Source: an uncultured Pseudomonadota bacterium
GTDB lineage: Bacteria > Pseudomonadota > Gammaproteobacteria > Methylococcales > Methylomonadaceae
Direction of reading: 5' to 3'
Assembly: GCA_903867225.1 (NCBI GenBank)
Contig: CAIPQN010000042.1
Coordinates: 102,992-166,991 of the forward strand
DNA length: 64,000 nucleotides
Positions 1-64,000 of the stretch are shown here, one piece after another. The position numbers were made by a program, and so were the translations under genes. How positions within the stretch are numbered: position 1 is the first letter of the stretch; every line of letters begins with the position of its first letter. A model generated the notes under the pieces. That model was not told the DNA's origin. It did not search any database and saw only the letters and a program-made list of their open reading frames with translations.

Positions 1-1261
1 TAGCGGGATATTTTTCAATCGCTTTATCAATGCGCGGATCAGAACCAGGTTGATAGGCACCTACACTAATCAAATCTTTATTTTGTTGATAAAGTGAGTA
101 TAAACGTCGTAAATCTCGCGACAATTTCAAATGGTTGGCATCAGCAATGTCGGGCATTACACGACTTACAGAGGCTTCAATATCAATCGCGGGAAAATGC
201 CCCGATTCCGCTAAACTACGCGACAAAACAATATGCCCATCTAAAACGCCTCGTGCTGCATCGGCGATTGGATCATTGTTATCGTCACCTTCCGCCAAAA
301 CTGTATAAAAAGCTGTAATCGAACCTCCACCTTCATCAGCATTGCCTGCGCGTTCCACTAAATGGGGCAATTTCGCAAACACCGAAGGTGGATAACCTTT
401 CGTCGCTGGCGGCTCGTCAATCGCTAAAGCAATTTCACGATGCGCTTGTGCAAATCGTGTCAACGAATCCATTAACAATAAAACGTCTTTACCTTGATCA
501 CGAAAATACTCAGCAATACTCGTCGCTAACAATGCGCCGTGAACCCGCATTAAAGGTGGACAATCCGCTGGGCTGGCAACAATTACGGCACGTTTTAAAC
601 CTTCTTCGCCGAGAATTTTCAAAACAAATTCATTCACCTCACGACCACGTTCACCCACTAACGCGACAACAACAATATCTGCGTTAGTAAATTTAGTCAT
701 CATGCCAAGCAAAATACTTTTACCTACGCCAGTTCCTGCAAATAATCCCATTCGTTGACCGCGTCCAACCGCCAAAACCGAATTGATTGCCCGAACGCCG
801 ACATCTAATGGTTCACGAATTGGTTTGCGTGACAACGGATTGATTGGTGTACCCGTTAGCGATACTTGAGCTGTCGTTCTTAAAGGACCTTTGTCATCTA
901 AGGCGTTACCTGCACCATCTATCACACGCCCCAATAAACCAAAACCAACTTTTGCTAAACTATTTTTTCCCATTGGAATAACGCGGCAATCGGGTTCGAG
1001 TCCATGAACTTCGGATGTTGGCATTAAAAAAACTTTTGATCCCGAAAAACCAACCACTTCCGCTTCAATCATCCGTCCATTTTTGGTTTCAATTTCACAG
1101 CGCGAACCAATTGCAGCACGGCATCCAATCGCTTCTAATGTCAAACCTACCATGCGTGATAATTTGCCTTCAACGGTCAACTCGTGCGGCACATCAACGC
1201 GTTCGGTGTATGGTTTTAAACGTTCAAGCCAAACATCAGAACGATTCGCTTTTGGAATCAT
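1..1261 (-). CDS. fliI: Flagellar type III export ATPase FliI (3' part beyond window edge)
   Basis: Minus-strand frame is open from ATG at 1261 to the window edge, so it is absent from the ORF track. Own translation: MIPKANRSDVWLERLKPYTERVD...LGRVIDGAGNALDDKGPL...VGRGQRMGLFAGTGVGKSILLGMM (Walker A)...VVALVGERGREVNEF. ATGA overlap with the fliH stop; lies downstream of fliH. Confidence 0.93.
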   Translation of the reverse strand, partial: MIPKANRSDVWLERLKPYTERVDVPHELTVEGKLSRMVGLTLEAIGCRAAIGSRCEIETKNGRMIEAEVVGFSGSKVFLMPTSEVHGLEPDCRVIPMGKNSLAKVGFGLLGRVIDGAGNALDDKGPLRTTAQVSLTGTPINPLSRKPIREPLDVGVRAINSVLAVGRGQRMGLFAGTGVGKSILLGMMTKFTNADIVVVALVGERGREVNEFVLKILGEEGLKRAVIVASPADCPPLMRVHGALLATSIAEYFRDQGKDVLLLMDSLTRFAQAHREIALAIDEPPATKGYPPSVFAKLPHLVERAGNADEGGGSITAFYTVLAEGDDNNDPIADAARGVLDGHIVLSRSLAESGHFPAIDIEASVSRVMPDIADANHLKLSRDLRRLYSLYQQNKDLISVGAYQPGSDPRIDKAIEKYPA

Positions 1262-1971
1262 TTGTCGTCCTCTGGTACAAAATCTTCTCCAAACATCGTT
1301 TCTAATACCGCATTTAAACGATTTTCGACAGTCGCATCGACGTAAGAAATTTCAGTTTCGACTTTACAACCGCCACGCGTAATCGATGCGTCTTCAATAA
1401 TTGTCCATGCTGATGGTGATTCGCCTAAACCTAAATTGAAACTCACCAAATCGGCATCTTCGGGATTTAAATATAATTTCACGTTTTGCGATGCAATCGG
1501 CAATGCCGCTACCGCTGCTTTCACGGCAGCAGTTACTTGCCCAGAATCTAATTCAATTTCACGATGCAAAATTTGTTTCGCAATTTTGACCGATAAATCA
1601 GCTAATGCGTGTTCAACACTTTCATCTAAATGCTTAAATGGTGTCGCAAACGCCTCAAGCAAACTCACCAATTGCGTTGTCCGCACTTCGATAAGATGCA
1701 CATTTTCGTCATAACCTTTTTTAGAACCTTCTACAAAACCCGCTTGATAGCCTTCTTGTTTACCTAACGCAAAACCTTCGGATTGCGCTTGTTTTTGAAT
1801 AGCTTCAATTTCTTCAACCGTCAATGTTGGTGCTGGCGGTTCTGGCTCAACAATAATTTCTGGTTCAATAATTTCTTGTGGGCGATCGTCCTCATCAAAG
1901 TACGGAGTCGCCCACAAACGTAACGACTCTAATTCAGTTGCCGAAAAACGAGGGCGATTAGACGAGTTCAT
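1258..1971 (-). CDS. fliH: Flagellar assembly protein FliH
   Basis: Sits between fliG and fliI. Has the Glu/Ala-rich FliH-like central region (EEIEAIQKQAQSEGFALGKQEGYQAGFVEG). The ORF-track start at 1983 is a GTG; the in-frame ATG at 1971 (MNSSNRP..) is preferred. Confidence 0.85.
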   Translation of the reverse strand: MNSSNRPRFSATELESLRLWATPYFDEDDRPQEIIEPEIIVEPEPPAPTLTVEEIEAIQKQAQSEGFALGKQEGYQAGFVEGSKKGYDENVHLIEVRTTQLVSLLEAFATPFKHLDESVEHALADLSVKIAKQILHREIELDSGQVTAAVKAAVAALPIASQNVKLYLNPEDADLVSFNLGLGESPSAWTIIEDASITRGGCKVETEISYVDATVENRLNAVLETMFGEDFVPEDDK

Positions 1972-2962
1972 CACCACCACCACCTAAGCTAATTTCGCCT
2001 GATTCACCCAAACGTTTCGCAATAGATAAAATATCTTTTTGCGATTGTTCTACGTCGCTTAATTTCGCAGGTGGTGATGCTTCCAAATCGTCACGCAACA
2101 TTTCAGCCGCACGTTTCGACATATTGGCAAAGATTTTTTCTTTAAGCGCAGGATCTACACCACGCAACGCTAAGAGTAAGTTACCTGTTGCCACTTCGCG
2201 CAAGAGTGTTTGCATACCACGATCATCAATGTTGATAAGATCTTCAAAGGTGAACATTTTTTCTTGAATTTCTTGTGCCAATTCAGCACGTTGTTCAGTA
2301 ATTTCATTCATTACCAATTCAGTCGCGCCCGTATCCATGAAGTTCAAGATACTCGCTACCGTATCGACACCACCTAAGTTGGTAGATTTGGCATTGTCCG
2401 AACCTGTCAATTGTTTCTCCATAATCATGTCTAATTCGCGCAATGCTTGTGGTTGAATACCTTGCATCGTTGCAATACGCATCATCAAATCAGCTCGCAT
2501 CGCTTCGGTGAAGAACATCACAACTTCAGCAGCTTGTTCAGGATCCATGAGCGACAATAAAGTCGAAATAATTTGTGGATGCTCTGCGCGAATCATATCG
2601 GCAATCGAACGAGAATCGAGCCATTTAAGCTGCTCAATCCCTTTCGAGCTTCCACCTTGAAAGATTCGATCCAAAATGCTGTTCGCTTTTTCAGAACCCA
2701 AGGCATTGACCAACACTGTGCGAATATAATCATCAGAATTCATACCCAAAGCCGTTTGTGATTTCACGTCTTTAATAAATTCTTCCAATATCTCTTCAAT
2801 CAAAGCTACGTTTATGTCCCCCACATTTGCCATCGACGCGCAGACTGACTGCACTTCGCGAGGGTTCATTTGCTTCAAAACAAAAGCAGCTTTATCCATT
2901 CCGACCGAAAGCAATAAAACAGCGGCTTTTTCGGAGTTACGCATTAAGACACTATCAGACAT
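1958..2962 (-). CDS. fliG: Flagellar motor switch protein FliG
   Basis: 334 aa with typical FliG sequence (EKAAVLLLSVG..., MFTFEDL, EVATGNLLLALRG, ...AAEMLRDDLE). 8-bp overlap with the fliF stop. Confidence 0.95.
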   Translation of the reverse strand: MSDSVLMRNSEKAAVLLLSVGMDKAAFVLKQMNPREVQSVCASMANVGDINVALIEEILEEFIKDVKSQTALGMNSDDYIRTVLVNALGSEKANSILDRIFQGGSSKGIEQLKWLDSRSIADMIRAEHPQIISTLLSLMDPEQAAEVVMFFTEAMRADLMMRIATMQGIQPQALRELDMIMEKQLTGSDNAKSTNLGGVDTVASILNFMDTGATELVMNEITEQRAELAQEIQEKMFTFEDLINIDDRGMQTLLREVATGNLLLALRGVDPALKEKIFANMSKRAAEMLRDDLEASPPAKLSDVEQSQKDILSIAKRLGESGEISLGGGGDELV

Positions 2963-4724
2963 CTTTTCTAATCCATGATTTTAGTACTTGGGCAACGACT
3001 TTTGGATCTTCATCAACCAAACGTTTCACATAATCCAAACGATTTTGATACGATTTTGGTAATTCCAACGATTCCAATAAATCATCGATTTTATGTTGCT
3101 CATCTTCAGTGAGTGACAACGGTGTGCCGTCATTATCAAGAATAAATCCAGCAGCCAATAATGCCGCAGCACGCGCTTTTTCTTCTGCTTCAGCAATGGC
3201 ACGTTTTTCGTCTTCATCTTTCGCAATTAAAGCACGAATCGTCGGACGTAACACACCAAAGATGATGAACAATATAGCCAATACAGCTGCTGCTTGTTTC
3301 ACTAACTCAATAAACCAAACTTCTTTCCATAATGGTAATTCAGGCGGTAAATCTAAATCTGCACCTCTGAAACTAACATTCGTCACAGTTACCGCATCAC
3401 CACGACCGCTATCAAAACCAACCGCTTGTTTCACTAAATCATTAAAGCGATTTAAATCTTCTTGTGCATAAGGTTGTAATTTTGACGAACCATCGGTTTG
3501 TGCAATATGTCTGTCATCAACCACTACTGCAACGGATAAACGACGTAATAAACCTGACGCTAATCGTGTATGCGTAATAGTTTTATCCAATTCATAATTT
3601 CGGGTGGCTGTTTTTGACGCATAACCCTGTTTACCAGTAGCATCAGCAGCAATCGAATTAGGTTGAGCAGGTGGAATAGCTTCAATCGCTGTTCCCGCAG
3701 GTGTTGGTTGATTTGTCAATGCACCAGGAACGCCTTGAGGATTTTCTTTATTTTGCTCATCAGTCGTTTGCTCACTGCGTAAGGCAGGCAAATCAGGATT
3801 AAACATTTCCTGTGTTTTATCGGTTTCGGTGAAATCTACATCTGCCGATATTTGCACACGCATTGATTCTGCGCCAACTAATGGCGACATGATATTTTCA
3901 ATCCGTCGCATCAAATGTTCTTCGATGCCTGTTTTAAATTCAAACTGACTCGCTGTCAAATTTTCGGCAGCACTTGCACGCGAATTTAACATTTGCCCTT
4001 TATAATCAACCACCGTAACGTGATCAGCATCCAGTTGCGGCACACTGGAGGATACTAAATGAACAATCGCTTCGACTTGTCCTTTGTCCAACGTCCGACC
4101 TTGATATAAATGAACAATAACAGACGCACTTGGTTTTTTGCGTTCGCGCACAAACACGGATTGAACTGGCAATGCCAATAAAACACGCGCATTTTTCACG
4201 CTTTGAATTGACATAATCGTGCGAGAAATTTCGCCTTCCAATGCACGTTGATGACGTGATAATTCGGCGGTTTTACTTGTGCCAAAACTTTGCTCTTTAT
4301 CGAGTAATTCATAACCAAGACTATTACTTTTTGGTAAGCCTTGAGCAGCGAGTTTGATTTTTAAATCATTCACTTTGTCGGCTAATACCATAATGCTACC
4401 ACCTTCTTCGATTTTGTATTTCACGCCTTGAGCGTTCAATGAATCGAGAATTTCAGCCGTATCTTTGTCATTTAATTCGGTATAAAGCCGAGCGTAATTG
4501 GCATCTTGCGACCATAAAACAACCGCAATACCAATTGCCACACTTAGGGCTAAACCCAACATAATAGCGACTTGTCGCGCCATTGTTAGCTTGGCAAGTC
4601 CACGAATTGCAGGATGACCTTCGATATTCAAACCAGATATAAATCCTTCTGAACCTGTGCCACCTGCTGTTATGTCCGCGCCACCCGTAGCTGAGAGCGG
4701 ATTTGTACTATTTTGATCACTCAT
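2955..4724 (-). CDS. fliF: Flagellar MS-ring protein FliF
   Basis: 589 aa. N-terminal TM segment, YscJ/FliF-like core (LYTELNDKDTAEILDSLNAQGVKYKIEEGGSIMV), second TM near the C-terminus. Located between fliE and fliG. Confidence 0.95.
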   Translation of the reverse strand: MSDQNSTNPLSATGGADITAGGTGSEGFISGLNIEGHPAIRGLAKLTMARQVAIMLGLALSVAIGIAVVLWSQDANYARLYTELNDKDTAEILDSLNAQGVKYKIEEGGSIMVLADKVNDLKIKLAAQGLPKSNSLGYELLDKEQSFGTSKTAELSRHQRALEGEISRTIMSIQSVKNARVLLALPVQSVFVRERKKPSASVIVHLYQGRTLDKGQVEAIVHLVSSSVPQLDADHVTVVDYKGQMLNSRASAAENLTASQFEFKTGIEEHLMRRIENIMSPLVGAESMRVQISADVDFTETDKTQEMFNPDLPALRSEQTTDEQNKENPQGVPGALTNQPTPAGTAIEAIPPAQPNSIAADATGKQGYASKTATRNYELDKTITHTRLASGLLRRLSVAVVVDDRHIAQTDGSSKLQPYAQEDLNRFNDLVKQAVGFDSGRGDAVTVTNVSFRGADLDLPPELPLWKEVWFIELVKQAAAVLAILFIIFGVLRPTIRALIAKDEDEKRAIAEAEEKARAAALLAAGFILDNDGTPLSLTEDEQHKIDDLLESLELPKSYQNRLDYVKRLVDEDPKVVAQVLKSWIRKDV

Positions 4725-4747
4725 TGTCTAATCACAGTGGGTTGGAA

Positions 4748-5062
4748 TTACATGGGCATGTTCATAACATCTTTATAGGCTTCAACTAATTTGTTTCTGA
4801 CCTGTAACATGGCTTTAAATGAAACGTCGGCTTTTTGTGATGCCACCATCGCTTCGGCAAGATTTACGTTTTTATCGCCAGCTTGGAAAGCTGCTTTCAT
4901 TTGTCCCGATATTTGCTGTTTTTCATTAACATTATCGATGGCTTGCTTTAACAACGAACCAAAATCCATGCCTTCATTAGGTACTTCTGGAACTTTACTG
5001 CCAGCAGCAACTGATAAATTACGAATTTGCTCTAAGGCGGGAGCGATGCGGATGTCATTCAT
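4748..5062 (-). CDS. fliE: Flagellar hook-basal body complex protein FliE
   Basis: 104 aa with FliE-like C-terminus (AMVASQKADVSFKAMLQVRNKLVEAYKDVMNMPM). First gene of the fliEFGHI run. Confidence 0.9.
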   Translation of the reverse strand: MNDIRIAPALEQIRNLSVAAGSKVPEVPNEGMDFGSLLKQAIDNVNEKQQISGQMKAAFQAGDKNVNLAEAMVASQKADVSFKAMLQVRNKLVEAYKDVMNMPM

Positions 5063-5108
5063 TTCATTCTCTATAAATCAAGGGCGTATTAGTATTGATG
5101 TTATCAAA

Positions 5109-5123
5109 GCACAATTGATGCCA
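5109..5123 (-). promoter_or_regulatory. Candidate sigma-54 (-24/-12) promoter of fliE operon: TGGCATcaattgTGCT
   Basis: Minus-strand reading ccTTGGCATCAATTGTGCTtt. GG-N10-GC spacing is exact. Lies about 47 nt upstream of the fliE ATG and has the same shape as the motifs before flgB, flgA and flgG. Confidence 0.5.
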
Positions 5124-5167
5124 AGGAATAATGATTTAATCGTCAAAAATTCGGCATAAAAATCAAT

Positions 5168-6697
5168 TTATCGTTGCAAATCAAATTTACGCAATTTTTC
5201 AACTAAAGTCGTGCGACGCATATTTAACCGTTTCGCCGCGTGTGCCACTACACCGTTGCACTCGTCTAAGGCTTGCCGAATCAAATCCAATTCCATTGTG
5301 TTTAGATATTCTTTTAAATCTATGCCTTCTTCAGGCAATTGTGTCAGTATTTCGGGGACGTATTCGTGATGGCGCATCAAATCGTGCATTTCAGATGTTG
5401 TCGTTCCCGACAGGTTTTCGACAATCTGCGGACGAACTTTAATTTCATATTCAGAAACTTCGTCTTCTAAAAATAGATCGTCGATATTTATATTATCAAC
5501 GCGATGCTGTTTAAATTTTTCTGGTAAATCATCCACATCGACTTGCGATTTTGGATAAATAATCGCCAATCGTTCAATCAAATTCGCCAATTCACGCACG
5601 TTTCCAGGCCATTCATAGTGCATCAACGTCGCTAAGGCATTCGGTGTTAATTTTACAAATCCACGATTTCCTTGCACCATTCGTGTAATTAAATCTTCAA
5701 TTAACACAGGAATATCGTCAGTGCGATGCTTTAACGGCGGCATTTCAATTGGAAAAACATTTAATCGATAAAACAAATCTTCTCGAAATCGATTATTCTG
5801 AATTTCTTCTTCTAAGTGTCGATGTGTCGCAGCAATGACACGCACGTCGCAATGTAATGTTTTATTGCCACCAACACGTTCAAATGTCCGTTCTTGCAAC
5901 ACGCGCAATAATTTAACCTGCATCGATAATGGCATATCACCAATTTCATCTAAAAATAACGTGCCACCTTCTGCCATTTCAAAACGACCTTGGCGAGCGT
6001 TTAATGCACCTGTGAACGCACCTTTTTCATGTCCGAACAGTTCGCTTTCCAATAATTCAGCGGGAATTGCACCACAATTAATTGGCACAAACGGTTTTCC
6101 ACTGCGTAACGACGCATCATGAAGCGCGTTAGCAACCACTTCTTTTCCCGTACCAGATTCGCCGAGAATTAAAACTGTCGCCTCTGATTCAGCCACTTGA
6201 GCAATCATTTTGCGAATATGTACCATTGACGCGCTATTTCCTTTCAGTCTAGTAGCAACTAAAGAGAGCGTTTCAGTATTTTCAGGGGATTCTAAAATCA
6301 ATTTTTGAGGTTCTGTTACGAAATTAGTTGATGTGACGGGGGTACGATTAATGGCGATTTTGGTAAGTAACGGACTTAACTTTGCGTGCTGTAATGGACT
6401 AGATAAAACGTGAAAAAGTTTTTCGTGGACTTGTTCTACTGCAATTTCATCATTACTTTCAGCAAGAAAAATAACGGGAATTCGCGCCATTCCCACAATT
6501 TCATTGATAACTATAAATTGCCTACGAATTCCTTCACCGATAAAAATACTACTTACACGATTAATTTCGTGTAGATAATCAGCATAATTTTCTGAGCCAA
6601 TCGTTTTTACTTCATAACCCATAAATTGAAAAATAATTTCAAACTGTTGGATGCGTGACTGATTATCATCAATTAACAAAATAGGAGGTAACGCCAT
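5168..6697 (-). CDS. fleQ: Sigma-54-dependent flagellar master regulator, FleQ/FlrA type (degenerate receiver + AAA+ + HTH)
   Basis: GESGTGKE Walker A, GAFTGA sigma-54 contact motif, C-terminal HTH (AAKRLNMRRTTLVEKLRKF). N-terminus ILLIDDNQSRIQQFEIIFQFMGYEV resembles the FleQ domain, and no Asp is visible at the usual phospho-acceptor position (..SSIFIGEG..). The ORF-track start 6715 is a TTG; ATG at 6697 (MALPPILL) is preferred. Confidence 0.85.
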   Translation of the reverse strand: MALPPILLIDDNQSRIQQFEIIFQFMGYEVKTIGSENYADYLHEINRVSSIFIGEGIRRQFIVINEIVGMARIPVIFLAESNDEIAVEQVHEKLFHVLSSPLQHAKLSPLLTKIAINRTPVTSTNFVTEPQKLILESPENTETLSLVATRLKGNSASMVHIRKMIAQVAESEATVLILGESGTGKEVVANALHDASLRSGKPFVPINCGAIPAELLESELFGHEKGAFTGALNARQGRFEMAEGGTLFLDEIGDMPLSMQVKLLRVLQERTFERVGGNKTLHCDVRVIAATHRHLEEEIQNNRFREDLFYRLNVFPIEMPPLKHRTDDIPVLIEDLITRMVQGNRGFVKLTPNALATLMHYEWPGNVRELANLIERLAIIYPKSQVDVDDLPEKFKQHRVDNINIDDLFLEDEVSEYEIKVRPQIVENLSGTTTSEMHDLMRHHEYVPEILTQLPEEGIDLKEYLNTMELDLIRQALDECNGVVAHAAKRLNMRRTTLVEKLRKFDLQR

Positions 6698-6977
6698 ACT
6701 TTTCACTCGTTTCAATTTAAAGGATTTATGGATTTTTTATAAGGTACCAGCAGTAACGAAAAAGGGAACTATTCGCTAGGTAATCATTTTAGAAAAGCTG
6801 ATTCTATCAAAAGTAAAAATCAAAATATGTTTCATTTCATGCCATTATTGCATTTTGCTAATGTAATTTGAACCCTAAAAAATAAAATTGTGTCAATTTT
6901 TAGGCTTGACAAAAATTTGCCACGGTAGAAACTAGACAGGTTATTAACAACCCAAGAGAGAGTTTTCATTGAACGAT

Positions 6978-8225
6978 ATGCCTTTAAGTGTGCTATTTGG
7001 CATACTTGCATTGATGTTAGTTTTATCCGCTTTTTTTTCTGGTTCTGAAACATCTTTAATGACACTAAATCGTTACCGATTACGGCATTTGGTCAAATTA
7101 AAGCATTCTGGCGCAATCAAAGCGCAACGATTATTACAACGTCCTGATCGTGTGTTGGGGCTGATTTTGTTATGCAATAATTTCGTCAATAATTTCGCTT
7201 CGTCCATTGCAACCGTGATTGCAATAAAACTTTACGCTGACGAAGAATCAAGCGTAGCAATCGCCGCTGCATTGCTAACATTAGTAATGCTAATTTTTTC
7301 AGAAGTAACACCGAAAACACTCGCTACGATTAAACCCGAATTGCTCGCTTTTCCTGCTGCGTGGATTTATACGGGGCTATTAAAAATACTTTATCCACTG
7401 GTTTGGTTGGTTAATTCACTTGCACATCATTTGTTGCATTTACTAGGCGTGGATACGACGAAAACGAACGATAATGCACTCAATAAAGATGAACTTAAAA
7501 GTATCATTTCTGAAGCCGAAAGTGTTATGCCTATTCGTTATCAAAAAATGTTGTTAGGTATTCTTGATTTAGAATCCGCGACAGTTGAAGACATTATGAC
7601 CCCGCGCAATGAAATTGTCGGAATCGACTTAGAATTACCCATCGAAACCATCATCAATCAAATCAAACACAGTTCACACACACGCTTGCCTGTTTATAAA
7701 AAAAATATTGATCGTGTGATTGGTTTTTTGCATTTGCGAAAAGTATTGATTGAAATTCATCATGAAGATTTTGATAAACAAACCATTATTAGTTTATTGA
7801 GCAAACCAACATTTATTCCTGAAAGTACGCCTGTTCACACACAAATGGGACGCTTCAAAAGTGAACGTATTCGGATCGGTTTAGTGGTTGATGAATATGG
7901 TGACGTACAAGGATTGGTGACATTTGATGATTTATTACAAGAGATTGTGGGTGAATTGATTTCCGACGAAGACGATGCCGTACACATACAAGGTGACGGT
8001 AGTTATTTAGTTGATGCAGGTGTTACCGTGCGCGAATTAAATCGCGTAACGCAATGGTCGCTACCAACCGAAGGTCCTAAAACATTAAATGGTTTGATTT
8101 TAGAGTTTATGGAAACAATTCCTAACACTGGTACAAGTATTCGTTTACATGGTTATGCGCTGGAGATTTTGGAGCGCGATGAAAATTCTGTGAAATTAGT
8201 CCAATTTTTACCTCATAAACAATAA
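6978..8225 (+). CDS. HlyC/CorC-family transporter (DUF21 membrane domain + CBS pair + CorC_HlyC C-terminal domain)
   Basis: Four N-terminal hydrophobic segments, CBS-like region (VEDIMTPRNEIVGIDL..., HTRLPVY), and a C-terminal transporter-associated domain (GLVVDEYGDVQGLVTFDDLLQEIVGE). The track start 6969 is a TTG; ATG at 6978 is used. Confidence 0.85.
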   Translation: MPLSVLFGILALMLVLSAFFSGSETSLMTLNRYRLRHLVKLKHSGAIKAQRLLQRPDRVLGLILLCNNFVNNFASSIATVIAIKLYADEESSVAIAAALLTLVMLIFSEVTPKTLATIKPELLAFPAAWIYTGLLKILYPLVWLVNSLAHHLLHLLGVDTTKTNDNALNKDELKSIISEAESVMPIRYQKMLLGILDLESATVEDIMTPRNEIVGIDLELPIETIINQIKHSSHTRLPVYKKNIDRVIGFLHLRKVLIEIHHEDFDKQTIISLLSKPTFIPESTPVHTQMGRFKSERIRIGLVVDEYGDVQGLVTFDDLLQEIVGELISDEDDAVHIQGDGSYLVDAGVTVRELNRVTQWSLPTEGPKTLNGLILEFMETIPNTGTSIRLHGYALEILERDENSVKLVQFLPHKQ

Positions 8226-8349
8226 AAAATAGAGGTGCTAAATCCCTATTGATTCAAAATTAACGGTTTTTTATCATTTAGTGACGTTTTTAGGTTAAAA
8301 TGCCGCCCTTTCAAACCCCATTTTTCCACCATTTAGAGTAAGTAATCAC

Positions 8350-10446
8350 ATGACAGATTTATCGCTTTACAGAAATATCGGTATTTTCGCCCACGTTGAC
8401 GCGGGCAAAACGACAACGACCGAACGTATTTTGAAATTAACAGGCAAAATTCACAAAATTGGCGAAGTACATGACGGCGCAGCGACGACCGATTTCATGG
8501 AACAAGAACAAGAACGCGGAATTACCATTCAATCAGCGGCGACAACGTGTTTCTGGAAAGATCACCGTTTCAACATTATCGACACACCAGGTCACGTTGA
8601 TTTCACGATTGAAGTATACCGTTCATTAAAAGTTTTAGACGGCGGTGTCGGCGTATTCTGTGGTTCAGGGGGCGTTGAACCGCAATCAGAAACTAACTGG
8701 CGTTATGCCAACGATTCAAAAGTTTCACGAATCATTTATGTGAATAAATTAGATCGTATTGGCGCAGATTTTTACCGCGTTGTGAAACAAGTTGAAGATG
8801 TTTTAGCGGCAAAACCTGTCATTATGACTTTGCCAATCGGCGAAGAAGACAAATTCTCAGGTGTGATTGATTTGTTGACCATGAAAGCCTGGAACTGGGA
8901 TGAATCAGGCGATCCGTTGAAATACACAATCGACGAAATTCCTGCTGATATGCAAGCTAAAGCAGAAGAATATCGCGTTAAATTGATTGAAGATGTTATC
9001 GATCAAGACGATGTAATTTATGAAAAATACTTAGAAGACGAAATTGCACCAAGCATTGAAGACCTTAAACGCTGCCTCCGTAAAGGCACCATCAAAATGG
9101 ATTTCTTCCCGACTTTCTGCGGTTCATCATTCAAAAACAAAGGTGTTCAATTAGTTTTAGACGGCGTTATCGATTATTTACCTTGCCCAACCGAAGTAAA
9201 TCCACAACCAGAAGTGGATTTAGACGGCAACGCAACAGGTAAATTTGCAATCGTAACCGCTGATGCGCCTTTGCGTTCATTAGCGTTCAAAATTATGGAT
9301 GACCGTTTTGGCGCGTTGACGTTCTTGCGTATTTACTCTGGTAAATTAGAAAAAGGCACAGCGGTTTTAAATACGTTCACGGGTAAAACCGAACGCATTG
9401 GTCGTATTGTTGAAATGCACGCTGACACGCGTATCGAATTAGAATCAGCGCAAGCGGGCGACATCGTTGCGGTTTTGGGTATGAAAAACGTGCAAACAGG
9501 TCACACATTGTGCGATCCAAAATTCCCAGCGACATTAGAACCAATGGTTTTCCCTGATCCAGTTATTTCGCTCGCTATTTCGCCAAAAGACAAAGCCGCT
9601 TCTGAAAAAATGGGCGTTGCATTAGGCAAAATGATTCAAGAAGATCCGTCTTTCCACGTTGAAACCGACGAAGACAGCGGCGAAACAATTTTGAAAGGCA
9701 TGGGTGAATTACACTTAGATATTAAAGTGGACATTTTGCGTCGTACACACGGCGTTGACGTAATCGTTGGTAAACCACAAGTTGCATATCGTGAAACGAT
9801 TACCCGAGAAGTGGAAGACGAATACACCCACAAAAAACAATCAGGTGGTTCTGGTCAATACGGCAAAATCAACTATATCATCACTCCAGGTGAACCAGGT
9901 TCAGGTTTCGTCTTTGAATCAACGGTTACAGGTGGTAACGTTCCACGCGAATACTGGCCTGCTGTTGAAAAAGGTTTTAAATCAATGTTGGACAAAGGCG
10001 TTTTGGCTGGCTTCCCTTGTTTAGATTTCAAAGTGAATTTAACTGACGGTGGATTCCATGCGGTGGATTCATCAGCAATTGCGTTTGAAATTGCTGCAAA
10101 AGCGGCGTTCCGCCAAACCATGCCAAAAGCGGGTCCACAATTGATTGAACCAATCATGGCAGTTGATACGTTCACGCCGTCTGATCATGTTGGTGACGTA
10201 ATCGGGGATTTAAACCGTCGTCGGGGTATGATTAAATCACAAGATGCGGGTCCAACAGGCGTTCGTATTAAATCAGAAGTGCCTTTGAGCGAAATGTTCG
10301 GTTACATCGGTGATTTGCGTACCATGACATCTGGTCGTGGTCAGTTCTCGATGGAATTTTCGCATTATTTACCTTGCCCTAAAAACGTTTCTGAAGAAGT
10401 CATCAAAGAAGTCACAGAACGCAATAAAGCAAAAGAGAAAAAATAG
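8350..10446 (+). CDS. fusA: Elongation factor G paralog (stand-alone, outside an rpsL-rpsG-fusA-tuf context)
   Basis: 698 aa. G1 [28 protein letters not shown], and EF-G domains IV/V (HAVDSS..., [10 protein letters not shown]). Confidence 0.95.
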
Positions 10447-10466
10447 TTTCTTGATGGCTCGAAAAG

Positions 10467-10499
10467 GCGCAAGTCGCAGAAATGCAGCTTGCGCTTTTT
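10467..10499 (+). terminator. Rho-independent terminator after EF-G gene
   Basis: GCGCAAGTCGCAgaaaTGCAGCTTGCGC stem followed by TTTTT, about 20 nt after the stop codon. Confidence 0.6.
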
Positions 10500-10507
10500 G
10501 ATTGTGC

Positions 10508-10544
10508 AAAAAGAAAAACCGCCTGATAATTGCTCATCAGACGG
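10508..10544 (-). terminator. Rho-independent terminator ending the long flg-che minus-strand gene run
   Basis: Minus strand reads CCGTCTGATGagcaattATCAGGCGG followed by TTTTTCTTTTT. Confidence 0.6.
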
Positions 10545-10653
10545 TCTTTCCCCACTTTCTTAACACAAAACAACACACTTTTTTACAAACAACTTTACTT
10601 CTTACAACAACCAAACAACACACTTTTTATAACATAAATAATAATTTTTTAAA

Positions 10654-11382
10654 TTAAACACCTGTTCCAACTTGTAACGAATCGAACCAATCCAAAAAGC
10701 GTTTAACATCATCGCCTTTGAACATTCGTCCGTGTTGAGGGGCTAAAATATCAATATCTAAATTTCTAACACGATCAATCCAGGCACGTTTAGCCTGATT
10801 CGACGGCATCATCCGTTGATGATAGGCTCGCATTTTCTCAACGTGAACATCAAAGCGTTCAACAAATACTGGCGCATTTGCAGGTTCAAAAGCAGAACCA
10901 ACACTACCACACATTAAAATTTTCGCTTGTGGATCATAAACATGAAAGTTACAAGGCGAATGCAAGTAGTGTGCAGGAATAATCTGTAATTCCACAGATT
11001 CTATTTTAATTGTTTCGCCATTGTCTGGAATCGGCACATATTCAATAGATTCACAGCCGAAATTGCGAATGTAGCCTTCCCAAAGAGCAGGGGCGTGTAA
11101 TTTCGCATTTGATAACGCTTGATCCCATAAGCCTAATGACGAAATTACGTCAGGGTCTTGGTGTGATGCAAACAAATCCGTAATTTGATCAACTGGCGCA
11201 TGATGTAGAACTGCTGCCATCATTGGTGCAAACAATTCCGTGCCACCAGGCTCAAGCAACAAACATTTGTTTGCTGTTCGCACAATGTACTGGTTGCTGT
11301 CGATAATGTTATCGGGTTTATTTTCGTCGCGCCCAAACATCACCCATTGATGCGCTCCTTCGTAAATCTTAGTCATTTTCAT
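10654..11382 (-). CDS. Metallo-beta-lactamase-fold di-metal protein, last gene of the che operon (candidate ODP-like O2/Fe sensor)
   Basis: 242 aa with AGGAG RBS. MBL-like motif positions: ..LFASHQDPDVISS.., ..AHYLHSPCNFHVYD.., ..ILAPQHGRMF... Motif 2 is HQDPDV rather than HxHxDH, so it is not a canonical hydrolase site. 18-bp gap to the upstream mini-MCP gene. Confidence 0.6.
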   Translation of the reverse strand: MKMTKIYEGAHQWVMFGRDENKPDNIIDSNQYIVRTANKCLLLEPGGTELFAPMMAAVLHHAPVDQITDLFASHQDPDVISSLGLWDQALSNAKLHAPALWEGYIRNFGCESIEYVPIPDNGETIKIESVELQIIPAHYLHSPCNFHVYDPQAKILMCGSVGSAFEPANAPVFVERFDVHVEKMRAYHQRMMPSNQAKRAWIDRVRNLDIDILAPQHGRMFKGDDVKRFLDWFDSLQVGTGV

Positions 11383-11400
11383 GAAAATGATGCTCCTTTT

Positions 11401-12009
11401 TTAACTATTACGATAAATCGATAATGCGATTCGACAACGCTGCACATTATCATGAATGGTATGCGCCGCTTTATCGACGCTTTCGGCAACGGCTTGTAAA
11501 CTTTGTAAATACTCACCCGCTTGAGATGCTTCAATACGCGAGTTTGCCGCAATAACACGCGCTGCTCGGGCGTGGTGCATAACAGCTTCCAATTGTCCTA
11601 ATAATTGCGTCACATCACGTTTAAACTGACGTTGGCAATCTTGCATCATCGTTTTTGCGTGCGTAATCGGCTCTTGCATAGAATTAGCGTAATGCGCTCC
11701 ATTCGCCAATTTTGCCACTTGCTCAAAACGATTGTAAGCGGCAGTACGACGATACTCATTAACGGTTAAACGGTATAAAAGTAACGCATAAACATTGATA
11801 TTCGTAACTAATTCAATGGTTTCTTTAGCCAGTTCGTTAATAAAATCGGTAATTGGTTGAAAGCCTTTTGCTTTGTCACCCGCCCGAAAGGCAATTGCTT
11901 TTGCATTGGCTGCTGCCAACGAAATTTCTTTTGCAACGACCATAACGGCACTCAACTCCGACGTAATCGAAGCAACTGCAATAAATTGTGATTTTGTTTG
12001 ACTGTTCAT
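11401..12009 (-). CDS. Minimal soluble MCP-like protein (helical hairpin with diverged signalling tip, no sensor or TM domain)
   Basis: 202 aa, no hydrophobic segment. ISLAAANAKAIAFRAGDKAKGFQPITDFINELAKET aligns by eye with the canonical tip [34 protein letters not shown] of the neighbouring 772-aa MCP. Confidence 0.7.
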   Translation of the reverse strand: MNSQTKSQFIAVASITSELSAVMVVAKEISLAAANAKAIAFRAGDKAKGFQPITDFINELAKETIELVTNINVYALLLYRLTVNEYRRTAAYNRFEQVAKLANGAHYANSMQEPITHAKTMMQDCQRQFKRDVTQLLGQLEAVMHHARAARVIAANSRIEASQAGEYLQSLQAVAESVDKAAHTIHDNVQRCRIALSIYRNS

Positions 12010-12027
12010 AATGTCTCTTTTCGCCTG

Positions 12028-13098
12028 TTAACGTAATCCAGTTTTAACCAGTGTCAAAATTTTAGCGGCAATCTCATCTAAAGGAAGAACGTAATCCGTA
12101 CAGCCTAATTTAAATGCTGCACCAGGCATTCCCCAAACAACACTAGATGCTTCATCTTGAATAATGGTTTTTGCACCAGCTTCTTTCATGGCTTGCATAC
12201 CAACTGCGCCATCTGCTCCCATTCCTGTAAGCAAAACACATACCGCATTTTCTTTCGCACATTTCGCAGCCGCATGAAATAACACATCAACAGCGGGTTT
12301 ATGGCGATTCACAGGCGCACTATCTTCTATTTGAATAATATATTGATTATTCATTCGTATCACGCTCATTTGAAAACCACCTGGTGCAAGATAGATATTA
12401 CCCCATTCAACGACTTGCCCATGTACTGGAATCGTTGCCTTCATGTGTGTTACTGCATCAATATGCTGCACAAAAGATTCACTAAACGCCGCTGGCAAAT
12501 GTTGAGTAATCAAAATAGGTGGGCAATTTGCAGGTAAACTTTTTACTACGACTTTGATTGCTTCTGTACCCCCAGTCGATGCTCCCAAAACAATGAGTTT
12601 AGTAAAATTCGTTGTATTTTGTGTTGAGAGGATTTTTTGCATTGCATTTATTACATTAACAACCTTAGGTTCTTCATGCTGTTTTTGCGTTTCTCCATTC
12701 GTATTTGCCGCGACACGAACTTTTGAAATAATTTCTTCTGAAAAATCTGCAAGTGTATATTCGGTATCTATTTTTGGTTTTAATACAAAATCCACCGCTC
12801 CTAAAGCCAATGCTTCTAAAGTTACTTCTGCGCCATGACTTGTAAGTGTTGAAATCATCACAACAGGCATCGGGCGCAAACGCATCAAATTTCGCAAAAA
12901 CGTAATGCCATTCATGTGTGGCATTTCAATATCGAGTGTCAATACGTCAGGATTTAACTCTTTAATCATATCTCTTGCGACCAAAGCATCTTCTGCCGCA
13001 CCAACAACTTCAATATCTGGAGCATTATTGAGTACGCTGGTTAATATTTTTCGGACTAATAAGGAATCATCGACAATTAAAACTCGTATTTTTTTCAT
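12028..13098 (-). CDS. cheB: Chemotaxis response regulator protein-glutamate methylesterase CheB
   Basis: N-terminal receiver (KIRVLIVDDS...LTLDIEMPHMNG) and C-terminal methylesterase (LIVLGASTGGTEAI, HLPAAFSESF, LLTGMGADG). Confidence 0.95.
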   Translation of the reverse strand: MKKIRVLIVDDSLLVRKILTSVLNNAPDIEVVGAAEDALVARDMIKELNPDVLTLDIEMPHMNGITFLRNLMRLRPMPVVMISTLTSHGAEVTLEALALGAVDFVLKPKIDTEYTLADFSEEIISKVRVAANTNGETQKQHEEPKVVNVINAMQKILSTQNTTNFTKLIVLGASTGGTEAIKVVVKSLPANCPPILITQHLPAAFSESFVQHIDAVTHMKATIPVHGQVVEWGNIYLAPGGFQMSVIRMNNQYIIQIEDSAPVNRHKPAVDVLFHAAAKCAKENAVCVLLTGMGADGAVGMQAMKEAGAKTIIQDEASSVVWGMPGAAFKLGCTDYVLPLDEIAAKILTLVKTGLR

Positions 13099-13136
13099 GC
13101 GTACTCTGTGAATCGGGTTTATTTATTTGTTACGAA

Positions 13137-13772
13137 TTAAAATAGTTCAACATCGCCTTCAACAGGCAAGTCTTTGATATTTCTTAAGTATTGGTGATCG
13201 CGCTGTGCAATAGTATCGTTATGCAAGTCTTGGATTTTTTTCATTCCAACTTTTCCTGTTTTTGGAAAATAAATGACTTTACGTGGATAAATATCACCCA
13301 AATCTTGCGATAACAATGTCAGTCCTTCTTGGTCAATATAATCCAAAATGAAATCTATATTGCTCTTGCCGACATCGCTTAACGTTGGAATAATTTTTCC
13401 ACCGCCAAACACCTTAATTTCCAAATTTTTACGTTTGCCACCATTAGTTAAAATGGTATTTATTAGGTGTTCCATCGCAAAATTACCATAACGGTTCGCT
13501 TGACCAATCATGGCATTGCTGCCTTGCTGCATTTTTAATTTTGTCGTTTCGGGTAACATAAAATGATTCATGCCACCAACGCCCGATTCTTTATCTCGCA
13601 CACACGCTGAAATACACGAACCCAATATCGTTGTAATCAGTTCATTTTCAGCTGTAACGTAGTATTCACCTGGTAGTATTTTTGCAGCAACAATACCGTG
13701 ATCTCTGTCTAAATAACGATTGACGTGGTCAAAACCGTGAATAGAGGGTTTATCAATTTCGCTAGCACTCAT
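13137..13772 (-). CDS. cheD: Chemoreceptor glutamine deamidase CheD
   Basis: 211 aa with CheD signature LGSCISACVRDKESGVGGMNHFMLP. Located between cheR and cheB, as in Che2-type clusters. Confidence 0.9.
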   Translation of the reverse strand: MSASEIDKPSIHGFDHVNRYLDRDHGIVAAKILPGEYYVTAENELITTILGSCISACVRDKESGVGGMNHFMLPETTKLKMQQGSNAMIGQANRYGNFAMEHLINTILTNGGKRKNLEIKVFGGGKIIPTLSDVGKSNIDFILDYIDQEGLTLLSQDLGDIYPRKVIYFPKTGKVGMKKIQDLHNDTIAQRDHQYLRNIKDLPVEGDVELF

Positions 13773-13774
13773 TT

Positions 13775-14611
13775 TTATGTATTTTTTCGATAGCTGGTAG
13801 TTGCCACCAACTCAAACTCGTTACAAATTTGATTTAATGACTCCGAATGTCCAATAAATAACCAGGACTTACTAGCCAACATTTTAGCATATCGTTTCGC
13901 CAAGGTAGTTTTTGTTTCACGGTCAAAATATATCAACACATTCCGACAAAAAATAACGTCAAAAGGTGTTTGCATGCCCCAATCTTGCATCAGATTTAAT
14001 TGTTTAAATTGAATAATTTCTTGTAATTCGGGTTTCACTTTAACGTAATCAGGCGACGATTTACTTCGCATAAACCAACGCTTCAAAACATCGGGTGATA
14101 AATCTGCAATTCGATCTTGTGTGTAAATGCCGTCTGAAGCCGTTTGCAAAACATTGGTATCTAAATCGGTGGCTAAAATTTGAGTATTCCAACCAGCAGG
14201 TAAATTTTCCAATAACGTCATCGCCACAGAATAAGGTTCTTCTCCTGTTGAGCAACCCGCCGACCAAACACGAATCTGTTTTGTACTTTTATTTCGTACC
14301 AACAATTCTGGAATAACCACGTCACGCAAATAATCAAAGTGATGCTGTTCACGAAAAAAGGAAGTTAAATTTGTCGTAATTGCGTTAATAAAATCAGTAA
14401 ATTCATCATCGTGATGATTATGCAAATACTGGCAGTATTCTTTGAAATTACTTAATCCTAATTTTCTAACACGTTTCGATAAACGAGAATAAAACATATC
14501 AAAACGTTCATCTGGCACTTGAATGCCAGAATGATCATTCGATAATTTTCTCAAGATATTGAAATCTTCAGCCGTAAATTTAAATTCGCGTTCTTTTTCT
14601 ACGATAGCCAT
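13775..14611 (-). CDS. cheR: Chemotaxis protein methyltransferase CheR
   Basis: 278 aa. TSFFREQHHFDYL, SAM-binding IRVWSAGCSTGEEPYSVAM, and FCRNVLIYFD. Confidence 0.95.
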   Translation of the reverse strand: MAIVEKEREFKFTAEDFNILRKLSNDHSGIQVPDERFDMFYSRLSKRVRKLGLSNFKEYCQYLHNHHDDEFTDFINAITTNLTSFFREQHHFDYLRDVVIPELLVRNKSTKQIRVWSAGCSTGEEPYSVAMTLLENLPAGWNTQILATDLDTNVLQTASDGIYTQDRIADLSPDVLKRWFMRSKSSPDYVKVKPELQEIIQFKQLNLMQDWGMQTPFDVIFCRNVLIYFDRETKTTLAKRYAKMLASKSWLFIGHSESLNQICNEFELVATTSYRKNT

Positions 14612-14649
14612 ATTTACAACGCATTTCCTTTGATTTTATCAATCAATTG

Positions 14650-15402
14650 CTAGACTTCGGTTATTTCAAGAACATCAAGTAAATTCAACAATTTTGCAGA
14701 TTCAATAAATCGTGTAGACGGATAAATGATGCCCACATTTTTATGTGATTGCTGCTGATATTTTTTCAATGAAACTAATAATTGCAACGTTGCAGTATCG
14801 ATTGTCGTGACATCTGAAGCATTGATTTCAATGGTATCGTGTGCCGCTAAAGCCCGTTTTATTGTGTCATAAAGTGCCACGATATTTTTAATCGTCGCTT
14901 CAGCATTTAATTCAATCAATGGTTCGACTATTTCTTCAGGTTTTTTTTCAGGAACTTCTTCGGGTTCTTTTTCAAGAACGTCTGTTTCTTCCAAGGCAAT
15001 TTCACTGATTTCTTCAACTATTTCATTGATAACTGTGTCATCTGTTTCTGAAGATTCCATCGAGATTTCAACATCTATATCAACATTTTCATCAGTGTCG
15101 ATAGCGATTTCAATGTCGCCGTCTTCATCAACGATTACGTCGATTTCAAATTCTTCCGTTGTATCTTCATCATCAGTCGCGTCATTACTTTCAGCTTCGA
15201 TAGCGATTTCTTCAGTTACAGCAACAACTTCATTTTCGGTTTCTTGTTCAACTTGTTCTTCTGGCTCATCAACCACGGGAGCGGCTTTTGCTTTTGTTTT
15301 CGCTTTAGTTACTTTTTTAGCGGGTGCAGGAGGTGTTTCGTCAAGCGTTTCGCCATCCATCCATGCCAATGGATCGTAACCAATTAAATTATTTGTTGTC
15401 AT
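14650..15402 (-). CDS. Highly acidic protein with C-terminal STAS domain (possible partner of the adjacent ParA-like ATPase)
   Basis: 250 aa. Short N-terminal peptide, then a Lys-rich patch (KKVTKAKTKAKA). About 130 aa of D/E-rich low complexity follows. The C-terminal ~90 aa are STAS-like (LNAEATIKNIVALYDTIKRAL...IEINASDVTTIDTATLQLLVSL...). 14-bp overlap with the parA-like stop. Confidence 0.7.
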   Translation of the reverse strand: MTTNNLIGYDPLAWMDGETLDETPPAPAKKVTKAKTKAKAAPVVDEPEEQVEQETENEVVAVTEEIAIEAESNDATDDEDTTEEFEIDVIVDEDGDIEIAIDTDENVDIDVEISMESSETDDTVINEIVEEISEIALEETDVLEKEPEEVPEKKPEEIVEPLIELNAEATIKNIVALYDTIKRALAAHDTIEINASDVTTIDTATLQLLVSLKKYQQQSHKNVGIIYPSTRFIESAKLLNLLDVLEITEV

Positions 15403-16162
15403 CTGTCATTACCCTATCTTCAAGAAAATCATTGGCAAGATTACGGAAATCTCGTGCAGAACGGCTTTTTGGACTGTATTCCAAAATGGTTTGTCCAAAA
15501 CTTGGACATTCCGCTAATAACGCTGTTTCACGAATGACTGTCGCCAATATCTGATTAGGAAAGTGGGACAGTAATATGTTTATAACCTGACCAGAAATAC
15601 GGCGCGTGGACATATAACGCGAAATCACGACCGAAAGTTTATATTGCCGTTTTAATGCACCTTCAAAACGCTTCACTGTCGCCATTAAATGCGACAAACC
15701 TTGTAACGCTAGAAAATCACTCGCCATTGGAACCAAAATTTCTTGTGTGGCAATTAACGCATTTGCCACCAATAATCCTGACGATGGCGGGCAATCAATA
15801 AATATGAAATCTTGATCTTCCAATTGACCACGCAACGCATCACGCAACATGACTCCGCGTGGTGAACCTGTATTGCTCATTTGCTCTACGTCTTTAAGTT
15901 TCGAGCCTGCGGGAATCAATTGTAAATTTTCGCGCACTGATACTGCTTGATCCTCAATGGTTTTTTCTTTGAGCAAAGCCAAATCAACGCCACTTAAATT
16001 GTGCGAAATAATGCCAAATGAAACGGCTAAATGTCCTTGCGGATCAAAATCAATGACCGTCACTTTTTTGCCTAATTCAGCGAGTGCATGGCACAAATTC
16101 GCTGTCGTCGTGGTCTTTCCGACCCCGCCTTTTTGGTTAATAATGGCGATTATTCTGGTCAT
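15389..16162 (-). CDS. ParA/MinD-family ATPase embedded in the chemosensory operon (ParC/PpfA-like)
   Basis: 257 aa with deviant Walker A IINQKGGVGKTTTTANL and Walker B-like FIFIDCPPS. 1-nt overlap (TAATG) with the upstream cheW stop. Confidence 0.9.
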   Translation of the reverse strand: MTRIIAIINQKGGVGKTTTTANLCHALAELGKKVTVIDFDPQGHLAVSFGIISHNLSGVDLALLKEKTIEDQAVSVRENLQLIPAGSKLKDVEQMSNTGSPRGVMLRDALRGQLEDQDFIFIDCPPSSGLLVANALIATQEILVPMASDFLALQGLSHLMATVKRFEGALKRQYKLSVVISRYMSTRRISGQVINILLSHFPNQILATVIRETALLAECPSFGQTILEYSPKSRSARDFRNLANDFLEDRVMTDDNK

Positions 16163-16683
16163 TACAGAAAGTCTTCCGTGTCAGGCGAAATAGAATCGGC
16201 AAGCTCATCCATTCCATCAAGTTCATCTGGATTAAGTAGTTTGTCTACGTCCAAAAGCATAATCATATTTTTTTTATAAACGTGCATTCCACGCATATAA
16301 CGGGTGTCTAATTGCGAACCAAAATTAGGTGCTTTTTTAATTTCGCTGAGTTTTATATCAAGAACATCTGAAACCGCATCTGCCACAATTCCCATCACAA
16401 ACGTTTCAGTGCGATGATGTTTTACGCACAACACAATTACGACAGTTTTATGGGTATATTCACAATGTTCTAGCGAAAAACGTTCGCGTAAATCCACAAT
16501 CGGAATGACAGAACCGCGTAAATTTAATACGCCTTTGATAAAAGAAGGTGCGTTTGGAATTACACGCACAGCTTCCCAACCTCTGATTTCTTGTACCTTT
16601 AATATTTCCACACCATAGACTTCACTGGCGAGTTCAAAAGTTAAAAATTGCTCAATTTGTTTATTATGTACATCAGTAGTCAT
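16162..16683 (-). CDS. cheW: Chemotaxis coupling protein CheW (copy 2)
   Basis: CheW domain (FLTFELASEVYGVEILKVQEIRGWE...VLNLRGSVIPIVDLRERF), paralogous to the 172-aa CheW at 19077. The track start 16752 is a GTG overlapping the MCP gene; ATG at 16683 with an AGGAAA RBS is preferred. Confidence 0.9.
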   Translation of the reverse strand: MTTDVHNKQIEQFLTFELASEVYGVEILKVQEIRGWEAVRVIPNAPSFIKGVLNLRGSVIPIVDLRERFSLEHCEYTHKTVVIVLCVKHHRTETFVMGIVADAVSDVLDIKLSEIKKAPNFGSQLDTRYMRGMHVYKKNMIMLLDVDKLLNPDELDGMDELADSISPDTEDFL

Positions 16684-16723
16684 GATTGTTATTTCCTGCG
16701 GGTTATATGTAGCATTATCAGTT

Positions 16724-19042
16724 TTAAAACTCTTCCCAATCATCACTGCCACTGCTCATCGTCGAAACGGGTAGGGCAGGTGATTTCATTTTTGCGACAG
16801 GTTGTTTCATCGGTGTTGAAGTTTGGCTTCGTGTCGATGAATTTTTGTCACTGACTTTAAAGAAATTGAGCAACTGAGACATTTTGGCAGACTGCTCACT
16901 CATTGCCATACTGTTCGCTGCCGCTTCTTCCGCTAAAGCAGAATTTTGTTGGGTAATATCATCCATTTGTGCCACGGCTTGATTTACCTGACTAATTCCA
17001 GTCGATTGTTTATCGCTGGATTCGGTAATTTGTCCGACAATGTCACCAACTCTGATAATACTATCGACAATTTCCATCAATGCTGCACCTGTTTCATTAA
17101 CAAATGCCGTGCCAGAGCGCACTTTTTGTACGCTATTTTGAATCAATTCACTACTTTGTGCTGCTGCAGTTGCGCTGCGTTGCGCTAAGTTTCTGACTTC
17201 CGTAGCAACTACAGAAAAACCACGTCCTTGTTCGCCTGCTCTTGCTGCTTCTACGGAAGCATTCAACGCCAACAAATTAGTTTGGAAAGCGATTTCGTCA
17301 ATCACACCAATAATTTCAGCGATACGATTACTACTTTCGTTAATTTCTAACATCGCGCCAATGGCAGATTTCACCACCTCACCGCCTTTTTCTGCCAGCT
17401 GTGTCGCTGACTCAACTACTTTCGTGGCTTGCTGTGTATTTTCGGCATTGCTTTTCACTGTGTGAGATAAATCATTCATGCTCGCAGCAGTTTGTTCCAA
17501 GCTACTGGCTTGTTGTTCAACACGTTGTGACAAATTATTGTTGCCGCTTGCCATTTCTTGTGACGAGTTATTGACGAATTCAGCCGTTTCGCGAATTTGT
17601 AAAATAAAATGACTGATTTTAGAAATTGCATCGTTAATATGATCTTTACATTCTGCGTAAATACCTTGGTAATCCGATTGAATGCTATTAGTTAAATCAC
17701 CGTCTGCCATTTTTTCTATAACTGTATTGATGTCAACGAAGACATTTTCAATTATATCGGTTAATTCGTTAATGTTAATAGACAGCGATTTCTCAAAACC
17801 TTCTTTATCGTCAACACGAATTCGCGCACTTAAATTTCCAACTTTAATTGAATTTACTAAATTTACAATTTCTTGTTCAATTTTTGCTTCTAAAGTTCTA
17901 TCTTGCCATTCCGCGACGTAACCAATGCGCTCGCCGTTACTAGCAATAACAGGTTTAGCAATGACTTGCATTGAACGCCCCGCCAATACTAAATGTGAAG
18001 TTATAGAATCGGTCAGTCCTTTTAGTAAATCCCGCTGATATGCTGGATTTTTATGAAATATATCAATGGTTGAGCCAAGTAAGTTTGCCGCTTTAAAAGC
18101 AGGCAGTTCTTTACGAATATCATTTTCTGCATTGGTAAATAATTGTTGTGCTGCTTTATTCACAAAAATAATTTCTAAATTCGCATCTGCAATTAATACG
18201 CTAGATTGCACATTTTCTAATCCACTAATCACGCGCAGAGCATCAGAAGATGATTGACGTAAATCACCCAAATCGCTGCCTAATCTAATGCCTGTACCAT
18301 AAATGGCGCGTAATAATTCACCAAATTTATCATTACGTTTTAAATCAGGTGGTTTTGCGAATCTGTCGGTGCTTAATCGGTGTAATTCATTGATGGATAG
18401 TTCTACTAATTCGCAGGTATTGTGCGAGATACTGAACACCATCGCACCGCCTAAAACGGTTAATCCACCAACAATTGAGAGTAAACCATAATCCGCTGTA
18501 TTCAAAAACTCGGACATTAAAAAAACATTTGGAGCAACAAGAAAGGTTGATGCAAATGCTAGTTTTGTGCCAAGCGAAATTTCTTTAATTTTCTTTAAAA
18601 ATGCTGCGAAACCTGTTGCGTGTAACACAGCTTGATTCGCTGCAATTTTGCGATACAACGCTTCGGTTTCAATAATATCGCTTCGTAAAGGTGCGTGACG
18701 TACAGAAATATAACCAATCGCTACGTTATTTTCCAACAACGGCATGACATTCGCGTTCACCCAATAATAATCACCTGATTTTGACCGATTTTTTACTACA
18801 CCGTGCCACGGATTACCTTTTTTGATGGTATTCCACATATCTTCAAATGCCGCTTGAGGCATATCGGGATGGCGAACAACATTGTGTGATGCTCCAATAA
18901 GTTCATGGTGTGAATATCCGCTGATTTCTACAAAGGCATCATTCACAAACGTAATCACACCTTTTAAATCAGTACGAGTGACTAAAATCGTACCTGTTTT
19001 CATCAAACGTTCATTGTTTGTGACTGGGATATTCATTTTCAT
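16724..19042 (-). CDS. Aer-like methyl-accepting chemotaxis protein: PAS(Aer-type) - membrane hairpin - PAS - HAMP-like - MCP signalling domain - C-terminal DWEEF
   Basis: 772 aa. The N-terminal PAS carries the Aer hallmark [42 protein letters not shown]. Two hydrophobic stretches at about aa 160-215, then a second PAS ([21 protein letters not shown]). Canonical tip [34 protein letters not shown]. The extreme C-terminus is SGSDDWEEF. Confidence 0.9.
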
Positions 19043-19076
19043 TACGGCTTATCTCGTTAAAAATTGGTGATTAAAA

Positions 19077-19595
19077 TTAACTTTCTATTAATTCCATTGT
19101 GTCTAACGTCAATAATTTATCTACGTCAAGCAGCATTACCATGCGTTCATTAACCGAAACAAGACCATTAATAAATTCGTTACTTACTTTGGTACCAAAA
19201 TCAGGTGCGCCTTGAATTTCAGATTTATCCACGCTAATCACGTCAGAAACCGAATCAACAACGACTCCCATAATTCGCGTGTGACTGCCGCTGCCTGTTT
19301 GCAAAACCACGACAACTGTAAGTGGCGTATATTCGACTTTGCTCAGAGCAAAACGTTCGCGTAAATCAATAATTGGCACAATCGCGCCGCGCAAATTCAC
19401 CACGCCTTTTTCATAAAGCGGCACATTTGGAACTCGTGACACAGGTTCCCAACTGCGAATTTCTTGTACTCGTAAAATATCAACGCCGTATTCTTCTTTG
19501 CCTAATACAAAACTTAAATACTGAATAGTAATTGGCATTTCTGAATTAGCTTGCGCGACTTCTTTTGCAATCGGTTTTTCGTTTTCTTGTGACAT
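19077..19595 (-). CDS. cheW: Chemotaxis coupling protein CheW (copy 1)
   Basis: 172 aa with CheW domain (YLSFVLGKEEYGVDILRVQEIRSWE..VVNLRGAIVPIIDLRERF). Confidence 0.9.
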   Translation of the reverse strand: MSQENEKPIAKEVAQANSEMPITIQYLSFVLGKEEYGVDILRVQEIRSWEPVSRVPNVPLYEKGVVNLRGAIVPIIDLRERFALSKVEYTPLTVVVVLQTGSGSHTRIMGVVVDSVSDVISVDKSEIQGAPDFGTKVSNEFINGLVSVNERMVMLLDVDKLLTLDTMELIES

Positions 19596-19626
19596 AACAG
19601 TTTTCTGTATAAATGAGTGAGAAAAA

Positions 19627-21702
19627 TTAGCGCACGGACAAGCGAACTAAACCAGGCACGTCGAGAATTAACGCCACTGAACCGTCGCCCAAAATGGTTG
19701 CACCTGACACGCCTTCAACACGTCGATAATTGGCTTCCAACGATTTAATAACCACTTGTTGTTGACCAAGCAATTCATCAACCAAAAAGCCACATAATGC
19801 GCCTTGTCCTTCCACAACAACGATTACGCCTTCATTTGATTTTGTGGCGTTGCCCGATTTTACGTTGAAAATTTCGCGCATTCGGATAATCGGTAAATAC
19901 TCGTTACGCAATTTAAAGGTTTCACCTTTACCTGCAACTTTATTGAGCATTTTTTCTGTGATGTTAATGGATTCGATAATTGAAACGAGCGGGACAATAT
20001 AAGTTTCATCGCCAACTGCTACGGATTGACCGTCCAAAATTGCTAATGTTAACGGCAAATGAATCGCAATAGTTGAGCCTTTGCCAAGTTCAGAAATAAT
20101 GTCGATATTGCCGCCCAATGATTGGATATTTCGACGTACTACGTCCATACCAACGCCGCGTCCAGAAATATCAGTCAATTTTTCGGCGGTTGAGAATCCT
20201 GGCATGAAAATCAATTCCAGAATTTGTTTATCTGTCATTATGGTGGATTCTTCGACCAAGCCTTTTTCAATTGCTTTTGCGAGTAATTTGGCTTTATCCA
20301 TGCCGCGTCCGTCATCGACAATTTCGATTACGATGTGACCGCCGCGATGATAGGCTTTTAATTCGATTGTTCCCATTTCAGGTTTGCCAGCGGCAACCCG
20401 ATCCGCAGGCATTTCGATGCCGTGATCTAAACTATTACGAATTAAATGCACTAATGGATCGTTGATTAACTCAACTACCGCTTTATCGACTTCGGTGTTT
20501 TCACCCACCAATTTCAGCGTAATTTTTTTATGTAATTGGGTACTGATGTCGTGAACCAAACGCGGGAAACGACTAAATACGAAGCTAATTGGCAACATAC
20601 GAATGTTCATTACACTTTGTTGCAAATCGCGAGTGTGGCGTTCTAATTGTGCCAAACCACGTTTAAGCTGCCCAACTTTATCCATTGTGAAATTTTCACC
20701 AATCAAACCTAACATGGATTGTGTAATTACAACTTCGCCCACCATGTTAATCAAAGTATCAATTTTATCGGTATCTACTCGAATCGAACTAGAAGCCTTT
20801 GGTGCATTTTTTGATGGATCCGATTCTGTTGGTGCAGCTTTTTTAGGTGCTACAACAGGTGCAGTTTCAGCCACGACAGCGGGAGCTGCTTCAACGACAG
20901 GAGCAGGTGAGGGCGCGGGTTTTGGTTTTTTTACTTTTTTAGGTTTTGCTAAAGGAGCAAGTTCCAACGCACAATCTTCTTCAACCCAACTGAAGATTTC
21001 GCGAACCGCTGCTTCTGTTGCATCACTAACTAATGTTAATTCCCATGAAATGTTGCATTCTTCGGGATCTAATTCAGCAAATGGCGGTACATCTTGGATA
21101 TTGACGTTTGATGTTAATTTACCTAGCACGCTTAATTCTCGGAATAAGCGAACAGGATCATTACCTGTTTTGAGTAGGCTTAAATAAGGGCAGAATGAAA
21201 TTTTCCAGCCTTGTTCCTCGTCAATCTCCTCCTCTTCTTCGGGTTCTTCTACTGGAACAACAAATGGTGCGGCATGAACGACTGGTGCAGCGGCATGTTC
21301 ACCGCCACCTGTTTTCCCGTTTAACTCCATTTCTAGCGCAGCTTGATGTTGCGCCGCGCTTTCCATGTTGACATCTTCTTCATTCTGAATGGATGTTAAC
21401 ATTTCGCGTAAGCAATCAACCGAACCTAAAAGTACGTCCACCGCAGGTTTTGTAACTTGTCTACGCCCATCACGCATTTCATCAAGTAGCGTTTCCATGA
21501 TGTGGGTATATTCAGCAACGACGGTAAAGCCGAACGTACCACTACCCCCCTTAATGGAGTGTGCTGCCCTAAAAATAGTATTGATGACCTCGGAATCAAT
21601 GTCGCCAATATCGAGCGACAGCAATCCAGACTCCATCGCTTCTAAGCCTTCAAAACACTCTTCAAAAAAGACTTGATGAAATTGTGACATATCGATAGAC
21701 AT
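19627..21702 (-). CDS. cheA: Chemotaxis histidine kinase CheA (P1-P5)
   Basis: 691 aa. P1 Hpt (RAAHSIKGGSGTFGF), acidic linker, Pro/Ala/Lys-rich linker, P3/P4 (HLIRNSLDHGIE, DDGRGMD, GRGVGMDVV) and a P5 CheW-like domain. Confidence 0.95.
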   Translation of the reverse strand: MSIDMSQFHQVFFEECFEGLEAMESGLLSLDIGDIDSEVINTIFRAAHSIKGGSGTFGFTVVAEYTHIMETLLDEMRDGRRQVTKPAVDVLLGSVDCLREMLTSIQNEEDVNMESAAQHQAALEMELNGKTGGGEHAAAPVVHAAPFVVPVEEPEEEEEIDEEQGWKISFCPYLSLLKTGNDPVRLFRELSVLGKLTSNVNIQDVPPFAELDPEECNISWELTLVSDATEAAVREIFSWVEEDCALELAPLAKPKKVKKPKPAPSPAPVVEAAPAVVAETAPVVAPKKAAPTESDPSKNAPKASSSIRVDTDKIDTLINMVGEVVITQSMLGLIGENFTMDKVGQLKRGLAQLERHTRDLQQSVMNIRMLPISFVFSRFPRLVHDISTQLHKKITLKLVGENTEVDKAVVELINDPLVHLIRNSLDHGIEMPADRVAAGKPEMGTIELKAYHRGGHIVIEIVDDGRGMDKAKLLAKAIEKGLVEESTIMTDKQILELIFMPGFSTAEKLTDISGRGVGMDVVRRNIQSLGGNIDIISELGKGSTIAIHLPLTLAILDGQSVAVGDETYIVPLVSIIESINITEKMLNKVAGKGETFKLRNEYLPIIRMREIFNVKSGNATKSNEGVIVVVEGQGALCGFLVDELLGQQQVVIKSLEANYRRVEGVSGATILGDGSVALILDVPGLVRLSVR

Positions 21703-21778
21703 AATTTTACCTGTGTGCGCCTGAGTTTATTTATATGAGGTTGGAATCCAACCATTTCTGAAAATTATACAAAGATAG

Positions 21779-21794
21779 AGCAAATGCTGTGCCT
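21779..21794 (-). promoter_or_regulatory. Candidate sigma-54 promoter in front of cheA: AGGCACagcatTTGCT
   Basis: Minus strand reads tttttAGGCACAGCATTTGCTct. It matches TGGCAC-N5-TTGCW at GGCAC and TTGCT with exact spacing. Lies in the 187-bp hpt-cheA gap, about 75 nt upstream of the cheA ATG. Confidence 0.55.
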
Positions 21795-21857
21795 AAAAAT
21801 CAACTCAATATAAATTAAAAGTTGCAAAGGCGTTTTCTCTAGCATTTTTAAACTGTT

Positions 21858-21875
21858 GCGCCGATTTCTCGGCGC
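21858..21875 (-). terminator. GC-rich hairpin with GAAA loop 15 nt after the Hpt gene stop (attenuator or processing/stability element; no U-tract)
   Basis: GCGCCGA-gaaa-TCGGCGC forms a perfect 7-bp stem in an otherwise AT-rich spacer. It is followed by aacaguuuaaaaa, so it is not a classical intrinsic terminator. Confidence 0.4.
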
Positions 21876-21889
21876 GGGTGAATTTATAA

Positions 21890-22276
21890 CTAAGCGATTG
21901 ATGCTTTCATTTTTGTGCAATGTGCCATTGCAGCATCATCATTAACGACTTCTTTGTTTTGAAGTGTCTTAATCATGGCGCGAAGAAAATCAACGGATTC
22001 CAACATCATTTTGATATTGTCAGGATTTGTCAATTTCGTTTTATCACGCATTTCAGCTAAAAGATGCTCCATCTCTTTCGCATATTCGGCAACAGTGTGG
22101 AATTCCAACATCGCACAACCACCTTTAATGGTGTGTGCGCCACGATAAATCGTCATCATTTTTTCAAAATCAAACGCATCTAAATCAATGCTTTCAAGTT
22201 CTGACTTCATAATGTCTAAATTTTCTAAGCATTCTTCAAATAAAACATCATGAAACTGGGTCATATCAACAGACAT
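21890..22276 (-). CDS. Stand-alone Hpt (CheA-P1-like) phosphotransfer protein
   Basis: 128 aa. MSVDMTQFHDVLFEECLENLDIM...RGAHTIKGGCAMLEF is clearly paralogous to the CheA N-terminus MSIDMSQFHQVFFEECFEGLEAM...RAAHSIKGGSGTFGF. Confidence 0.85.
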   Translation of the reverse strand: MSVDMTQFHDVLFEECLENLDIMKSELESIDLDAFDFEKMMTIYRGAHTIKGGCAMLEFHTVAEYAKEMEHLLAEMRDKTKLTNPDNIKMMLESVDFLRAMIKTLQNKEVVNDDAAMAHCTKMKASIA

Positions 22277-22330
22277 CTTCTTTTCCTTTTGGGTGTTTAA
22301 TAAACAAAAATATAAGTTGCGCTAAATTGA

Positions 22331-22705
22331 TTAACCCAGCACTTTGAGTAATGTTTTCAAAAGCTGATCTGGATTAAATGGCTTAACCATCCACCCTGTT
22401 GCACCTGCTTCTTTGCCTTCCATTTTCTTTTCCATGCCTGATTCTGTAGTCAACATCAGCATTGGAACGTGTTTGTACTGCGGTAACTTTCTGAGATCTC
22501 GAATTAACTCAATCCCATCTTTATTTGGCATATTGACATCGGTTACGACGCAATCAAAAGTGCGAACTTTGGCTTTTTCTAAAGCATCAACACCATCTTC
22601 GGCTTCTTCTACATCATATCCAGCAGTTTTTAAGGTAAACGCCACCATTTTTCTCATTGAAGCTGAATCATCAACTGCAAGAATACTCGCCATCATTTTC
22701 TCCAT
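22331..22705 (-). CDS. cheY: Chemotaxis response regulator CheY
   Basis: Single receiver domain (ILAVDDSASMRKMV...VVTDVNMPNKDGIELI...MLTTE...GATGWMVKPF). The track start 22714 is a TTG. ATG at 22705 is used; ATGs at 22696/22693 are also possible. Confidence 0.9.
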   Translation of the reverse strand: MEKMMASILAVDDSASMRKMVAFTLKTAGYDVEEAEDGVDALEKAKVRTFDCVVTDVNMPNKDGIELIRDLRKLPQYKHVPMLMLTTESGMEKKMEGKEAGATGWMVKPFNPDQLLKTLLKVLG

Positions 22706-22849
22706 TGTTATCAAAGCAAAATACCAGGTGATATTACCGCATCTAGCACTACCTTGTTAAGCATAACCCCGTTTTTTTTACTTGATTCAACGAGAGATTG
22801 ACGTTGATGCCGTTTTACCTAAATCCTATGTCGATTTTTTGACTGCCTT

Positions 22850-23887
22850 TTACAAGTATTTAAATAAGCTCATACCTTGAACTTTCGCATACGATTGTTG
22901 TGCCGCTTGCAATGAAGTTTGTTGAGCGTTTAAAGTCGTAATTGCCGAAGCATAATCTAAATCTTCAATCTGCGACAATGCCGTTTGATTGTTAATAATA
23001 AAATCTTGATTCGTTGTTTTTTGACGATCTAACGCATTCATACGCGCTCCAACATCTGAACGAATTGTCGAAACTTGTGTAAGTGCATCATCTAATCCTT
23101 GCAACGTTTCCAATGTTGGCGAACCTGCTCTTAATTCTGTTGCAAAGTTTTTGACTGTATCAAAAAGGGTTAGCCCCGTTTTTGCTGAGGTAAATGTAGC
23201 AACACCTGTATCGCCATCTGTAATCGTGCGTCCTGTACCAACTTGAATAAAGCGTTGTGTATTTGAACCAAAATAAGGAAATGCAGAAACAGGTGTACTT
23301 ACGGTTGCAGGAGTTGTCGCACCAGTTGTCGTATCAACAAGCGTTGAATCAACAGATGCTGCTGTATCTGTCGCGCCTGCTGTTATGCTTGTTACTGGAG
23401 TCGTTACCGCAGTAGTAGGCGTTGTAGGATTTGCATTTTCTTGACTAAATGGCATTACCGTCGATTTAACACCCGAAAAAAGATATTCGCCGTTTGAATT
23501 TCGTGTATTTGCTAATCCAATAAGATGTTGGTTCAATTGGTCAAATTCTGCCGCGATTGCATTTCGTGCGACGACAGAATTGCCTGAATCACTTACGCCT
23601 TGTAATCCTAATTCTTGCAAACGTTGGATTGTATCAATTACGCTCGCTAATGTTGTTTCTTCTAAACTCAAGCGTTGGCTTGCTGTGGCGATGTTATCTT
23701 GATGCGTTGAAGCTTCTGCAATCGATTGTTTAAAGCTGAGAGAATACGCAGCAGCAGATGGATTTTCAGAAGGTGTTAAATAATTTTTCCCCGATGAAAT
23801 TTTCATCTGTGTTTGATTCAACTTGCTTTGCAAGTCAGTCATAGTGCCAGTATTGAATTGTTGGGGATAAGCTGTAGAAATACGCAT
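22850..23887 (-). CDS. flgL: Flagellar hook-associated protein 3 FlgL
   Basis: 345 aa with flagellin-like N- and C-terminal helices (MRISTAYPQQF..., ...LQAAQQSYAKVQGMSLFKYL). Located after flgK. Confidence 0.9.
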   Translation of the reverse strand: MRISTAYPQQFNTGTMTDLQSKLNQTQMKISSGKNYLTPSENPSAAAYSLSFKQSIAEASTHQDNIATASQRLSLEETTLASVIDTIQRLQELGLQGVSDSGNSVVARNAIAAEFDQLNQHLIGLANTRNSNGEYLFSGVKSTVMPFSQENANPTTPTTAVTTPVTSITAGATDTAASVDSTLVDTTTGATTPATVSTPVSAFPYFGSNTQRFIQVGTGRTITDGDTGVATFTSAKTGLTLFDTVKNFATELRAGSPTLETLQGLDDALTQVSTIRSDVGARMNALDRQKTTNQDFIINNQTALSQIEDLDYASAITTLNAQQTSLQAAQQSYAKVQGMSLFKYL

Positions 23888-23898
23888 GAGAAAAACTC

Positions 23899-25527
23899 CT
23901 ATCGAACGGCTGCAAGTAAACTGTCAAATAATGACCGCGAAATTGCAATCACTTGAGACGAGGCTTGATAAGCATTTTGAAATTTTATGAGATTTGCCGC
24001 TTCTTCATCAAGATTCACACCCGCAAAATTTGCGCGTGCTTCAACGGCTTGGCTATTAAGTGCTTTTTGTGCAGATAAACTCACACTTGCAGCATTAGCG
24101 GAAGTACCGACTCGCGCCACCATTTGCTGATACGATTGATTAAACGATTTGCCGTCAACCAATGTGCTTTGTGTTTCTAAACTAGCTAAGGCTAACGCAT
24201 TGACGTTTTCACCCATACCATTACCATCTGCGGCAGCAATTTGATTTGGATCAGTAATTCCACTCGTGATATTTTTTGCGGCTTGATAGGTTGGGCGAAT
24301 CATGAAACTCGCCGTACCCACAGGTACCGAAGTTTCGGTAATCGTCATACCATCAACGGTTGTGGGTAATCCACCCGTTGGCAACATCACTTTTGTATTG
24401 TCGCTTAATCGAGTTAAAGAATACGCGCCAGCTGTGTAGTCCAAGCGATAATCACTTGCGTGCAATTGATTTAATGTCGCTCTGTCAAAAGTCGCGGTGA
24501 TACCGCCGCCATTATTGCCATTATTGGCATAAACAGGAATTTCAGTAGGTTGAAAAGAGAACATATCTCTTCCTGCTGCGCCATTTAAATCAATACCTTG
24601 TTTATGTACTTCATTGAAGGCAATGCCTAAACCTGCGGCGACCAATCCAAGTTGTTGCTGTGCTGGATCTAAAACTTGGTCACGAAACTTCACTGCACCT
24701 GATAATGAACCGCTTGAAAATTGATTGCTCACATCATAACCATTCATCATCACATTTTTTTGCATCGGATCCGTCGTTGAACTTGATAATGCTAACGTCG
24801 AACGTGCATCACCAGAAATTAACGCCTGACCTTGTCCGATAAAAACATCAACCGAACCATCGGGACGTGTCAGCGTTGAAACATCGATATTTTCAGATAA
24901 TTTGGCTAACAATTGATCACGTTGATCTAACAAATTATTAGGGAATTGTGAGCCGCCACCGCGTGTTGCAGATGCGATTTTGCTGTTCAAATCAGCGATG
25001 CTTTGCGTGTAAGAATTGATACTATCAATGTTTGTTTGCATATACGCATTATTGTTTGTGCGTAGATTTTCTAATTGCGATGAAACATTGTTAAATTGAG
25101 AGGTCAACGTATTCGATGCGGTGACCATAACTTGTCGTGCAGGAATGGATGTTGGATCACTTGCCACGCCATTTGTGGCAGAAAAAAAGGCTTTCATTGA
25201 ACTCGCCATTCCCGTATCGGGATTCGCCATCAAATTATCAACCTGTGCGGTCATTGTTTGAAAGCGATCCGCACTGCCTAATGCTGATGCAGTGGTGCGA
25301 ATGTTGTTACTGATAAATTGATCATAACTGCGAGTGACGTTAGACACATTTACACCATTGCCGACGTAATTTCCGTCGCTGAATGTGGTGTTTGCGCTTT
25401 CTAAATTTGTATTTTGACGACTGTAACCATCGGTATTAACGTTGGCGACGTTATTACTGGTGGTTTGCATGGAGCGTTGGAATGCCATCAATCCTGTCAA
25501 CGCTGTACCTAAAATTCCACTGGGCAT
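23899..25527 (-). CDS. flgK: Flagellar hook-associated protein 1 FlgK
   Basis: 542 aa. N-terminus GILGTALTGLMAFQRSMQTTSNNVANVNTDGYSRQ; C-terminus EEAANLIKFQNAYQASSQVI. Confidence 0.92.
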   Translation of the reverse strand: MPSGILGTALTGLMAFQRSMQTTSNNVANVNTDGYSRQNTNLESANTTFSDGNYVGNGVNVSNVTRSYDQFISNNIRTTASALGSADRFQTMTAQVDNLMANPDTGMASSMKAFFSATNGVASDPTSIPARQVMVTASNTLTSQFNNVSSQLENLRTNNNAYMQTNIDSINSYTQSIADLNSKIASATRGGGSQFPNNLLDQRDQLLAKLSENIDVSTLTRPDGSVDVFIGQGQALISGDARSTLALSSSTTDPMQKNVMMNGYDVSNQFSSGSLSGAVKFRDQVLDPAQQQLGLVAAGLGIAFNEVHKQGIDLNGAAGRDMFSFQPTEIPVYANNGNNGGGITATFDRATLNQLHASDYRLDYTAGAYSLTRLSDNTKVMLPTGGLPTTVDGMTITETSVPVGTASFMIRPTYQAAKNITSGITDPNQIAAADGNGMGENVNALALASLETQSTLVDGKSFNQSYQQMVARVGTSANAASVSLSAQKALNSQAVEARANFAGVNLDEEAANLIKFQNAYQASSQVIAISRSLFDSLLAAVR

Positions 25528-25572
25528 AGGAATAACCTGTTTCTAAAATGTTAAAAAATCAGTAGGCGATGT

Positions 25573-26517
25573 TTATTTCGTGGCTACTGCCGAATTATTC
25601 GCAAATAAATTTAACGTATTACTTTTATAAATGTGCATGACTTTGGCGGCATAGCTTGGATCCGTTGCGTAACCTGCCCGTTGTAATTCACGCATATATT
25701 GTTCAGTGTTGCCGACCTTACTTAATGCCGAATCATAACGTGGATTGTTTTTAATAAAATTCACATAATCATGAAAACTTTCTTGGAAAGATGAATACGC
25801 TCTAAAGCCCGCATTCATTCGACGTGGAATACCTTGATCAAATTCGAGGGTTGAAACTTGTGCTTCTTTACCGCGCCATGACCGATCTGCTTTGATGTTA
25901 AATAAATTGTAACTGCTCGAGCCGTCACTATTTTTAATCACAGAGTTACCCCAACCACTTTCCAATGCCGCTTGCGCTAACAACGCATTAGGATCAATTC
26001 CCAAACCTTTTGCCGCTTGTTCTGCAAATGGCTGTAATTGTCGGACAAAATCCACCGCTGATTGTATCGGCACTGAACGCCCATTCTTAAATGGCATTTC
26101 ATTTTTGCCATCGTCATCATAACCGTTGAAAATTTTGCCATCTGGCGTTCTCACAAGTGAAACAGGATCGTTTAAGTATTCTTCCAAACTTGTTGGATTT
26201 GGATTTTCGCCTTTGGGACTAAGTTGTTTAACAATTAAATCCGCTAATCCCACACCAGGTTTGCCCGATAAATGTACTGAAAGCTGTTGATCATACATTT
26301 CGTTATACGTTTTGCTTTGATCACTATCAAACGCGCCTTCTGCTAATTTCGCTGACCGCATCCCTTTCAAAATGTTATTTAAAAATAACGCTTCAAACTG
26401 TTTCGCTACTTTTTGTAATGCAGCAGGTGAATCGGTTTTAGCTTGATTTTTCACTTTTGAAAATTCACTAAAATCGTTATAAACCGAAGCTGTCGAAGAT
26501 GCGGGTGTACTTAACAT
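25573..26517 (-). CDS. flgJ: Flagellar rod assembly protein / peptidoglycan hydrolase FlgJ
   Basis: Rod-binding N-domain (LQKVAKQFEALFLNNILKGMR) plus a glucosaminidase-type C-domain (LLAQAALESGWGNS...YATDPSYAAKV). Confidence 0.9.
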   Translation of the reverse strand: MLSTPASSTASVYNDFSEFSKVKNQAKTDSPAALQKVAKQFEALFLNNILKGMRSAKLAEGAFDSDQSKTYNEMYDQQLSVHLSGKPGVGLADLIVKQLSPKGENPNPTSLEEYLNDPVSLVRTPDGKIFNGYDDDGKNEMPFKNGRSVPIQSAVDFVRQLQPFAEQAAKGLGIDPNALLAQAALESGWGNSVIKNSDGSSSYNLFNIKADRSWRGKEAQVSTLEFDQGIPRRMNAGFRAYSSFQESFHDYVNFIKNNPRYDSALSKVGNTEQYMRELQRAGYATDPSYAAKVMHIYKSNTLNLFANNSAVATK

Positions 26518-26529
26518 GGGTTTTCTCGT

Positions 26530-27645
26530 TTAGATAATGATCAATTCAGCGTGCAATGCACCAGCCGATTTTAACGCTTCTAAAATTGCGACTAAATCGC
26601 TGGGTGCGGCTCCCACTTCATTAACGGCATTAACAATAGCATCCAGTGACACGCCTGGTTTGAAAGCAAACATTCGATTTTTTTCTTCTTTCACTTTCGC
26701 GCTAGATTGTGGAGTCGTTGTTGTCTTACCTTGTGAAAGCGGATTTGGTTGACTGACATTAATATCTTCATCAATCGTCACGACCAAACTACCGTGCGAA
26801 ACTGCGGCAGGTGAAACCCGCACTTTATTACTAATAACGACCGTTCCTGTGCGTGAATTTACAATCACTCGCGCAGGTTCTTCGTCCATATCCAAAGTGA
26901 CATTTTCAACCACTGACGCAAACATTACCTTTTGCGCTAAATCGCTTGGTGCATTCACACGCACAGAAGTTGCATCAATTGGTCTGGCTGTATTTGCACC
27001 AAGCAATTTGTTAATCGCTTCTGCCATGTGATTAGCAGTGGTGAAATCAGCACGATGTAAATTAAAAATTAATGTATCGCTATCTGAAAATGAAGTCGGT
27101 ACGATTTTTTCAACCAATGCCCCATTTGAAATGCGTCCTGCACTTGGATTATTTACGGTCACGCTTGAACCATCTTTGCCCGATGCAGTCATACCGCCGA
27201 CAACTAGATTGCCCTGAGCAATCGCATAGGTTTCACCGTCTGCACCTTTCAAAGGAGTCATTAACAACGAACCACCACGCAAACTTTTTGCGTCACCAAT
27301 TGATGACACGGTGACATCAATTGCCATACCTGGTTTTGCAAATGCGGGTAAATCAGCTTGAACCGCTACTGTCGCAATGTTTTTAGCTTTTAATTGCTTC
27401 AAATCTTCTGGCGATAATGTCACACCAAAACGCTTCAACATACTGGCTAAACTTTGTTTTGATGTTGGCGAACTGGTACTACTATCACCCGATTTATCTA
27501 AACCTACGACCAAGCCATAACCGACTAATTGATTGATTCGCACGCCTTCAATTGACGCAATATCTTTAATACGTTCCGCGTGTGCAAGTGGCAGGAATCC
27601 CGCAAATAACGAAACTAAAAGTAAAAGGCGTGGGTCGATTATCAT
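26530..27645 (-). CDS. flgI: Flagellar P-ring protein FlgI
   Basis: ERIKDIASIEGVRINQLVGYGLVVGLDKSGD and a C-terminal LEALKSAGALHAELIII. The track start 27705 is a TTG overlapping flgH. ATG at 27645 yields a signal peptide (MIIDPRLLLLVSLFAGFLPLAHA). Confidence 0.93.
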   Translation of the reverse strand: MIIDPRLLLLVSLFAGFLPLAHAERIKDIASIEGVRINQLVGYGLVVGLDKSGDSSTSSPTSKQSLASMLKRFGVTLSPEDLKQLKAKNIATVAVQADLPAFAKPGMAIDVTVSSIGDAKSLRGGSLLMTPLKGADGETYAIAQGNLVVGGMTASGKDGSSVTVNNPSAGRISNGALVEKIVPTSFSDSDTLIFNLHRADFTTANHMAEAINKLLGANTARPIDATSVRVNAPSDLAQKVMFASVVENVTLDMDEEPARVIVNSRTGTVVISNKVRVSPAAVSHGSLVVTIDEDINVSQPNPLSQGKTTTTPQSSAKVKEEKNRMFAFKPGVSLDAIVNAVNEVGAAPSDLVAILEALKSAGALHAELIII

Positions 27646-27662
27646 GTTTTTTTGCTCGTTAA

Positions 27663-28340
27663 TTAAAATGGAAACCATGCACTGTTTAAGGCACGCGATA
27701 ACCAACCTTTTGAGGAGGCATCTGCTAACGCACCTTCGCCAGTGTATATAAAAGTCGCATCTGCGATTTTGTCAGATAAAATTGTATTTGCAGGCGTAAT
27801 ATCGACAGGTCTTACAATGCCTGATAATCGCACAAACTCATCACCTTGATTTAATGTCACTCGTTTTTCACCGCGAATTTTTAAATTACCATTTGGCAGC
27901 ACTTCAACGACAGTGACTGAAATTGTTCCTTTCAAATTATTGTTCTGATCTGTTGAGCCTTTGCCTTTAAAAGCTTTACTTGATTGAAGTTCAGCTTTCA
28001 TATCACTTTTGCCAAGTATTCCCAAGCCAAATAATCCAAGTATGGGAGCCGTAACCGACACAGCATCGTCTTTAGAATCTTGACTACTCGCGTCTTTTTT
28101 CGATGCTGTATTTTCATTTAGCGTCACCGTCAAAATATCACCAACGCGCCGCGCAGTATGATCTTCAAACAAACGGTTGTCGTAACCTGCTTGATAAATC
28201 CCGCCAGAACTTTGTGGTGGTGGACGTAAATCAGCGGGTGCGACAGGCGAAAATGATGGCTCGCGTTTAGGTAAAGGCGCAGCGCACGCCGTTAAAAAAA
28301 TCGGCAGTAACACAAAAAATCGAAGACTGCGTGGCATCAT
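27663..28340 (-). CDS. flgH: Flagellar L-ring lipoprotein FlgH
   Basis: Lipobox (..PIFLTAC), DHTARRVGDILTVTLNEN, and GNLKIRGEKRVTLNQGDEFVRLSGIVRP. The track start 28349 is a GTG; ATG at 28340 is preferred. Confidence 0.9.
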   Translation of the reverse strand: MMPRSLRFFVLLPIFLTACAAPLPKREPSFSPVAPADLRPPPQSSGGIYQAGYDNRLFEDHTARRVGDILTVTLNENTASKKDASSQDSKDDAVSVTAPILGLFGLGILGKSDMKAELQSSKAFKGKGSTDQNNNLKGTISVTVVEVLPNGNLKIRGEKRVTLNQGDEFVRLSGIVRPVDITPANTILSDKIADATFIYTGEGALADASSKGWLSRALNSAWFPF

Positions 28341-28352
28341 TTTATTCACTCG

Positions 28353-29141
28353 TTACAGATTTTGTGTAATGTACGACAACATTTGATCGGTCGTCGAAAT
28401 GGCTTTAGAGTTCATTTCATAAGCACGTTGCGTTTCAATCATGCCAACTAATTCTTCCACTACGTTCACGTTTGACGTTTCAAGTGAATTTTGAACTAAG
28501 CTACCAAACTCGCCTTGTCCTGGTGTCCCTACGATTGGTGCGCCACTGGCAGCCGATTCGCGGTATAAATTTTCACCAATAGGTTCCAAACCTGCAACGT
28601 TTACGAAGTTTGCAGTTTGTAACGTAGCTAACTGTGCTGGCTGTGCTGCGCCTGGTTGTAATACAGAAACGGTACCGTCTGTACCAATCGTTACACTAAG
28701 TGCATCTTGTGGAATCGGTGCAGAACCTGTGATTTGCAAACCATTTGTGGTGACAAGATTGCCGTCTTTGTCTAATTTCAACGAACCATCACGAGTATAG
28801 TTCGTGGTGCCGTCTGGCATAGTGACTTGTAAAAAGCCTCGTCCGTTAATTGCGATGTCTAACGCATTTCCTGTGGGTTCGACGTTACCTTGAATATGCA
28901 ATTTTTCAGTTGCCATCACTTTCACACCTGTACCTAATTGCAAACCTGTCGGCAATTGGCTGGTTTGCGACGTTGATGCACCTACTTGACGCATATTTTG
29001 ATACATCAAATCTTGAAACACAGCGCGGTCTTTTTTGAAACCCGTTGTGTTGACGTTTGCTAAGTTGTTGGCGATAACCGCCATGCGGGTTTGCTGGGCA
29101 TCAAGCCCAGTTTTGGCAACCCATAATGCACGTTCTGTCAT
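28353..29141 (-). CDS. flgG: Flagellar distal rod protein FlgG
   Basis: 262 aa. [31 protein letters not shown]...[26 protein letters not shown]. Confidence 0.95.
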
Positions 29142-29181
29142 AATTATTTCCTTAAAAAATCGTTATTTTGTTTAATTAACA

Positions 29182-29196
29182 GCAGTATCTATGCCA
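29182..29196 (-). promoter_or_regulatory. Candidate sigma-54 promoter before flgG: TGGCATagatacTGCT
   Basis: Minus strand reads tgTGGCATAGATACTGCTgtt in the 61-bp flgF-flgG spacer. GG-N10-GC spacing is exact and the shape matches the fliE, flgB and flgA motifs. Confidence 0.4.
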
Positions 29197-29202
29197 CAGA
29201 AA

Positions 29203-29943
29203 TTACATTTGCAGTAATTTTGCACTAGCAGCAGAATTTTCTTTGACGTTTTTCATCACATTGGTTTGCATTTCAAAGTTACGCGCCAATTCAATCATAT
29301 CGACCATTGCACCAATCGCGTTTACGTTACTGCCTTCGATAACGCCTTGTGAGACTTGAACGCTGGTATTGTCATTTTGTGCAGTGCCGTCTTTGATATA
29401 AACCAAGCCGTCTGTTCGTTTTTCAATGTTTTTAGAATCAGGTTTAATCAATTTAAGTTGATCGACCGTAGTGGTAGCATTTGTTGCCGCACCAAACGGA
29501 ATAATGTTGATTGAACCATCTTCGCTAATCGTCAATTTTTCAGCAGGCGGAATGTTAATCGGTTGACCATTAACATTCAAAACAGGCAAACCAGAAGCGG
29601 TAAATAATGCACCATCTGGTGTCATTTTAAAATCACCCGCTCGCGTGTAGGCTTCTTTACCTTGACTGTCGCGTACCGCAAAAAAACCTTCTCCGTTAAT
29701 TGCAATATCTAACGGGTTGTCTGTTGTCTGAAAATTACCTTGTGAAAAATCAGTTCCAGGTTTTTCAGTTTGAGCATAAACCCGTGTCGCATAACCATCA
29801 CCAAAAACAGGCATACTGCGAAATTGTTCTAAATCCGATTTAAAACCTGTGGTTTGAGCATTTGCCAAATTATTGGCGTTGGCTGTTTGTGCGAGCAATG
29901 TTTGTGTCGCGCCACTTGTGGCGATATAAAGACTGCGATCCAT
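29203..29943 (-). CDS. flgF: Flagellar proximal rod protein FlgF
   Basis: 246 aa. MDRSLYIATSGATQTLLAQTANANNLANAQTTGFK...GSNVNAIGAMVDMIELARNFEMQ. Confidence 0.9.
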   Translation of the reverse strand: MDRSLYIATSGATQTLLAQTANANNLANAQTTGFKSDLEQFRSMPVFGDGYATRVYAQTEKPGTDFSQGNFQTTDNPLDIAINGEGFFAVRDSQGKEAYTRAGDFKMTPDGALFTASGLPVLNVNGQPINIPPAEKLTISEDGSINIIPFGAATNATTTVDQLKLIKPDSKNIEKRTDGLVYIKDGTAQNDNTSVQVSQGVIEGSNVNAIGAMVDMIELARNFEMQTNVMKNVKENSAASAKLLQM

Positions 29944-29970
29944 AAAATTCTCCCGTTCACATATTGAATT

Positions 29971-29995
29971 GTGGGCGTGATAAATTCACGCCCAC
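29971..29995 (-). other. Perfect 10-bp hairpin between flgE and flgF (mRNA stability/attenuation element; no U-tract)
   Basis: GTGGGCGTGA-taaat-TCACGCCCAC, about 15 nt downstream of the flgE stop. Confidence 0.45.
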
Positions 29996-30010
29996 GAGAA
30001 ACTTAAAAAA

Positions 30011-31786
30011 CTAAATTCTCAAAATGGTATCAACCAAACTTTTTTCAGTCGTAATGGTTTGCGAGTTCGCTTGATAGGCTTGTTGCGCGACAATCAATTT
30101 AACCAACTGTGCAGACAAATCTACATTTGAGTTTTCAATGGCGGATGATTGAATAGTACCGAAATTGTTATCGCCACCAGCACCATAAATTGGGTTGCCA
30201 GAATCTGACGTTGCTAACCAAGTTGTTGCTCCAACTTTTGCCAAATCTTGGTTACTTGGGAAACGTGCTAATGCAACTTGACCTAATGGTTTCGCGTAAC
30301 CGTTACTGTATTTTGCAAAGACAACGCCGTGCTTATCAACGTCAACGCCTGTCAAATTACCAACAGGTAAACCATCTTGTTTTAATGTATTGACGCTGAA
30401 CGGTGTTGAAAATTGCGTTGAACCACTGAAGTCAATGCTGAAAGTCATTGATGCCGCTTTCAAATCAGGGTTGATGGCTGAAATATCAACTGCACCAAAA
30501 TCAACTTTCGTGTTCATCGATTTAACAGCACCTGTACCTGCAACAGCAGCAGCAGCGGCAGCGGCTGTTTCATCTGCTTCTGCTGCCGTAACCGTGGTTA
30601 CAGCGTCGTCATAAGTCGCTTTTGTGGTTGCTGCATCAGTATTAGCTTTGTCCAACGCCGCTTGAGCTGCTACTAACGCTGCATTTGCTCGCGTTAAATT
30701 TTCTTGTGCAGCTGTCACTGACGCAGGCACTGTTGGTAAATTTGGATCTGCTTGAGCCGTTGCCAAATCTAACGAAGTTTGTGCCGCTGTTACTGTATCA
30801 GTAGCTTGTTGTGTAAATTTGGTTTGAGTTACAACAGCGGCCGCTGCAACATCTGAATTAACTTTTGCAAGTGCAGCGGCTGATCTCGCTAAATCGCCTG
30901 CGGTTGCAATAGGTGATACTTTTGATAAATTGCCTTTATCATCAAACATTACTTTTGTTGGTTGCGTAGTAATTGTGCCAGATGGTAACGCTACAGCACC
31001 CGTTGCGATAACAGGTGGAATAGCATAAACATCTTCTTGTACGCCAGGTTGAATACTTCTGCCATCAAGGAAAGTGTAAGCATCCCATTCATTTGGAACC
31101 GCTGTTTTACAGAAATAAGTTGATGCAATGTGAGCGTTGCCTAACGCATCGTAAGTCGTGATTGAAGTAGTATGCGTATAAGTTTTTGGATCAGGAATAT
31201 AAGGTTCTGTACCTGGTGTTGTAAAAGCAAATGGCGAAATAGCAGGTTTTGCTGCACCGTTCAAATTGACGTTCATACCGACATCTGTAGTTGCTGTTGG
31301 CGCACCTTGATCGGTATTTACTTTTAATGGCAATTTAACGCCCACGTCGAAACCTTCTGCAACGGTTGTGCCTGTTGGTTTGAACGCCAATAAATAACGT
31401 CCGCTATCATCTACAACGTTACCAGCATTATTTAAATGAAATGCGCCATTACGAGTAAATGACGTAGCTTCTAATGGTTTGTCTGGAATGATTGGATCAA
31501 CCAAATCACCCATTGCAAAAAAACCTTCGCCACTCAAAGCTAAATCTAACGAGTTTCCTGTCGGTTCAATGTTGCCTTGCGTAAATTGTTGGGCAACAGA
31601 ACTGACTTTAACGCCTGTACCGACAGCGGCTTTCCCGACTGAACCCAAACTACTGACATAAACATCACCAAACTGGGCGCGAGATTCTTTAAAGCCTGTT
31701 GTTTGTGAGTTTGAAATGTTATTGCCCGTAACAGACAATGTTGTTGATGCGGCTTTTAAGCCACTTAATGCTGTTGAAAAACCCAT
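30011..31786 (-). CDS. flgE: Flagellar hook protein FlgE with a large Ala/Thr-rich internal insertion
   Basis: 591 aa. N-terminus MGFSTALSGLKAASTTLSVTGNNISNSQTTGFK; C-terminus ENSNVDLSAQLVKLIVAQQAYQANSQ. Internal segment at about aa 295-420 is low-complexity A/T/Q/D-rich. Confidence 0.92.
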   Translation of the reverse strand: MGFSTALSGLKAASTTLSVTGNNISNSQTTGFKESRAQFGDVYVSSLGSVGKAAVGTGVKVSSVAQQFTQGNIEPTGNSLDLALSGEGFFAMGDLVDPIIPDKPLEATSFTRNGAFHLNNAGNVVDDSGRYLLAFKPTGTTVAEGFDVGVKLPLKVNTDQGAPTATTDVGMNVNLNGAAKPAISPFAFTTPGTEPYIPDPKTYTHTTSITTYDALGNAHIASTYFCKTAVPNEWDAYTFLDGRSIQPGVQEDVYAIPPVIATGAVALPSGTITTQPTKVMFDDKGNLSKVSPIATAGDLARSAAALAKVNSDVAAAAVVTQTKFTQQATDTVTAAQTSLDLATAQADPNLPTVPASVTAAQENLTRANAALVAAQAALDKANTDAATTKATYDDAVTTVTAAEADETAAAAAAAVAGTGAVKSMNTKVDFGAVDISAINPDLKAASMTFSIDFSGSTQFSTPFSVNTLKQDGLPVGNLTGVDVDKHGVVFAKYSNGYAKPLGQVALARFPSNQDLAKVGATTWLATSDSGNPIYGAGGDNNFGTIQSSAIENSNVDLSAQLVKLIVAQQAYQANSQTITTEKSLVDTILRI

Positions 31787-31812
31787 GAGTGTTGCCTCGA
31801 ATTAAGTAAGAA

Positions 31813-32505
31813 TTAAAGAATTTGTTTAACTTGTGCAAAATCTACGCTACTACCATCGGCGAGATTTACTTTCATGCCCGTTGTACCATTTGCCATCACG
31901 ACACTGCCCACTTTTGAGTTAATGTCAGTTGTGAAAGCAGTATTTTTTCCATCAACAGGCGCAGAAGCCGCAATTTTATAAGTGCCTGGACTTGATAATG
32001 TTCCAGCGGTATTCGTGCCATCCCAAGAAAATGGAATGCTACCCGCGCTTTGATTGCCGAGTTCCAACGTTTTAACCAATTCACCCGTTGACGCATTGAC
32101 GACAGAAACTTGTAAATTCGGTGTGCTGCTATTCAAATTCACGGTGCCACTTATATCACCACCAGATGCCAAAACACCTTGCGTGCTAGTCACAGTAACA
32201 TCACGACCCACCAAACTGGCGGCTTGTAATGCTTGATCGGAATTGATTGAACTCGCAAACGATGCAAAGGATTTTTGCAAATCTTGAATCCCTGAAACTG
32301 TACCGAATTGCGCCATCTGTGACAAAAATTCGCCATTTTGCATTGGGCTATTTGGATCTTGATGCGTCATTTGTGTGGTCATCAACTTTAAAAATTGATC
32401 TTGACCGAGTGACGTTTGTTTCTTTGCAGCCGCTGCTGAAGCGGCTGCTGCATCAATCGTTGTTTTTGTTAAATTAGTATATTGATCTGTTGCTGCTACT
32501 GCCAT
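31813..32505 (-). CDS. flgD: Flagellar hook capping/scaffold protein FlgD
   Basis: QDQFLKLMTTQMTHQDPNSPMQNGEFLSQMAQFGTVSGIQ is the typical FlgD N-motif, followed by an Ig-like C-terminal part. Confidence 0.9.
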   Translation of the reverse strand: MAVAATDQYTNLTKTTIDAAAASAAAAKKQTSLGQDQFLKLMTTQMTHQDPNSPMQNGEFLSQMAQFGTVSGIQDLQKSFASFASSINSDQALQAASLVGRDVTVTSTQGVLASGGDISGTVNLNSSTPNLQVSVVNASTGELVKTLELGNQSAGSIPFSWDGTNTAGTLSSPGTYKIAASAPVDGKNTAFTTDINSKVGSVVMANGTTGMKVNLADGSSVDFAQVKQIL

Positions 32506-32514
32506 AACTCCCCC

Positions 32515-32931
32515 TTATTGTCCCATTCTCAATGTTTGTAACATCATTTGTTTTGCTGTATTCAAGACTTCGATGTTGTTTTGATACGAACGTGATGCAG
32601 ACATCATATTCGCCATTTCCTCAATTGTGTTTACATTCGGCTTAAAAATATACCCATCTTTATCTGCCATTGGATGATTTGGCGCGTACTCCATGACAGC
32701 GGGTGCTTTGCTTTCAACGATACCACGCACTTCAACTTTGCTTGCGGCATTTTGCCCATCAATGACGTTTTTCAATTCGGCACCAAAAACGGCTTGGCGC
32801 GATTTGTAAACATCGCCTTGACTACTACTGACACTGTTAGCGTTTGCCATATTACTTGCGACCAAATTTAATCGTAGTTGTTGAGCATTCATGCCGCTAC
32901 CAGCAATATCAAAAATGTTTAATGATGACAT
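32515..32931 (-). CDS. flgC: Flagellar proximal rod protein FlgC
   Basis: 138 aa. FDIAGSGMNAQQLRLNLVASNMANANS...VNTIEEMANMMSASRSYQNN. Confidence 0.95.
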   Translation of the reverse strand: MSSLNIFDIAGSGMNAQQLRLNLVASNMANANSVSSSQGDVYKSRQAVFGAELKNVIDGQNAASKVEVRGIVESKAPAVMEYAPNHPMADKDGYIFKPNVNTIEEMANMMSASRSYQNNIEVLNTAKQMMLQTLRMGQ

Positions 32932-33326
32932 TATGCTTGTCCTGTAATTGCAGATGTTAAGTCTTTAAAGTCGCCACCTAACCATTGCAAACTGGCTTGA
33001 TATTGCAATGAGTTTTCGGCGTATTTTGCTTGTTCAATATGTTCTTCAACCGTATTACCATCGAGTGAAACTTGACTGGGGTTACGATATTTTAATTGTG
33101 CGCCGAGAAAAGGTGTTTCTGTCGCAAAATGTGCGGCGTTGGTATGCGCCAAGATAGTAGGTTGGGGCATAGATTTTTTCAGCACACTCGAAAAATCTAA
33201 ATCTCGTGCTTTGTAATTTGGGGTATCCGCATTGGCTAAATTTGCTGCCAAAATTTCACCACGTTTTTCACGCAAAGCTAAAATTTTCGGGCTGCTACCC
33301 AATGCTGCATCAAAACTAATTGCCAT
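32931..33326 (-). CDS. flgB: Flagellar proximal rod protein FlgB
   Basis: 131 aa. LALREKRGEILAANLANADTPNYKARD. First gene of the flgB-L run, with a 1-nt overlap with the flgC start. Confidence 0.95.
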   Translation of the reverse strand: MAISFDAALGSSPKILALREKRGEILAANLANADTPNYKARDLDFSSVLKKSMPQPTILAHTNAAHFATETPFLGAQLKYRNPSQVSLDGNTVEEHIEQAKYAENSLQYQASLQWLGGDFKDLTSAITGQA

Positions 33327-33364
33327 GATATGACTCCTGAAATGTTTTTGTATTCAATATAAAA

Positions 33365-33379
33365 GCATATTATATGCCA
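33365..33379 (-). promoter_or_regulatory. Candidate sigma-54 promoter of flgB operon: TGGCATataataTGCT
   Basis: Minus strand reads gcTGGCATATAATATGCTttt with exact GG-N10-GC spacing, about 39 nt upstream of the flgB ATG. Confidence 0.5.
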
Positions 33380-33629
33380 GCAAATATTAACCAATTAAAA
33401 TCAGCTGGTTAGTATTTTAGGGGATTTTAATCACTTAGGTTATCGTCAAAAAATAGCTAAAGTTAAGACTTTATTTTTAGATAATCCACTATTTTGACAT
33501 TGGCGGCGTGGGGTGTGCGTCAAGAAATTGTCAGAAGAAAAGACGATAAAAACGTTGATGTGTCGATTTATTTACGCACCTTATAAAGATGGCTAATGAA
33601 TTCACGCTTATTTCATAAAATTTATTTTC

Positions 33630-33645
33630 TGGCATTGAATCTGCT
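33630..33645 (+). promoter_or_regulatory. Candidate sigma-54 promoter of flgA: TGGCATtgaatcTGCT
   Basis: Plus strand reads tcTGGCATTGAATCTGCTtta with exact spacing, about 45 nt upstream of the flgA ATG. It is divergent from the flgB promoter. Confidence 0.45.
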
Positions 33646-33690
33646 TTATAAATTGCAAAGCGATTACATTAACAAAATTGACTACCTATT

Positions 33691-34383
33691 ATGATTAGAT
33701 TGATGCTGATTTTTGCCAGCGTTTTCATGACAATGAACGCAACTCATGCCGAGCCACAATGGCAATCACATGAATCTATTTATGAAGCGGTTAAAAGTTA
33801 TGTTGCTCAAAACATTAATACGACTGCCGAGTATGAAATTAACTTAGTGCCGTTAATGGATCGCTTGAATTTACCTTTATGCTCACAGCCAATTCAAGCC
33901 TTTACACCGAATCCGATTAAAACAGGACGTGCGTCAATTAACGTGCGTTGTAATACGGGTAAAAAGTGGGCGATTTTTGTGTCAGCAACGATTACGCCAT
34001 TTGAACGAATTGTGATAGCAACGCGACCATTACAAAGTGGCGAAACGTTGACAGGACAACACGCGGCATTAGTGAGAAAAGATGTGTCACAACTACATGG
34101 TAATTATTTGACGCAGTTAGATCAGGTATTAAATAAACAAGCGATACGAACATTGCCTGTTGGAACAGTTTTGATGCTTAAAGATTTTGCCGAACCTATA
34201 TTGTTGAAACGCGGTGATCACGTTTTGATTACCTCATCGAGGTCAGGGGTTGCGATTAAAATGAATGGTATTGCTCAAAGCGAAGGCAAACGAGGGCAAA
34301 TGATTCGTGTTAAAAATCAGAACTCAGGGCGCATTATTAACGCTACTGTGATTGATTCAGGGCTGGTAAGTGTGTCGCAATAA
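33691..34383 (+). CDS. flgA: Flagellar P-ring assembly chaperone FlgA
   Basis: 230 aa. Signal peptide and a SAF-like C-terminal half (LKRGDHVLITSSRSGVAIKMNGIAQSEGKRGQMIRVKNQNSGRIINATV). Position divergent from flgB. Confidence 0.87.
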   Translation: MIRLMLIFASVFMTMNATHAEPQWQSHESIYEAVKSYVAQNINTTAEYEINLVPLMDRLNLPLCSQPIQAFTPNPIKTGRASINVRCNTGKKWAIFVSATITPFERIVIATRPLQSGETLTGQHAALVRKDVSQLHGNYLTQLDQVLNKQAIRTLPVGTVLMLKDFAEPILLKRGDHVLITSSRSGVAIKMNGIAQSEGKRGQMIRVKNQNSGRIINATVIDSGLVSVSQ

Positions 34384-34416
34384 CAAGGTGATACAGGAAA
34401 AATGTGTCATTTGAGT

Positions 34417-34443
34417 TAAAGAATTTCTTTGCCATGCCGATAC
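34417..34443 (+). promoter_or_regulatory. Sigma-28 (FliA) type promoter for flgM: TAAAGAAT-N11-GCCGATAC
   Basis: Matches the enterobacterial class-3 consensus TAAAGTTT-N11-GCCGATAA with exact spacing, about 40 nt upstream of the flgM ATG. Confidence 0.6.
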
Positions 34444-34484
34444 GAGTGTCTATCATACAGATTACTTATTAGGAGCAGCTCGGC

Positions 34485-34787
34485 ATGGCTATCAAATTGA
34501 TTGAAAACGGGGCAATTTCAGCCTCATATAAAAATACACCTAAAAACAAAACTGTTAACGAAGGCAGTGACTTTACGCAAGTGTTATCAGAAACGAAAAC
34601 GGTGGTAAGAAATGACAGCGTCGTTATTACGAACACTGTTATGGGCATTAAAAAAAGTTTTGAATCATCGACAGAATCAAACGTTGATGCAGCACGATTG
34701 GCGCGGATTAAACACGCTATTGAAAGCGGCACTTACGAAATCAATCCAGATCGGATTGCTGCGAAAATGATTCAATTTGGATATTGA
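34485..34787 (+). CDS. flgM: Anti-sigma-28 factor FlgM
   Basis: 100 aa. C-terminus DAARLARIKHAIESGTYEINPDRIAAKMIQF is typical of FlgM. Located between flgA and flgN. Confidence 0.82.
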   Translation: MAIKLIENGAISASYKNTPKNKTVNEGSDFTQVLSETKTVVRNDSVVITNTVMGIKKSFESSTESNVDAARLARIKHAIESGTYEINPDRIAAKMIQFGY

Positions 34788-34809
34788 TTGATGGGGCGAA
34801 AGCTAATTT

Positions 34810-35304
34810 ATGATTGAACACACCTTTCCGATTGCAGAACAGTTAATGTCTAATGCGTTACAGTTAACGCAACGACTTTATCAGCAACTAAATCAAGAGG
34901 CGGACAGTATTGTTCGTACACCGCAATCGAGTTTCATCAGTGCGGTTGCGAACAATAAACGCGATTTAGTCACGCAATTGGAGTTGTTCAACAAACAATT
35001 AGAGCAGATTTTAGCTGCTGAACAATTGCCCCATTCGCAAATCGGTATTAACGCGTATTTTCAAATGGCAGCAATCGCTAATTTATCGACAGATATGATT
35101 AAAGCAAATTGGGAACAGTTGATGAAATTGTGTACCGAATGTAAAAATTTAAATGAGCAGAATGGCGCGAGCATTGATATGTTAGCGCGAAATAACAAAC
35201 GCACCCTTCATATCCTCAAAGGCAAATCCGAAAACGTAACCAGTTATGGGCGTGACGGTGCCGTTATTAGTGATTTCCAAACAAATACTTTCGTTTCAGT
35301 TTAA
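34810..35304 (+). CDS. flgN: Flagellar export chaperone FlgN (by position, size and helical Gln/Leu-rich composition)
   Basis: 164 aa, follows flgM. No strong motif was recognised beyond the context. Confidence 0.65.
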   Translation: MIEHTFPIAEQLMSNALQLTQRLYQQLNQEADSIVRTPQSSFISAVANNKRDLVTQLELFNKQLEQILAAEQLPHSQIGINAYFQMAAIANLSTDMIKANWEQLMKLCTECKNLNEQNGASIDMLARNNKRTLHILKGKSENVTSYGRDGAVISDFQTNTFVSV

Positions 35305-35348
35305 CGCGCAATTCTGTGCTGACTTTATGTTAAACTTATCGCTGTGCC

Positions 35349-35422
35349 GCCTCGGTAGCTCAGTAGGATAGAGCGATCCCCTCCTAAGGGATAGGTCAGT
35401 GGTTCAATTCCGCTTCGGGGCG
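35349..35422 (+). tRNA. tRNA-Arg (anticodon CCU)
   Basis: Hand-folded cloverleaf. Acceptor GCCTCGG/TCGGGGC (two G-U pairs), D-arm GCTC-AGTAGGATA-GAGC, anticodon arm ATCCC-CTCCTAA-GGGAT, variable loop AGGTC, T-arm AGTGG-TTCAATT-CCGCT, discriminator G. CCA is not encoded. Confidence 0.88.
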
Positions 35423-35534
35423 CGATATCAGCATCCAATACAATCCAAAAACATCCATAACCCCGCAAGTTATCTGACTTAGTGGGTTTTTTATTGTCTT
35501 GTAGTGTCTAATATAATCTATTGACATCCCCCCG

Positions 35535-35699
35535 CGATAGTCCGTGCAAACCAGTACAGGTGATAAAAATCAATAAGATACAGAAAAATCATTTTTGACT
35601 GTAATTTTTTAACACATTGAAAACTAATGAATTTAAGAAAATCGATTTGTTTATTTCGCTTGAAATTAACCTACCTACACTGGTTTGTAGGGACTATCG
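35535..35699. repeat. Inverted pair of a ~27-nt hairpin-containing element flanking ~110 bp of AT-rich DNA (REP-like or MITE-like)
   Basis: 35535-35561 CGATAGTCCGTGCAAACCAGTACAGGT versus the reverse complement of 35673-35699, CGATAGTCCCTACAAACCAGTGTAGGT (23/27 identical). The right copy contains a perfect CCTACA-ctggtt-TGTAGG hairpin. Confidence 0.7.
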
Positions 35700-35841
35700 G
35701 TGATTCTGTTTTTAGAATCGTTTCGATAGGGGCAATCTTCTCGTGGACAAAATAATTTTAGGTCTACGCTTAATTTTTTAGTCATGGTCAAAATTTCTCA
35801 TTTTTTTTGAGATATTTTGAACCAAAACAGCCTTAAATTCT

Positions 35842-35870
35842 CACCTGCATTGGTTTTTGAGGGGCTATCC
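35842..35870 (+). repeat. Third, more diverged copy of the same element (direct with the 35673 copy)
   Basis: CACCTGCATTGGTTTTTGAGGGGCTATCC compared with (CA)CCTACACTGGTTTGTAGGGACTATCG. About 70 nt upstream of the MCO start codon. Confidence 0.5.
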
Positions 35871-35941
35871 AGTCTCCTAGGCGTAATTGGTGCATGACAA
35901 TATTTGAGCGTTTTAAAACAAGATTCTAAGTAAGGGTTATC

Positions 35942-37657
35942 ATGTACAATCGTGTTATGTTCCGAAAATTAAAATCTGTTGAGTTTATGTTTAAAAAATA
36001 CTTTGTTCTTAGTTTGTTGGTAATTGTGACTGCGTTAATTATTGTAACTACCCAATGGTTTCCTATCATTAAAAAGCATGCGCGTGAAATTCCACCCACA
36101 ACAGTTTTTAGTAACGCTGATAACGCAAATATCGAAAAACCGTGTACGGATGAGCGTATTGAATGGCGTGATGCACAAGAAATTGAAGGCGTAAAAATTT
36201 CTGCATCACCTGCATGTGAGCCTGATAATCCTTACACAATTGCGACTGCTGTCAAAGGAACGAATAACGTGTCGATGATGACGCTAATGCAAAGTAATCT
36301 TGCACAAGATGCTATTACGATGGGCGAAGATTTGGACAAAGACGGCGATCCTGACGAAATCTACATCAAATTAGAAGTTGTTGAATTAAATGGTTTTAGC
36401 CCAGATGGCGATTATTTAATGAATACTTATAATATCGCACCAGGTTTGCAGCCTTCTTTGTGGGTATTTGCACCAAAAATGCAGGGCATGGCGGTGAAAA
36501 ATTTTAATTCGCAGGTGGCCCATCCGTTATTACGTGCGCCTTCACCCGTTATTCGTGTTGAACAAGGCGACAAAGTTTTTATCACGCTAGAAAACACGCA
36601 TTATTTGCCACACACGATTCATTTACATGGTGTTGATCATCCGTTTTTGACTGCGGCAGGTCATGATAATGATGGCATGGAAGAACACGCCGTTTTTCCA
36701 GGTAAGCAGCACACTTACGAAATTCAACCACGTCATGCAGGAACGATGCTCTATCATTGCCACGTTCAAACGGCTCAACATTTCATGATGGGTTTGAATG
36801 GAATGTTTATTGTCGAAGAAAATGCGCCAAATAATTGGGTACAAACATTTAATATCGGGGCAGGACAGGTGCGTCATTCTGCTGTTCATGTTCAGAAAAA
36901 TTACGATCAAGAATACGATTTGCACTATCAATCGATAGATAAAGAACTCGCCAAAATTCCTCAAGAAGCTAATGATCCACGCTTAATTAGTCAAAAAATG
37001 AGTCGTGATTACAATATGACGACATCGAATGAAAATTATTTTTTACTTAATGGACATTCGTTTCCTTACACCTTGCGTGATGCAATGATCGTTGTGAATG
37101 AAAATGAACGTGTAAAAATACACGCAGCTAATTTACAACGTTCGCCAATTGCAGTGCATTTTCATGGGCATAAAGCCACAATCACTGCTTACGACGGCGT
37201 TGATGCACCACAAGGTTTGCAATTAACTCGCGATGTTTTTGATATTTCACCTGCACAACGTTTAGATTTATCACTTAATACAAAAAATGACGGTTTAAAT
37301 AGTTACGGCGCGGGGCTTTGGATGTTTCATGACCACACACCCACGGGGACAACTACTGACGGTATGGAACCAGGTGGAAATATCACATTACTTGCATACA
37401 AATCATTTTTAGACGCGCAAGGAATGCCAAAAATGCACGATGAACTTTTTAATGATGTCTTTAATAAAGAGTACTACGCAAAACAACGACCGCTTTGGGC
37501 AAATGGCGAATGGGCAAGTTTCTTTGGTGATGCAGGAAAAGTTACACCAAATTATAGTGAGTTGATTGCATTTTGTGCGGTGATTGGTTTGTTAATTGGC
37601 GCATTTATTTTGACGCTGCATATTTATTTACAAAATAGAATTCATGAAAAAAAATAA
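35942..37657 (+). CDS. Membrane-anchored two-domain multicopper oxidase (T1 site in domain 1, i.e. type-C-like 2dMCO)
   Basis: 571 aa with hydrophobic segments at both ends (FVLSLLVIVTALIIV; LIAFCAVIGLLIGAFILTL). Copper motifs: HTIHLHG, YHCHVQTAQHFMMG (His-Cys-His plus His/Met), VHFHGH, and MFHDH (no Cys in domain 2). No twin-arginine motif was seen. Confidence 0.8.
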   Translation: MYNRVMFRKLKSVEFMFKKYFVLSLLVIVTALIIVTTQWFPIIKKHAREIPPTTVFSNADNANIEKPCTDERIEWRDAQEIEGVKISASPACEPDNPYTIATAVKGTNNVSMMTLMQSNLAQDAITMGEDLDKDGDPDEIYIKLEVVELNGFSPDGDYLMNTYNIAPGLQPSLWVFAPKMQGMAVKNFNSQVAHPLLRAPSPVIRVEQGDKVFITLENTHYLPHTIHLHGVDHPFLTAAGHDNDGMEEHAVFPGKQHTYEIQPRHAGTMLYHCHVQTAQHFMMGLNGMFIVEENAPNNWVQTFNIGAGQVRHSAVHVQKNYDQEYDLHYQSIDKELAKIPQEANDPRLISQKMSRDYNMTTSNENYFLLNGHSFPYTLRDAMIVVNENERVKIHAANLQRSPIAVHFHGHKATITAYDGVDAPQGLQLTRDVFDISPAQRLDLSLNTKNDGLNSYGAGLWMFHDHTPTGTTTDGMEPGGNITLLAYKSFLDAQGMPKMHDELFNDVFNKEYYAKQRPLWANGEWASFFGDAGKVTPNYSELIAFCAVIGLLIGAFILTLHIYLQNRIHEKK

Positions 37658-38288
37658 ATTTTTAATTGTGCTTTTGTTGACGATTTCACAATCAAGTTTT
37701 GCGACCATGCAAATGGACGAAAAAGGCATGGTGATGAATGCGAATCCCGATAATTTGCCAAAAGATTGCCCTCAAATTTCTGAAACAGTGGATTTGACGA
37801 TTCACGCTGGGCATAAATATGCGACGAAATTTAACGACAAAATGTTTGCTTTTGATCAACAACAATGGGATGTGAAACCGTGCGCTAAAATAAATATTAC
37901 GTTTATCAATGATGATCAAATTCGTCACCAATTTATGATTCATGGTTTACCTGGTTATTTGTATCCTGATGGAATGTTACATTTGGAACTTTATGGTGAA
38001 GGAGAATTGCACGCGAGTTTAATTATGCCTAGCAAAAAAAAGACATATTTGGTGCATTGCGAGTTGGCACAGCATGCGGAAAAAGGAATGAAAGCGCAGT
38101 TAAAAGTAGGGGGGGGGGATGGTGATTTGCCAAGCGTTCCTGGGATTACTTCGCCAATAAAAGAAAATCCTTATTTGTTTGATTGGACAGTATTTAAACT
38201 AGGAGGAATAGTTATTTTATTTGCTATTTCAGTAATTACAATTGGAGGACGCGGACTAATAATGCGTTATTTTGATCGGCATAAATGA
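37644..38288 (+). CDS. Membrane-tethered type-1 (blue) copper protein, cupredoxin fold
   Basis: 214 aa. Signal peptide (..LLLTISQSSFA), candidate T1 ligands IRHQFMIHG ... HCELAQHAEKGM (Cys-x4-His-x4-Met), a Gly-rich linker, and a C-terminal TM (LGGIVILFAISVITIGG). 14-bp overlap with the MCO gene. Confidence 0.75.
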   Translation: MKKNKFLIVLLLTISQSSFATMQMDEKGMVMNANPDNLPKDCPQISETVDLTIHAGHKYATKFNDKMFAFDQQQWDVKPCAKINITFINDDQIRHQFMIHGLPGYLYPDGMLHLELYGEGELHASLIMPSKKKTYLVHCELAQHAEKGMKAQLKVGGGDGDLPSVPGITSPIKENPYLFDWTVFKLGGIVILFAISVITIGGRGLIMRYFDRHK

Positions 38289-38359
38289 ATGAGTTTTTTA
38301 TTTGATTTTGTGTATAAAAAGATTGTGTGTCATTTAGAAAATTATTTAGAGCATTGTTG

Positions 38360-38387
38360 TTGACAACAAAGAATGAACTGGTAGACT
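38360..38387 (+). promoter_or_regulatory. Candidate sigma-70 promoter for pmoCAB: TTGACA-N16-TAGACT
   Basis: Perfect -35 hexamer and 4/6 -10 hexamer, about 120 nt upstream of the pmoC ATG. By-eye call only. Confidence 0.35.
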
Positions 38388-38507
38388 TGCAACCGCTAAA
38401 TGGAGTTGCGACAATTTGACGCAGATAACGTTCAAATTGTGCAGAAATGGATGTTGAAAACATTGACTCCCGAAAAATCGGGGATTTAGTAATTTTAGGA
38501 GGTAGAA

Positions 38508-39260
38508 ATGGCAGCTACAACTGAATCAGTGAAAGCTGATGCTGCGGAAGCACCGCTTTTAAACAAAAAAAATATGTTCGCAGGCGCAGCACTTTACATC
38601 GTGTTTTACGCATGGGTTCGTTGGTATGAAGGTGTCTACGGCTGGTCAGCTGGTTTAGATTCATTCGCACCTGAATTTGAAACATACTGGATGAACTTCA
38701 TGTACATCGAGATGGTTCTTGAAGTTATAACTGCATCTGTATTGTGGGGTTATATCTGGAAAACTCGTGACCGTAAAGTGATGTCAATCACTCCACGTGA
38801 AGAATTAAGAAGACATTTCACACATTGGATTTGGTTGGTAATGTATGCTATCGCAGTTTACTACGGCGCATCTTACTTCACTGAACAAGATGGTACATGG
38901 CACCAAACAATCGTTCGTGATACCGACTTTACTCCAAGTCACATCATTGAATTTTACTTGAGCTACCCAATCTATATTATTACTGGTGTTTCTGCGTTCT
39001 TATATGCAAAAACAAGATTGCCAACCTACCAACAAGGTTTGTCTTTACAGTACATGGTATCAGTTATCGGTCCTTTCATGATTCTTCCAAACGTAGGTTT
39101 GAATGAATGGGGTCACACTTTCTGGTTCATGGAAGAATTATTCGTTGCTCCTTTACACTACGGTTTCGTATTCTTCGGATGGGCTACTTTAGGTGTATTA
39201 GGTGTTGTGAATACAGAAGTTGGCGCATTGTCAAAACTTTTGAAAAAAGACTTAGCGTAA
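38508..39260 (+). CDS. pmoC: Particulate methane monooxygenase subunit C
   Basis: 250 aa with strong AGGAGG RBS. PmoC/AmoC-type sequence (YAWVRWYEGVYGWSAGLDSFAPEFETYWMNFMY..., TWHQTIVRDTDFTPSHIIEFY, EWGHTFWFMEELFVAPLHYGFV). A gammaproteobacterial AMO cannot be formally excluded without a phylogeny. Confidence 0.95.
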   Translation: MAATTESVKADAAEAPLLNKKNMFAGAALYIVFYAWVRWYEGVYGWSAGLDSFAPEFETYWMNFMYIEMVLEVITASVLWGYIWKTRDRKVMSITPREELRRHFTHWIWLVMYAIAVYYGASYFTEQDGTWHQTIVRDTDFTPSHIIEFYLSYPIYIITGVSAFLYAKTRLPTYQQGLSLQYMVSVIGPFMILPNVGLNEWGHTFWFMEELFVAPLHYGFVFFGWATLGVLGVVNTEVGALSKLLKKDLA

Positions 39261-39280
39261 TCTAAGCTCTCGGTTGTAAT

Positions 39281-39337
39281 TACTATCTCCCGCTGCCTTA
39301 TCTTTATTTGGTAAGGCAGTAAAAGAGGCAGATAGTA
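39281..39337 (+). other. Nested stem-loop in the pmoC-pmoA spacer (possible processing/stability element)
   Basis: Outer stem TACTATCT/AGATAGTA (39281-88 / 39330-37) and inner stem CTGCCTTA/TAAGGCAG (39293-39300 / 39312-19). Confidence 0.4.
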
Positions 39338-39373
39338 AAAATAAAAATAATTTAAATCCTTAGGAGGTAAGCT

Positions 39374-40123
39374 ATGAGCGCATCTCAATCAGCTGTACGG
39401 TCACGTGCTGAAGCAGTAAAAGTTTCACGCACATTTGACTGGATGATTTTGTTTACGTTGTTCTTCGTTGTATTAGGTGGTTACCATATTCACTATATGT
39501 TAACTGGCGGTGATTGGGATTTTTGGACTGATTGGAAAGATCGTCGTCTATGGGTAACAGTTGCACCAATCGTGTCAATTACTTTCCCTGCTGCTGTTCA
39601 AGCATGTTTGTGGTATCGCTACCGTTTGCCGTTTGGCGCAGTAGTTTGTGTATTAGGCTTGTTATTAGGTGAATGGGTTAACCGTTACTTAAACTTCTGG
39701 GGCTGGACATACTTCCCAGTTAACTTCTGCTTCCCTTCAAACTTGATTCCTGGTGCTATCGTATTAGACGGCATTATGTTATTAGGTGGCAGCATGACCT
39801 TGACTGCTGTTGTTGGCGGTTTGGCATGGGGCTTATTGTTCTACCCAGGTAACTGGCCAATCATTGCTCCATTACATGTTCCTGTTGAATACAACGGCAT
39901 GATGATGACTTTGGCTGACTTACAAGGTTACAACTATGTTAGAACTGGTACACCTGAATACATCCGTATGGTTGAAAAAGGTACATTAAGAACTTTCGGT
40001 AAAGACGTTGCTCCTGTATCTGCGTTCTTCTCTGGTTTCGTAAGTATCATTATCTACTTCTTGTGGCACTTCTTTGGTCGTTGGTTTGCTGGTACAAGTT
40101 TCGTCAGCAGCGAAAACATCTAA
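39374..40123 (+). CDS. pmoA: Particulate methane monooxygenase subunit A
   Basis: 249 aa with AGGAGG RBS. Near-collinear by eye with type I PmoA (MSASQSAVRSRAEAVKVSRTFDWM..GDWDFWTDWKDRRLWVTV...NWPIIAPLHVPVEYNGMMMTLADLQGYNYVRTGTPEYIRMVEKGTLRTFGKDVAPVSAFF). Confidence 0.96.
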   Translation: MSASQSAVRSRAEAVKVSRTFDWMILFTLFFVVLGGYHIHYMLTGGDWDFWTDWKDRRLWVTVAPIVSITFPAAVQACLWYRYRLPFGAVVCVLGLLLGEWVNRYLNFWGWTYFPVNFCFPSNLIPGAIVLDGIMLLGGSMTLTAVVGGLAWGLLFYPGNWPIIAPLHVPVEYNGMMMTLADLQGYNYVRTGTPEYIRMVEKGTLRTFGKDVAPVSAFFSGFVSIIIYFLWHFFGRWFAGTSFVSSENI

Positions 40124-40152
40124 TTGTAAGAATTTTTCCACTAGGGGGATAT

Positions 40153-41397
40153 ATGAAATTATTAAAAGACAAAGTAGCTAAATTGTCATTTGTCGCATTG
40201 TTGGCGGCATCATCAGCTGCAATGCTTTACACACCAACAGCTGCTGCTCACGGTGAAAAATCACAAGCAGCGTTCATGCGTATGCGTACTATTCACTGGT
40301 TTGACATGAATTGGTCAAAAGAAGAAGTGAAAGTTAACGATACAATGACACTTTCTGGTAAATTCTTTGTTTTTCAAGGTTGGCCAGAAACTGTTGATAA
40401 ACCAGAAGTTGCTTTCTTAAACGTTGGTGAGCCTGGTGCTGTGTTCATTCGTCAAGGTTCTTGGATTGGTGGTCAATTAGTGCCACGTTCAGTATCTTTA
40501 GAATTGGGCGAAACCTACGAATTCAAAGTATTGTTGAAAGCACGTCGTCCAGGTGACTGGCACGTTCATGCGATGATGAACGTTCAAGGCGGTGGTCCAA
40601 TTATTGGTCCTGGTAAATGGACAACCATTACTGGATCTATGAGAGACTTCGTTAACCCTGTTACTACTTTGACAGGTGAAACTCTTGATCTTGAAACTTA
40701 CAACTTAGAAAACACTTACTTCTGGCACGCTTTATGGTATGCCTTAGGTTTAGCGTGGTTAGCTTACTGGATTCGTAAACCAATGTTCATTCCGCGTTCA
40801 ATCGCGATTGAATCAGGTAAAGCGAATACTTTGATTACAGCCACCGACAGAAAAGTTGGTATGGCGTTTGTAGCTGGTACTATTGCAATCGTTGCAACAG
40901 CTATGACATCAACAAATGAAAAATACCCAATTACAACACCATTACAAGCTGGTTTGTTACGTGGTATGAAACCATTTGAAATGCCTGCTAAAACTGTTAC
41001 TGTTAAAGTTGAAGACGCAACATACCGTGTACCAGGTCGTGCTATGCAAATGACCTTGAAAATCACTAACAATGGCGATTCTGCCGTTCGTTTAGGTGAA
41101 TTCAACACTGCTTCTGTTCGTTTCTTAGACTCAGCGGTATTAGAAGATACAACTAGCTATCCAGATGACTTGTTGGCTGAAGATGGTTTAACTGTTAGCG
41201 ATAACAGTCCATTAGCTCCAGGTCAAACAAGAACTGTTCAAGTTACTGCGTCTGACGCGGCTTGGGAAGTTTACCGTTTAGCAGATTTGATTTATGATCC
41301 AGACAGCCGTTTTGCTGGTTTGTTGTTCTTCTTTGATGAAGCTGGTAAACGTCAAATGATTACTGTGGATGCACCGTTAATTCCTGTATTCATCTAA
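40153..41397 (+). CDS. pmoB: Particulate methane monooxygenase subunit B
   Basis: Start set at ATG 40153 (MKLLKDKVAKLSF.., GGGGGA RBS). Signal peptide ends ..TAAA, followed by HGEKSQAAFMRMRT (N-terminal His ligand). Also DWHVHAMMNVQGGGP (His-x-His). The track start 40063 would overlap pmoA. Confidence 0.96.
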   Translation: MKLLKDKVAKLSFVALLAASSAAMLYTPTAAAHGEKSQAAFMRMRTIHWFDMNWSKEEVKVNDTMTLSGKFFVFQGWPETVDKPEVAFLNVGEPGAVFIRQGSWIGGQLVPRSVSLELGETYEFKVLLKARRPGDWHVHAMMNVQGGGPIIGPGKWTTITGSMRDFVNPVTTLTGETLDLETYNLENTYFWHALWYALGLAWLAYWIRKPMFIPRSIAIESGKANTLITATDRKVGMAFVAGTIAIVATAMTSTNEKYPITTPLQAGLLRGMKPFEMPAKTVTVKVEDATYRVPGRAMQMTLKITNNGDSAVRLGEFNTASVRFLDSAVLEDTTSYPDDLLAEDGLTVSDNSPLAPGQTRTVQVTASDAAWEVYRLADLIYDPDSRFAGLLFFFDEAGKRQMITVDAPLIPVFI

Positions 41398-41426
41398 TCG
41401 TTTAGCGCAAGCTATCTGAAAAGACA

Positions 41427-41462
41427 AAACCCCCATTGTTTTAAAACAGTGGGGGTTTTTTT
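41427..41462 (+). terminator. Rho-independent terminator after pmoB
   Basis: AAAACCCCCATTG-ttttaaaa-CAGTGGGGGTTTT followed by additional T residues, about 30 nt after the stop codon. Confidence 0.8.
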
Positions 41463-41659
41463 GTTGAGTTTAGTAGATAATTCAAACACAAAATAGTGTG
41501 AAACCATAACATATTGTAATAGCATTACATTCTCGTGATTATTGAATGGCTTAAATCAATACACTAGATTAGCCCAATCTGCTTTGCGCTATTTTCTGTA
41601 GGTATCATCCAAAATTCTATTATTACCAAGTAGTTTTTTTCAATTCACTTTAAAACCAC

Positions 41660-43234
41660 ATGACAAACATTCATTCAGACAAAATTTTAATTCTTGATTT
41701 CGGTTCACAGTACACGCAGTTAATTGCCCGTCGCATTCGTGAAATTGGCGTGTATTGCGAAATTTATTCGTGCGAATGCACCGATGCTGAAATTCAAAAT
41801 TTCGCACCAAAGGGTATCATCTTATCGGGCGGTCCAGAAAGTGTCACTGAAGGCAATACGCCACGTGCGCCACGCAGTGTTTTTGAGTTAGGCGTTCCTG
41901 TTTTAGGGATTTGCTACGGAATGCAAACGATGACCGAACAACTCGGTGGCAAAGTTGAAACCTCCAATCACCGCGAATTTGGTTACGCACAAATTCGAGC
42001 GCGTGGACATTCCAAATTATTGTCGGGTATCGAAGATCATCTTTCAGAAGAAGGTTTTGGCTTGCTGGATGTTTGGATGAGTCACGGCGACCGCGTGGTG
42101 GATTTGCCTGAAGGATTTAAATTGATTGCCAGTTCAGAAGGTGCTCCAATTGCAGGCATGGCGAATGAGGACAAAAATTTCTACGCGCTGCAATTTCATC
42201 CCGAAGTCACACACACCAAACAAGGCGGACGGATTTTGTCACGTTTTGCGTTAGAAATTTGTGGTTGTGCGGCGTTGTGGAATTCCAACAACATCATCGA
42301 GGATAGTATTAAAGCTGTTCGTGAAAAAGTCGGTAATGACGAAGTGATTTTAGGATTATCAGGCGGCGTAGATTCATCAGTGGTGGCTGCGTTATTACAC
42401 AAAGCTATTGGCTCGCAACTTATCTGCGTTTTTGTAGATACGGGTTTATTGCGCTTGAATGAAGGCGACCAAGTGATGGCAATTTTTGCTGAAAATCTAG
42501 GCGTGAAAGTGATTCGTGTGAACGCCGAAGAACGTTATTTAACGGCATTAGCAGGCGAAAATGACCCAGAAAAAAAACGTAAAATTATTGGAAATTTGTT
42601 TATTGAAATTTTTGATGAAGAAGCTGCAAAATTAGCTAACGCTAAATGGCTCGCACAAGGCACGATTTATCCTGATGTGATTGAATCGGCGGGTGCGAAA
42701 AGTGGTAAAGCGCATTTAATCAAATCGCATCACAACGTTGGAGGCTTGCCTGAAAATATGACCTTGAAATTGGTTGAACCTTTGCGCGAATTATTCAAGG
42801 ACGAAGTGCGAAAATTAGGCGTAGAACTTGGTTTGCCAGCGGATATGGTTTATCGTCATCCGTTCCCTGGACCTGGATTGGGGGTACGAATTTTGGGTGA
42901 AGTGAAAAAAGAATTTGCCGATTTATTACGTCAAGCCGATGCAATTTTTATCGAAGAGCTTTATAGAAATGATTTATACGACAAAGTGAGTCAAGCGTTT
43001 GCGGTTTTTTTACCCGTTAAATCCGTTGGCGTAATGGGTGACGGGAGACGTTATGATTATGTGATTGCGATTAGAGCGGTGGAAACCATCGATTTTATGA
43101 CCGCTCGCTGGGCGCATTTGCCGTATGAATTTTTAGATTTGATTTCACGCCGAATTATTAACGAAGTCGCTGGAATTTCGCGTGTCACTTACGACATTTC
43201 TGGTAAGCCACCCGCCACAATTGAATGGGAATAA
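41660..43234 (+). CDS. guaA: GMP synthase (glutamine-hydrolysing)
   Basis: 524 aa. GATase domain ([31 protein letters not shown]), ATP-PPase SGGVDSSV, and C-terminal ..[10 protein letters not shown]. Confidence 0.97.
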
Positions 43235-43360
43235 GCGAATTTTATAATTCAATTTAATTTCAAACAGTTAATTTTTGTCCAATCTAATTACATGTTAAAT
43301 GTAAGTGATTGATTTTAATGCGACCACAAAAATTTATGGAATAGTTAGAGGTTAATCATT

Positions 43361-46261
43361 ATGACAAATCAAACATTGACTTCATTTGCAACACAATTAA
43401 CATCGACAGTAGGTAGTACGCCTTATGCAGTAGTTACTGGCGATTTAAATCACGATGGTAAAATTGATTTAATTACCGCTAATTCAGAAGGAAACACAGT
43501 TTCAGTTTTATTGCGTAATGCTGCTAACACAGGTTTTAATAGCAAAATTGATTATACAACCAGTAATAATCCCGTAGATGTTTGTGTTGGTGATTTTAAT
43601 GGTGATGGAAAACTTGATTTAGCAACAGCAAATCAAAGAAGCAACAATGTATCGGTGTTATTACGAAACTCAACTAACACAGAGTTTGATACAAAAATTG
43701 ATTATGTAACGGGGTCAAGTCCATCTGTTATTGGCGCAGGCGATTTTAATCATGACGGAAAAATTGACCTTGCTGTTGTTAATTCTATAAGTAACACGGT
43801 TTCCATATTTTTACGCAATACAATTAACACTGATTTTGAAACGCGGGTTGATTACACAACAGGTGCTACACCTTCTTCAATAGCCATTGGCGATGTCAAT
43901 AATGATGGCAACTCAGATTTAGTCATTGCCAATAGTTCTGCCAATACCATATCAATTTTATTGGGTAATGGAACAGGCGGATTTGCTAATAAAAAAGATT
44001 ACGTTACAGGAACATCGCCAATTTCTGTTTGTGTCGGTGATTTTAATGGAGATGGAAAAGTTGATTTTGCTGCGGCGAATCTTTTTAGTAATAACATTTC
44101 GGTCTTTTTACGAAATTCAGCAAACACTGATTTTGAAAATAAATCTGATTACGCTGCTATAAATCCTTATTCAATTAGTGCAACTGATTTTAATGACGAT
44201 GGAAAAACGGATTTAAGCGTTGCGAACAATTTTAGTCACAGCGTTTCAGTGTTTTTACGGAGTACAGATAATTCACGTTTTGATGCGAACATTGATTACG
44301 CGACAGACTCCTATCCGCGTTCTGTTAAAGCTGCCGACTTTAACGGCGACGGTAAAATAGATTTAGTGACTGCAAATAGTGGTGACAACGATGTTTCGGT
44401 TTTACTTAATACATCAGTCACAATTGATTCTTCGTTAGTCCCTCAAACCCTACCTACGGGTCTGGTTATTATTTCGGGAAATACAGCACAAAATGAAACA
44501 TTAACAGCAAGTAATAATCTAAGCGACATCAATGGGCTAGGTGAAATTAGCTATCAATGGTTAAAAAATGGTATTTCGCTTAGAGGGGCAAATAGCGCGA
44601 ATTATGTATTAACGCAAGCCGATGTTGGAAAAACGATTAGTGTAATTGCACGTTACATAGATGGCATTGGTGCAACAGAAAGTGTTTCAAGTAATGCCAC
44701 TGTAACTATTTCAAACGTTAATGATATGCCGACAGGTGCTGTCATAATTACAGGTACTGCAAAACAAAATGAAACATTGACCGTTTCAAATTTTTTAGCA
44801 GATGTTGATGGAATTGGTGTAATAAATTATCAATGGTTGCGTGATGGCGTAATTATCACAGGAGCAAATCAAGAAACATATTTGCTAACACAAACGGATG
44901 CAAATAAAAAAATAACTGTTAGCGCGAGTTACATTGATGGGTTCGGTACATTTGAAAGTATTTTGAGCGAAACTACATCGAATGTTGAAGCTGTGATTGT
45001 TAAACCAATTGAACCCGTTGTCGTTGTTAAACCAATTGAACCTGTTGTCGTTGTTAAGCCAATTGAACCTGTTGTCGTTGTTAAACCAATTGAACCCGTT
45101 GTCGCTGTTAAACCGATTGAGCCTGTTGTCGTTGTTAAACCAATTGAGCCTGTTATCGTTGTTAAACCGATTGAACCTGTTATCGTTGTTAAACCGATTG
45201 AACCTGTTGTCGTTGTTAAACCAATTGAAACTGTTGTCGTTGTTAAACCGATTGAACCTGTTGTCGTTGTTAAACCGATTGAACCTGTTGTCGTTGCTAA
45301 ACCAATTGAGCCTGTTGTCGTTGTTAAACCAATTGAACCCGTTGTCGTTGCTAAACCAATTGAACCTGTTGTCGTTGTTAAACCAATTGAACCTGTTGTC
45401 GTTGTTAAAGCGATTGAGCCTGTTGTCGTTTTTAAACCGATTGAACCCGTTGTCGTTGTTAATAATAAACCTACAGGAAGTATCGCTATTACTGGTCAAG
45501 TGGAAGAAAAACAGACCTTATCAATTAACAACACTCTTGCAGATAAAGATGGTTTAGGCGATTTTCATTATCAGTGGCTCCGTTCAGGTAAAATTATTGA
45601 ACAAGCAAATCAGGAAAAATACACGTTAATTCAAGATGATGTAGGTAAAAAAATCAGCGTAACCGTAAGTTTCACAGATAATAAAGGAACGGTTGAATCC
45701 AAAACAAGTGCTTCAACTTTAATGGTAAAAGATAGTCCGATTCAAGGTGAGATCAAAACAGGTGATGCTAAAAATAATACAATTATTGGTACTAATAAAA
45801 ATGATTTGCTACTTGGTTTAGCTGGAAGGGATACGCTTAATGGCGGTGCAGATAACGACACCTTGAGCGGTGGAGATGGTAACGATAGTTTAATCGGTGG
45901 ACTTGGATTTGATGAATTAACAGGTGGTGCGGGAGCTGATAAATTTGTTTTTACTGCACTTGCTGATGCTTCATTTTCAAAAACAAAAATGGACAAAATT
46001 ACTGATTTTAGTTTGGTAGAAAAAGATAAAATTGATCTTTCCAAAATTGATGCAAATAGTATTCAAACAGGCAATCAAGCATTTTCAAAACTCGTTATCG
46101 GGAAAACTTTTATGAATAACGAGTTTACAAAACAAGGTCAATTATTTTTTGCCAGTGATAGTGGAATTTTATATGGCAATGTGGATAAAGACAGTTCCGC
46201 CGAATTTGCGATTAAAATAAGTGGCATTACAAATTTAGCCGTGACAGACATTATTTTGTAA
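43361..46261 (+). CDS. Secreted FG-GAP (seven-blade propeller) / YQW-repeat / Pro-Val-rich stalk / RTX protein, probable T1SS substrate
   Basis: Seven GDxNxDGKxDLxxAN...VSVLL blades. Three ~90-aa repeats with ..G.I.YQWL..G..I.GAN...Y.L...D.GK.I. Then 17x KPIEPVVVV. RTX nonapeptides (GGADNDTLSGGDGNDSLIGGLGFDELTGGAGADKF) and a serralysin-type C-terminus (DKITDF..DKIDLS...AVTDIIL). Confidence 0.85.
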   Translation: MTNQTLTSFATQLTSTVGSTPYAVVTGDLNHDGKIDLITANSEGNTVSVLLRNAANTGFNSKIDYTTSNNPVDVCVGDFNGDGKLDLATANQRSNNVSVLLRNSTNTEFDTKIDYVTGSSPSVIGAGDFNHDGKIDLAVVNSISNTVSIFLRNTINTDFETRVDYTTGATPSSIAIGDVNNDGNSDLVIANSSANTISILLGNGTGGFANKKDYVTGTSPISVCVGDFNGDGKVDFAAANLFSNNISVFLRNSANTDFENKSDYAAINPYSISATDFNDDGKTDLSVANNFSHSVSVFLRSTDNSRFDANIDYATDSYPRSVKAADFNGDGKIDLVTANSGDNDVSVLLNTSVTIDSSLVPQTLPTGLVIISGNTAQNETLTASNNLSDINGLGEISYQWLKNGISLRGANSANYVLTQADVGKTISVIARYIDGIGATESVSSNATVTISNVNDMPTGAVIITGTAKQNETLTVSNFLADVDGIGVINYQWLRDGVIITGANQETYLLTQTDANKKITVSASYIDGFGTFESILSETTSNVEAVIVKPIEPVVVVKPIEPVVVVKPIEPVVVVKPIEPVVAVKPIEPVVVVKPIEPVIVVKPIEPVIVVKPIEPVVVVKPIETVVVVKPIEPVVVVKPIEPVVVAKPIEPVVVVKPIEPVVVAKPIEPVVVVKPIEPVVVVKAIEPVVVFKPIEPVVVVNNKPTGSIAITGQVEEKQTLSINNTLADKDGLGDFHYQWLRSGKIIEQANQEKYTLIQDDVGKKISVTVSFTDNKGTVESKTSASTLMVKDSPIQGEIKTGDAKNNTIIGTNKNDLLLGLAGRDTLNGGADNDTLSGGDGNDSLIGGLGFDELTGGAGADKFVFTALADASFSKTKMDKITDFSLVEKDKIDLSKIDANSIQTGNQAFSKLVIGKTFMNNEFTKQGQLFFASDSGILYGNVDKDSSAEFAIKISGITNLAVTDIIL
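44999..45460 (+). repeat. Tandem repeat, 27-bp unit x ~17 (encodes VKPIEPVVV), near-identical copies
   Basis: GTTAAACCAATTGAACCTGTTGTCGTT is iterated with scattered synonymous or conservative changes (P->T, V->I/A/F). It generates long spurious ORFs in other frames and on the other strand. Confidence 0.95.
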
Positions 46262-48167
46262 CACCAGATTGATTGACTGGCGCAATGACTCGATGAAGAA
46301 TGGAAGGTGCAGTACGTCCTTTTAATAAACAATCGCCAACAACTTCGGTTTGATACAAATCACGAACGTAGTCGTAAGTTAAATCACCAATCAAAATACG
46401 ACAGGGATTTTCTTTTGTAGGGGGCGCAATGGTTTTATCAAAACTTTCAAAGCGCGAGGCAGTATTTACCGTATCACCAATCACGGTATATTCCATACGT
46501 TTTGAACTGCCAAAACTTCCCGCAACCACTGAACCTGTATAAATACCCGTTCGCATAGTTACTTCAGGCAAGCCTTGTGCTTTCCAACGAGCATTAAGAT
46601 CAACTAAATGACGATTAAATTCTACAGCGCAGGCAACTGCTTGACGGGCATCATTAGCAATACCTTCCTCAGAATCACGTTTAACGGGAACACCAAAAAT
46701 TGCCATAATCGCATCGCCAATATACTTATCAACCATGCCACCATGTTCCATCACAAGATTGCTCATGACTTCCATGTATTCATTGAGCCAATTCATCAAA
46801 ACCAGCGGCTGCATTTTTTCAGCAATCGTTGTGAAATTAGACAAATCCGTAAAAAGCACTGTTGCAGTTAGCGTGTCGGGTTTAATGCCATTTGCACTGA
46901 AAAATTCTTCCCGCACTTCCCATAAATGCGTAGCGACTTCTGGTGAAACGTGACGTGAAAATAATTGCATCAGTTGTCCGCGCTCGGCTCGACTTCGCGT
47001 GAAAAAATAAAACACGCTTAAAAACATCGACAATGTCCAGCCCAGTAATGGCGAAACGAAAGGCAACCACCAACTTTCATTCAACAAAAAGATGTTAATA
47101 CCAACAAGTAAAAATATCTGAACAGTAACTAAGAATAAAAATTGTAAAACGCCTGCACGAAACAATCCTGTCATCGCACCCAATAAACACCATAAAAGTA
47201 ACCAGCCATATTCAAAACGGTCAGACATCGCTTGCAAAGGCTGTTTTTTTTGTGTTGCTATGTTAAGTAATTGACTGACAAAATAGGCATGATGCTCAAT
47301 ACCGTAACGGGTTATTTGATTAGGAAGCAGCCAAAAATCTTGCAAACTCGGAGCCATTGCACCAAATAACACGATTTTATCTTTGAGTGCATCTTTTGGA
47401 ATTTTGTCATCGAGTAAATCAGAAAGTGTAAACGTCCGAAAAGATTGCGGTAGGGCGGGGAATTCAAGCATTGCTTGATAACCACCTGTATCCGCGTGAC
47501 GATACACCCCAAAATTTGGATCAATTTTGGGAACTGCAATTCCGTTAAGATTTAAATTTTGTTGTTCGTCAATTTGAACGGGGATATTGTCCGCTGCCAA
47601 ATAATGAAGACTGATAAGCAATGGAAACGAGTAATAACTACTTTCACCTACATCTAAAAACAATAAACCACGACGACTGACACCGTCAGGGTCTTCGATA
47701 ATGTTATTAAATGCTGTTTTCAACGGATTACCCGCTATTGCGGCTGGTGCTTGAACAAATGTTTGTGTTGAATTACCAGCAAAGAAAATCCATACGATAT
47801 TACTATTTTTTTCCAGCACATTTTTGAGATTATCTGTGCCAGGCGCAACGGGTAAGTCACGATATTTATCAATGCCAATAACCCGCGTGCCTTCGGTTTC
47901 TAATTTTTGCACCGCGTCAGCAAATACTTGATCCGATAATGGATGACCATAACGACGAATATCAGGCTCAGTTTCACCAATTACCGTAATTCGATCATCA
48001 ATTTTCAGTTCGGGACGTTGCAATAATTGTTGATCAAACGCCCGCAATTCTAAACCTTGCAATACGCCTGTGGATTGCAGCCCAAAAAGAATAATCGACG
48101 TGGCAAAACCAAGCAAAATGCAGATTAAAATCGAATGCTGCAACCATTTTTTAAGTAACTTTTTCAC
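46251..48167 (-). CDS. CHASE2 sensor domain - class III adenylate cyclase
   Basis: 638 aa. N-terminal TM, a periplasmic CHASE2-like region of about 300 aa, then 3 TM segments. Cyclase domain: TVLFTDLSNFTTIAE, GGMVDKYIGDAIMAIFG, YTVIGDTVNTASRFES. The Lys/Thr substrate pair suggests ATP. GTG start. The 3' end overlaps the convergent 966-aa gene by 11 bp. Confidence 0.85.
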   Translation of the reverse strand: MKKLLKKWLQHSILICILLGFATSIILFGLQSTGVLQGLELRAFDQQLLQRPELKIDDRITVIGETEPDIRRYGHPLSDQVFADAVQKLETEGTRVIGIDKYRDLPVAPGTDNLKNVLEKNSNIVWIFFAGNSTQTFVQAPAAIAGNPLKTAFNNIIEDPDGVSRRGLLFLDVGESSYYSFPLLISLHYLAADNIPVQIDEQQNLNLNGIAVPKIDPNFGVYRHADTGGYQAMLEFPALPQSFRTFTLSDLLDDKIPKDALKDKIVLFGAMAPSLQDFWLLPNQITRYGIEHHAYFVSQLLNIATQKKQPLQAMSDRFEYGWLLLWCLLGAMTGLFRAGVLQFLFLVTVQIFLLVGINIFLLNESWWLPFVSPLLGWTLSMFLSVFYFFTRSRAERGQLMQLFSRHVSPEVATHLWEVREEFFSANGIKPDTLTATVLFTDLSNFTTIAEKMQPLVLMNWLNEYMEVMSNLVMEHGGMVDKYIGDAIMAIFGVPVKRDSEEGIANDARQAVACAVEFNRHLVDLNARWKAQGLPEVTMRTGIYTGSVVAGSFGSSKRMEYTVIGDTVNTASRFESFDKTIAPPTKENPCRILIGDLTYDYVRDLYQTEVVGDCLLKGRTAPSILHRVIAPVNQSGVTK

Positions 48168-48179
48168 TGACGTGACAGA

Positions 48180-48779
48180 CTAATTGCCGATGTGAATGTC
48201 AGCTTGCTTTAATAAAGCAGGGATTTGTGGCGATTTTTGCTCGGATAATGTTTGCAATAAATCGTACCAAACGCCCGCTTCGGCTAATTTTTTAGTGTCG
48301 TTTAAAGCAATGTTTGTATCTTCGCGACGAATCGTCGCACTGGCAATCACATCTTTGCCGCGATTTTCAGGGTCGCTCACGACAGCAACTGTCCAACGAT
48401 ATTCTTTACCTTTTTCAAGTTGCACATTGAAATCAGACAGTTTGACCGCTTGAATTCCTGCTTTTGAAACGGCGGGTAAAGTTTGTTCAGTGAGTGATTC
48501 TCCGCTTTCTGTTCCCATTGAAAATTCAATTGTGCTATTTGAACCACCTGAAACATAAAAATACAGTGTTGGTGCTGCTTGCGAAGTCAACGCGGTTTGA
48601 GCGGGGGCGAGTGCTTGCACGCTAATTTCAGATTTACCAATACCGCGTGTTCCTCCACCAATGCGCGTTTCAGGTGCACCTGTTTTGGGTAAATTCAACA
48701 TCAATGCAGGCTCTGCATTCACAAACACAGGCAATAACAACATTGATAATAACGCACTTTTTACAGCGGATTTTTTCAT
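48180..48779 (-). CDS. Secreted DUF928-like protein
   Basis: 199 aa. Signal peptide, then LPKTGAPETRIGGGTRG ... ALAPAQTALTSQAAPTLYFYV ... IEFSM ... LEKGKEYRWTVAVVSDPENRGKDVIASATIRR. This matches my recollection of the DUF928 family pattern. 12-nt gap to the CHASE2 cyclase gene downstream. Confidence 0.7.
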   Translation of the reverse strand: MKKSAVKSALLSMLLLPVFVNAEPALMLNLPKTGAPETRIGGGTRGIGKSEISVQALAPAQTALTSQAAPTLYFYVSGGSNSTIEFSMGTESGESLTEQTLPAVSKAGIQAVKLSDFNVQLEKGKEYRWTVAVVSDPENRGKDVIASATIRREDTNIALNDTKKLAEAGVWYDLLQTLSEQKSPQIPALLKQADIHIGN

Positions 48780-49026
48780 AAAACCTCCTAAAAATTAACA
48801 AAATGTTCTTTAGTGATAATGCCTTGAGCAGCTTGGTAAGTCAACATGTGTTTTGTTACAGTTTTCCTATCGCCAAAAATAAAAATAATCTTAATAATCA
48901 TGTCATTAGATTGATTGTAGGTGAGGATTTTTTAAGGGGAAAATGACTTGAACATGCTATAAAAAAAGTCTACCCTGTTAAGCAAATCTTTTGATTAAAC
49001 TTTTTTAAATTTTTTGGAGAATAGCA

Positions 49027-52000
49027 ATGGCATTAACAATTACAAGAAATCAAGGCGCAGCTAGTGTTGCAGGTGTTGCGGAAGTTGCGACCGCTACTTT
49101 TGGTTATTTAGGTGCTGGATTCACATTTACACTTGCAGGCATCACTATCAGTGATTCATCAGGTTCTACAGCAGTTGACGCTGCTGATGCTTTTTATTTG
49201 TATGCAACAGGTACAGCTACTAGTGCTTATCCATACATTACTTTTTCGGGTGTATTATCAACCGACTACTCTGTATCCCACACAAATGGAAGTAATATCC
49301 TGACTTTTTCAGGTAAAACTCCTAGTAATTTAAATGATTTATCTGCAACTGGAGCAAATGGAGGAAACCCAAATACGATTGCTGTAGCAATTACAACTCA
49401 AGGCGTTGCTCCTACCCTAGGGGTAACAGAAACCACAGACGTGGGATTCGTTGATTTAGTCGCGGGTGAAAAATTAACTATTGGCGGACTTACTGTTACA
49501 GCAACAGCAACTGTAACAGCGGCAAATGTTGCAGCGGCTTTTGCTAGTACGGCAACAGGCAATACAACCACAGGTCTTACATTTTCAGGCTCGTTAATTG
49601 GTTTTACGTCGTCAGCTGTTAGCAATGGAAATCACGTTGTTTTTACTTCTGTTACGTCGAATTCAAATGTTGATGACCTTGTTGTGAATTATTCACCTGT
49701 TATAACAACAATACCAATTAACGGCACAGAAGACGTAATAATTCCAATTATGCTATCTGCCGTTGATATGGATGGTTCGGTTGCTAGCTTTAAAGTTACC
49801 AATTTGCCTACAGATGGTGTGTTGTATTTAGACGTTAATTTGACTATGCCTGTTACAACAGTCAATTCATCAATAACTACAGCATCAAACACTTTAAATC
49901 TTTACTTCAAACCCAACGCAAACTGGAACGGAACAACAGCATTTAATTACGTTGCCGTTGATAACAATAACGCTGAATCTACACCTGCAACTCAAAATAT
50001 CGATGTAAATCCAGTTCCAGATGCACCTACGATTGGCACGCCGCCTATATCTAGCATTGCCATTACACAAGGCACTGTTAGTACACATGAAACTGCTGTC
50101 GTGACATTTGCCGCACTTAATAAGGGTGATTTTTTCACGCTTAATGGCGTTTCGGTTTATGCGACGAATGCAGCTACCGCTACACAAGTTGCCGCTGTTT
50201 TTTCGAATCTTTCGATAAATTCACATTTTAATAATGATGTACTCTTCGGAAAACTTGTTCTGAATGGAACGATGTATCCCGAATATGGAGCAGGGGTTGC
50301 CTCAGGCTCAACCGTTACGTTTACTAGTCCAACTAATAGCAACATGCCAGATTTGGCGTTGATGGGAACTGGCGTTACTCTCCTCGAAGCACCAACACTT
50401 ACAGCAACAGGCAGTTTTCCCATTAACGATGTTGATTTTGCAACAGGTGGCGATACGGTTTCTGTTGAAGTTGCGGGTGTCAATGTTTCTGGATACTCAC
50501 CAAATGGAAATGGCAATGCCGCATCGTTAGCTGCTTTATTAAACAACAGTAGTACGTCATTTTTGTTATTATCGCCAGAAACATTAACTGCAAACGGCAA
50601 CGTAAATTGGAATTTTGATATTGCAAATATCCCCGATTTTGCAAGTTTGTTGAATGGGGAATCGATTAACTTTTCTTACCAAATAGAAGCGACAGATAGT
50701 AATAACGCAGTTAGCTGGACAACGTTAAATTTCAATGTTCAAGGTAAAACTCAAATTCTCGATGCAACGTCAGTAGATGGCTTACTTGCCAATGGATCTG
50801 CCGAACAACAGGTCGCAACGGTTACGGTTCAAACTGAAAACGGCACCCTAATTAGATTGTTTGATACATCGACTGGATTGGATGTTACTAACAAATTCAA
50901 TTTAGGATATGACGTAGCGAAAGACTTAAACGCTGGAATTAAAACGCTGACATTTGAGTTAAAAGACGGTGTTGGTTACAACGGCACAAAATCACTCATT
51001 GCAAAATCGTTTCTTGATGCAGATACAGGTTTTAGTTCTGTACAAAGCACATTTACTGTCCCTAGCTTTACTATCCCAGATGGTGCAGATGTTTACTATG
51101 GCACAACAGGCAATGACCTGATTACTGGTAGTGCAGGTTCTGATACGTTATCAGGTGGTTTGGGTGACGATACTTACTTCATCAATGATGCGAATAATGT
51201 AATTGTTGAAGACTCTATAACAGGAGGAGGTTTTGATACTGTACATTCAACCGTTTCTTACACACTCCCTTTAAATGTTGAAAATTTATTTCTTGGTGGC
51301 AATACTGCCATTAACGGAACAGGAAATACTGTTGGTAACAATTGGATTCATGGTAACGATGCCGTTAACACGCTTGATGATGGTGGTTCAGCACCTTCTC
51401 TGCCAACTATCGGAAATATTGCACCTGATACGTTGTCAGGTGGAAAGGGGAGTGACATTTACATTGTTCATAGTAGTGGAACGATGGTTATGGGCGAAAC
51501 CAATATCGGTGGTGTTGATACGGTTCAAAGTTTTGTTAATTTTGTGTTGCCAAAAAATGTTGAAAATCTCACGCTTATGGGAACGCTTAACGCTTCTGGT
51601 AAAGGTAATAACTTAGCAAATATAATCATTGGCAATACTGGCAATAATACGCTTGATGGTGGAGCAGGTGCTGATGTGCTTACAGGTGGAGCGGGTGATG
51701 ATTTGTACATTATTGACCGTGCAACGGATGTTGTTGATGAAACAGTAACAGGAAGCGGCGGAACAGATACGGTTCAATCAATCGTGACTTACACATTACC
51801 TGCAAATGTTGAAAACTTAACATTAGTTGGGTTAGCAACGATTAGTGGAATTGGTAATGTGGCTGATAATGTCATCATAGGAAATGGTGCTGCAAATACA
51901 TTGAATGGTGATGCGGGTAACGATATATTGAGAGGGGATAATGGCAATGATTCCTTAATCGGTGGTGCGGGAAGTGACACATTGATTGGTGGAATCGGCG

Positions 52001-52359
52001 TTGATACTTTAACAGGCGGTGGTGGTACTGATACTTTTAGCGATACTTTCATGTTTGATTCTCTAATGGATATGGGAGCCGCTACGCGCCGCGATGTGGT
52101 TACGGATTTCCAAACGGGTGTAGATAAAATTGATATGTATGGTACTTTCACCTTAACAGGTTCTGCTGGAACTTTAGGCACAGCTCCATTTACTACGACG
52201 GCAAATCAAATTCGTTGGTCGTTTTATGGTGATGGAATAGCTAATCCTTATTATGCAGTTGTTCAAGGCAACACAGATACGAATCCCGCGACAGTTGAAT
52301 TTGAAATTAAATTAAATGGCGTGACGGCACTTGCGGCAGGTGATTTTATTTTGACGTAA
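49027..52359 (+). CDS. Large RTX calcium-binding protein with cadherin-like and VCBS-like modules, probable T1SS substrate
   Basis: 1110 aa. Three N-terminal Thr/Ala-rich ~90-aa modules. A cadherin-like module (GTEDVIIPIMLSAVDMDGS..FKPNANWNGTTAFNYVAVDNNN..VPDAPT). A VCBS-like block (NWNFDI..LLNGESINFSYQIEATDSNN). Repeated ..DTVQS.V.YTLP.NVENLTL.G.. units with GGAGADVLTGGAGDD nonapeptides. C-terminal ..VTALAAGDFILT. Confidence 0.85.
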   Translation: MALTITRNQGAASVAGVAEVATATFGYLGAGFTFTLAGITISDSSGSTAVDAADAFYLYATGTATSAYPYITFSGVLSTDYSVSHTNGSNILTFSGKTPSNLNDLSATGANGGNPNTIAVAITTQGVAPTLGVTETTDVGFVDLVAGEKLTIGGLTVTATATVTAANVAAAFASTATGNTTTGLTFSGSLIGFTSSAVSNGNHVVFTSVTSNSNVDDLVVNYSPVITTIPINGTEDVIIPIMLSAVDMDGSVASFKVTNLPTDGVLYLDVNLTMPVTTVNSSITTASNTLNLYFKPNANWNGTTAFNYVAVDNNNAESTPATQNIDVNPVPDAPTIGTPPISSIAITQGTVSTHETAVVTFAALNKGDFFTLNGVSVYATNAATATQVAAVFSNLSINSHFNNDVLFGKLVLNGTMYPEYGAGVASGSTVTFTSPTNSNMPDLALMGTGVTLLEAPTLTATGSFPINDVDFATGGDTVSVEVAGVNVSGYSPNGNGNAASLAALLNNSSTSFLLLSPETLTANGNVNWNFDIANIPDFASLLNGESINFSYQIEATDSNNAVSWTTLNFNVQGKTQILDATSVDGLLANGSAEQQVATVTVQTENGTLIRLFDTSTGLDVTNKFNLGYDVAKDLNAGIKTLTFELKDGVGYNGTKSLIAKSFLDADTGFSSVQSTFTVPSFTIPDGADVYYGTTGNDLITGSAGSDTLSGGLGDDTYFINDANNVIVEDSITGGGFDTVHSTVSYTLPLNVENLFLGGNTAINGTGNTVGNNWIHGNDAVNTLDDGGSAPSLPTIGNIAPDTLSGGKGSDIYIVHSSGTMVMGETNIGGVDTVQSFVNFVLPKNVENLTLMGTLNASGKGNNLANIIIGNTGNNTLDGGAGADVLTGGAGDDLYIIDRATDVVDETVTGSGGTDTVQSIVTYTLPANVENLTLVGLATISGIGNVADNVIIGNGAANTLNGDAGNDILRGDNGNDSLIGGAGSDTLIGGIGVDTLTGGGGTDTFSDTFMFDSLMDMGAATRRDVVTDFQTGVDKIDMYGTFTLTGSAGTLGTAPFTTTANQIRWSFYGDGIANPYYAVVQGNTDTNPATVEFEIKLNGVTALAAGDFILT

Positions 52360-52428
52360 GATAAATTGATAGAAACGGGTTTTAAAACGCTTCTACGACT
52401 AAACAAATTTTTAACAGGTTAATTTTTT

Positions 52429-55400
52429 ATGGCAACACAGCTAACAACAACAGTTTCTGGCAATTCTATTTCAGTAGACGATAATTTTTCGACTATCGAA
52501 AAGGTTTCGCTTGAACTAGATTCTGCGAATCCTGTTTTTGTTAGTGTTGTTAATGGCAGCGTTAATGCACCTGCGTTACAGGCTTATTTGAATCGCTCAG
52601 AAGCAAAAGCCGTTTTAGCAGAATTGTTTTCGTTATCGAGTTCAGGAACAGGTGTTACTCAATTATCAGGCGCAGATGTTTGGGAACTCACGCAAGCAGG
52701 TTCACTTACTTGGGCGTTTAATTCAAATGTGCCTTATTTTGAATCGTTACTAACGGGCGAATCTCTTACTTTAACGTATCACCTTGTTGCTCATGATTCG
52801 CTTGGTAATGAAATCACTCAAGATATTCCCGTGCAAATTGTTGGTGAAACAAAAATCATCAATGTTGCCACGCAAAATGGCGTAGTTGCCGATTCTTCTG
52901 TATCAATTGAAGGAATCCCAGCAACGCTGACGGTAACAACCGAGGCGAATACCACTTTAAAAATTTTTGATGGTAGTACAGATATTACGTCTAGTTTTTC
53001 AACAGACATAATTGGCAATCAATCAGGTGAAGACGGTTTTACTCAAGGCATTTGGACGGTTATTTTTTCGCCAACGTCGAGTGCTTATTACGGAAAATCT
53101 TTAACGCTTAAATCTACATCATCAAATGGCGTAACAATTTACGATTCAAAAAGTGTTGATTCAAAAAGTGCTAATTTAACTCTTGTGATGACTGATTCGA
53201 TTCCGCCAGCCGCCCCGACGATTACTGAAACAGGCTCAACGAAATTAAGTGATGGCATAATGAATGCTGTCGAAGCCATCAGCACTAACTTTAGAGTGAG
53301 TTTGTCCACAACAGGATCACGGGCGGTAATAGGCGATATTGTTAAATTATCGCTAAATGGTTCTGTTTCAAAATCTCTAACGCTTAGTAGCGGTAATATC
53401 AGTGCTGGCTTTGTTGATTTCACATTAGTGACAACAGATTTAGGCAGCGACAGCGACAAATCAATCACCGCGACAGTTACTGACGCAGCAGGTAATGTCA
53501 GTTCAGCTGCTACGCTCCCAACGTTTAAGTTAATAACTGCATTGCCAACTGCTCCAACACTCGCTCTTGACGTAGATACTGGAAAATCAACTGACAACAT
53601 TACCAGCGTTGGTCGAGTTGTAATTTCGAGTTTGGGAGCGAGTGCGTCGTGGGAATACAGTCTTAATAGTGGAAGTCACTGGACAACAGGTTCTGGCAGT
53701 AAATTCACCGTTACAGGCGATGGAAATAAAACGGTTCTTGCAAGGCAAATTGATAGCGCGGGGAATATCTCCCCCCAAACCGCCAGTTTCAATTTTGTTT
53801 TAGATACGAATGCGCCAATTACATTGACTGCAAATAGAGCCGAATTAAGTGATTCTTTGGTTAATCTTTCAGAAGCTAACGCGGGTGTTAGTTTCAGAGT
53901 CAATTTAATTGGCGATGTAGTTTTAGGTGATACCGTTAGTTTATTGTTAGGCGGTAATGCTTTCAATACACCAATAAGTCAAACAATCAGTAATCAAAAT
54001 TTATCTGATGGTTACGTTGATTTTTCTGTTTCAAAAACGCAGTTAGGTTCTGAAGGCATAAAATCAATTACGGCTAAATTAGTTGATGCAACGAATAATA
54101 CAACCTTAACATCGCCGATTGCATTTACCTTAGACACGATTGCCCCTACTGCTCCGAGTATCGCTGAACACAGCAGTTCCACTGATTTAAACGATGGAAA
54201 AATGAACGATGTCGAATCGGTCAGCACTACTTTTCAAGTTAGTTTGTTAAATACTGGAGCGGTTGTAGGCGACAAAGTCGAATTGTTAATCGGTGGAAGT
54301 TCATTTAGTTCGGCGAAAGTTATAACGTTAGGAACTCTAAATATCACGAATGGCTATGTTGATTTTACAGTTGTAAAAAATGATTTAGGTATTGATGGCA
54401 GCAAATCATTGACAGCAAAAGTAACCGATATTGCTGGAAACGCTGGTGTTGCAAATGGCGCGTTGACATTCATATTGGATACGGTTGCGCCTGTACCGAG
54501 TAGCATAACTGTTGATACTGTTTTAGCAGATAGTTTTTTGAATAGTGCAGAAGTTGTCAGTGCGATTCCGTTTAAAGTGAGTTTCAATGCTCTTGATTCT
54601 TCGGACACTGTGCAATTGTGGTTAAACGGCGTATTGATTAATAAATCACCGACGACGATTGATGTAAGCAACCATGTTGCGACTTTCAATTTAACAAAAA
54701 CGGATTTAGGTTCTGATGGTTTTAAATCTTTATCTGCAACACTAATTGATTCTGCTGGAAATACAAATGTTTTAGCAACTCCGTTGACGTTCACATTAGA
54801 TTCGACTGTTCCGTCTGCACCGACACTTAGTGAATATGGCTCAACAGATTTATTTGACGGGTTAATGAATAATGCCGAAGCGGCAACAACGACTTTTAGA
54901 GCAACATTGCCAACTCTGGGTTCACGCGCTGTTGCGGGTGATAAGATTCAATTGTTTGGTGCAACACCTACACAAAATAACGTAGAGCTAACAGCTACTA
55001 ACATTACAAATGGCTATGTTGATTTTACTGTTTTACAAGAAAATTTAGGTAGTGACGGTGTTAAATCACTCACTTCAAAAATCACCGACAAAGCAGGGAA
55101 CGTCGGTTCAGTGAGTAGTCCAATTACTTTTACACTTGATACAACTGCGCCAGTAATTCCTACATTTGCGACGGTTGCCGTATTATCAGACGGAAAACTA
55201 AACAATTTAGAAGCAGTTAACACTGTGTTTCAAGTAAATTTAACGGCTGCTGCAAAAGGCGATAAAGTTGAATTGTTACTAAAAGATGGTTTATTAAATC
55301 TTGGCTCTTTTGGGATTCCAAAAATTGTCACGCTAGTCAGTGATATTACAAATAGTTCTGTTAATTTTACTGTCACAAAATCCGATTTAGGAACAGATGG

Positions 55401-58400
55401 CTCTAAAGAACTAACTGCAATTATTACCGATTTAGCAGGAAATAAAACGACGAGTGCGGCGACAACGTTTGATTTAAAAGCAACGCTACCGACTACGCCA
55501 ACATTAAGTTTTACCGACACGGGAATTGCAACAGATAGCATCACCAATAATCCGTTGGTTAATGTTGGTCAATTGCTCAGTGGAACTAGCACGTCGTGGC
55601 AATGGCAATACGTTACTGATGGTACTAATTGGAATACTGGTTCTGGTACTTCATTTAGTGTCACAGATAACGGAACTAAATCAATTCTAGTTCGTCAAAC
55701 AGATACGGCAGGCAATATCTCCAATGTTAGTAATTTGAATTTTACCTATGATGGAACTAAGCCTAATACGCCTACATTGACTGAGACAACAAACTATTCA
55801 GCAGATACTTTTATCAATAAAGTCGAAGCTGTTAATACAACATTTCGAGTCGCTTTAAATAGTACGATAGCGAATACAGTAAATGTTGGCGATAAAGTTG
55901 AATTGTTGCTAGGTGGTGCTTCATTCAGCACACCAAAATTAATAACGATAAGTGACGCTGATAGAACAAAAGGCTATGTTGATTTCACCGTTTTAAAAAC
56001 TGATTTGGGTAACGATGACAACAAATTTATCACCGCAAAAATTACTGATATTGCAGGTAATTCTTCAACTAGTTCTGCTGTTACTTTTACCTTAGATACA
56101 GTTGCCACAAACGCCCCAACGGTTACAGAAGTAACGTCAACTAAATTAATCGACGGCAAATTAAACTATGACGAAACCACAACAAATACATCGTTTCGTG
56201 TTGCGTTACCGACTTCTGGAATACTTGCATTAACAGATGATAAGGTTGAATTGTTATTAAATGGCGCGTCATTTAGTACGAAAAAAACTCTTGTTAGTGG
56301 TGATTTAACAAATAGATACATTGATTTTTCACTTTCAAAAGCCGATTTAGGTACTGATGGTGATAAAGTTTTAACAGCTGTAATTACAGATAAAGCAGGA
56401 AATAGCAGTTCTCAGAGTTCTGCTGTTAATTTTAAGTTAAAAGCAACTTTGCCTGCAACACCAGCCGTTTCAGAATTTGGCACAACGTATTTGAGTGATA
56501 ACGTATTGAATAATGCAGAAGCGATTAGCACCGTTTTTCAAGTCAGCTTTCCAAAAAATACGCTTAGTGTTGGCGATAAAGTCGAGTTATTGCTTGGCGG
56601 TAGTTCTTTTAGCATAACAAAAATTTCCACTTTAGATGCGACTGCTATTAGCAATGGCTACGCAAATTTTACTGTTTTAGAAGCAGATTATTCAGGCGAT
56701 GGCAATAAAGCTCTAACTGCCAAAATTACGGACACATTCGGCAATATAAGTGCAGCAAGTAAAGCTGTTGAATTTGTCCTCAATACATCAACGACAACAA
56801 CAAACTTTCGTGTTGAATTACCAACTTCATTAGCAATTTCTGGTAATAAAGTGGAAGTGTTATTAGATGGACAATCGTTTAATGATTCTGTTAATCCAAG
56901 CAGCGTAATACTTGGCAGTAATTCGACAAGTGTTAATTTTAAAATTCTAACTTCTACGGTAGGCACAAAAAAACTAACTTCTGTCATTACCGATGCAACT
57001 TCAGCACACAATCGTTATTATTTAGACAGCAGTTTTAGCGTTGCTTCAACAGGCATAAAAACGACTATTACGACGATTATCGCTAAAAGTTCAGCGGAAG
57101 TTTTACAGAGCAAAACAGTCACAACTGTTACTGATGATAAAGGCTATTTAAAAACTACGATTCAAGAATATGATGCTGTTAATACGTTATCAAAAACAAC
57201 TGTAAAAGAAAGTGTTAAAACGACGGTTACACAAGATTCAGTTACAACCATTTCAATAAATACGACGGGCTTAGTTGGTGATGTTGGAACAACTTACACA
57301 GCGTATAAAATCATTGAGCGTGATGGTTCGACAACGACTTATTATTTAAACAATACAACAGACCAGCAGTTAGTTAATTACACAAACACAGTCTTAAATA
57401 CCAATACAACTAGCGTAAAATTTTATAGCAACGTCGGTGCATTTTTGTCACGCACAGACACAACACTCGTGGCTGCAACAACGTTAATAAATCATTACAA
57501 TTCTGCCAATGTTTTAACAGATAGTGTGTTAATTGATGGCGTAAAAACAACGACTAAAAACTCCAATGGCGCGGTGACAAATATCAGCATTGATACAACA
57601 ACGCTAACAGGTGTTTCTTATTCGTATGACGAAAATTTGGTTAATTACACTGATGGGAGTACAACTTACACTCTTGATACATCAAAAGTTTTAGTTAAAT
57701 ACAGTGTTGCTACAACTGCATCGGTATTAAGTAGTGGTGTGACGGTAACAATCAGCCAAATCTATAATAATTTAGGTGTGAAAATCGGTGACGGCAAACT
57801 TAGCACGCAAGATACTCATTCAAACTACACCGAAACAACAACGGTGCAAAACAGCAACGGTTCAACCGTTACAAATACTGTTATCAACGATGGTTATAAA
57901 ATTTCATCTGTTGCACTTTATGACACAGGCGGCACATTGCTCAGTAGCCAACAAATCGACGGAATTAAAACGACATCTTTCAATGCAGCTGGTGTTGTAA
58001 CAAGTATTGCAATAAATGTTGGTGGTTTAAATTACTCGACTGTTGATGGTTATAACGTTTATAGCGTGAGTGATAGTTCAGGTGGTACAAATAGTTACTA
58101 TCTCAAAGCGAATGCACTGATCAAATACAGTTCAACGCAAACAAGTAGCAGTGTTAATACTGATGGCGTGAATCACACAATAAAAACGGTGTCACGTTTT
58201 GATAATCTAGGCATTTTTACGGACAAATCAGTTAGCGTCGCGTCAACACAAAATGGTTACATCACTTCAACAACCAAAGACTATAACGCGCAAGGTGTTT
58301 TAACTGGTAGTAGCCAAACTGATGGCATTAAAACTACAATTTATGGCGCAACAGGCAATGTCATATTAATTTCAATTGATACGACAGGATTAACGGGAAC

Positions 58401-61400
58401 AAAAACAACAGATGGCACCGCATACACTGACGTTATAAATAACGCGACCTATTATTTAAATACTTTAAATGTCTTAACTTCATATAGTGTAAGCAAACAA
58501 ACAGGCAGTATTGCAGCATCTGGTTCTCTTATTACGAATACTTTTTCTTATGATGCTAAAGGAATTTTAACGAGCAGTTCAGTAACAGAAGCAACCGCTC
58601 AAACAACCACTATAAATCGTTACAATGCCCTCGGTATTTTGCAAGATAAAACCGAAGTTGATGGCAGAAAAACCACACTTTATAACAATCAAGGGCAAGT
58701 ACAAAACATCACCATTGATGTAACAGGTTTAACAGGAACACCAGACGCAGCAGATTCAACGAGAACAAATTACACCGTTTCGAGTGGAGTAAACACAATT
58801 GTTGTTTATTCGCTAGACTCTATTCAAGCATTATTGGGATATACAATTAGCAAAACGACTACGATTTCTGACACCAATTCGCTGCTCAATATCGCTAATT
58901 ACAATGCAAAAGGTTTACTAATTGGTAGTAGCAGTATCACCATTTCAGATAACGTTGAACACGTTACTTGGCTCTCAACTCTCACTTACTCTTCAGCAGG
59001 TAAATTGGCATCGGTCATTGATAATTATGATAATGACGGCGTTCAAACATCGACAACAAAAAATTATGACACCAGTGGCAATTTATCAAGCAGTTCAAAA
59101 ACCGAAGGCATTAAAACCAATTTTTATAATGCAAACGGCGTTTTTGTAAATGCTCAAATTAACGTAAGTGGATTAAAAGTAATAACTCAAAATAGTATTT
59201 ATAGCTCAACAGACAGTAATGGTGTTGAAACTATTTATACCGTGACAACGGGAAACATTTTAGTTAAATATGACATCAATCAATACAGCGAGAATCTGGT
59301 TGGCGACGTTACACATTACGTCACTAATACCCAAACATTTGATCCAAACGGGCAATTAACAGGCAGTAAAGTAACAGACCAATCGACTGTAAATACACAT
59401 AATTTTACGACTATAAAACAATATGGAAACACAGGCTTGTTTGTTAGTGAAACGAAAATAGAAGATAAAATGACGACTGTTTTTGATGCAAATAATACAA
59501 TTACAAGCGTTACGTTTAATGCTACAGGCTTAACGTCCACAGCTGATGGTAGTTATATTCAAGAAAGTGATAATGGAACATATCGTTTTTATCTAAGTGG
59601 AACGAGCTTAACAAAATATAGTTTGAGTACCAGCACCACCAGTACCAATAACGGTATTACACATAAAACGACGAATACAAATACATTCAGTAATAAAGGC
59701 ATTTTAACTAGCACTAACGATGTAATTGTTGATTCTTATACAACGGAAGGTGTACTTCGTACTATTTCAACAGAATCGAATAATGTAATTAATACTGCTG
59801 GAACTAGCACGCAAACGACGCGGTATTTGAATGATGGTATTCTTACTTCAACAACAGTAACGAATTACAGTGCAACTGGTAATGTACTTGATAAAACACA
59901 AACTATTGGACATAAAATTACGGCATTCGATAATGCAGGAAAAATCACGCGGGTTTCGATTGATGTTGCGCCAACAAGTGGTTCTTATACAGACACAAGT
60001 AACGGAACAATTTATTATGCTGACTCTACACCATCAAATGGCAGTTATACGCTGCTCAGATACAGCCTAACTAAAACAACAGATAGCACTCACTATAGCA
60101 CCACGACTTACAACATTAACGATATTGAAATTGGCAGATTGAATGTTGATGGGACGAAAAGATTAGAAACTAATATCGCTTACAACAGCGATGGCTCAAA
60201 GGTTGAAACCAATACATCAACTATTGATGGTTATATCACGTCATCAAAATTGACTTATAACGGAAATGGCGGTTTAACAGAACATACTGAAACTGTTGGT
60301 ATTCGGACAGATTATTTCGATCCAACAACAGGTACATTGACCAAAATTATGACTAACGGTGCGACGATAGAAACCACTACAGAAGGCACTACGACTTATA
60401 CTATTGATTCAAATAAAAATGTTATAAGTTTTCAAACTACAACTACTTCAGATTCAAACACTTTCAACAATTTGGGCGTTTTAACTGCAAAATTGCATAC
60501 AGAAACAGGCAAGTCGAGTTCGATGGTGCTTAATGATAACGGCACAAAAACAATTACAGATACGACTATTTTAGATGGCAAAATATTTATATCTACCGTT
60601 ATTCGCAATGTTAGCGACGATAGTGTCGTGAGTAGTTCCCAATCTGATGGTATTAAAACGACAACTTATAATGCTAACGGGGTAGTAACAGACGTTTCAA
60701 TTGATGTATTGACTAAGGGAACTGGAACTTATTCATTAACTGATAGTAGTGGCGTGCAAACTGATTATTATGTAACAAGTAATGCGCTCACTAAATATGT
60801 CGTTACACAAAATCCTTATATTTACACCGATGCGGCTGGAAAACAACAAACGGTTACGGCTTCAAAAACGTTTAATGCTAGTAATGTTGAAACAGGTAAT
60901 AGTATTTTAAATACGGTAACTGTAACAAAAACAGAATCAAACGTAACAACAACGACAGAAAAAGCATGGTCTAACTTTACTTCTGATACAACTTCGACTG
61001 GTCTTACTACTACAACGTTTTTGTGGATAGATGAAACCAAAAAAGGCTTTTCTGTGAATCAATATGATGCGAGTAACAATAATACGGGCAGCATTTTTGC
61101 AAAATCAGTTTATACGTCAGGTTCTTCGACAGATTTAAAAAGTGTGTCGATAGATGTAACGAAAGCATTGTTGACCGCAGATAATTTAGAAACCAGTGGT
61201 ACTGACAAAATAACTTATACCGTAAGTCACACGTTAAAAGATACAACTACACCAGATACCCAAACAGCTTATGGCTCATCACTAACTGCAGCGTCAACGA
61301 CAATAAGCGATGTGGTACTTTTGGTAGGCACGACTACTAGATACGGTATTTTTGATTTAATAAATACGGCACCAATTCATTTTGTTGATACCACAACGAC

Positions 61401-61776
61401 AACGGATTCAGTAGTAACAGAACATAAAATTGATAACTGGTATTTGTCGAAACTTACGGCTACCACTGCAAATACCAATGATGTAAGTAGCAGTAATAAA
61501 TTGATTGATATAACAACGGCAGGCGATTACGCAATTTCTGGTTTCAAATTGGGCGACGTATTGTATTTTCCATCTACGCCAACGGCAACGACATTAATTA
61601 ATTCAAGTACAACTGATGGCGAAATTAAGATTGATGTAACGTTTAACGCAGTTATCGCACATATCACTTTAACAGGGATAAGTAATGACACAGATGCGTC
61701 AGTTGGAATTAATGATGCCACTGCAATGACAAATTTCAACACCATTTTTGGTTTTGGCACCAGCCCAATCATTTAG
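52429..61776 (+). CDS. Giant (3115 aa) surface protein: VCBS-like head, ~12 Ig-like ~100-aa repeats, then ~1400 aa of Thr-rich degenerate YD-like repeats; no RTX block
   Basis: The head is homologous to the 1110-aa protein (LTWAFNSNVPYFESLLTGESLTLTYHLVAHDSLGN). The Ig-like repeat pattern is ..F.LDT.AP.AP...E....L.DG..N..EA....F.V.L......GDKVELLLGG.SFS.......I.NGYVDFTV...DLG.DG.K.LTAKITD.AGN... The second half repeats ..Y(N/D)..G.LT.S...DGIKTT.YNA.G.VT.ISID.TGLTG....Y...YYL....L.KYS... Confidence 0.85.
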   Translation: MATQLTTTVSGNSISVDDNFSTIEKVSLELDSANPVFVSVVNGSVNAPALQAYLNRSEAKAVLAELFSLSSSGTGVTQLSGADVWELTQAGSLTWAFNSNVPYFESLLTGESLTLTYHLVAHDSLGNEITQDIPVQIVGETKIINVATQNGVVADSSVSIEGIPATLTVTTEANTTLKIFDGSTDITSSFSTDIIGNQSGEDGFTQGIWTVIFSPTSSAYYGKSLTLKSTSSNGVTIYDSKSVDSKSANLTLVMTDSIPPAAPTITETGSTKLSDGIMNAVEAISTNFRVSLSTTGSRAVIGDIVKLSLNGSVSKSLTLSSGNISAGFVDFTLVTTDLGSDSDKSITATVTDAAGNVSSAATLPTFKLITALPTAPTLALDVDTGKSTDNITSVGRVVISSLGASASWEYSLNSGSHWTTGSGSKFTVTGDGNKTVLARQIDSAGNISPQTASFNFVLDTNAPITLTANRAELSDSLVNLSEANAGVSFRVNLIGDVVLGDTVSLLLGGNAFNTPISQTISNQNLSDGYVDFSVSKTQLGSEGIKSITAKLVDATNNTTLTSPIAFTLDTIAPTAPSIAEHSSSTDLNDGKMNDVESVSTTFQVSLLNTGAVVGDKVELLIGGSSFSSAKVITLGTLNITNGYVDFTVVKNDLGIDGSKSLTAKVTDIAGNAGVANGALTFILDTVAPVPSSITVDTVLADSFLNSAEVVSAIPFKVSFNALDSSDTVQLWLNGVLINKSPTTIDVSNHVATFNLTKTDLGSDGFKSLSATLIDSAGNTNVLATPLTFTLDSTVPSAPTLSEYGSTDLFDGLMNNAEAATTTFRATLPTLGSRAVAGDKIQLFGATPTQNNVELTATNITNGYVDFTVLQENLGSDGVKSLTSKITDKAGNVGSVSSPITFTLDTTAPVIPTFATVAVLSDGKLNNLEAVNTVFQVNLTAAAKGDKVELLLKDGLLNLGSFGIPKIVTLVSDITNSSVNFTVTKSDLGTDGSKELTAIITDLAGNKTTSAATTFDLKATLPTTPTLSFTDTGIATDSITNNPLVNVGQLLSGTSTSWQWQYVTDGTNWNTGSGTSFSVTDNGTKSILVRQTDTAGNISNVSNLNFTYDGTKPNTPTLTETTNYSADTFINKVEAVNTTFRVALNSTIANTVNVGDKVELLLGGASFSTPKLITISDADRTKGYVDFTVLKTDLGNDDNKFITAKITDIAGNSSTSSAVTFTLDTVATNAPTVTEVTSTKLIDGKLNYDETTTNTSFRVALPTSGILALTDDKVELLLNGASFSTKKTLVSGDLTNRYIDFSLSKADLGTDGDKVLTAVITDKAGNSSSQSSAVNFKLKATLPATPAVSEFGTTYLSDNVLNNAEAISTVFQVSFPKNTLSVGDKVELLLGGSSFSITKISTLDATAISNGYANFTVLEADYSGDGNKALTAKITDTFGNISAASKAVEFVLNTSTTTTNFRVELPTSLAISGNKVEVLLDGQSFNDSVNPSSVILGSNSTSVNFKILTSTVGTKKLTSVITDATSAHNRYYLDSSFSVASTGIKTTITTIIAKSSAEVLQSKTVTTVTDDKGYLKTTIQEYDAVNTLSKTTVKESVKTTVTQDSVTTISINTTGLVGDVGTTYTAYKIIERDGSTTTYYLNNTTDQQLVNYTNTVLNTNTTSVKFYSNVGAFLSRTDTTLVAATTLINHYNSANVLTDSVLIDGVKTTTKNSNGAVTNISIDTTTLTGVSYSYDENLVNYTDGSTTYTLDTSKVLVKYSVATTASVLSSGVTVTISQIYNNLGVKIGDGKLSTQDTHSNYTETTTVQNSNGSTVTNTVINDGYKISSVALYDTGGTLLSSQQIDGIKTTSFNAAGVVTSIAINVGGLNYSTVDGYNVYSVSDSSGGTNSYYLKANALIKYSSTQTSSSVNTDGVNHTIKTVSRFDNLGIFTDKSVSVASTQNGYITSTTKDYNAQGVLTGSSQTDGIKTTIYGATGNVILISIDTTGLTGTKTTDGTAYTDVINNATYYLNTLNVLTSYSVSKQTGSIAASGSLITNTFSYDAKGILTSSSVTEATAQTTTINRYNALGILQDKTEVDGRKTTLYNNQGQVQNITIDVTGLTGTPDAADSTRTNYTVSSGVNTIVVYSLDSIQALLGYTISKTTTISDTNSLLNIANYNAKGLLIGSSSITISDNVEHVTWLSTLTYSSAGKLASVIDNYDNDGVQTSTTKNYDTSGNLSSSSKTEGIKTNFYNANGVFVNAQINVSGLKVITQNSIYSSTDSNGVETIYTVTTGNILVKYDINQYSENLVGDVTHYVTNTQTFDPNGQLTGSKVTDQSTVNTHNFTTIKQYGNTGLFVSETKIEDKMTTVFDANNTITSVTFNATGLTSTADGSYIQESDNGTYRFYLSGTSLTKYSLSTSTTSTNNGITHKTTNTNTFSNKGILTSTNDVIVDSYTTEGVLRTISTESNNVINTAGTSTQTTRYLNDGILTSTTVTNYSATGNVLDKTQTIGHKITAFDNAGKITRVSIDVAPTSGSYTDTSNGTIYYADSTPSNGSYTLLRYSLTKTTDSTHYSTTTYNINDIEIGRLNVDGTKRLETNIAYNSDGSKVETNTSTIDGYITSSKLTYNGNGGLTEHTETVGIRTDYFDPTTGTLTKIMTNGATIETTTEGTTTYTIDSNKNVISFQTTTTSDSNTFNNLGVLTAKLHTETGKSSSMVLNDNGTKTITDTTILDGKIFISTVIRNVSDDSVVSSSQSDGIKTTTYNANGVVTDVSIDVLTKGTGTYSLTDSSGVQTDYYVTSNALTKYVVTQNPYIYTDAAGKQQTVTASKTFNASNVETGNSILNTVTVTKTESNVTTTTEKAWSNFTSDTTSTGLTTTTFLWIDETKKGFSVNQYDASNNNTGSIFAKSVYTSGSSTDLKSVSIDVTKALLTADNLETSGTDKITYTVSHTLKDTTTPDTQTAYGSSLTAASTTISDVVLLVGTTTRYGIFDLINTAPIHFVDTTTTTDSVVTEHKIDNWYLSKLTATTANTNDVSSSNKLIDITTAGDYAISGFKLGDVLYFPSTPTATTLINSSTTDGEIKIDVTFNAVIAHITLTGISNDTDASVGINDATAMTNFNTIFGFGTSPII

Positions 61777-61795
61777 ACATTAACGAGTTCTTTTC

Positions 61796-64000
61796 ATGGC
61801 TGATAAAACACCACCTAAACTATTATCTTCGACTCCAATCGCAAATGCGGCGGCGGTAGCGATTGCGAAAGATATTGTATTAACGTTTGATGAAGCGGTG
61901 AAAGCAGGGACAGGCAATATCGTTATTAGTGATGGAATAAACACTCAAAATGTTTCAATCAACGATAAAACTCAAATTACATTTAAAGACAAAACACTCA
62001 CAATAAATCCGAAAACAGATTTACTTGCTAATAGTCATTACAGCGTAATGATTGATGCGGCTGCAATTCAAGATTTAGCGGGTAATAAATATGCGGGAAT
62101 TAAAGACACTAAAAAAATAAGTTTTGATACTATCGATACAGCTGCCTCAGTATTAGTTTCAAGCACCCCAAAAGCTAATGCAACCGCCGTTAAACTTAAT
62201 CAAGATTTAACATTTACGTTTAATGAATCGATAAAATTAGGCTCTGGTTTTATTACTATCAGCAATGGAAAAAGCAGCCAAAAAATTAGTATTACAGATA
62301 AGACGCAAGTCACATTTAATGACAAATCATTCACGGTAAATCCTAAAAAAGATTTGTTGGCGAATAGTCATTACAGTATCACCATTGATTCAACCGCCGT
62401 TAAAGATTTAGTTGGTAATTTAAAAGACTTTCCAATGTTTGGCTTCGATACTGTCGATACAGCATCTCCTGTTTTAGTTTTATCAACGCCAATTGCTAAT
62501 GCAACTTCTGTTAAAGTTAATCAGAATTTTAAATTTACGTTTAATGAATCCATAAAAGTAGGTACTGGTTTTATTAACATCAGTAATGAAAAAGATAGTC
62601 AAAAAATTAGCATTACGGATAAATCACAAGTCACATTGAGTGGCACATCATTCACGGTAAATCCTAAAAAAGATTTGCTAGCAAATAGTCATTACAGCGT
62701 CACCATTGACGCAACAGCGATTCAAGACAAAGCAGGAAATAAATTTTCAGGTATTACTGATTTAAAAAAATTGAGTTTTGACACAGTTGATAACATTAAG
62801 CCATTACTTGATTCCACAACGCCAAAAAATTTAGCTGACTCGATTGCGGTCAATAAAAGTATCGTATTGACGTTCAGTGAAGCCGTAAAAGTAGGGTCAG
62901 GCAGTATCACTATTAAGAGTGGAAAGGATTTTCGCACAATTTTGGTTTCTGATAAATCTCAAGTGAGCATTGATGATAAAAGTGTGACTATCAATCCAAC
63001 AAATGATTTTGTTGCGGGTGCGACTTACACGCTGACATTGAACGCGGGAACATTTAAAGATAACGCCAATAATGCTTATGCTGGTAATAAGCTCAATCCT
63101 TTAACGTTTAAAACTCAAGGAATTATTCTTCCGACTAAACCTAATCCAGATATTATTTCTCCATCTAAAGATATTACCCCGCCTAATTTAGTATCTTTAA
63201 CGCCTGATGATGGTAGCACTAAGGTCGCTCAAAATGCAGATTTCATTATCAAATTCACTGAATCTATAACGACTGGTAGGGGTTATATTACAGTAAGTGA
63301 TGGCGCGAAAGATGTCCGTATAATCAATGTTGAAAGTAAAGATAAACAAATAACGATTGATAACGACCAATTGATTATTAACCCAACGCTTAATTTAAAA
63401 GCGGATACGGCTTATTTCATTAAAATTGATATAGGTGCAATTAAAGATTTAGCGGGTAATAGTTTTGCGGGTATTACCGATACTAAAACTTTTAATTTTA
63501 AAACTGGTGCTTTTCAGTTAATTACAGGCACAGCTATCGATGATTATATTGATGGTGCAACGGTTACTATTCAAGATAGTGATGGAAAAACTTACACCAC
63601 AGATACAGATAATTATGGGCGATTTACTTTTCCTAAAGATACGCCTGTGCGTTCAATTAGTGTTACAGGAGGCATTGATACGGGAACAGGAAATCCATTT
63701 AAAGGTCTGTTAACAGCTCCAGCAGGTGCATCCGTTGTTACGCCTTTGACGACATTATTAGATGCCTTTGCCAAAAACGGTGAAACGCTTGCACAAGCTC
63801 AATTATTGATTGCAAAAGCATTCGGATTTGATGCCAGTAAAATTGATTCTATGAATTACGATCAAATGGCAGAAGCGACAAAAAATACTAATAAAGAATC
63901 TGCTTTCAATCTCGTCGCCATTAACGCCAAAATTGTTAATTTGCTGGTTACAGGTAGCGAAACGCTCAGAAATTCATCAACAAATGCAATTTCAAATATC
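61796..64000 (+). CDS. Ig-like (SbsA/Big_5-type) repeat surface protein, 5' part (continues beyond window)
   Basis: Frame is open from ATG 61796 to the window end, so it is not in the ORF track. Own translation: MADKTPPKLLSSTPIANAAAVAIAKDIVLTFDEAVKAGTGNIVISDG..INPKTDLLANSHYSVMIDAAAIQDLAGNKYAG.., repeated about 6 times. Followed by ..ITGTAIDDYIDGATVTIQDSDGKTYTTDTDNYGRFTF... 19-nt gap after the 3115-aa gene. Confidence 0.8.
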   Translation, partial: MADKTPPKLLSSTPIANAAAVAIAKDIVLTFDEAVKAGTGNIVISDGINTQNVSINDKTQITFKDKTLTINPKTDLLANSHYSVMIDAAAIQDLAGNKYAGIKDTKKISFDTIDTAASVLVSSTPKANATAVKLNQDLTFTFNESIKLGSGFITISNGKSSQKISITDKTQVTFNDKSFTVNPKKDLLANSHYSITIDSTAVKDLVGNLKDFPMFGFDTVDTASPVLVLSTPIANATSVKVNQNFKFTFNESIKVGTGFINISNEKDSQKISITDKSQVTLSGTSFTVNPKKDLLANSHYSVTIDATAIQDKAGNKFSGITDLKKLSFDTVDNIKPLLDSTTPKNLADSIAVNKSIVLTFSEAVKVGSGSITIKSGKDFRTILVSDKSQVSIDDKSVTINPTNDFVAGATYTLTLNAGTFKDNANNAYAGNKLNPLTFKTQGIILPTKPNPDIISPSKDITPPNLVSLTPDDGSTKVAQNADFIIKFTESITTGRGYITVSDGAKDVRIINVESKDKQITIDNDQLIINPTLNLKADTAYFIKIDIGAIKDLAGNSFAGITDTKTFNFKTGAFQLITGTAIDDYIDGATVTIQDSDGKTYTTDTDNYGRFTFPKDTPVRSISVTGGIDTGTGNPFKGLLTAPAGASVVTPLTTLLDAFAKNGETLAQAQLLIAKAFGFDASKIDSMNYDQMAEATKNTNKESAFNLVAINAKIVNLLVTGSETLRNSSTNAISNI

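Follow-up and report, generated by a model that had tools for sequence, protein, structure and literature searches.

A conserved gene pair encoding an ODP-family protein and a candidate single-chain, tandem-tip receptor stub at the end of an F7/Che2-like operon

The locus

The window, that is, the whole 64,000-nucleotide stretch of DNA analysed here, comes from an uncultured bacterium of the Methylomonadaceae (Methylococcales) and carries a chemosensory operon of the order cheY-hpt-cheA-cheW-MCP-cheW-parA-STAS-cheR-cheD-cheB, whose final two genes encode proteins of 202 and 242 amino acids (Table 1). The original prediction had described two tightly spaced genes closing this operon, and both minus-strand reading frames were confirmed together with an 18-bp gap upstream of each, the end of cheB lying at position 12028. 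The two peptides that it quoted, AFRAGDKAKGFQPITDFINELA and HQDPDV, are present in the translations. A consensus promoter and terminator scan gave nothing significant between the two genes or 3' of them, and the hairpin listed in Table 1 was not called by it.

Table 1. Features of the gene pair and its surroundings, with positions in the window
Feature	Position	Strand	Basis
cheY-hpt-cheA-cheW-Aer2-like PAS-MCP-cheW-parA-like-STAS-cheR-cheD-cheB, upstream operon genes	12028..22714	-	ORFs, Pfam and NCBIfam
p202 gene, 202-aa receptor-like protein	11401..12009	-	ORF call and translation
Hairpin 1 tip block, residues 26-65 (AKEISLAAANAKAIAFRAGDKAKGFQPITDFINELAKETI), turn ~G44-G49	11815..11934	-	Orthologue and MCP-tip alignment
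Variable distal part, residues 66-138: far halves of helices 2 and 3, loop 102-107	11596..11814	-	Low conservation
Hairpin 2 tip block, residues 139-196 (…ARAARVIAANSRIEASQAGEYLQSLQAVAESVDKAAHTI…), turn ~G165-S170	11422..11595	-	Self-alignment, profiles
ODP-family (MBL-fold) gene, 242 aa	10654..11382	-	PF19583 full length, PDB matches, dN/dS
ODP MBL motif 2, H74-Q-D76-P-D78-V79	11146..11163	-	Identical in 6qnm and 6qrq
Motif-3 His141, then lineage-specific Cys144 (H-S-P-C)	10951..10962	-	Alignment
Ser160 (codon AGT), motif-4 position	10903..10905	-	Asp of GD[IV]G in solved ODPs and most relatives
ODP motif 5, Q216-H217 (PQHG)	10732..10737	-	Same in both solved ODPs
Probable intrinsic terminator of the operon: ACCGTCTGAT-gagcaatt-ATCAGGCGGT, then TTTTTCTTTTT	10507..10545	-	Hairpin and T-run, read by eye

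By its gene content, the operon is an F7/Che2-like cluster, comparable with Che2 of P. aeruginosa, cluster III of V. cholerae and the F7 cluster of M. alcaliphilum. The F7-type content comprises cheY, cheA, two cheW genes, an Aer2-like receptor with a DWEEF-type C-terminal pentapeptide, cheR, cheD and cheB, and the 772-aa MCP of the operon carries one methylation consensus site. In comparison with F7/Che2-type clusters, the slot behind cheB is filled in the window by the receptor stub and its partner, and a word search for “lactamase” in one description of the F7 system returned nothing (PMC7184735). The upstream gene order is kept in the Methylobacter- and Methylovulum-type loci (L002-L065) wherever the available flank reaches. 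In Methylomicrobium sp. wino1, cheB is separated from the pair by genes for an McpA-like receptor, a STAS protein and an RR/HATPase protein.

A receptor-derived protein with two tips

The 202-aa protein is all-helical in AlphaFold models and has neither a transmembrane segment nor a sensor domain, as had been predicted. Methylation sites are likewise missing: neither a strict nor a relaxed consensus occurs in this protein, and one was detected in only 3 of 132 family representatives. As read from its sequence, it stems from the kinase-control tip of a chemoreceptor and has no sensor, HAMP or methylation region. The Pfam model PF00015 (MCPsignal) gives about 23 bits, under its cutoff of 34.6; some orthologues carry a precomputed PF00015 match.

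The resemblance to the MCP signalling tip that had been pointed out holds, but its central position does not, as one tip occupies residues 26-65 and another, which has diverged further, residues 139-196, with turns at approximately residues 45 and 165. The hairpin 1 block is nearly invariant among 16 orthologues and aligns with the tips of Tm14, of TM1143 and of the MCP encoded in the same operon. Across 139 family members N35 is invariant and R42, A43 and G44 are at least 90% conserved, as is E160 of hairpin 2. Between the two blocks, residues 66-138 are poorly conserved in three alignments (A1, A2 and A4), and both AlphaFold models place a loop at 102-107. The MCP tip motif (…NA..EAARAGE.GRGF…) occurs twice, once per half.

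The relationship between the halves was evaluated at several levels. Alignment of the N-terminal half with the C-terminal half gave a score of 69 versus 25.5±4.1 for shuffled sequences (z=10.7), in a register that pairs RAGD with QAGE, and the family profiles of the two halves matched in the same register with P=3.2e-5. The C-half profile alone found the Tm14 tip fragments 3ur1/4jpb (3e-7) and Tm14 itself (3g6b/3g67, 1e-6), while the N-half matched the MCP tips in 2ch7, 4jpb and 3g67. In single distant members the self-similarity of the halves is weak (median z of 1.1) and mostly insignificant; the claim of duplication therefore rests on the protein's own clade, on the profile-profile comparison and on the match of the C-half to MCPs. 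On this sequence evidence a duplication is shown, and the protein is a tandem of two MCP-tip hairpins. Since the two tips have diverged, the protein is also asymmetric, hairpin 1 retaining N35, R42, G44 and F50 and hairpin 2 retaining E160.

A predicted single-chain four-helix bundle

AlphaFold places the helices at residues 3-47, 51-101, 108-161 and 166-200, with hairpin arms of about 45-54 residues each. The original prediction had regarded the protein as a minimal soluble receptor of the Tm14 type; such a hairpin would have one tip and assemble as a homodimer, as Tm14 and TDE2496 do, and this does not agree with what was found. Canonical receptors, Tm14 and TDE2496 included, are dimerising hairpins; both characterised ODP partners are of that type, and the MCP-tip similarity and the missing sensor domain would fit it as well. 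On the other side, a clear tip at about 44-49 of 202 residues leaves an N-terminal arm of only about 45 residues, a second tip-like hairpin was found independently, both halves map to one and the same Tm14 segment (54-145), and AlphaFold predicts four helices and not two. An ordinary minimal hairpin is thus very improbable, and its place is taken by two hairpins in tandem, for which a single-chain four-helix bundle is predicted.

With a deep alignment of 139 sequences, the AlphaFold model reached a pLDDT of 96.2 and a pTM of 0.88, and the loop joining helices 2 and 3 was modelled at pLDDT 96-98. The best Foldseek matches are single-chain four-helix bundles of about 196 residues (TM 0.52-0.55), with E-values of about 1e-3 and none lower, which support the topology alone and not homology. 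Mean-field direct coupling analysis (Neff 143), carried out on low-gap columns in the zero-sum gauge after an earlier run dominated by gap and terminus artefacts had been discarded, placed 30 of the 100 top pairs on inter-hairpin contact lines predicted beforehand, versus 10.1 expected (p=3e-8), with 50-159, 53-156, 46-166 and 57-174 among the covarying pairs.

In the deep-alignment model, DSSP leaves the helix from residue 3 to residue 101 unbroken at tip 1. A continuous helix of 99 residues was rejected, as the superposition of the model on the four-helix bundles of 196 residues spans about 200 columns and as helices 1 and 2 covary in antiparallel fashion, with a peak of i+j at about 84-96 among the top 200 pairs. 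The model also does not resemble a long, symmetric, homodimerising hairpin of a recognised heptad class (24H-64H), classes that reportedly go back to Alexander and Zhulin in 2007. Judging from these predictions, the chain most likely folds alone, its four helices of about 50 residues each forming a short bundle that carries both tips at the same end. In that arrangement the protein would amount to a naturally occurring “pseudo-dimer”, with the protein-interaction region built from one chain.

The hairpins could also be opposed, as in a miniature rod, or swapped between chains, in which case bundles would be built by an oligomer able to bridge two baseplates. Receptors with two signalling domains arranged as a rod do exist, namely DosM of the F9 systems (PMC7534058), covariation is blind to whether a contact lies within or between chains, and AlphaFold was applied to the monomer alone, with which swapped oligomers are compatible. 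However, an extended rod with one signalling domain at each end does not agree with the inter-hairpin covariation or with the compact bundle model, and the covariation of the tips of hairpins 1 and 2 (50-159, 53-156 and 46-166) is not predicted by an unswapped rod of that kind. Helices 2 and 3, joined by a loop of six residues that the deep-alignment model renders with confidence, are matched in length (51 versus 54), whereas helices 3 and 4 are not (54 versus 35), and a rod of about 14 nm would be mismatched with the 36H Aer2-type receptors of F7 arrays (PMC7184735). Opposed or swapped hairpins are accordingly regarded as unlikely, and the compact single-chain bundle is preferred.

The 242-aa protein and its metal site

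By its sequence, the 242-aa protein belongs to the family of oxygen-binding di-iron proteins (ODPs). The profile search that had been proposed for its identification matched PF19583 over its full length with 215.5 bits (cutoff 27.2, E=8.2e-64), residues 27-218 corresponding to profile positions 1-194 of 194, and the metallo-beta-lactamase (MBL) fold that had been assigned to it was confirmed by Pfam. Residues 6-240 matched the solved ODPs of T. maritima (6qrq, 1.4e-58) and T. denticola (6qnm, 6e-51). An NCBIfam search found no model for the family of either the 202-aa or the 242-aa protein. The dN/dS values of both genes are 0.02-0.03, versus 0.10-0.17 for cheB, which shows that both are under purifying selection.

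The HQDPDV sequence of motif 2, earlier interpreted as an alteration that could imply a different metal or ligand, is identical in both solved ODPs and is the normal signature of the family, retained in all related loci that cover motif 2 except two. The argument drawn from an altered motif 2 was therefore mistaken, and the real change, at motif 4, had been overlooked. Motif 5 is equally regular, as Q216 and H217 are conserved in every aligned sequence that covers them; in the T. maritima ODP, the Gln of this motif takes the place of the third His of motif 2 (PMC7785958).

Matches to flavodiiron proteins are weak (2q9u, 4e-4; NF008887, 5e-6), and the spacing of the ligands, H-x-[E/D]-x-D-x-x61-H-x18-[D]-x56-H, is identical to theirs: the x61 interval leads from motif 2 to His141 as in canonical members, and position 160, with x18 and x56 on its two sides, coincides exactly with their Asp ligand (PMC11408035). 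Unlike the flavodiiron proteins, the 242-aa protein has no flavodoxin domain, has Val as the fourth residue of motif 2, possesses the motif-5 Gln and carries Ser in place of this Asp. The mapping of the candidate ligands recovered H74, D76, D78, H141, Q216 and H217 and failed at the motif-4 Asp, which is Ser160; the role of this Asp as a ligand is derived from MBL proteins (PMC7785958) and from the flavodiiron spacing (PMC11408035), not from coordinates.

The motif-4 residue is Ser in the window and in 21 species genomes, Asp in 60 and Lys in one. Ser160 is always coupled to a change of Gly or Ala to Cys at position 144, Cys144 being present in 22 of 22 Ser160-type ODPs and in none of the 60 of the Asp160 type. 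On alignment, the true deviation of this ODP consequently lies in the exchange of the motif-4 Asp for Ser160, accompanied by Cys144, and not in motif 2. As the predicted bridging Asp is replaced by Ser160 and a new Cys adjoins the motif-3 His, this lake lineage of the Methylococcaceae probably has a modified metal site and, perhaps with it, a changed signal, and an ODP without the motif-4 Asp may no longer bind two irons.

How far this modification goes is a matter of two readings. The ODP of this lineage could have ceased to be a working di-iron O2 sensor, and would then respond to another signal (thiol redox, H2O2, NO or another metal) or serve as a metal-poor structural partner. The strict coupling of the two substitutions in 22 species genomes and the exact coincidence of position 160 with the flavodiiron Asp ligand point in this direction, MBL relatives with a changed motif 4 or an extra Cys have altered metal chemistry (PMC7785958), iron binding is disputed for non-canonical flavodiiron sites (PMC11408035), and two other relatives (L059 and L063) have lost His74 and His141. 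Yet the six other ligand positions are intact, selection is equally strong in the Asp-type relatives, the Asp could be replaced by a solvent or peroxo bridge, and Cys144 would be assigned to the metal by its place in the chain and not by a structure. Loss of the di-iron sensor function is therefore a possibility to be taken seriously, albeit the less probable one, and an ODP-type sensor with a variant metal site is the reading followed below.

Distribution of the family and gene pairing

The family of the 202-aa protein comprises 313 clusters at 50% identity, and its members, gammaproteobacterial where named, have about 200 residues; among the matches listed, 131 of 150 clusters fall between 190 and 260 aa, and most match nearly over their full length. 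A homologue search with the mixed alignment returned Methylococcales alone, and the distant members were obtained from a search of a representative library and from one seeded only with distant members.

In all 77 genome loci with room for it, the ODP gene lies immediately downstream, and the two genes are also adjacent in six stand-alone contexts outside the Methylococcales and in the CZB-fusion loci L088 and L089. They are thus a conserved gene pair. Linkage to chemotaxis genes, which had been proposed together with the pairing, is borne out in part. In the window's own lineage the pair directly follows cheB, and in the other Methylobacter- and Methylovulum-type genomes it follows cheB at no more than 0.6 kb, mostly within about 0.2 kb, with the gene order conserved over deep divergence (dS>1). 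In all six stand-alone contexts outside the Methylococcales, no che gene occurs within 8 kb, and the available flanks of the Methylomarinum- and Methylomonas-type loci (L067-L075) contain none.

Because of these six contexts, a chemotaxis output is not guaranteed. The pair could act outside chemosensory arrays altogether, the stub serving as an adaptor for another output and its position in the che operon being secondary, and the flanks of L067-L075 would agree with this; ODPs have, according to TREND, been recruited to several signal-transduction pathways (PMC7319448). Against such a role, the best conserved parts of the stub are its two MCP tip motifs, the elements that dock to CheA and CheW, and the pair keeps its place behind cheB in Methylobacter- and Methylovulum-type genomes at dS>1. 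Orphan receptors, moreover, commonly signal to che clusters encoded elsewhere. A function outside the arrays is given a low probability here, and participation in an array is the preferred interpretation.

Discussion

Taken together, the two genes are best read as a conserved sensor-adaptor module, made up of an ODP-family sensor and a single-chain, tandem-tip receptor stub, with a variant metal site in the lake lineage, to which we assign a probability of roughly 60%. At the level of families, what had originally been proposed, a Che2/F7-like operon closing with a small soluble receptor and an ODP-type di-metal sensor, holds. The kind of sensor is known, the receptor architecture is new, the metal site is a variant, and the function is one that we infer. 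Literature searches returned no natural single-chain or pseudo-dimeric chemoreceptor and no ODP in methanotrophs, which is not proof of absence.

ODPs with a cognate soluble receptor were reportedly described by Muok and others in 2019, as TDE2498/TDE2496 in T. denticola and ODP/Tm14 in T. maritima. The window's pair shares with both systems a sensor coupled to an MCP-derived protein without sensor or transmembrane domain, as well as a location in or near chemotaxis genes, and the 242-aa protein shares with TDE2498 and the T. maritima ODP the Pfam family, the full-length alignment, HQDPDV and PQHG. The differences lie in the partner and in the metal site: TDE2496 is a hairpin that forms dimers of 52 kDa and hexamers of 156 kDa and Tm14 has a single central tip, whereas the partner in the window has about 200 residues and two tips on two hairpins in tandem, and is predicted to be a single-chain bundle; and the solved ODPs have the motif-4 Asp, in place of which the sensor of the window's lineage has Ser together with the new Cys144.

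ODPs pass their signal to a soluble receptor that lacks a sensor domain and modulates CheA (PMC7666581, PMC6978683). If it acts like its counterparts in T. denticola and T. maritima, the 242-aa metalloprotein would report O2 and/or Fe(II) or the redox state, and the stub to which it would be bound would use its tips to dock into baseplates of CheA and CheW, in the operon's own F7-type array or in another one, so that the metal or ligand state of the ODP would alter kinase control. The pair would in this way constitute a second O2/redox input next to the Aer/Aer2-like PAS receptor.

Two other systems place two tips in one polypeptide. DosM (VC1403) of the F9 cytoplasmic arrays also has two MCP signalling domains per chain (PMC7534058), but it is a long, extended rod with a tip at each end that bridges two baseplates, whereas the hairpins of the 202-aa protein are short and its tips lie at the same end according to covariation and model. 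The engineered dimers and foldons of the Crane laboratory (Tar/Tm14 tip dyads) likewise combine two tip hairpins of about 70-100 residues each in one chain, and, as single-chain “dimers” of receptors, they bind to CheA/CheW and turn the kinase off (bioRxiv 10.1101/2020.03.27.011866). Those constructs are artificial and symmetric, whereas the 202-aa protein is natural, ancient (more than 300 clusters at 50% identity) and asymmetric.

In chemoreceptor arrays, symmetric dimers are used asymmetrically, one subunit facing the trimer axis and the other CheW or CheA, and this asymmetry has so far been dissected with engineered single-chain constructs. Speculatively, and with considerably less confidence than the main reading, the 202-aa family might be a natural asymmetric single-chain “receptor dimer” in which the jobs are split between the diverged tips (for instance trimer contact versus docking of CheW/CheA-P5 or of the ODP), and the Ser160/Cys144 ODP might hold a re-engineered metal centre tuned to another signal or another range of O2 at the oxycline. 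If true, a single-chain receptor of natural origin and wide distribution, whose tips have diverged and whose obligate partner is a sensor, would provide a compact, crystallisable system, in which the role of each tip surface and the switching of the kinase by a sensor bound at the side could be studied. The Asp to Ser and Gly to Cys changes furnish a natural metal-site variant directly comparable with Asp-type orthologues, which are 82-85% identical. For methanotrophs living at oxic-anoxic interfaces, the pair is a candidate input for O2, iron or redox state besides the Aer/Aer2-like receptor.

Operon context and gene neighbours

The genes for a 202-aa receptor-like protein (the stub) and for a 242-aa protein of the metallo-beta-lactamase (MBL) fold are the last of a long co-directional string, in the order cheY, stand-alone Hpt, cheA, cheW, a 772-aa PAS-MCP, cheW, ParA-like ATPase, acidic STAS protein, cheR, cheD and cheB. 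The peptides quoted in the original prediction were recovered from both proteins, and the tight spacing it described was confirmed, with gaps of 18 bp before the 202-aa and the 242-aa gene and cheB ending at 12028. The hairpin after the 242-aa gene lies between the ends of this gene and of a convergent GTPase gene.

Features of the chemosensory operon and its downstream end
Feature	Position	Strand	Remarks
Gene for 202-aa protein	11401..12009	-	ORF
Gene for 242-aa protein	10654..11382	-	ORF
Hairpin and T-run after 242-aa gene	10507..10545	-	by-eye reading; terminator scanner made no call
EF-G-like GTPase gene	8350..10446	+	698 aa; converges on operon end
CheD	13137..13772	-	C-terminus …EGDVELF
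ParA/MinD-type ATPase and STAS protein	14650..16162	-	257 aa and 250 aa; between cheW and cheR
772-aa receptor	16724..19042	-	N-terminal PAS domain, Aer2-like C-terminal 500 residues
Stand-alone Hpt protein	21890..22276	-	128 aa; between cheY and cheA

The Vibrio Aer2 model NF041847 matched the C-terminal part of the 772-aa receptor at 1e-135, yet below its cutoff, and the PAS domain was matched by NifL- and LOV-type models. This domain contains the string NVVRHPDMP, known from E. coli Aer, and the receptor ends in DWEEF, a pentapeptide of the CheR-tether type. The gene content of the operon agrees with the F7/Che2-type clusters of P. aeruginosa, V. cholerae and Methylomicrobium alcaliphilum (PMC7184735).

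At its N-terminus the Hpt protein is much like the beginning of the P1 domain of CheA itself. In the STAS protein the N-half is of low complexity and highly acidic and the STAS domain is C-terminal; together with the ATPase this protein may constitute an array-positioning module. The CheD C-terminus is close to the …EGDIELF of an McpA-like receptor encoded after cheB in Methylomicrobium sp. wino1 (locus L078, 7171..8376); Ortega et al. remark that McpA has a conserved C-terminus whose role is not known.

Two receptor tips in one chain

The Pfam MCPsignal model matched only residues 12-73 of the 202-aa protein (23 bits, below cutoff), and a PDB search returned the receptor tips of TM1143, Tm14 and Tm14 fragments. 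The tip-like motif, thought at first to be central, was found instead at residues 26-65, with a turn at about residues 44-49, so that the N-terminal arm has only about 45 residues. A second, more diverged tip motif occupies residues 139-196, and in orthologue alignments both regions form near-invariant blocks around a variable middle. When the two halves are aligned, RAGD falls opposite QAGE in register and the BLOSUM62 score is 69 vs 25.5±4.1 for shuffles (z=10.7); the register is unchanged in a family-wide profile-profile comparison (P=3.2e-5); in single distant members the self-similarity is slight (median z 1.1). By using a profile of the C-half only, the tip register was again obtained with the Tm14 tip fragments 3ur1/4jpb (3e-7), Tm14 3g6b/3g67 (1e-6) and TM1143 (6e-5). 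Since both halves map to the same Tm14 segment (54-145), Tm14 has one tip and the 202-aa protein two. In E. coli Tsr numbering assigned by alignment, hairpin 1 (the N-half) retains N381, R388, G390 and F396 and hairpin 2 (the C-half) E385, residues which we take to belong to the trimer-contact and tip region.

No methylation consensus site was found in the 202-aa protein, and of 132 family representatives only 3 carry such a site. Judged from its sequence the protein is MCP-derived, while falling short of a canonical MCP in profile score, in methylation sites and in a symmetric dimerising hairpin of known heptad class.

Predicted fold

With 16 close orthologues, AlphaFold predicted helices at 3-47, 51-101, 108-161 and 166-200 (H1 to H4; pLDDT 81); with 139 diverse family members, pLDDT was 96.2 and pTM 0.88. 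The top Foldseek matches of both models were single-chain four-helix bundles of ~196 residues (8d9p, 5vju; TM 0.52-0.55, E only ~1e-3).

Before covariation was computed, contact lines were fixed on the assumption that one bundle has both tips at the same end: within hairpins, antiparallel H1-H2 (i+j≈96) and H3-H4 (i+j≈326); between hairpins, antiparallel H2-H3 (i+j≈209) and H1-H4 (i+j≈212), and parallel H1-H3 and H2-H4 (j-i≈118). In a mean-field DCA restricted to low-gap columns (353 sequences, Neff 143), the four inter-hairpin lines took 30 of the top 100 pairs vs 10.1 expected (hypergeometric p=3e-8), among them the tip-proximal pairs 50-159, 53-156, 46-166 and 57-174. Because these pairs fall on same-end lines, a non-swapped, DosM-like rod with tips at opposite ends is disfavoured. 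The lengths of H2 (51 residues) and H3 (54), joined by a 6-residue loop, fit a closed bundle; swapped oligomers of 202-aa chains could also occur.

Family distribution and pairing

When 1.84 billion cluster representatives were searched with a profile, 313 clusters matching the 202-aa family were found at E≤1e-3; 131 of the 150 listed measure 190-260 aa, and most match over nearly their full length. Named members, usually annotated as 'hypothetical' or 'chemotaxis protein', come from Methylococcales, Thiotrichales, Agarilytica (Cellvibrionales) and vent Gammaproteobacteria, and distant ones (25-40% identity) keep both tip motifs. N35 is invariant in the family alignment, and conservation reaches 90% or more at L19, A26, A36, R42, A43, G44, L136 and E160. 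The 202-aa protein is among the most conserved of the operon (dN/dS 0.02-0.03), sharing 86-90% identity with Methylobacter orthologues, where CheB reaches 59-68% and the MCP 55-60%.

A gene for an ODP (di-iron protein that binds oxygen), the family of the 242-aa protein, lies directly downstream of the stub in all 77 loci with room for it (80 species genomes), and equally in six distant members checked one by one, in which no che genes were found within 8 kb. The pair follows cheB in Methylobacter- and Methylovulum-type genomes, as in the window, and stands apart from che genes, over the flanking sequence covered, in Methylomarinum- and Methylomonas-type loci (L067-L075).

In Methylomicrobium sp. 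wino1 (L078, 7171..11358) the order is cheB, McpA-like receptor (401 aa), STAS (101 aa), receiver plus HATPase-like protein (324 aa), stub and ODP, which hints at a partner-switching module adjoining the pair. In two other loci (L088 and L089, 6001..6690) the slot between cheB and ODP holds a 229-aa protein in which CZB (zinc-binding, PF13682) is fused to stub helix 1 and tip 1 only, with unrelated residues at its end and the ODP gene 55 nt further on; this fusion may have arisen by rearrangement or decay.

The ODP partner and its metal site

Pfam PF19583 (the ODP family) matched the 242-aa protein end to end (8.2e-64), and residues 6-240 matched the crystallised ODPs 6qrq (1.4e-58) and 6qnm (6e-51). 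HQDPDV, regarded in the original prediction as an altered metal motif, is a family signature, because both structures carry HQDPDV and PQHG and, in T. maritima ODP, the motif-5 Gln takes the place of the third MBL motif-2 His (PMC7785958). The proposal of an ODP-type sensor with its receptor was thus right at family level, while its supporting details were partly wrong.

The 242-aa protein belongs to the family by sequence, and one expected ligand, the motif-4 Asp, is absent. Motif 4 reads GD[IV]G in both structures and in 60 related loci; in the window and 21 other species-level genomes (L001-L006, L008-L021 and L065, many of them lake water-column MAGs) it reads G-S-V-G, giving Ser160 (codon AGT). 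Its ligand spacing, H74-x-D76-x-D78-V79-x61-H141-x18-S160-x56-H217, is identical to that of the canonical flavodiiron pattern, H-x-E-x-D-H-x61-H-x18-D-x56-H (PMC11408035), and Ser160 therefore stands exactly at the expected carboxylate-ligand position. Three residues past His141, Gly/Ala144 is replaced by Cys in 22 of 22 Ser-type vs 0 of 60 Asp-type ODPs, and A163S, N176R and F/W187Y are likewise coupled with Ser160. The gene is not decaying: in comparisons with three further Ser-type genomes its dN/dS comes to 0.02-0.03, and the values for cheB (0.10-0.17), cheD, cheR and cheW are all higher. The Ser160/Cys144 pair suggests that the metal chemistry is altered in the window's lineage. In Ca. 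Methylobacter favarea (L059) and L063, the ODP genes (~10646..11371) combine His74→Asn with His141→Tyr, losses of predicted ligands that differ from the Ser160 change.

Proposed mechanism and significance

The ODPs of T. denticola and T. maritima bind iron and O2 and act via a soluble receptor that lacks a sensor, is genetically coupled to them and modulates CheA (PMC7666581, PMC6978683); TDE2496, which occurs as 52-kDa dimers and 156-kDa hexamers, deactivates CheA. Engineered single-chain receptor 'dimers', in which two tip hairpins are fused, likewise bind CheA/CheW and deactivate the kinase (bioRxiv 10.1101/2020.03.27.011866). The 202-aa protein is unlike both characterised ODP receptors and DosM. 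In the most economical reading, we infer, it would be a natural single-chain form of the receptor's protein-interaction region, its tips would dock into CheA/CheW baseplates, and the state of the bound ODP would determine what it does to the kinase. Divergence of the two tips allows the faces of such a pseudo-dimer to be specialised.

The gene association is known in general, since the primary ODP paper's genomic survey had already noted ODP-MCP operons, as recounted in PMC7319448. Text searches of the literature, which covered papers other than that primary one, turned up neither a natural single-chain receptor nor an ODP in methanotrophs; the arrangement of hairpins in tandem and the Ser/Cys variant of the site appear to be previously undescribed. 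The operon may have two separate O2/redox inputs, the PAS receptor and the stub-ODP pair. As a sensor module this pair, whose function we infer, is of a known kind; its receptor architecture is new, and its metal site is a lineage-specific variant.

Follow-up and report, generated by a model that had tools for sequence, protein, structure and literature searches.

The window, the whole 64,000-nt stretch of DNA that was analysed, comes from a methane oxidiser of the Methylococcales and carries a chemosensory operon whose genes run in the order cheY, hpt, cheA, cheW, PAS-MCP, cheW, parA, STAS, cheR, cheD, cheB, a 202-aa MCP-signal protein and an ODP di-iron protein (Table 1). The PAS-MCP is Aer2-like and ends at its C-terminus in DWEEF, while the 202-aa protein is receptor-like and has no membrane segment. 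The backbone of the operon, with cheD and an Aer2-like receptor, is that of F7 stage 1, a class read here from gene content, and its CheA shares 47% identity with that of an F7 stage-1 cluster of Vibrio. The gene order is kept across loci L001-L080. The flagellar genes flgK and flgL lie directly upstream of the operon.

The two genes of interest here are parA and its neighbour, and an initial annotation had their reading frames, sizes, overlaps and flanking genes exactly right. The stop codon of the second cheW and the start codon of parA share one base in the TAATG at 16162, and the end of parA overlaps the beginning of the STAS gene by 14 nt (15389-15402). The true start of the second cheW is probably the conserved MTTD near 16683, and its product is a plain CheW of about 172 aa. 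Its orthologues, on inspection, share neither an extension at the N-terminus nor a basic peptide, so it is not ParP-like.

Table 1. Features of the parA-STAS locus and of the operon that contains it (positions in the window).
Feature	Position	Strand	Evidence or remark
F7-like che operon	10654..22714	(-)	ORF calls and Pfam
cheR	13775-14611		flanks the STAS gene
Acidic STAS protein, 250 aa, coupled to parA	14650-15402	(-)	Pfam STAS_2 3e-9, aa 163-241
STAS_2-type STAS domain, aa 161-250	14653..14922	(-)	AF2 and Foldseek
Thr203, N-terminus of helix 3	codon 14794-14796	(-)	within the STAS domain
Acidic linker, aa 43-160	14923..15276	(-)	43% D/E, net charge -48
Lys-rich patch AKKVTKAKTKAKA, aa 28-40	15283..15321	(-)	
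N-terminal short linear motif NLIGYDPLAWM, aa 5-15	15358..15390	(-)	proposed ParA-docking peptide
ParA/Soj-like deviant-Walker-A ATPase, 257 aa	15389..16162	(-)	Pfam AAA_31 3e-44, CbiA 2e-21
Second cheW	16162..16752	(-)	Pfam CheW 1e-33

Judged by its motifs and by similarity over its full length, the 257-aa protein is a member of the ParA/MinD (deviant Walker A) superfamily. The deviant Walker A sequence NQKGGVGKTT occupies residues 9-18, the switch/Walker A' region is IDFDPQG (D38, D40) and Walker B is FIFIDCPP (D123). Lysines K11 and K16 are invariant in an alignment of 65 orthologues, and K11, K16, D38/D40 and D123 are all invariant in an alignment of 14 ParA sequences. The nearest solved relatives, each matching residues 3-247, are the ParA family protein 8RAY (2e-43) and Soj of T. 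thermophilus, 1WCV (1e-38). There is no N-terminal extension, and the C-terminus (...DFLEDRVMTDDNK) was found to have neither a MinD-type amphipathic helix nor a hydrophobic segment. These conserved motifs predict a catalytically competent ATPase of the Soj type that would dimerise on ATP. Soj binds DNA through arginines that I take to be R189 and R218 of the B. subtilis protein. The second is matched by an arginine (R234), but the position of the first is held by glutamate, with an arginine one position before it, and nucleoid binding by this ParA is therefore uncertain.

The STAS protein is a composite. It contains 67 D/E residues, with a net charge of -50 and a pI of about 4.05. Searches returned 496 homologues at E<=1e-3 and, under the stricter limit of E<=1e-10, 219 cluster representatives (50% identity). 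AF2 models aa 160-245 with pLDDT above 90, and a Foldseek search with the STAS region matched SpoIIAA, RsbV, MlaB and TM1081 with target-normalised TM scores of 0.57-0.72, which confirms the C-terminal STAS fold that had been assigned to it. The profile of the whole protein gave no sequence match in the PDB, so that the fold is established by structure search only. The region between the N-terminus and this domain had been described as disordered, which holds only in part, since AF2 builds a beta-hairpin from aa 86-102 (pLDDT about 70-79) and a helix from aa 122-135. Nor is its extreme acidity essential. The linker varies greatly across homologues (median 94 aa, 21-50% D/E), the shortest in ParA-coupled homologues are only about 45 aa, and that of the ParA-coupled homologue at locus L082 is Lys-rich and basic. 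Extreme acidity was dropped as a requirement on account of these homologues.

What does not vary is the beginning of the protein. The N-terminal peptide [LM]IG[YFH]DPLAW[ML] is the sole invariant element outside the STAS fold: residues L6-L12 and W14 are unchanged in 53 aligned homologues, and the core [LM]IG[YF]DPLAW is found in all 66 ParA-linked GTDB loci as well as in the majority of the top-ranking cluster representatives. No protein other than the STAS protein carries the DPLAW motif in the window or in the 81 loci searched. AF2 renders it as a short helix at low to moderate confidence, which would fit a motif that folds on binding. The initial annotation had proposed a basic N-terminal peptide as ATPase activator, but such a peptide is not what is conserved: the invariant peptide (LIGYDPLAWM) has no basic residue at all. 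The Lys-rich patch that follows it is limited to the window's own clade (L001-L015, L026, L027 and L059). In the homologues of Methylobacter, Methylomonas, Methylovulum and the L016-L019 clade that were checked, ParA is present but the patch is not, and some Methylobacter versions have no K or R anywhere in the extension N-terminal to the STAS domain. The patch was accordingly abandoned as a general activator. Known ParA activators use a basic residue; a conserved peptide that has none may tether ParA without activating it.

The pair of genes is widespread. It occurs in 66 species-representative genomes of Methylococcales, among them those of Methylobacter, Methylomonas, Methylovulum and Methylomarinum, and recurrence of the same gene order in so many species puts the arrangement far beyond chance. 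In every ParA-linked locus the STAS gene is the immediate downstream neighbour of parA, and in 65 of the 66 genomes the stop codon of the one overlaps the start codon of the other. A search from the side of ParA found the same pair in other metagenomic lineages, in six F7 stage-1 clusters of canonical make-up, and the loci of other lineages that carry it are L082/83, L084/85, L086, L088, L090, L091 and L095. Those from L082 to L091 were called non-Methylococcales on the basis of lower sequence identity (ParA 49-61%, CheA 57-59%), a GC content of 44-54% and the names attached to the closest ParA proteins (Ca. Thiodiazotropha, NCBI). The co-occurrence that had been put forward as a check on the pair was thus found, both within Methylococcales and beyond. 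A search of the literature brought up no account of ParA and STAS being paired in chemotaxis, in agreement with the initial annotation.

The peptide goes with ParA. It is invariant in the presence of ParA and absent or decayed in the STAS homologues of three independent lineages without it. One lineage is a clade nested within Methylococcales, in which L060 retains a decayed vestige, NLIDYDHLAG. Aer2, the second cheW and cheR have gone from this clade together with ParA, so the event by itself cannot assign the motif to ParA. A second lineage, comprising L087 and L093, retains the second cheW and cheR and lacks only ParA, and here the N-terminus of the STAS protein bears another motif; L087 keeps Aer2 as well, and the cluster of L093 is broken up by transposase genes. 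The third is Vibrio, where a 97-aa STAS protein, 35% identical to the STAS domain of the window, is encoded upstream of cheY in an F7 stage-1 cluster. This ParA-less comparator, on Vibrio chromosome 2, was also the sole match when the STAS domain was run by tblastn against plasmids. Finally, ParA and the motif are both kept at six loci that are missing the gene for Aer2, which rules Aer2 out as the partner of the motif.

I propose that ParA and the STAS protein form a two-component module that positions or partitions the array encoded by the F7-like operon. ParA would be the ATP-dependent dimer and competent ATPase that its motifs predict, and the STAS protein would be its cargo adaptor. The peptide [LM]IG[YFH]DPLAW[ML] would dock on ParA, separated by a flexible and usually acidic linker from the C-terminal STAS domain, and the STAS domain would bind the array, most likely at CheA/CheW or the receptor tips. 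This last assignment is made by analogy with CheS and because the domain persists in F7 clusters that have no ParA. Cycles of binding to and release from ParA would then place arrays within the cell or share them out among daughter cells, as in PpfA/TlpT and ParC/ParP. ParA partners such as ParB, MinE, McdB and PomX are encoded by the next gene downstream and join a peptide at the N-terminus through a linker to a cargo domain, and by analogy the layout of the STAS protein is the same. On balance I consider it more likely than not that the peptide docks ParA and the STAS domain the array, which would make the protein a new type of adaptor for ParA-driven array positioning. The earlier interpretation is retained in part. 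The STAS protein behaves like a dedicated partner of ParA, as shown by its standing as the next gene in every case, the overlap in nearly all genomes and the tracking of ParA by the peptide, while the basic peptide as the general activator and general phospho-regulation have been given up.

Only two systems of ParA-based array placement are known, ParC/ParP and PpfA/TlpT. In the latter, from Rhodobacter sphaeroides (cheOp3), a ParA-like protein partitions clusters of cytoplasmic chemoreceptors and binds DNA non-specifically in an ATP-dependent manner, and stimulation of this ATPase, PpfA, is ascribed to the N-terminus of its partner TlpT, a cytoplasmic chemoreceptor. Several features are shared with the window: a non-primary che operon includes the gene for a small Soj-like ParA, the gene of its partner is adjacent, the N-terminus is taken to be the part through which the partner acts, and the proposed role is inheritance of the array. 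The 202-aa MCP-signal protein gives the window's operon a receptor-like protein free of membrane segments as well. The differences are that the partner here is a STAS protein and not a chemoreceptor, and that its peptide is not basic (PpfA was compared by description only). The F6 clusters that encode ParC and ParP are HubP-anchored, and their CheA carries a LID domain. In these clusters, found in Vibrio and Pseudomonas, a ParA-like ATPase of the che cluster is joined to the array by an adaptor of its own (PMC7534058). The window, too, has a ParA-like ATPase in a che cluster and a dedicated, though putative, adaptor. However, ParP is CheW-like (AIF), whereas the candidate here is a STAS protein beside a CheW that has no ParP-like extension, and the F6 cluster differs from the F7-like one with its cheD and Aer2; ParC, like PpfA, was compared by description only.

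STAS genes are not new to F7 clusters. Ortega et al. (2020; PMC7184735) describe stage-1 clusters with a STAS gene at their 5' end, labelled 'anti-sigma factor antagonist', and the description contains no mention of a ParA gene. The STAS_2 domains of the two kinds of cluster are homologous and their backbone, cheY-cheA-cheW-aer2-cheW-cheR-cheD-cheB, is shared, but the Vibrio protein is STAS only, is encoded upstream of cheY with no ParA neighbour and has no DPLAW peptide. The published label raises the possibility that the protein of the window is a conventional anti-sigma-factor antagonist, the phospho-regulated output of a partner switch. Thr203 stands at the position of the phospho-site, where helix 3 begins, and all 75 of 75 Methylococcales sequences have it. 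Outside that order the residue differs: L082, L091 and Vibrio have Ala here and L090 has Gly, the L loci all being ParA-coupled. Furthermore, a scan of the window's che operon and of flanking ORFs revealed neither an anti-sigma kinase nor a PP2C gene. Canonical F7 clusters have a separate STAS of the DSS type adjoining a REC-PP2C gene, which fits partner switching and would fill the role. Phospho-regulation as a general trait of the STAS protein is unlikely on these grounds and was dropped, and the anti-sigma explanation as a whole I regard as very improbable.

Two other explanations were weighed. The STAS domain might itself regulate ParA in the manner of MlaB and MlaF, forming a nucleotide-dependent switch on a signalling or partner-switching output, with the peptide an accessory. 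In MlaB-MlaF a STAS domain is already known to bind an ATPase, the fold is of the same STAS_2/MlaB type, and among the top Foldseek matches the MlaB chains have the highest identity in structural alignment (27-28%). F7 stage-1 clusters end in an output module of STAS and REC-PP2C. Moreover, two genomes of Ca. Thiodiazotropha encode an orthologue of this ParA (68-72% identity to a che-linked one) beside a STAS gene and ychF, with no che genes found within 9 kb in either genome; this ParA subfamily can thus persist without an adjacent array operon, a caveat to the positioning module proposed above. But the STAS protein in question belongs to another subfamily, the DSS type, and BLASTP found no similarity between the STAS domain of the window and the DSS-type 3' STAS of L086. 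The pairing could as well have arisen by two deletions around pre-existing genes (cf. L090). MlaF, besides, is the ABC ATPase of a lipid transporter, while the neighbours here are che genes and not mla genes, and the NCBIfam model mlaB_1 scores the STAS protein at 25.5 bits against a cut-off of 90. Clusters without ParA, for their part, keep the STAS domain unchanged and lose the N-terminal peptide only. A regulatory domain of the MlaB kind is, then, unlikely. The remaining explanation dispenses with the partnership altogether: the protein would be an accessory like CheS, the 5' STAS relocated, its peptide would bind some che component lost along with ParA (such as the second CheW or CheR), and ParA would be independent. 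Sinorhizobium meliloti and Agrobacterium have CheS, a STAS-only protein for which binding to CheA is reported in S. meliloti (PMC12654446), and it offers a precedent in that it too comes from a che operon and acts on the core complex, not on a sigma factor; likened to it by description, the 250-aa, multi-part protein of the window differs from its STAS-only form of about 100 aa. Homologous STAS proteins do occur without ParA in Vibrio and several Methylococcales, and in the Methylococcales clade the loss took in Aer2, cheR and the second cheW besides ParA. However, L087 and L093 have the second cheW and cheR, and L087 Aer2 also, yet have neither ParA nor the motif. The lack of special features in the second CheW and the conservation of the 14-nt overlap between parA and the STAS gene also speak against it. 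I consider this explanation quite unlikely as well.

Adaptation of ParA to the array by way of a STAS protein would have consequences beyond the window. The pair suggests a third, undescribed route to the placement or inheritance of arrays. If so, the unexplained STAS genes of F7 clusters would gain a role, and the rules by which ParA recognizes its partners may need to be broadened, since the conserved peptide has no basic residue of the sort deemed typical. A bolder version, which I offer tentatively and think doubtful, is that the peptide represents a new, non-basic class of ParA-docking sequence and that the STAS domain is structural in F7 arrays, the two making up, with this ParA subfamily, a third widespread mechanism of positioning or inheritance that was ancestral to F7 stage 1 and was lost on the way to Vibrio, Pseudomonas and E. 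coli. In this version the charge of the linker, mostly acidic and sometimes Lys-rich, may tune the relation between cargo and nucleoid. F7 systems have themselves been called 'ancestral' (Ortega et al. 2020, PMC7184735). A conserved ParA-STAS module with so sharp a motif, 10 residues long, provides a direct experimental handle. Among the carriers of the pair are Methylobacter and Methylomonas, methane oxidisers of environmental importance.

I lean towards the view that the ParA-like ATPase and the STAS protein encoded beside it form a two-component positioning or partitioning module, in which a peptide at the N-terminus of the STAS protein would dock ParA and the STAS domain would dock the chemosensory array. 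The genes lie in a thirteen-gene minus-strand operon with flgK and flgL directly upstream (see table). The cheW stop and the parA start share one base (TAATG), and the end of parA overlaps the beginning of the STAS gene by 14 nt; the initial annotation, which suggested that the STAS protein is a partner of ParA, had all of these coordinates right. The known che-associated ParA systems use either a CheW-like adaptor (ParP) or the N-terminus of a receptor (TlpT). No characterized ParA-STAS pairing in chemotaxis had been noted in that annotation, and a full-text literature search with targeted reading likewise found no description of such a pair in a chemosensory cluster. The published description of F7 clusters does not mention it (PMC7184735).

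Features of the chemosensory operon in the window and of its STAS protein
Feature	Position	Strand	Remarks
cheY	22714-22331	-	first operon gene
stand-alone Hpt protein, 128 aa	21890-22276	-	between cheY and cheA; resembles CheA P1 domain
cheA, then cheW		-	after Hpt gene
PAS/HAMP chemoreceptor, Aer2-like, 772 aa	16724-19042	-	after first cheW
second cheW	16752-16162	-	between receptor gene and parA
ParA-like gene, 257 aa	16162-15389	-	after second cheW
STAS gene, 250 aa	15402-14650	-	after parA
cheR, cheD, cheB		-	in that order after STAS gene
202-aa MCP-signal-only protein, then ODP di-iron protein	10654-12009	-	operon end
N-terminal peptide	N-terminal part of STAS protein		MTTNNLIGYDPLAWMDGE
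Pro/Lys patch	aa 28-40 of STAS protein		
linker	aa 43-160 of STAS protein		43% Asp/Glu, net charge -48
STAS_2 domain	C-terminal part of STAS protein		

The operon has two receptor-type proteins. The first has only one hydrophobic hairpin (aa 185-206), no periplasmic domain, and a C-terminal DWEEF pentapeptide of the kind that tethers CheR and CheB. The other, which is soluble and paired with ODP, consists of the MCP signalling segment only (a weak Pfam MCPsignal match) with one borderline hydrophobic stretch, and its partner is a metallo-beta-lactamase (Pfam ODP, 8e-64). In most loci these two genes are the most conserved of the operon (79-100% identity where the pair is present), and they presumably resemble the oxygen/iron sensor pair of Treponema and Thermotoga, an ODP plus a soluble receptor. 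The stand-alone Hpt is restricted to the window's clade and is absent from Methylobacter and Methylomonas clusters. For the second cheW, the listed GTG start (16683-16752, minus strand) probably lies too far upstream: its orthologues start with a conserved MTTD some 23 codons further downstream, and from there the gene would no longer seem to overlap the receptor gene.

The parA-like gene encodes a canonical small ParA ATPase of the Soj type (Pfam AAA_31, 3e-44), whose closest solved structures, matched over the full length, are the ParA family protein 8RAY (2e-43) and Soj of T. thermophilus (1e-38). Across 65 orthologues the residues of its deviant Walker A, switch and Walker B motifs do not vary, and no membrane-targeting helix was found in the window protein.

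Of the four parts of the STAS protein, only two are conserved, its C-terminal domain and the peptide [LM]IG[YFH]DPLAW[ML]; no other protein encoded in the window or at the comparison loci has this motif. The C-terminal fold is as annotated: residues 160-245 are predicted with pLDDT >90 (AlphaFold2, 53-sequence alignment) and resemble SpoIIAA, RsbV, MlaB and TM1081 in Foldseek. The Lys-rich patch, pointed out in the initial annotation, is limited to the window's own clade, and in Methylobacter the extension before the STAS domain can lack Lys and Arg altogether. The acidity of the linker holds for the window and for most homologues (length about 45 to about 180 residues, median 34% D/E) but not for L082, a ParA-coupled homologue (1205-1750) with the motif form MIGHNPLAWL, whose linker is strongly basic, with histone-H1-like Lys-rich repeats. 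Nor is the acidic region wholly disordered, since it has a helix predicted at low confidence (aa 122-135) and a beta-hairpin at aa 86-102 (EIDVIVDEDGDIEIAID; window 15097-15147, minus strand; pLDDT about 70-79). The hairpin segment is conserved in the window's clade, with consensus VEIDVxIDxDGDIEIxIE.

The gene-neighbourhood survey that the initial annotation called for bears out the pairing. In a pattern scan with each GTDB species represented by a single genome, 80 loci came up, every one of them in Methylococcales, and these were annotated against the window proteins. The order cheW-parA-STAS-cheR occurs in 66 of them (Methylobacter, Methylomonas, Methylovulum, Methylomarinum and unnamed lake lineages; ParA identity 60-99%), and in all but one of the 66 parA runs into the beginning of the STAS gene, by 14 nt (52 loci), 1 nt (nine), 11 nt (three) or 17 nt (one). 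When 1.84 billion cluster representatives were searched with a profile, 219 relatives of the STAS protein came out at E<=1e-10, and the same N-terminal motif opens most of the top-scoring new representatives. Distant gene contexts, fetched for remote STAS relatives and for ParA homologues from a ParA-side search, place the pair also inside canonical F7 'stage-1' clusters, in the order cheY-cheA-cheW-aer2-cheW-parA-STAS-cheR-cheD-cheB-mcp, after which come genes for a 101-aa DSS-type STAS and a REC-PP2C protein. There ParA is only 49-61% identical to that of the window, and cluster GC reaches 54%. The module is thus widespread in F7-like clusters. The nearest named ParAs outside Methylococcales are those of Ca. 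Thiodiazotropha. In one distant cluster, L090, a 188-aa protein with no Pfam match (10209-10775) lies between the ParA-coupled STAS, whose motif is degenerate (NHDPLQEM), and cheR. Between cheD and a full-length cheB, many Methylobacter-type clusters (L020-L056) contain one more ORF, of about 134-140 aa and located some 1.8 kb downstream of STAS; it resembles a CheB receiver domain and is absent from the window.

Then there are three situations in which ParA is missing. Within Methylococcales, the order cheY-cheA-cheW-STAS-cheD-cheB is seen at eight loci in seven assemblies (Methyloglobulus, Methylomicrobium, Crenothrix and some Methylobacter); the STAS proteins there are short and without the motif, and a decayed NLIDYDHLAG survives in L060. 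In a CheA tree (neighbour-joining, Vibrio root, without bootstrap) the eight make up one clade nested among ParA-positive clusters, which suggests that the loss happened once. The second cheW, cheR and Aer2 disappeared along with ParA, however, so this case alone is ambiguous. The cleanest co-variation is in L087 and L093, which lack only ParA and retain the second cheW and cheR (L087 also Aer2; transposase genes interrupt the L093 cluster). In their STAS proteins (9001-9588 and 7001-7588, respectively) FxQKFxQAE[SN]W replaces DPLAW, and an acidic linker follows. Finally, an F7 stage-1 cluster on a Vibrio chromosome 2 has, upstream of cheY, a 97-aa STAS-only homologue (35% identical to the window domain) and no ParA. 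Conversely, six loci without an Aer2 gene keep the rest of the operon, ParA and motif included. No conserved extension or basic peptide was found among orthologues of the second CheW.

A STAS gene always directly downstream, translational coupling, a flexible linker between a short N-terminal motif and a cargo-type domain, and joint loss of motif and ParA are, at the level of sequence, the signature of a ParA partner, and they favor the positioning module. The idea is specific and testable, and comparative genomics backs it. ParA activators typically have a basic residue. The conserved DPLAW peptide has none, contrary to the basic peptide annotated initially, and it may tether ParA without stimulating it or work differently. 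The STAS domain is evidently an older accessory of F7 clusters, because it is present where ParA is not, and this persistence makes binding of the array or the kinase its likely ParA-independent role. CheS, a STAS-only protein, has been reported to bind CheA (PMC12654446).

Might the STAS protein instead regulate the ATPase, as MlaB does MlaF? I consider this doubtful, though two Ca. Thiodiazotropha genomes do have ParA beside a STAS with no che genes within 9 kb (L089, 9001-11485; L094, 9001-11381). There the orthologous ParA (76% identical between the two, 68-72% to the che-linked ParA of L090) is separated by 116-184 nt from the next gene downstream, that of a 101-aa DSS-type STAS, and ychF comes after it. 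The arrangement suggests a remnant of two deletions that removed the che genes of an L090-like cluster; it also means that ParA can be kept without the adjoining operon. A conventional role as anti-sigma antagonist is less probable still. Thr203 of the window protein, at the start of helix 3, does occupy the phospho-serine position of the DSS motif in canonical antagonists, and it is invariant within Methylococcales; in other ParA-coupled homologues the position is Ala or Gly, and in the Vibrio homologue Ala. Canonical clusters, moreover, have another STAS, unrelated to this one, to fill such a role: it is of the DSS type, matches the antagonist TM1442 and has no similarity to the window type by BLASTP.

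As to the host of the proposed positioning module, a pmoCAB operon for particulate methane monooxygenase (35942-41397, plus strand; Pfam E <1e-120 per subunit), preceded by two multicopper-oxidase-like ORFs, and a STAS gene 99% identical to that of a Methylococcales MAG from a lake (L001) mark it as a gammaproteobacterial methanotroph. The stretch 43361-64000 (plus strand) encodes in succession very large proteins of secreted type: an FG-GAP/RTX protein of 966 aa, an RTX protein of 1110 aa, one of 3115 aa that has a Big_13 domain, and the product of a fourth ORF (>735 aa) that continues past the window edge. Interspersed among them on the minus strand are a CHASE2-cyclase gene and a DUF928 gene.

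Follow-up and report, generated by a model that had tools for sequence, protein, structure and literature searches.

Two genes directly upstream of pmoCAB in the 64-kb stretch of DNA analysed here (the window) encode a multicopper oxidase (MCO) and a membrane-tethered cupredoxin. Our best explanation, a tentative one, is that the pair is an O2-dependent periplasmic oxidase that belongs with the copper-handling genes of copper monooxygenases and probably oxidises Cu(I).

The upstream edge of the locus is a plus-strand tRNA-Arg(CCT) gene (35349..35423, ARAGORN). The mechanical ORF call for the MCO is 35942-37657 on the plus strand (571 aa), which is the length the original prediction had used. 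Homologs begin at Met16 of this ORF, and a conserved −10-like box, GTGTACAAT, overlaps its first 15 codons. Taken together, these two observations place the start most likely at 35987, giving a gene of 35987..37657 and a protein of 556 aa, and we use this numbering below. The cupredoxin gene follows at 37644..38288 (plus strand, 214 aa), sharing 14 bp with the MCO ORF. It is separated by a 219-bp spacer from pmoC (38508..39260; PF04896 at 1.5e-123, NF041641), which is followed by pmoA (39374..40123; PF02461 at 7.4e-129) and pmoB (40153..41397; PF04744 at 1.8e-190), all on the same strand. A strong intrinsic terminator with a 15-bp stem and a T-run lies 3′ of pmoB (41426..41459, plus strand), and guaA (41660-43234) lies beyond it. 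Thus the predicted order, gene overlap, spacer and tRNA boundary were all reproduced. The predicted lack of pmoD/amoD and copCD also holds, as homologs of PmoD, CopC, CopD and YcnI were not found within the whole window. No copper-responsive regulator adjoins the MCO–cupredoxin pair. As for the non-coding repeats predicted upstream, the repeat search found just one pair of 27-nt inverted repeats in the tRNA–MCO spacer (35535-35561 and 35673-35699, no strand; arms 85% complementary, 111 nt apart). This element (35535..35699) is probably outside the module.

The pair has a promoter-like box of its own, apart from the promoter of pmoCAB. The −10-like box at 35941..35949 (plus strand) reads ATGTACAAT in the window, while most relatives have GTGTACAAT in the alignment upstream of the MCO gene (16 loci). 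It lies about 40 nt 5′ of the conserved MCO start codon and is a candidate promoter of the pair; in loci L012-L017 the alignment has a hairpin and a T-run immediately 5′ of it. The sigma-70 promoter of pmoCAB (38360..38387, plus strand; TTGACA, 16 nt with TG, TAGACT; 10/12 matches in a consensus scan) lies in the 219-bp spacer and is identical in the window and in 16/16 aligned pmoCAB-linked loci. An A/T-rich block 5′ of this promoter is also conserved in the same alignment. The pmoC 5′ leader (38388..38507, plus strand) is conserved by alignment and sequence, and has a small hairpin at about 38467-38484, right before the ribosome-binding site.

The large protein belongs to the type-C two-domain MCOs and has a membrane anchor at each end. 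It matches Cu-oxidase_3 (1.5e-21), Cu-oxidase_2 (1.4e-18) and Cu-oxidase (1.2e-4) in Pfam. From the N-terminus it consists of a signal-anchor helix, an extension with a Cys pair and DxDxDGDPD, cupredoxin domain 1, a linker, cupredoxin domain 2, and, at the C-terminus, a transmembrane helix with a basic tail. The anchors (aa 1-29, 35987..36073, Kyte-Doolittle mean 2.26, AF2 helix 2-32; aa 522-550, 37550..37636, mean 2.8, AF2 helix 523-555; both plus strand) agree with the original prediction. So does the absence of a Tat motif at the N-terminus, where MFKKYF has Lys-Lys instead of Arg-Arg. All eight histidines of the trinuclear cluster predicted over the two domains are present and were located, all on the plus strand. 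Domain 1 carries the T1 site and half of the cluster: HTIHLHG (aa 209-215, 36611..36631; motif position and alignment to 3G5W) provides the T1 ligand H209 and the cluster ligands H212 and H214, and is found in 208/218 long homologs. The alignments further assign to HCHVQTAQHFMMGL (aa 257-270, with HCH at 257; 36755..36796) the cluster ligands H257 and H259, the T1 ligands C258 and H265, and L270 in the axial position. The other half of the cluster is in domain 2, in HFHGH (aa 391-395, 37157..37171) and HDH (aa 448-450, 37328..37336), both placed by motif position and alignment; since there is no cysteine at HDH, this domain is without a T1 site. The single T1 site predicted in domain 1 therefore stands, but its axial residue is Leu (L285 in the 571-aa ORF) and not a methionine of 'FMM', and the complete ligand set with axial Leu is kept in 208/218 long homologs. 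In other MCOs an axial Leu at T1 leads to a high redox potential. By analogy, Leu at this position implies that the T1 copper would be three-coordinate and of high potential. By sequence, the closest solved structures, both type-C two-domain MCOs, are 3G5W (1e-25), which is the Nitrosomonas europaea oxidase that the original prediction named as a comparable two-domain MCO, and 2ZWN (3.9e-25). The same two structures are also the best solved matches by fold, in Foldseek with the AF2 model (pLDDT 70.4; TM-score 0.73 normalised to target). By homology, the MCO would be expected to form a trimer whose trinuclear clusters lie at the subunit interfaces.

The small protein has a signal peptide, a Met-rich arm, a single cupredoxin domain, a Gly/Pro linker and, at the C-terminus, a transmembrane helix (aa 177-208, 38172..38267, plus strand; Kyte-Doolittle mean 2.29, AF2 helix 181-213), as expected from the original prediction. 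Pfam matches, to Cu-oxidase_2 and Copper-bind, are weak. The AF2 model (pLDDT 72.9) has a cupredoxin fold, with auracyanin, laccase T1 domains and AcoP as Foldseek matches. In the Met-rich segment MQMDEKGMVM (aa 22-31, 37707..37736, plus strand) M22, M24 and M31 are invariant in the family alignment. A comparable stretch comes before the fused cupredoxin domains and before the CopD-fused copy described below. RHQFMIHG (aa 94-101, 37923..37946, plus strand; alignments) provides the T1 ligand H95, and its M98 and H100 stand at the positions of cluster histidines in MCO domain 1. The remaining T1 ligands C139, H144 and M149 are in HCELAQHAEKGM (aa 138-149, 38055..38090, plus strand; Pfam, alignments), where H138 and E140 flank the cysteine. 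Met98, His100 and His138 form a conserved triad beside the T1 cysteine, and the T1 set is kept in almost all of 226 domains. Judged from these alignments, the cupredoxin and MCO domain 1 are paralogs, and the cupredoxin retained the classical T1 site (His95, Cys139, His144, Met149).

Genomics shows that the MCO and the cupredoxin work together, and they would form one functional unit, a periplasm-facing, membrane-tethered copper oxidase. This follows from their being found together and being fused elsewhere. More specifically, the cupredoxin gene lies 3′ of the MCO gene in 78/80 related genome loci, that is in every locus reaching past the MCO stop codon, as the remaining two end before or at it. 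Fusions of the two, with either one first, occur in 7/11 distant clusters examined, and haloarchaea are among the lineages in which they form a single protein.

Adjacency of the pair to pmoCAB is restricted to one clade and is missing in most relatives that have the pair. MCO–cupredoxin–pmoCAB is found in 13/13 informative genome loci of one monophyletic clade of lake Methylococcaceae, where both flanks of the five-gene block differ and the block itself is kept. Among metagenome contigs, which were retrieved with the pmoCAB sigma-70 promoter as the search pattern, the cupredoxin gene lies upstream of this promoter in 11/11, and the MCO gene is present on the nine long enough to show it. Outside the clade, about 45 informative loci from Methylobacter, Methylovulum, Crenothrix and Methylocucumis lack the adjacency. 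Lack of the adjacency in related genomes, which the original prediction named as evidence against its reading, is observed in part. Intact homologs in haloarchaea also speak against a tie to copper monooxygenases, as the one locus inspected has none in the 8 kb to its left or right. Unlinked pairs (Methylobacter tundripaludum, M. psychrophilus, Methylovulum, Crenothrix, Methylocucumis) sit among housekeeping genes. Their standing alone would fit a general periplasmic oxidase of the Methylobacter group, for copper detoxification or another task, whose place at pmoCAB is a vertically inherited lineage accident with no specific tie to pMMO. The separate promoter elements and homologs in haloarchaea (intact), Halomonas, SAR324, Gemmatimonadales and others are also in its favour. 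We nevertheless consider it unlikely, because the five-gene block stays while both flanks change, the arrangement is kept in all the metagenome contigs, and the family is tied to copper monooxygenases a second time.

This second, independent linkage has another gene order. A distant contig of 61% GC carries pmoCAB-pmoD-MCO-ycnI-copC-copD::cupredoxin, with pmoC/A/B 63/61/50% identical to those of the window, PmoD at 3e-22, an MCO 45% identical to ours, then DUF1775/YcnI and CopC, and a CopD fused to a cupredoxin (42% identical, 2e-54). Elsewhere PmoD itself is fused to the MCO (2.4e-15 to 6CPD), and the cupredoxin gene comes after this fusion; both fusions argue against a general oxidase. In the window's own clade pmoD-copC lies just 3′ of pmoB, and 11-12 clade loci carry CopC and a homolog of PmoD (8e-14 to 6CPD) there. 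A CopA-type ATPase is found 0.9-6.8 kb from the pair in 14 loci and NlpE nearby in 6. A wider branch carries 1-3 fused CusF Cu(I)-binding domains, and the loci of these forms add little extra context. YcnI and C0-1 CopC are Cu(II) binders (PMC8424229). Without pmoD, growth is impaired in a copper-dependent manner, and MCO genes lie beside the genes of some PmoD classes (PMC6189053). Some family members at least are apparently non-catalytic, since two PmoD-linked copies (L103 and L104) have lost nearly all copper ligands.

Another possibility, which we regard as improbable, is that the pair oxidises hydroxylamine or nitrogen oxides and clears NH2OH formed by ammonia co-oxidation at pMMO. Its model is the archaeal MCO4 enzyme Nmar_1354, the closest architectural analog. 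There a two-domain MCO carries a pendant T1 cupredoxin, in parallel to our pair, and the enzyme oxidises hydroxylamine, not copper (PMC11761707). The pair shares its domain logic with 9CCK (Foldseek match 2.4e-17; PMC11761707), 3G5W comes from a nitrifier, and the pair adjoins the enzyme that would make NH2OH. However, the fusions and neighbours (CusF, CopD, CopC, YcnI, PmoD) belong to copper and not nitrogen chemistry, the sequence match to 9CCK is far weaker than that to 3G5W (7.7e-11 vs 1e-25), and the one haloarchaeal locus inspected has no copper monooxygenase in the 8 kb to its left or right.

The original prediction offered an electron-transfer or a Cu(I)/Cu(II)-handling module. The copper half is supported by the distant pmoCAB cluster, the PmoD::MCO fusion, pmoD-copC in the clade and the CusF fusions, while for the pair as electron donor of pMMO no support was found in this analysis. 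That the tethered cupredoxin is the physiological donor, or a link between pMMO and the respiratory chain with the MCO as its redox buffer, seems a poor prospect. The pair and pMMO do have strand, compartment and membrane tethering in common, there is no terminator between the cupredoxin gene and pmoC, and archaeal copper monooxygenases co-locate with blue copper proteins (PMC9038741). On the other hand, the MCO passes electrons to O2, so that reductant would be wasted; most genomes have the pair away from pmoCAB; and in the sequences seen the partner domain is joined to MCO, CusF or CopD, and in no case to a Pmo subunit. T1 redox potentials also lie high for a protein that would have to supply electrons for O2 activation at pMMO. 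Least probable is an oxidase of another metal or organic substrate, such as an Fe(II), Mn(II) or laccase-type phenol oxidase of oxygen-poor lake water: some sources tag homologs 'manganese oxidase', ferroxidases such as Fet3p also have an axial Leu at T1 and one relative carries a fused cytochrome c domain, but the tags are automatic annotations, that relative has lost the T1 cysteine, iron or manganese genes were found in none of the contexts, and the fusions to copper-specific domains point elsewhere.

We therefore return to copper oxidation as the preferred reading. Electrons would enter at the cupredoxin, whose T1 copper would hand them to the T1 copper of the MCO, and would move on to the trinuclear cluster and finally to O2. 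The substrate would most likely be periplasmic Cu(I), free or carried by a chaperone, and the product would be Cu(II), which is what CopC-, YcnI- and PmoD-type chaperones bind. The pair would be neither a subunit nor a reductant of pMMO; it may maintain the copper around pMMO in the redox state that supply and protection call for. In this lineage its genes lie directly upstream of pmoCAB with a promoter-like box of their own, and pmoCAB has the separate sigma-70 promoter described above. As the two proteins are elsewhere fused to each other and to known copper-handling proteins, the pair is a candidate, open to testing, for control of the copper on which methane oxidation depends.

The two genes read directly upstream of pmoCAB are both borne out as open reading frames on the plus strand, at 35942-37657 (571 aa) and 37644-38288 (214 aa), with an overlap of 14 bp. 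A spacer of 219 bp separates the second from pmoC (38508-39260), which is followed by pmoA (39374-40123) and pmoB (40153-41397); all three are recognised by Pfam with E-values from 1e-123 to 1e-190. A terminator with a 15-bp stem (41426-41459) lies 3' of pmoB and guaA lies downstream of it, as the original prediction had placed them. The same prediction was right that PmoD, CopC and CopD are not encoded in the 64-kb window; YcnI is not encoded there either. On the other side, a tRNA-Arg(CCT) gene (35349-35423) lies 5' of the pair and a flagellar gene cluster upstream of that tRNA. The first gene encodes a multicopper oxidase (MCO), the second its cupredoxin partner. Homologs of the MCO begin at the residue corresponding to Met16 of the 571-aa frame, and a conserved GTGTACAAT box overlaps codons 1-15 of that frame. 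For these reasons we take the MCO start to be 35987, which gives a protein of 556 aa, and number its residues from there unless the 571-aa frame is named. The spacer between the tRNA and MCO genes contains a pair of 27-nt inverted repeats (within 35535-35699, 111 nt apart), and a third related copy was seen by eye at about 35846-35880; lying beside a tRNA gene, these repeats may be what is left of a small mobile element. Farther along, the window encodes a secreted-type protein of 966 aa (43361-46261) with FG-GAP repeats and RTX calcium-binding repeats, in which an array at 44997-45462 holds 17.3 tandem copies of a 27-nt unit encoding (V/I)VVKPIEPV. Two very large frames at 49027-52359 (1110 aa) and 52429-61776 (3115 aa), with RTX and bacterial Ig-like domains, probably encode adhesins or surface proteins unrelated to the pair. 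The gene immediately before these two, on the minus strand at 46251-48167, is for a CHASE2-guanylate cyclase.

Regarding the MCO, its sequence matches the Pfam families Cu-oxidase_3, Cu-oxidase_2 and Cu-oxidase, and the two cupredoxin domains expected from the first reading are found at 197-294 (Cu-oxidase_3/_2) and 346-450 (Cu-oxidase) of the 571-aa frame. Its AF2 model (pLDDT 70.4, pTM 0.70) matches 2ZWN and 3G5W in a Foldseek search over about 384 alignment columns, with a TM-score of 0.73 normalised to the target; the next fold matches are other two-domain MCOs, NirKs and 9CCK. These two structures are also the nearest solved relatives by sequence, 3G5W (the N. europaea blue copper oxidase) at 1e-25 and 2ZWN (mgLAC) at 3.9e-25. 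The proposed trinuclear histidine set is complete: H212/H214, H257/H259, H391 or H393 with H395, and H448/H450. Its eight histidines form four HxH motifs, two per domain, that align to 3G5W and that 208 of the 218 long homologs retain. A single T1 site in domain 1 was likewise foreseen and consists of C258, between H257 and H259, together with H209 and H265; domain 2 has HDH and no Cys. A T1 site in domain 1 only, with the cluster split over two domains, is the type-C layout. Enzymes of this type are homotrimers that hold the trinuclear cluster at their subunit interfaces, and by homology the window MCO would assemble likewise. The axial T1 position is occupied by leucine (L270) according to three routes, namely alignment to 3G5W, profile alignment to the partner and BLAST to a fused partner domain, and the long homologs have Leu there in 208 of 218 cases and Met in 4. 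Axial T1 variation, with Leu for Met, occurs elsewhere in the MCO superfamily, so the axial Leu does not exclude type-C membership. In its core the protein is a type-C two-domain MCO, distinguished by one atypical ligand and by the anchors added to it.

Like the window MCO, 3G5W and 2ZWN have two cupredoxin domains, T1 in domain 1 only and HxH cluster motifs split over both domains. They differ from it in that both have an axial T1 Met, which the window MCO lacks, having Leu where 3G5W has Met. Moreover, the window MCO has an obligate separate T1 cupredoxin partner, and its identity to the two structures over the Foldseek alignment is 21-23%. It is about 240 residues longer than either, the additional parts being two anchors, a folded N-terminal extension and a longer linker. 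Hydropathy and the AF2 model place one TM helix at each end, which agrees with the double anchoring originally predicted, and the N-terminus carries Lys-Lys rather than the twin arginine of a Tat signal. The N-terminal extension contains a Cys pair and a DxDxDGDPD loop. This loop (residues 115-123, window 36329-36355) lies just before cupredoxin domain 1 and resembles a calcium-binding motif. It is present in neither 3G5W nor 2ZWN; its five Asp are kept in 13 of the 14 homologs checked, haloarchaeal and CusF-fused ones included, the exception being the homolog cluster P0246. Other assignments for the MCO were considered and rejected. The NirK model TIGR02376 gives 40.8 bits against a cut-off of 296.3, and the full eight-His set is present, not a three-His T2. 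The NCBIfam models for CueO (32.9 vs 525 bits) and CopA(PcoA) (39.9 vs 479 bits) also score far below cut-off, and the protein has two domains and no Tat signal.

The 214-aa partner is matched weakly by Pfam, with Cu-oxidase_2 at 1.4e-5 and Copper-bind at 16.9 bits, below its cut-off of 21.2. Its AF2 model (pLDDT 72.9) has the cupredoxin beta-sandwich fold, and the best Foldseek matches are auracyanin (1.1e-6), T1 domains of laccases, and AcoP. Auracyanin (1QHQ, 2AAN) and AcoP (7Z3B) resemble it as membrane-tethered single domains with a His/Cys/His/Met T1 site. The cupredoxin is 15-18% identical to these, its Cys-x4-His-x4-Met loop and flanking His are of MCO type, and it is encoded with or fused to an MCO. 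Neither the single protein nor a profile found a relative in the PDB by sequence, a haemoglobin match at 0.044 being noise. A cleavable-looking signal peptide and a C-terminal TM helix, both expected from the first reading, are seen in the hydropathy plot and the AF2 model. The anticipated T1 ligands H95, C139, H144 and M149 do not vary among 23 aligned orthologs and are near-universal in the 226 partner domains that we surveyed, which come from every lineage sampled. The 23 orthologs also share M22, M24 and M31 of a Met-rich arm, the Cys pair C42 and C80, and H113. By alignment, the cupredoxin is a paralog of MCO domain 1, forming a distinct subfamily derived from that domain. More specifically, H95 corresponds to the T1 His of domain 1, C139 and H144 to its T1 Cys and T1 His, and M149 to the axial position, where the MCO has Leu. 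M98 falls at the T2-type His position, and H100, H138 and E140 at T3-type His positions. Almost all of the 226 domains have the T1 set, M98 and H138, and positions 100 and 140 covary: His with Glu, Asp, Ser or Gly in Methylococcales and haloarchaea, Pro with His in the CusF-fused branch. Therefore two His and one Met always flank the partner T1 cysteine. The Met98/His100/His138 triad stands at the positions of the cluster histidines of MCO domain 1, and the number of His there stays at two through the swap between (His100, Glu140) and (Pro100, His140). These His2Met residues may form a second, Cu(I)-type metal site.

A scan with one genome per species found more than 485 relatives, and the best 80 loci were analysed. 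All 80 are from Methylococcales (Methylobacter, Methylovulum, Crenothrix, Methylocucumis and many lake MAGs). The cupredoxin gene lies directly 3' of the MCO gene in 78 of them; the remaining two break off at the MCO stop codon or ahead of it. Among 1.84 billion cluster representatives that were searched, 67 clusters fell below 1e-30. Eleven distant ones were read, and in seven the partner domain, 32-41% identical to the window cupredoxin, is fused to the MCO: C-terminally in five (P0242, P0243 of Natrinema, P0245, P0252 and P0260) and N-terminally in two (P0254 and P0256). The MCO and the cupredoxin very probably form one oxidase unit. We also looked for a conserved third gene beside the pair in the 80 genome loci, and no outside cluster occurs in more than about 21 of them. 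The recurrent neighbours are mostly housekeeping genes (dnaX, xthA, a PBP5-type carboxypeptidase, an ABC-2 transporter), so the neighbourhood in the Methylobacter group is uninformative.

The adjacency to pmoCAB holds in one clade and is absent from its sister group. MCO, cupredoxin and pmoCAB occur together in 13 of 13 loci of a clade to which the window belongs, counting loci with an MCO identity of at least 78% and enough downstream sequence (3 further loci are cut within pmoC); adjacency is also seen in 11 of 11 metagenome contigs and on the distant contig L100. In the sister group (Methylobacter, Methylovulum, Crenothrix and Methylocucumis), the roughly 45 informative loci all lack pmoCAB 3' of the pair. 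In an NJ tree the clade comes out as monophyletic, with 19 leaves; it consists of uncultured Methylococcaceae genomes, mostly from lake and other freshwater metagenomes. Its five-gene block is kept while both flanks vary, with at least four contexts upstream. Downstream of the block, the window and the loci L002, L081 and L097 have guaA; the others have a PmoD homolog there, together with CopC and a TlpA-like redoxin. A pmoC sigma-70 promoter, TTGACA-16(TG)-TAGACT (38360-38387), shows no difference between the window and any of the 16 aligned loci and is accompanied by a conserved leader; the roughly 40 nt directly 3' of the cupredoxin stop are variable and hold no terminator. A scan of metagenomes with this promoter had given the 11 contigs, all of which carry the cupredoxin gene upstream, and the MCO gene too on the 9 that are long enough. 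Since the promoter is conserved in the spacer, we consider pmoCAB to be mainly its own transcription unit, and an obligate five-gene operon is unlikely. Read-through from the pair into pmoC is possible because no terminator follows the cupredoxin gene. Public assemblies have a gene call for an antisense 75-aa frame (38236-38463, minus strand) that covers the conserved promoter and is almost certainly spurious. A hairpin in the pmoC leader (38467-38484, CTCCCG-AAAAAT-CGGGGA), just 5' of the ribosome-binding site, is kept in every one of the 16 aligned pmoCAB-linked loci as well as in the window and could influence translation or the stability of the mRNA.

The pair matches none of the PmoD, CopC and CopD families, and its link to them is through fusion and neighbourhood in other genomes. 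Past pmoB, the clade encodes an unannotated lipoprotein of about 200 aa; a profile matches it to 6CPD at 8e-14, and it is a homolog of PmoD, of the Cx9HxnC class. Its gene converges on pmoB, beside CopC and the TlpA-like redoxin, in loci L003-L017, about 3.2-4.4 kb past the cupredoxin stop (in locus L004 at 13534-14148, minus strand). As this lipoprotein is a PmoD homolog, relatives of the window carry pmoD-copC whereas the window does not. The Cx9HxnC class of PmoD was found near copC by Fisher et al. (PMC6189053), and in the same study loss of pmoD led to a copper-dependent growth defect and one PmoD class was a neighbour of MCO genes (PMC6189053). PmoD/AmoD, CopC, CopD and YcnI are copper proteins encoded with pmo/amo operons (PMC6189053, PMC8424229), and Cu(II) is bound by YcnI and C0-1 CopC (PMC8424229). 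Like the pair, they are periplasm-facing, membrane-tethered copper proteins beside copper monooxygenase operons; their folds and families are unrelated to those of the pair, and they act by binding or carrying copper, while the MCO is a redox enzyme that reduces O2.

Outside the recovered Methylococcales loci, the closest relative by BLASTP is cluster P0241 (53% identical), in which a PmoD domain (2.4e-15 against 6CPD) is fused to the MCO and the partner gene is next. The P0246 MCO, 45% identical to that of the window, is encoded on contig L100 (61% GC) in the order sigma-54 activator, pmoC, pmoA, pmoB, PmoD, MCO, DUF1775/YcnI, CopC, CopD::cupredoxin. The products of pmoC, pmoA and pmoB are there 63, 61 and 50% identical to those of the window. 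The PmoD gene (3e-22 against 6CPD) overlaps the MCO gene by 4 bp, and CopD has the partner cupredoxin as its C-terminal half (42% identity, 2e-54), with a Met-rich stretch before it. Adjacency links the pair to pmoCAB in two independent cases. The sigma-54 activator of L100 (1286-3472) has a GAF domain and, in the precomputed Pfam listing of the contig, MimR_N as well. MimR-type regulators are known from short-chain alkane and acetone monooxygenases, and for this reason the substrate of the L100 copper monooxygenase may not be methane. In a further, large branch (81 clusters) each protein carries between one and three fused CusF domains, which bind Cu(I); this branch spans Kiloniellales, SAR324, Gemmatimonadales, Methylomirabilota, Halomonas and Thermoplasmata.

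Other members of the family stand apart from such genes, and these give weight to the foremost rival explanation, that the pair is an unrelated copper oxidase or another oxidase. In cultured Methylobacter and Methylovulum the pair is standalone. Beside the pair there is no gene for a copper-responsive regulator. The loci of CusF-fused relatives, inspected for cus/cop operons, are mostly standalone too; a MerR regulator together with an additional CusF gene was seen at locus L086 only. Intact fused homologs occur in haloarchaea, and at the one such locus inspected the 8 kb to each side hold no copper monooxygenase and no copper gene lies nearby; the surroundings of the fused form at locus L102 likewise have neither. 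The recurrent links to PmoD, CopC/CopD, YcnI, CusF and pmoCAB speak for the other side, and we hold it somewhat more likely than not that the unit belongs to copper handling tied to copper monooxygenases. PmoD-like/MCO-like/cupredoxin-like triads on contigs L103 (3802-6692) and L104 (44-3225) were rejected as support for a catalytic link: the MCO (clusters P0247 and P0248) and the partner have lost almost all copper ligands, the T1 cysteines included, so these loci link the protein families and not catalysis. From their sequences the triads look like copper-less pseudo-enzymes kept beside PmoD. Another variant, P0258 (628 aa), has an N-terminal cytochrome c domain before the MCO, a C-terminal TM helix and Gly for the T1 cysteine; here electrons may enter through a haem that has taken the place of the T1 copper.

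Second in weight is the explanation that the pair oxidises hydroxylamine. It draws on MCO4 (Nmar_1354, 9CCK) of Nitrosopumilus maritimus, a two-domain MCO to whose C-terminus a T1 cupredoxin is appended; it converts NH2OH to HNO and has been called unique to ammonia-oxidising archaea (PMC11761707). MCO4 shares with the pair a two-domain MCO and an extra T1 cupredoxin feeding the MCO T1, and its host too lives by a copper membrane monooxygenase. Fused relatives of the pair (P0242, P0243 and P0245, from haloarchaea and others) have the same domain order as MCO4 while being distant from 9CCK. In the window, however, the cupredoxin is a separate membrane-anchored polypeptide and not a covalent C-terminal domain, and the sequence relation of the MCO to 9CCK is weak (7.7e-11). 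Moreover, the partner differs from MCO4 in its Met-rich arm and His2Met triad, and the context points to copper rather than hydroxylamine. A third explanation, which takes up the electron-transfer half of the original prediction, is that the pair is an electron donor to pMMO. Archaeal copper monooxygenases are co-located with blue copper proteins (PMC9038741). Least weight falls to an Fe, Mn or phenol oxidase.

Returning to copper handling, oxidation of Cu(I) has precedents. CueO, PcoA and CopA have Met-rich Cu(I)-binding segments and carry out O2-driven conversion of Cu(I) to Cu(II). They are periplasmic MCOs like that of the window and are associated with Cus/Cop genes, but they are three-domain, soluble and Tat-exported, and in the pair the Met-rich segment is on the partner, not on the oxidase. 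We suggest that electrons would pass from the T1 site of the partner, with its axial Met and presumed lower potential, to that of the MCO, with axial Leu and a higher potential, and through the trinuclear cluster to O2. Cu(I), the proposed substrate, would be caught by the Met-rich arm and the His2Met site, and the Cu(II) product would be passed to the Cu(II)-binding chaperones around pMMO. In this way the pair could curb the toxicity of Cu(I) at a membrane densely filled with a copper enzyme. That Cu(I) is the substrate we rate at slightly below even chances.

A more far-reaching version is, in our opinion, unlikely: the tethered cupredoxin might be the Cu(I)-binding half of a split cuprous oxidase, more than a passive electron relay, and the whole a bacterial oxidase-permease route of copper acquisition dedicated to copper monooxygenases, by analogy with Fet3p-Ftr1p. 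In yeast iron uptake, Fet3p is a membrane-anchored MCO with a non-coordinating axial Leu that is coupled to the permease Ftr1p and oxidises the metal before hand-off. The cupredoxin::CopD fusion on L100, a single contig, suggests a comparable coupling for copper. Fet3p differs in being three-domain, eukaryotic and specific for iron, and its homology to the window MCO is only at the level of the MCO superfamily. In such a split oxidase the Met-rich arm would capture Cu(I) and the triad would hold it one Cys-His step from the T1 copper, so that Cu(I) could be oxidised; Cu(II) would then go to PmoD, CopC or YcnI and from there, via CopD or directly, to pMMO.

How pMMO is supplied with copper and retains it, and which accessory proteins are behind the activity lost on purification, are unresolved questions. 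To our knowledge, the accessory proteins encoded beside pmo operons have so far been PmoD, CopC and CopD. The pair adds to this set a redox enzyme that is tied to PmoD, CopC/CopD, YcnI and CusF by fusion. In the searchable literature we found no description of the MCO-cupredoxin pair, whose members appear there under generic labels only, nor of the bacterial and haloarchaeal family, the form that is split and tethered twice, the putative vestigial His2Met site of the cupredoxin or the fusion and neighbourhood links to PmoD, CopD and pmoCAB. The design of a two-domain MCO with an extra T1 cupredoxin has a widespread counterpart in bacteria and haloarchaea, beyond ammonia-oxidising archaea. The pair leaves the source of pMMO copper and electrons unanswered and is a specific and tractable candidate for the copper half of that question, and culturable Methylobacter and Methylovulum strains carry it. 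It offers a concrete hypothesis, namely that the redox state of copper may be controlled at the methane-oxidising membrane.
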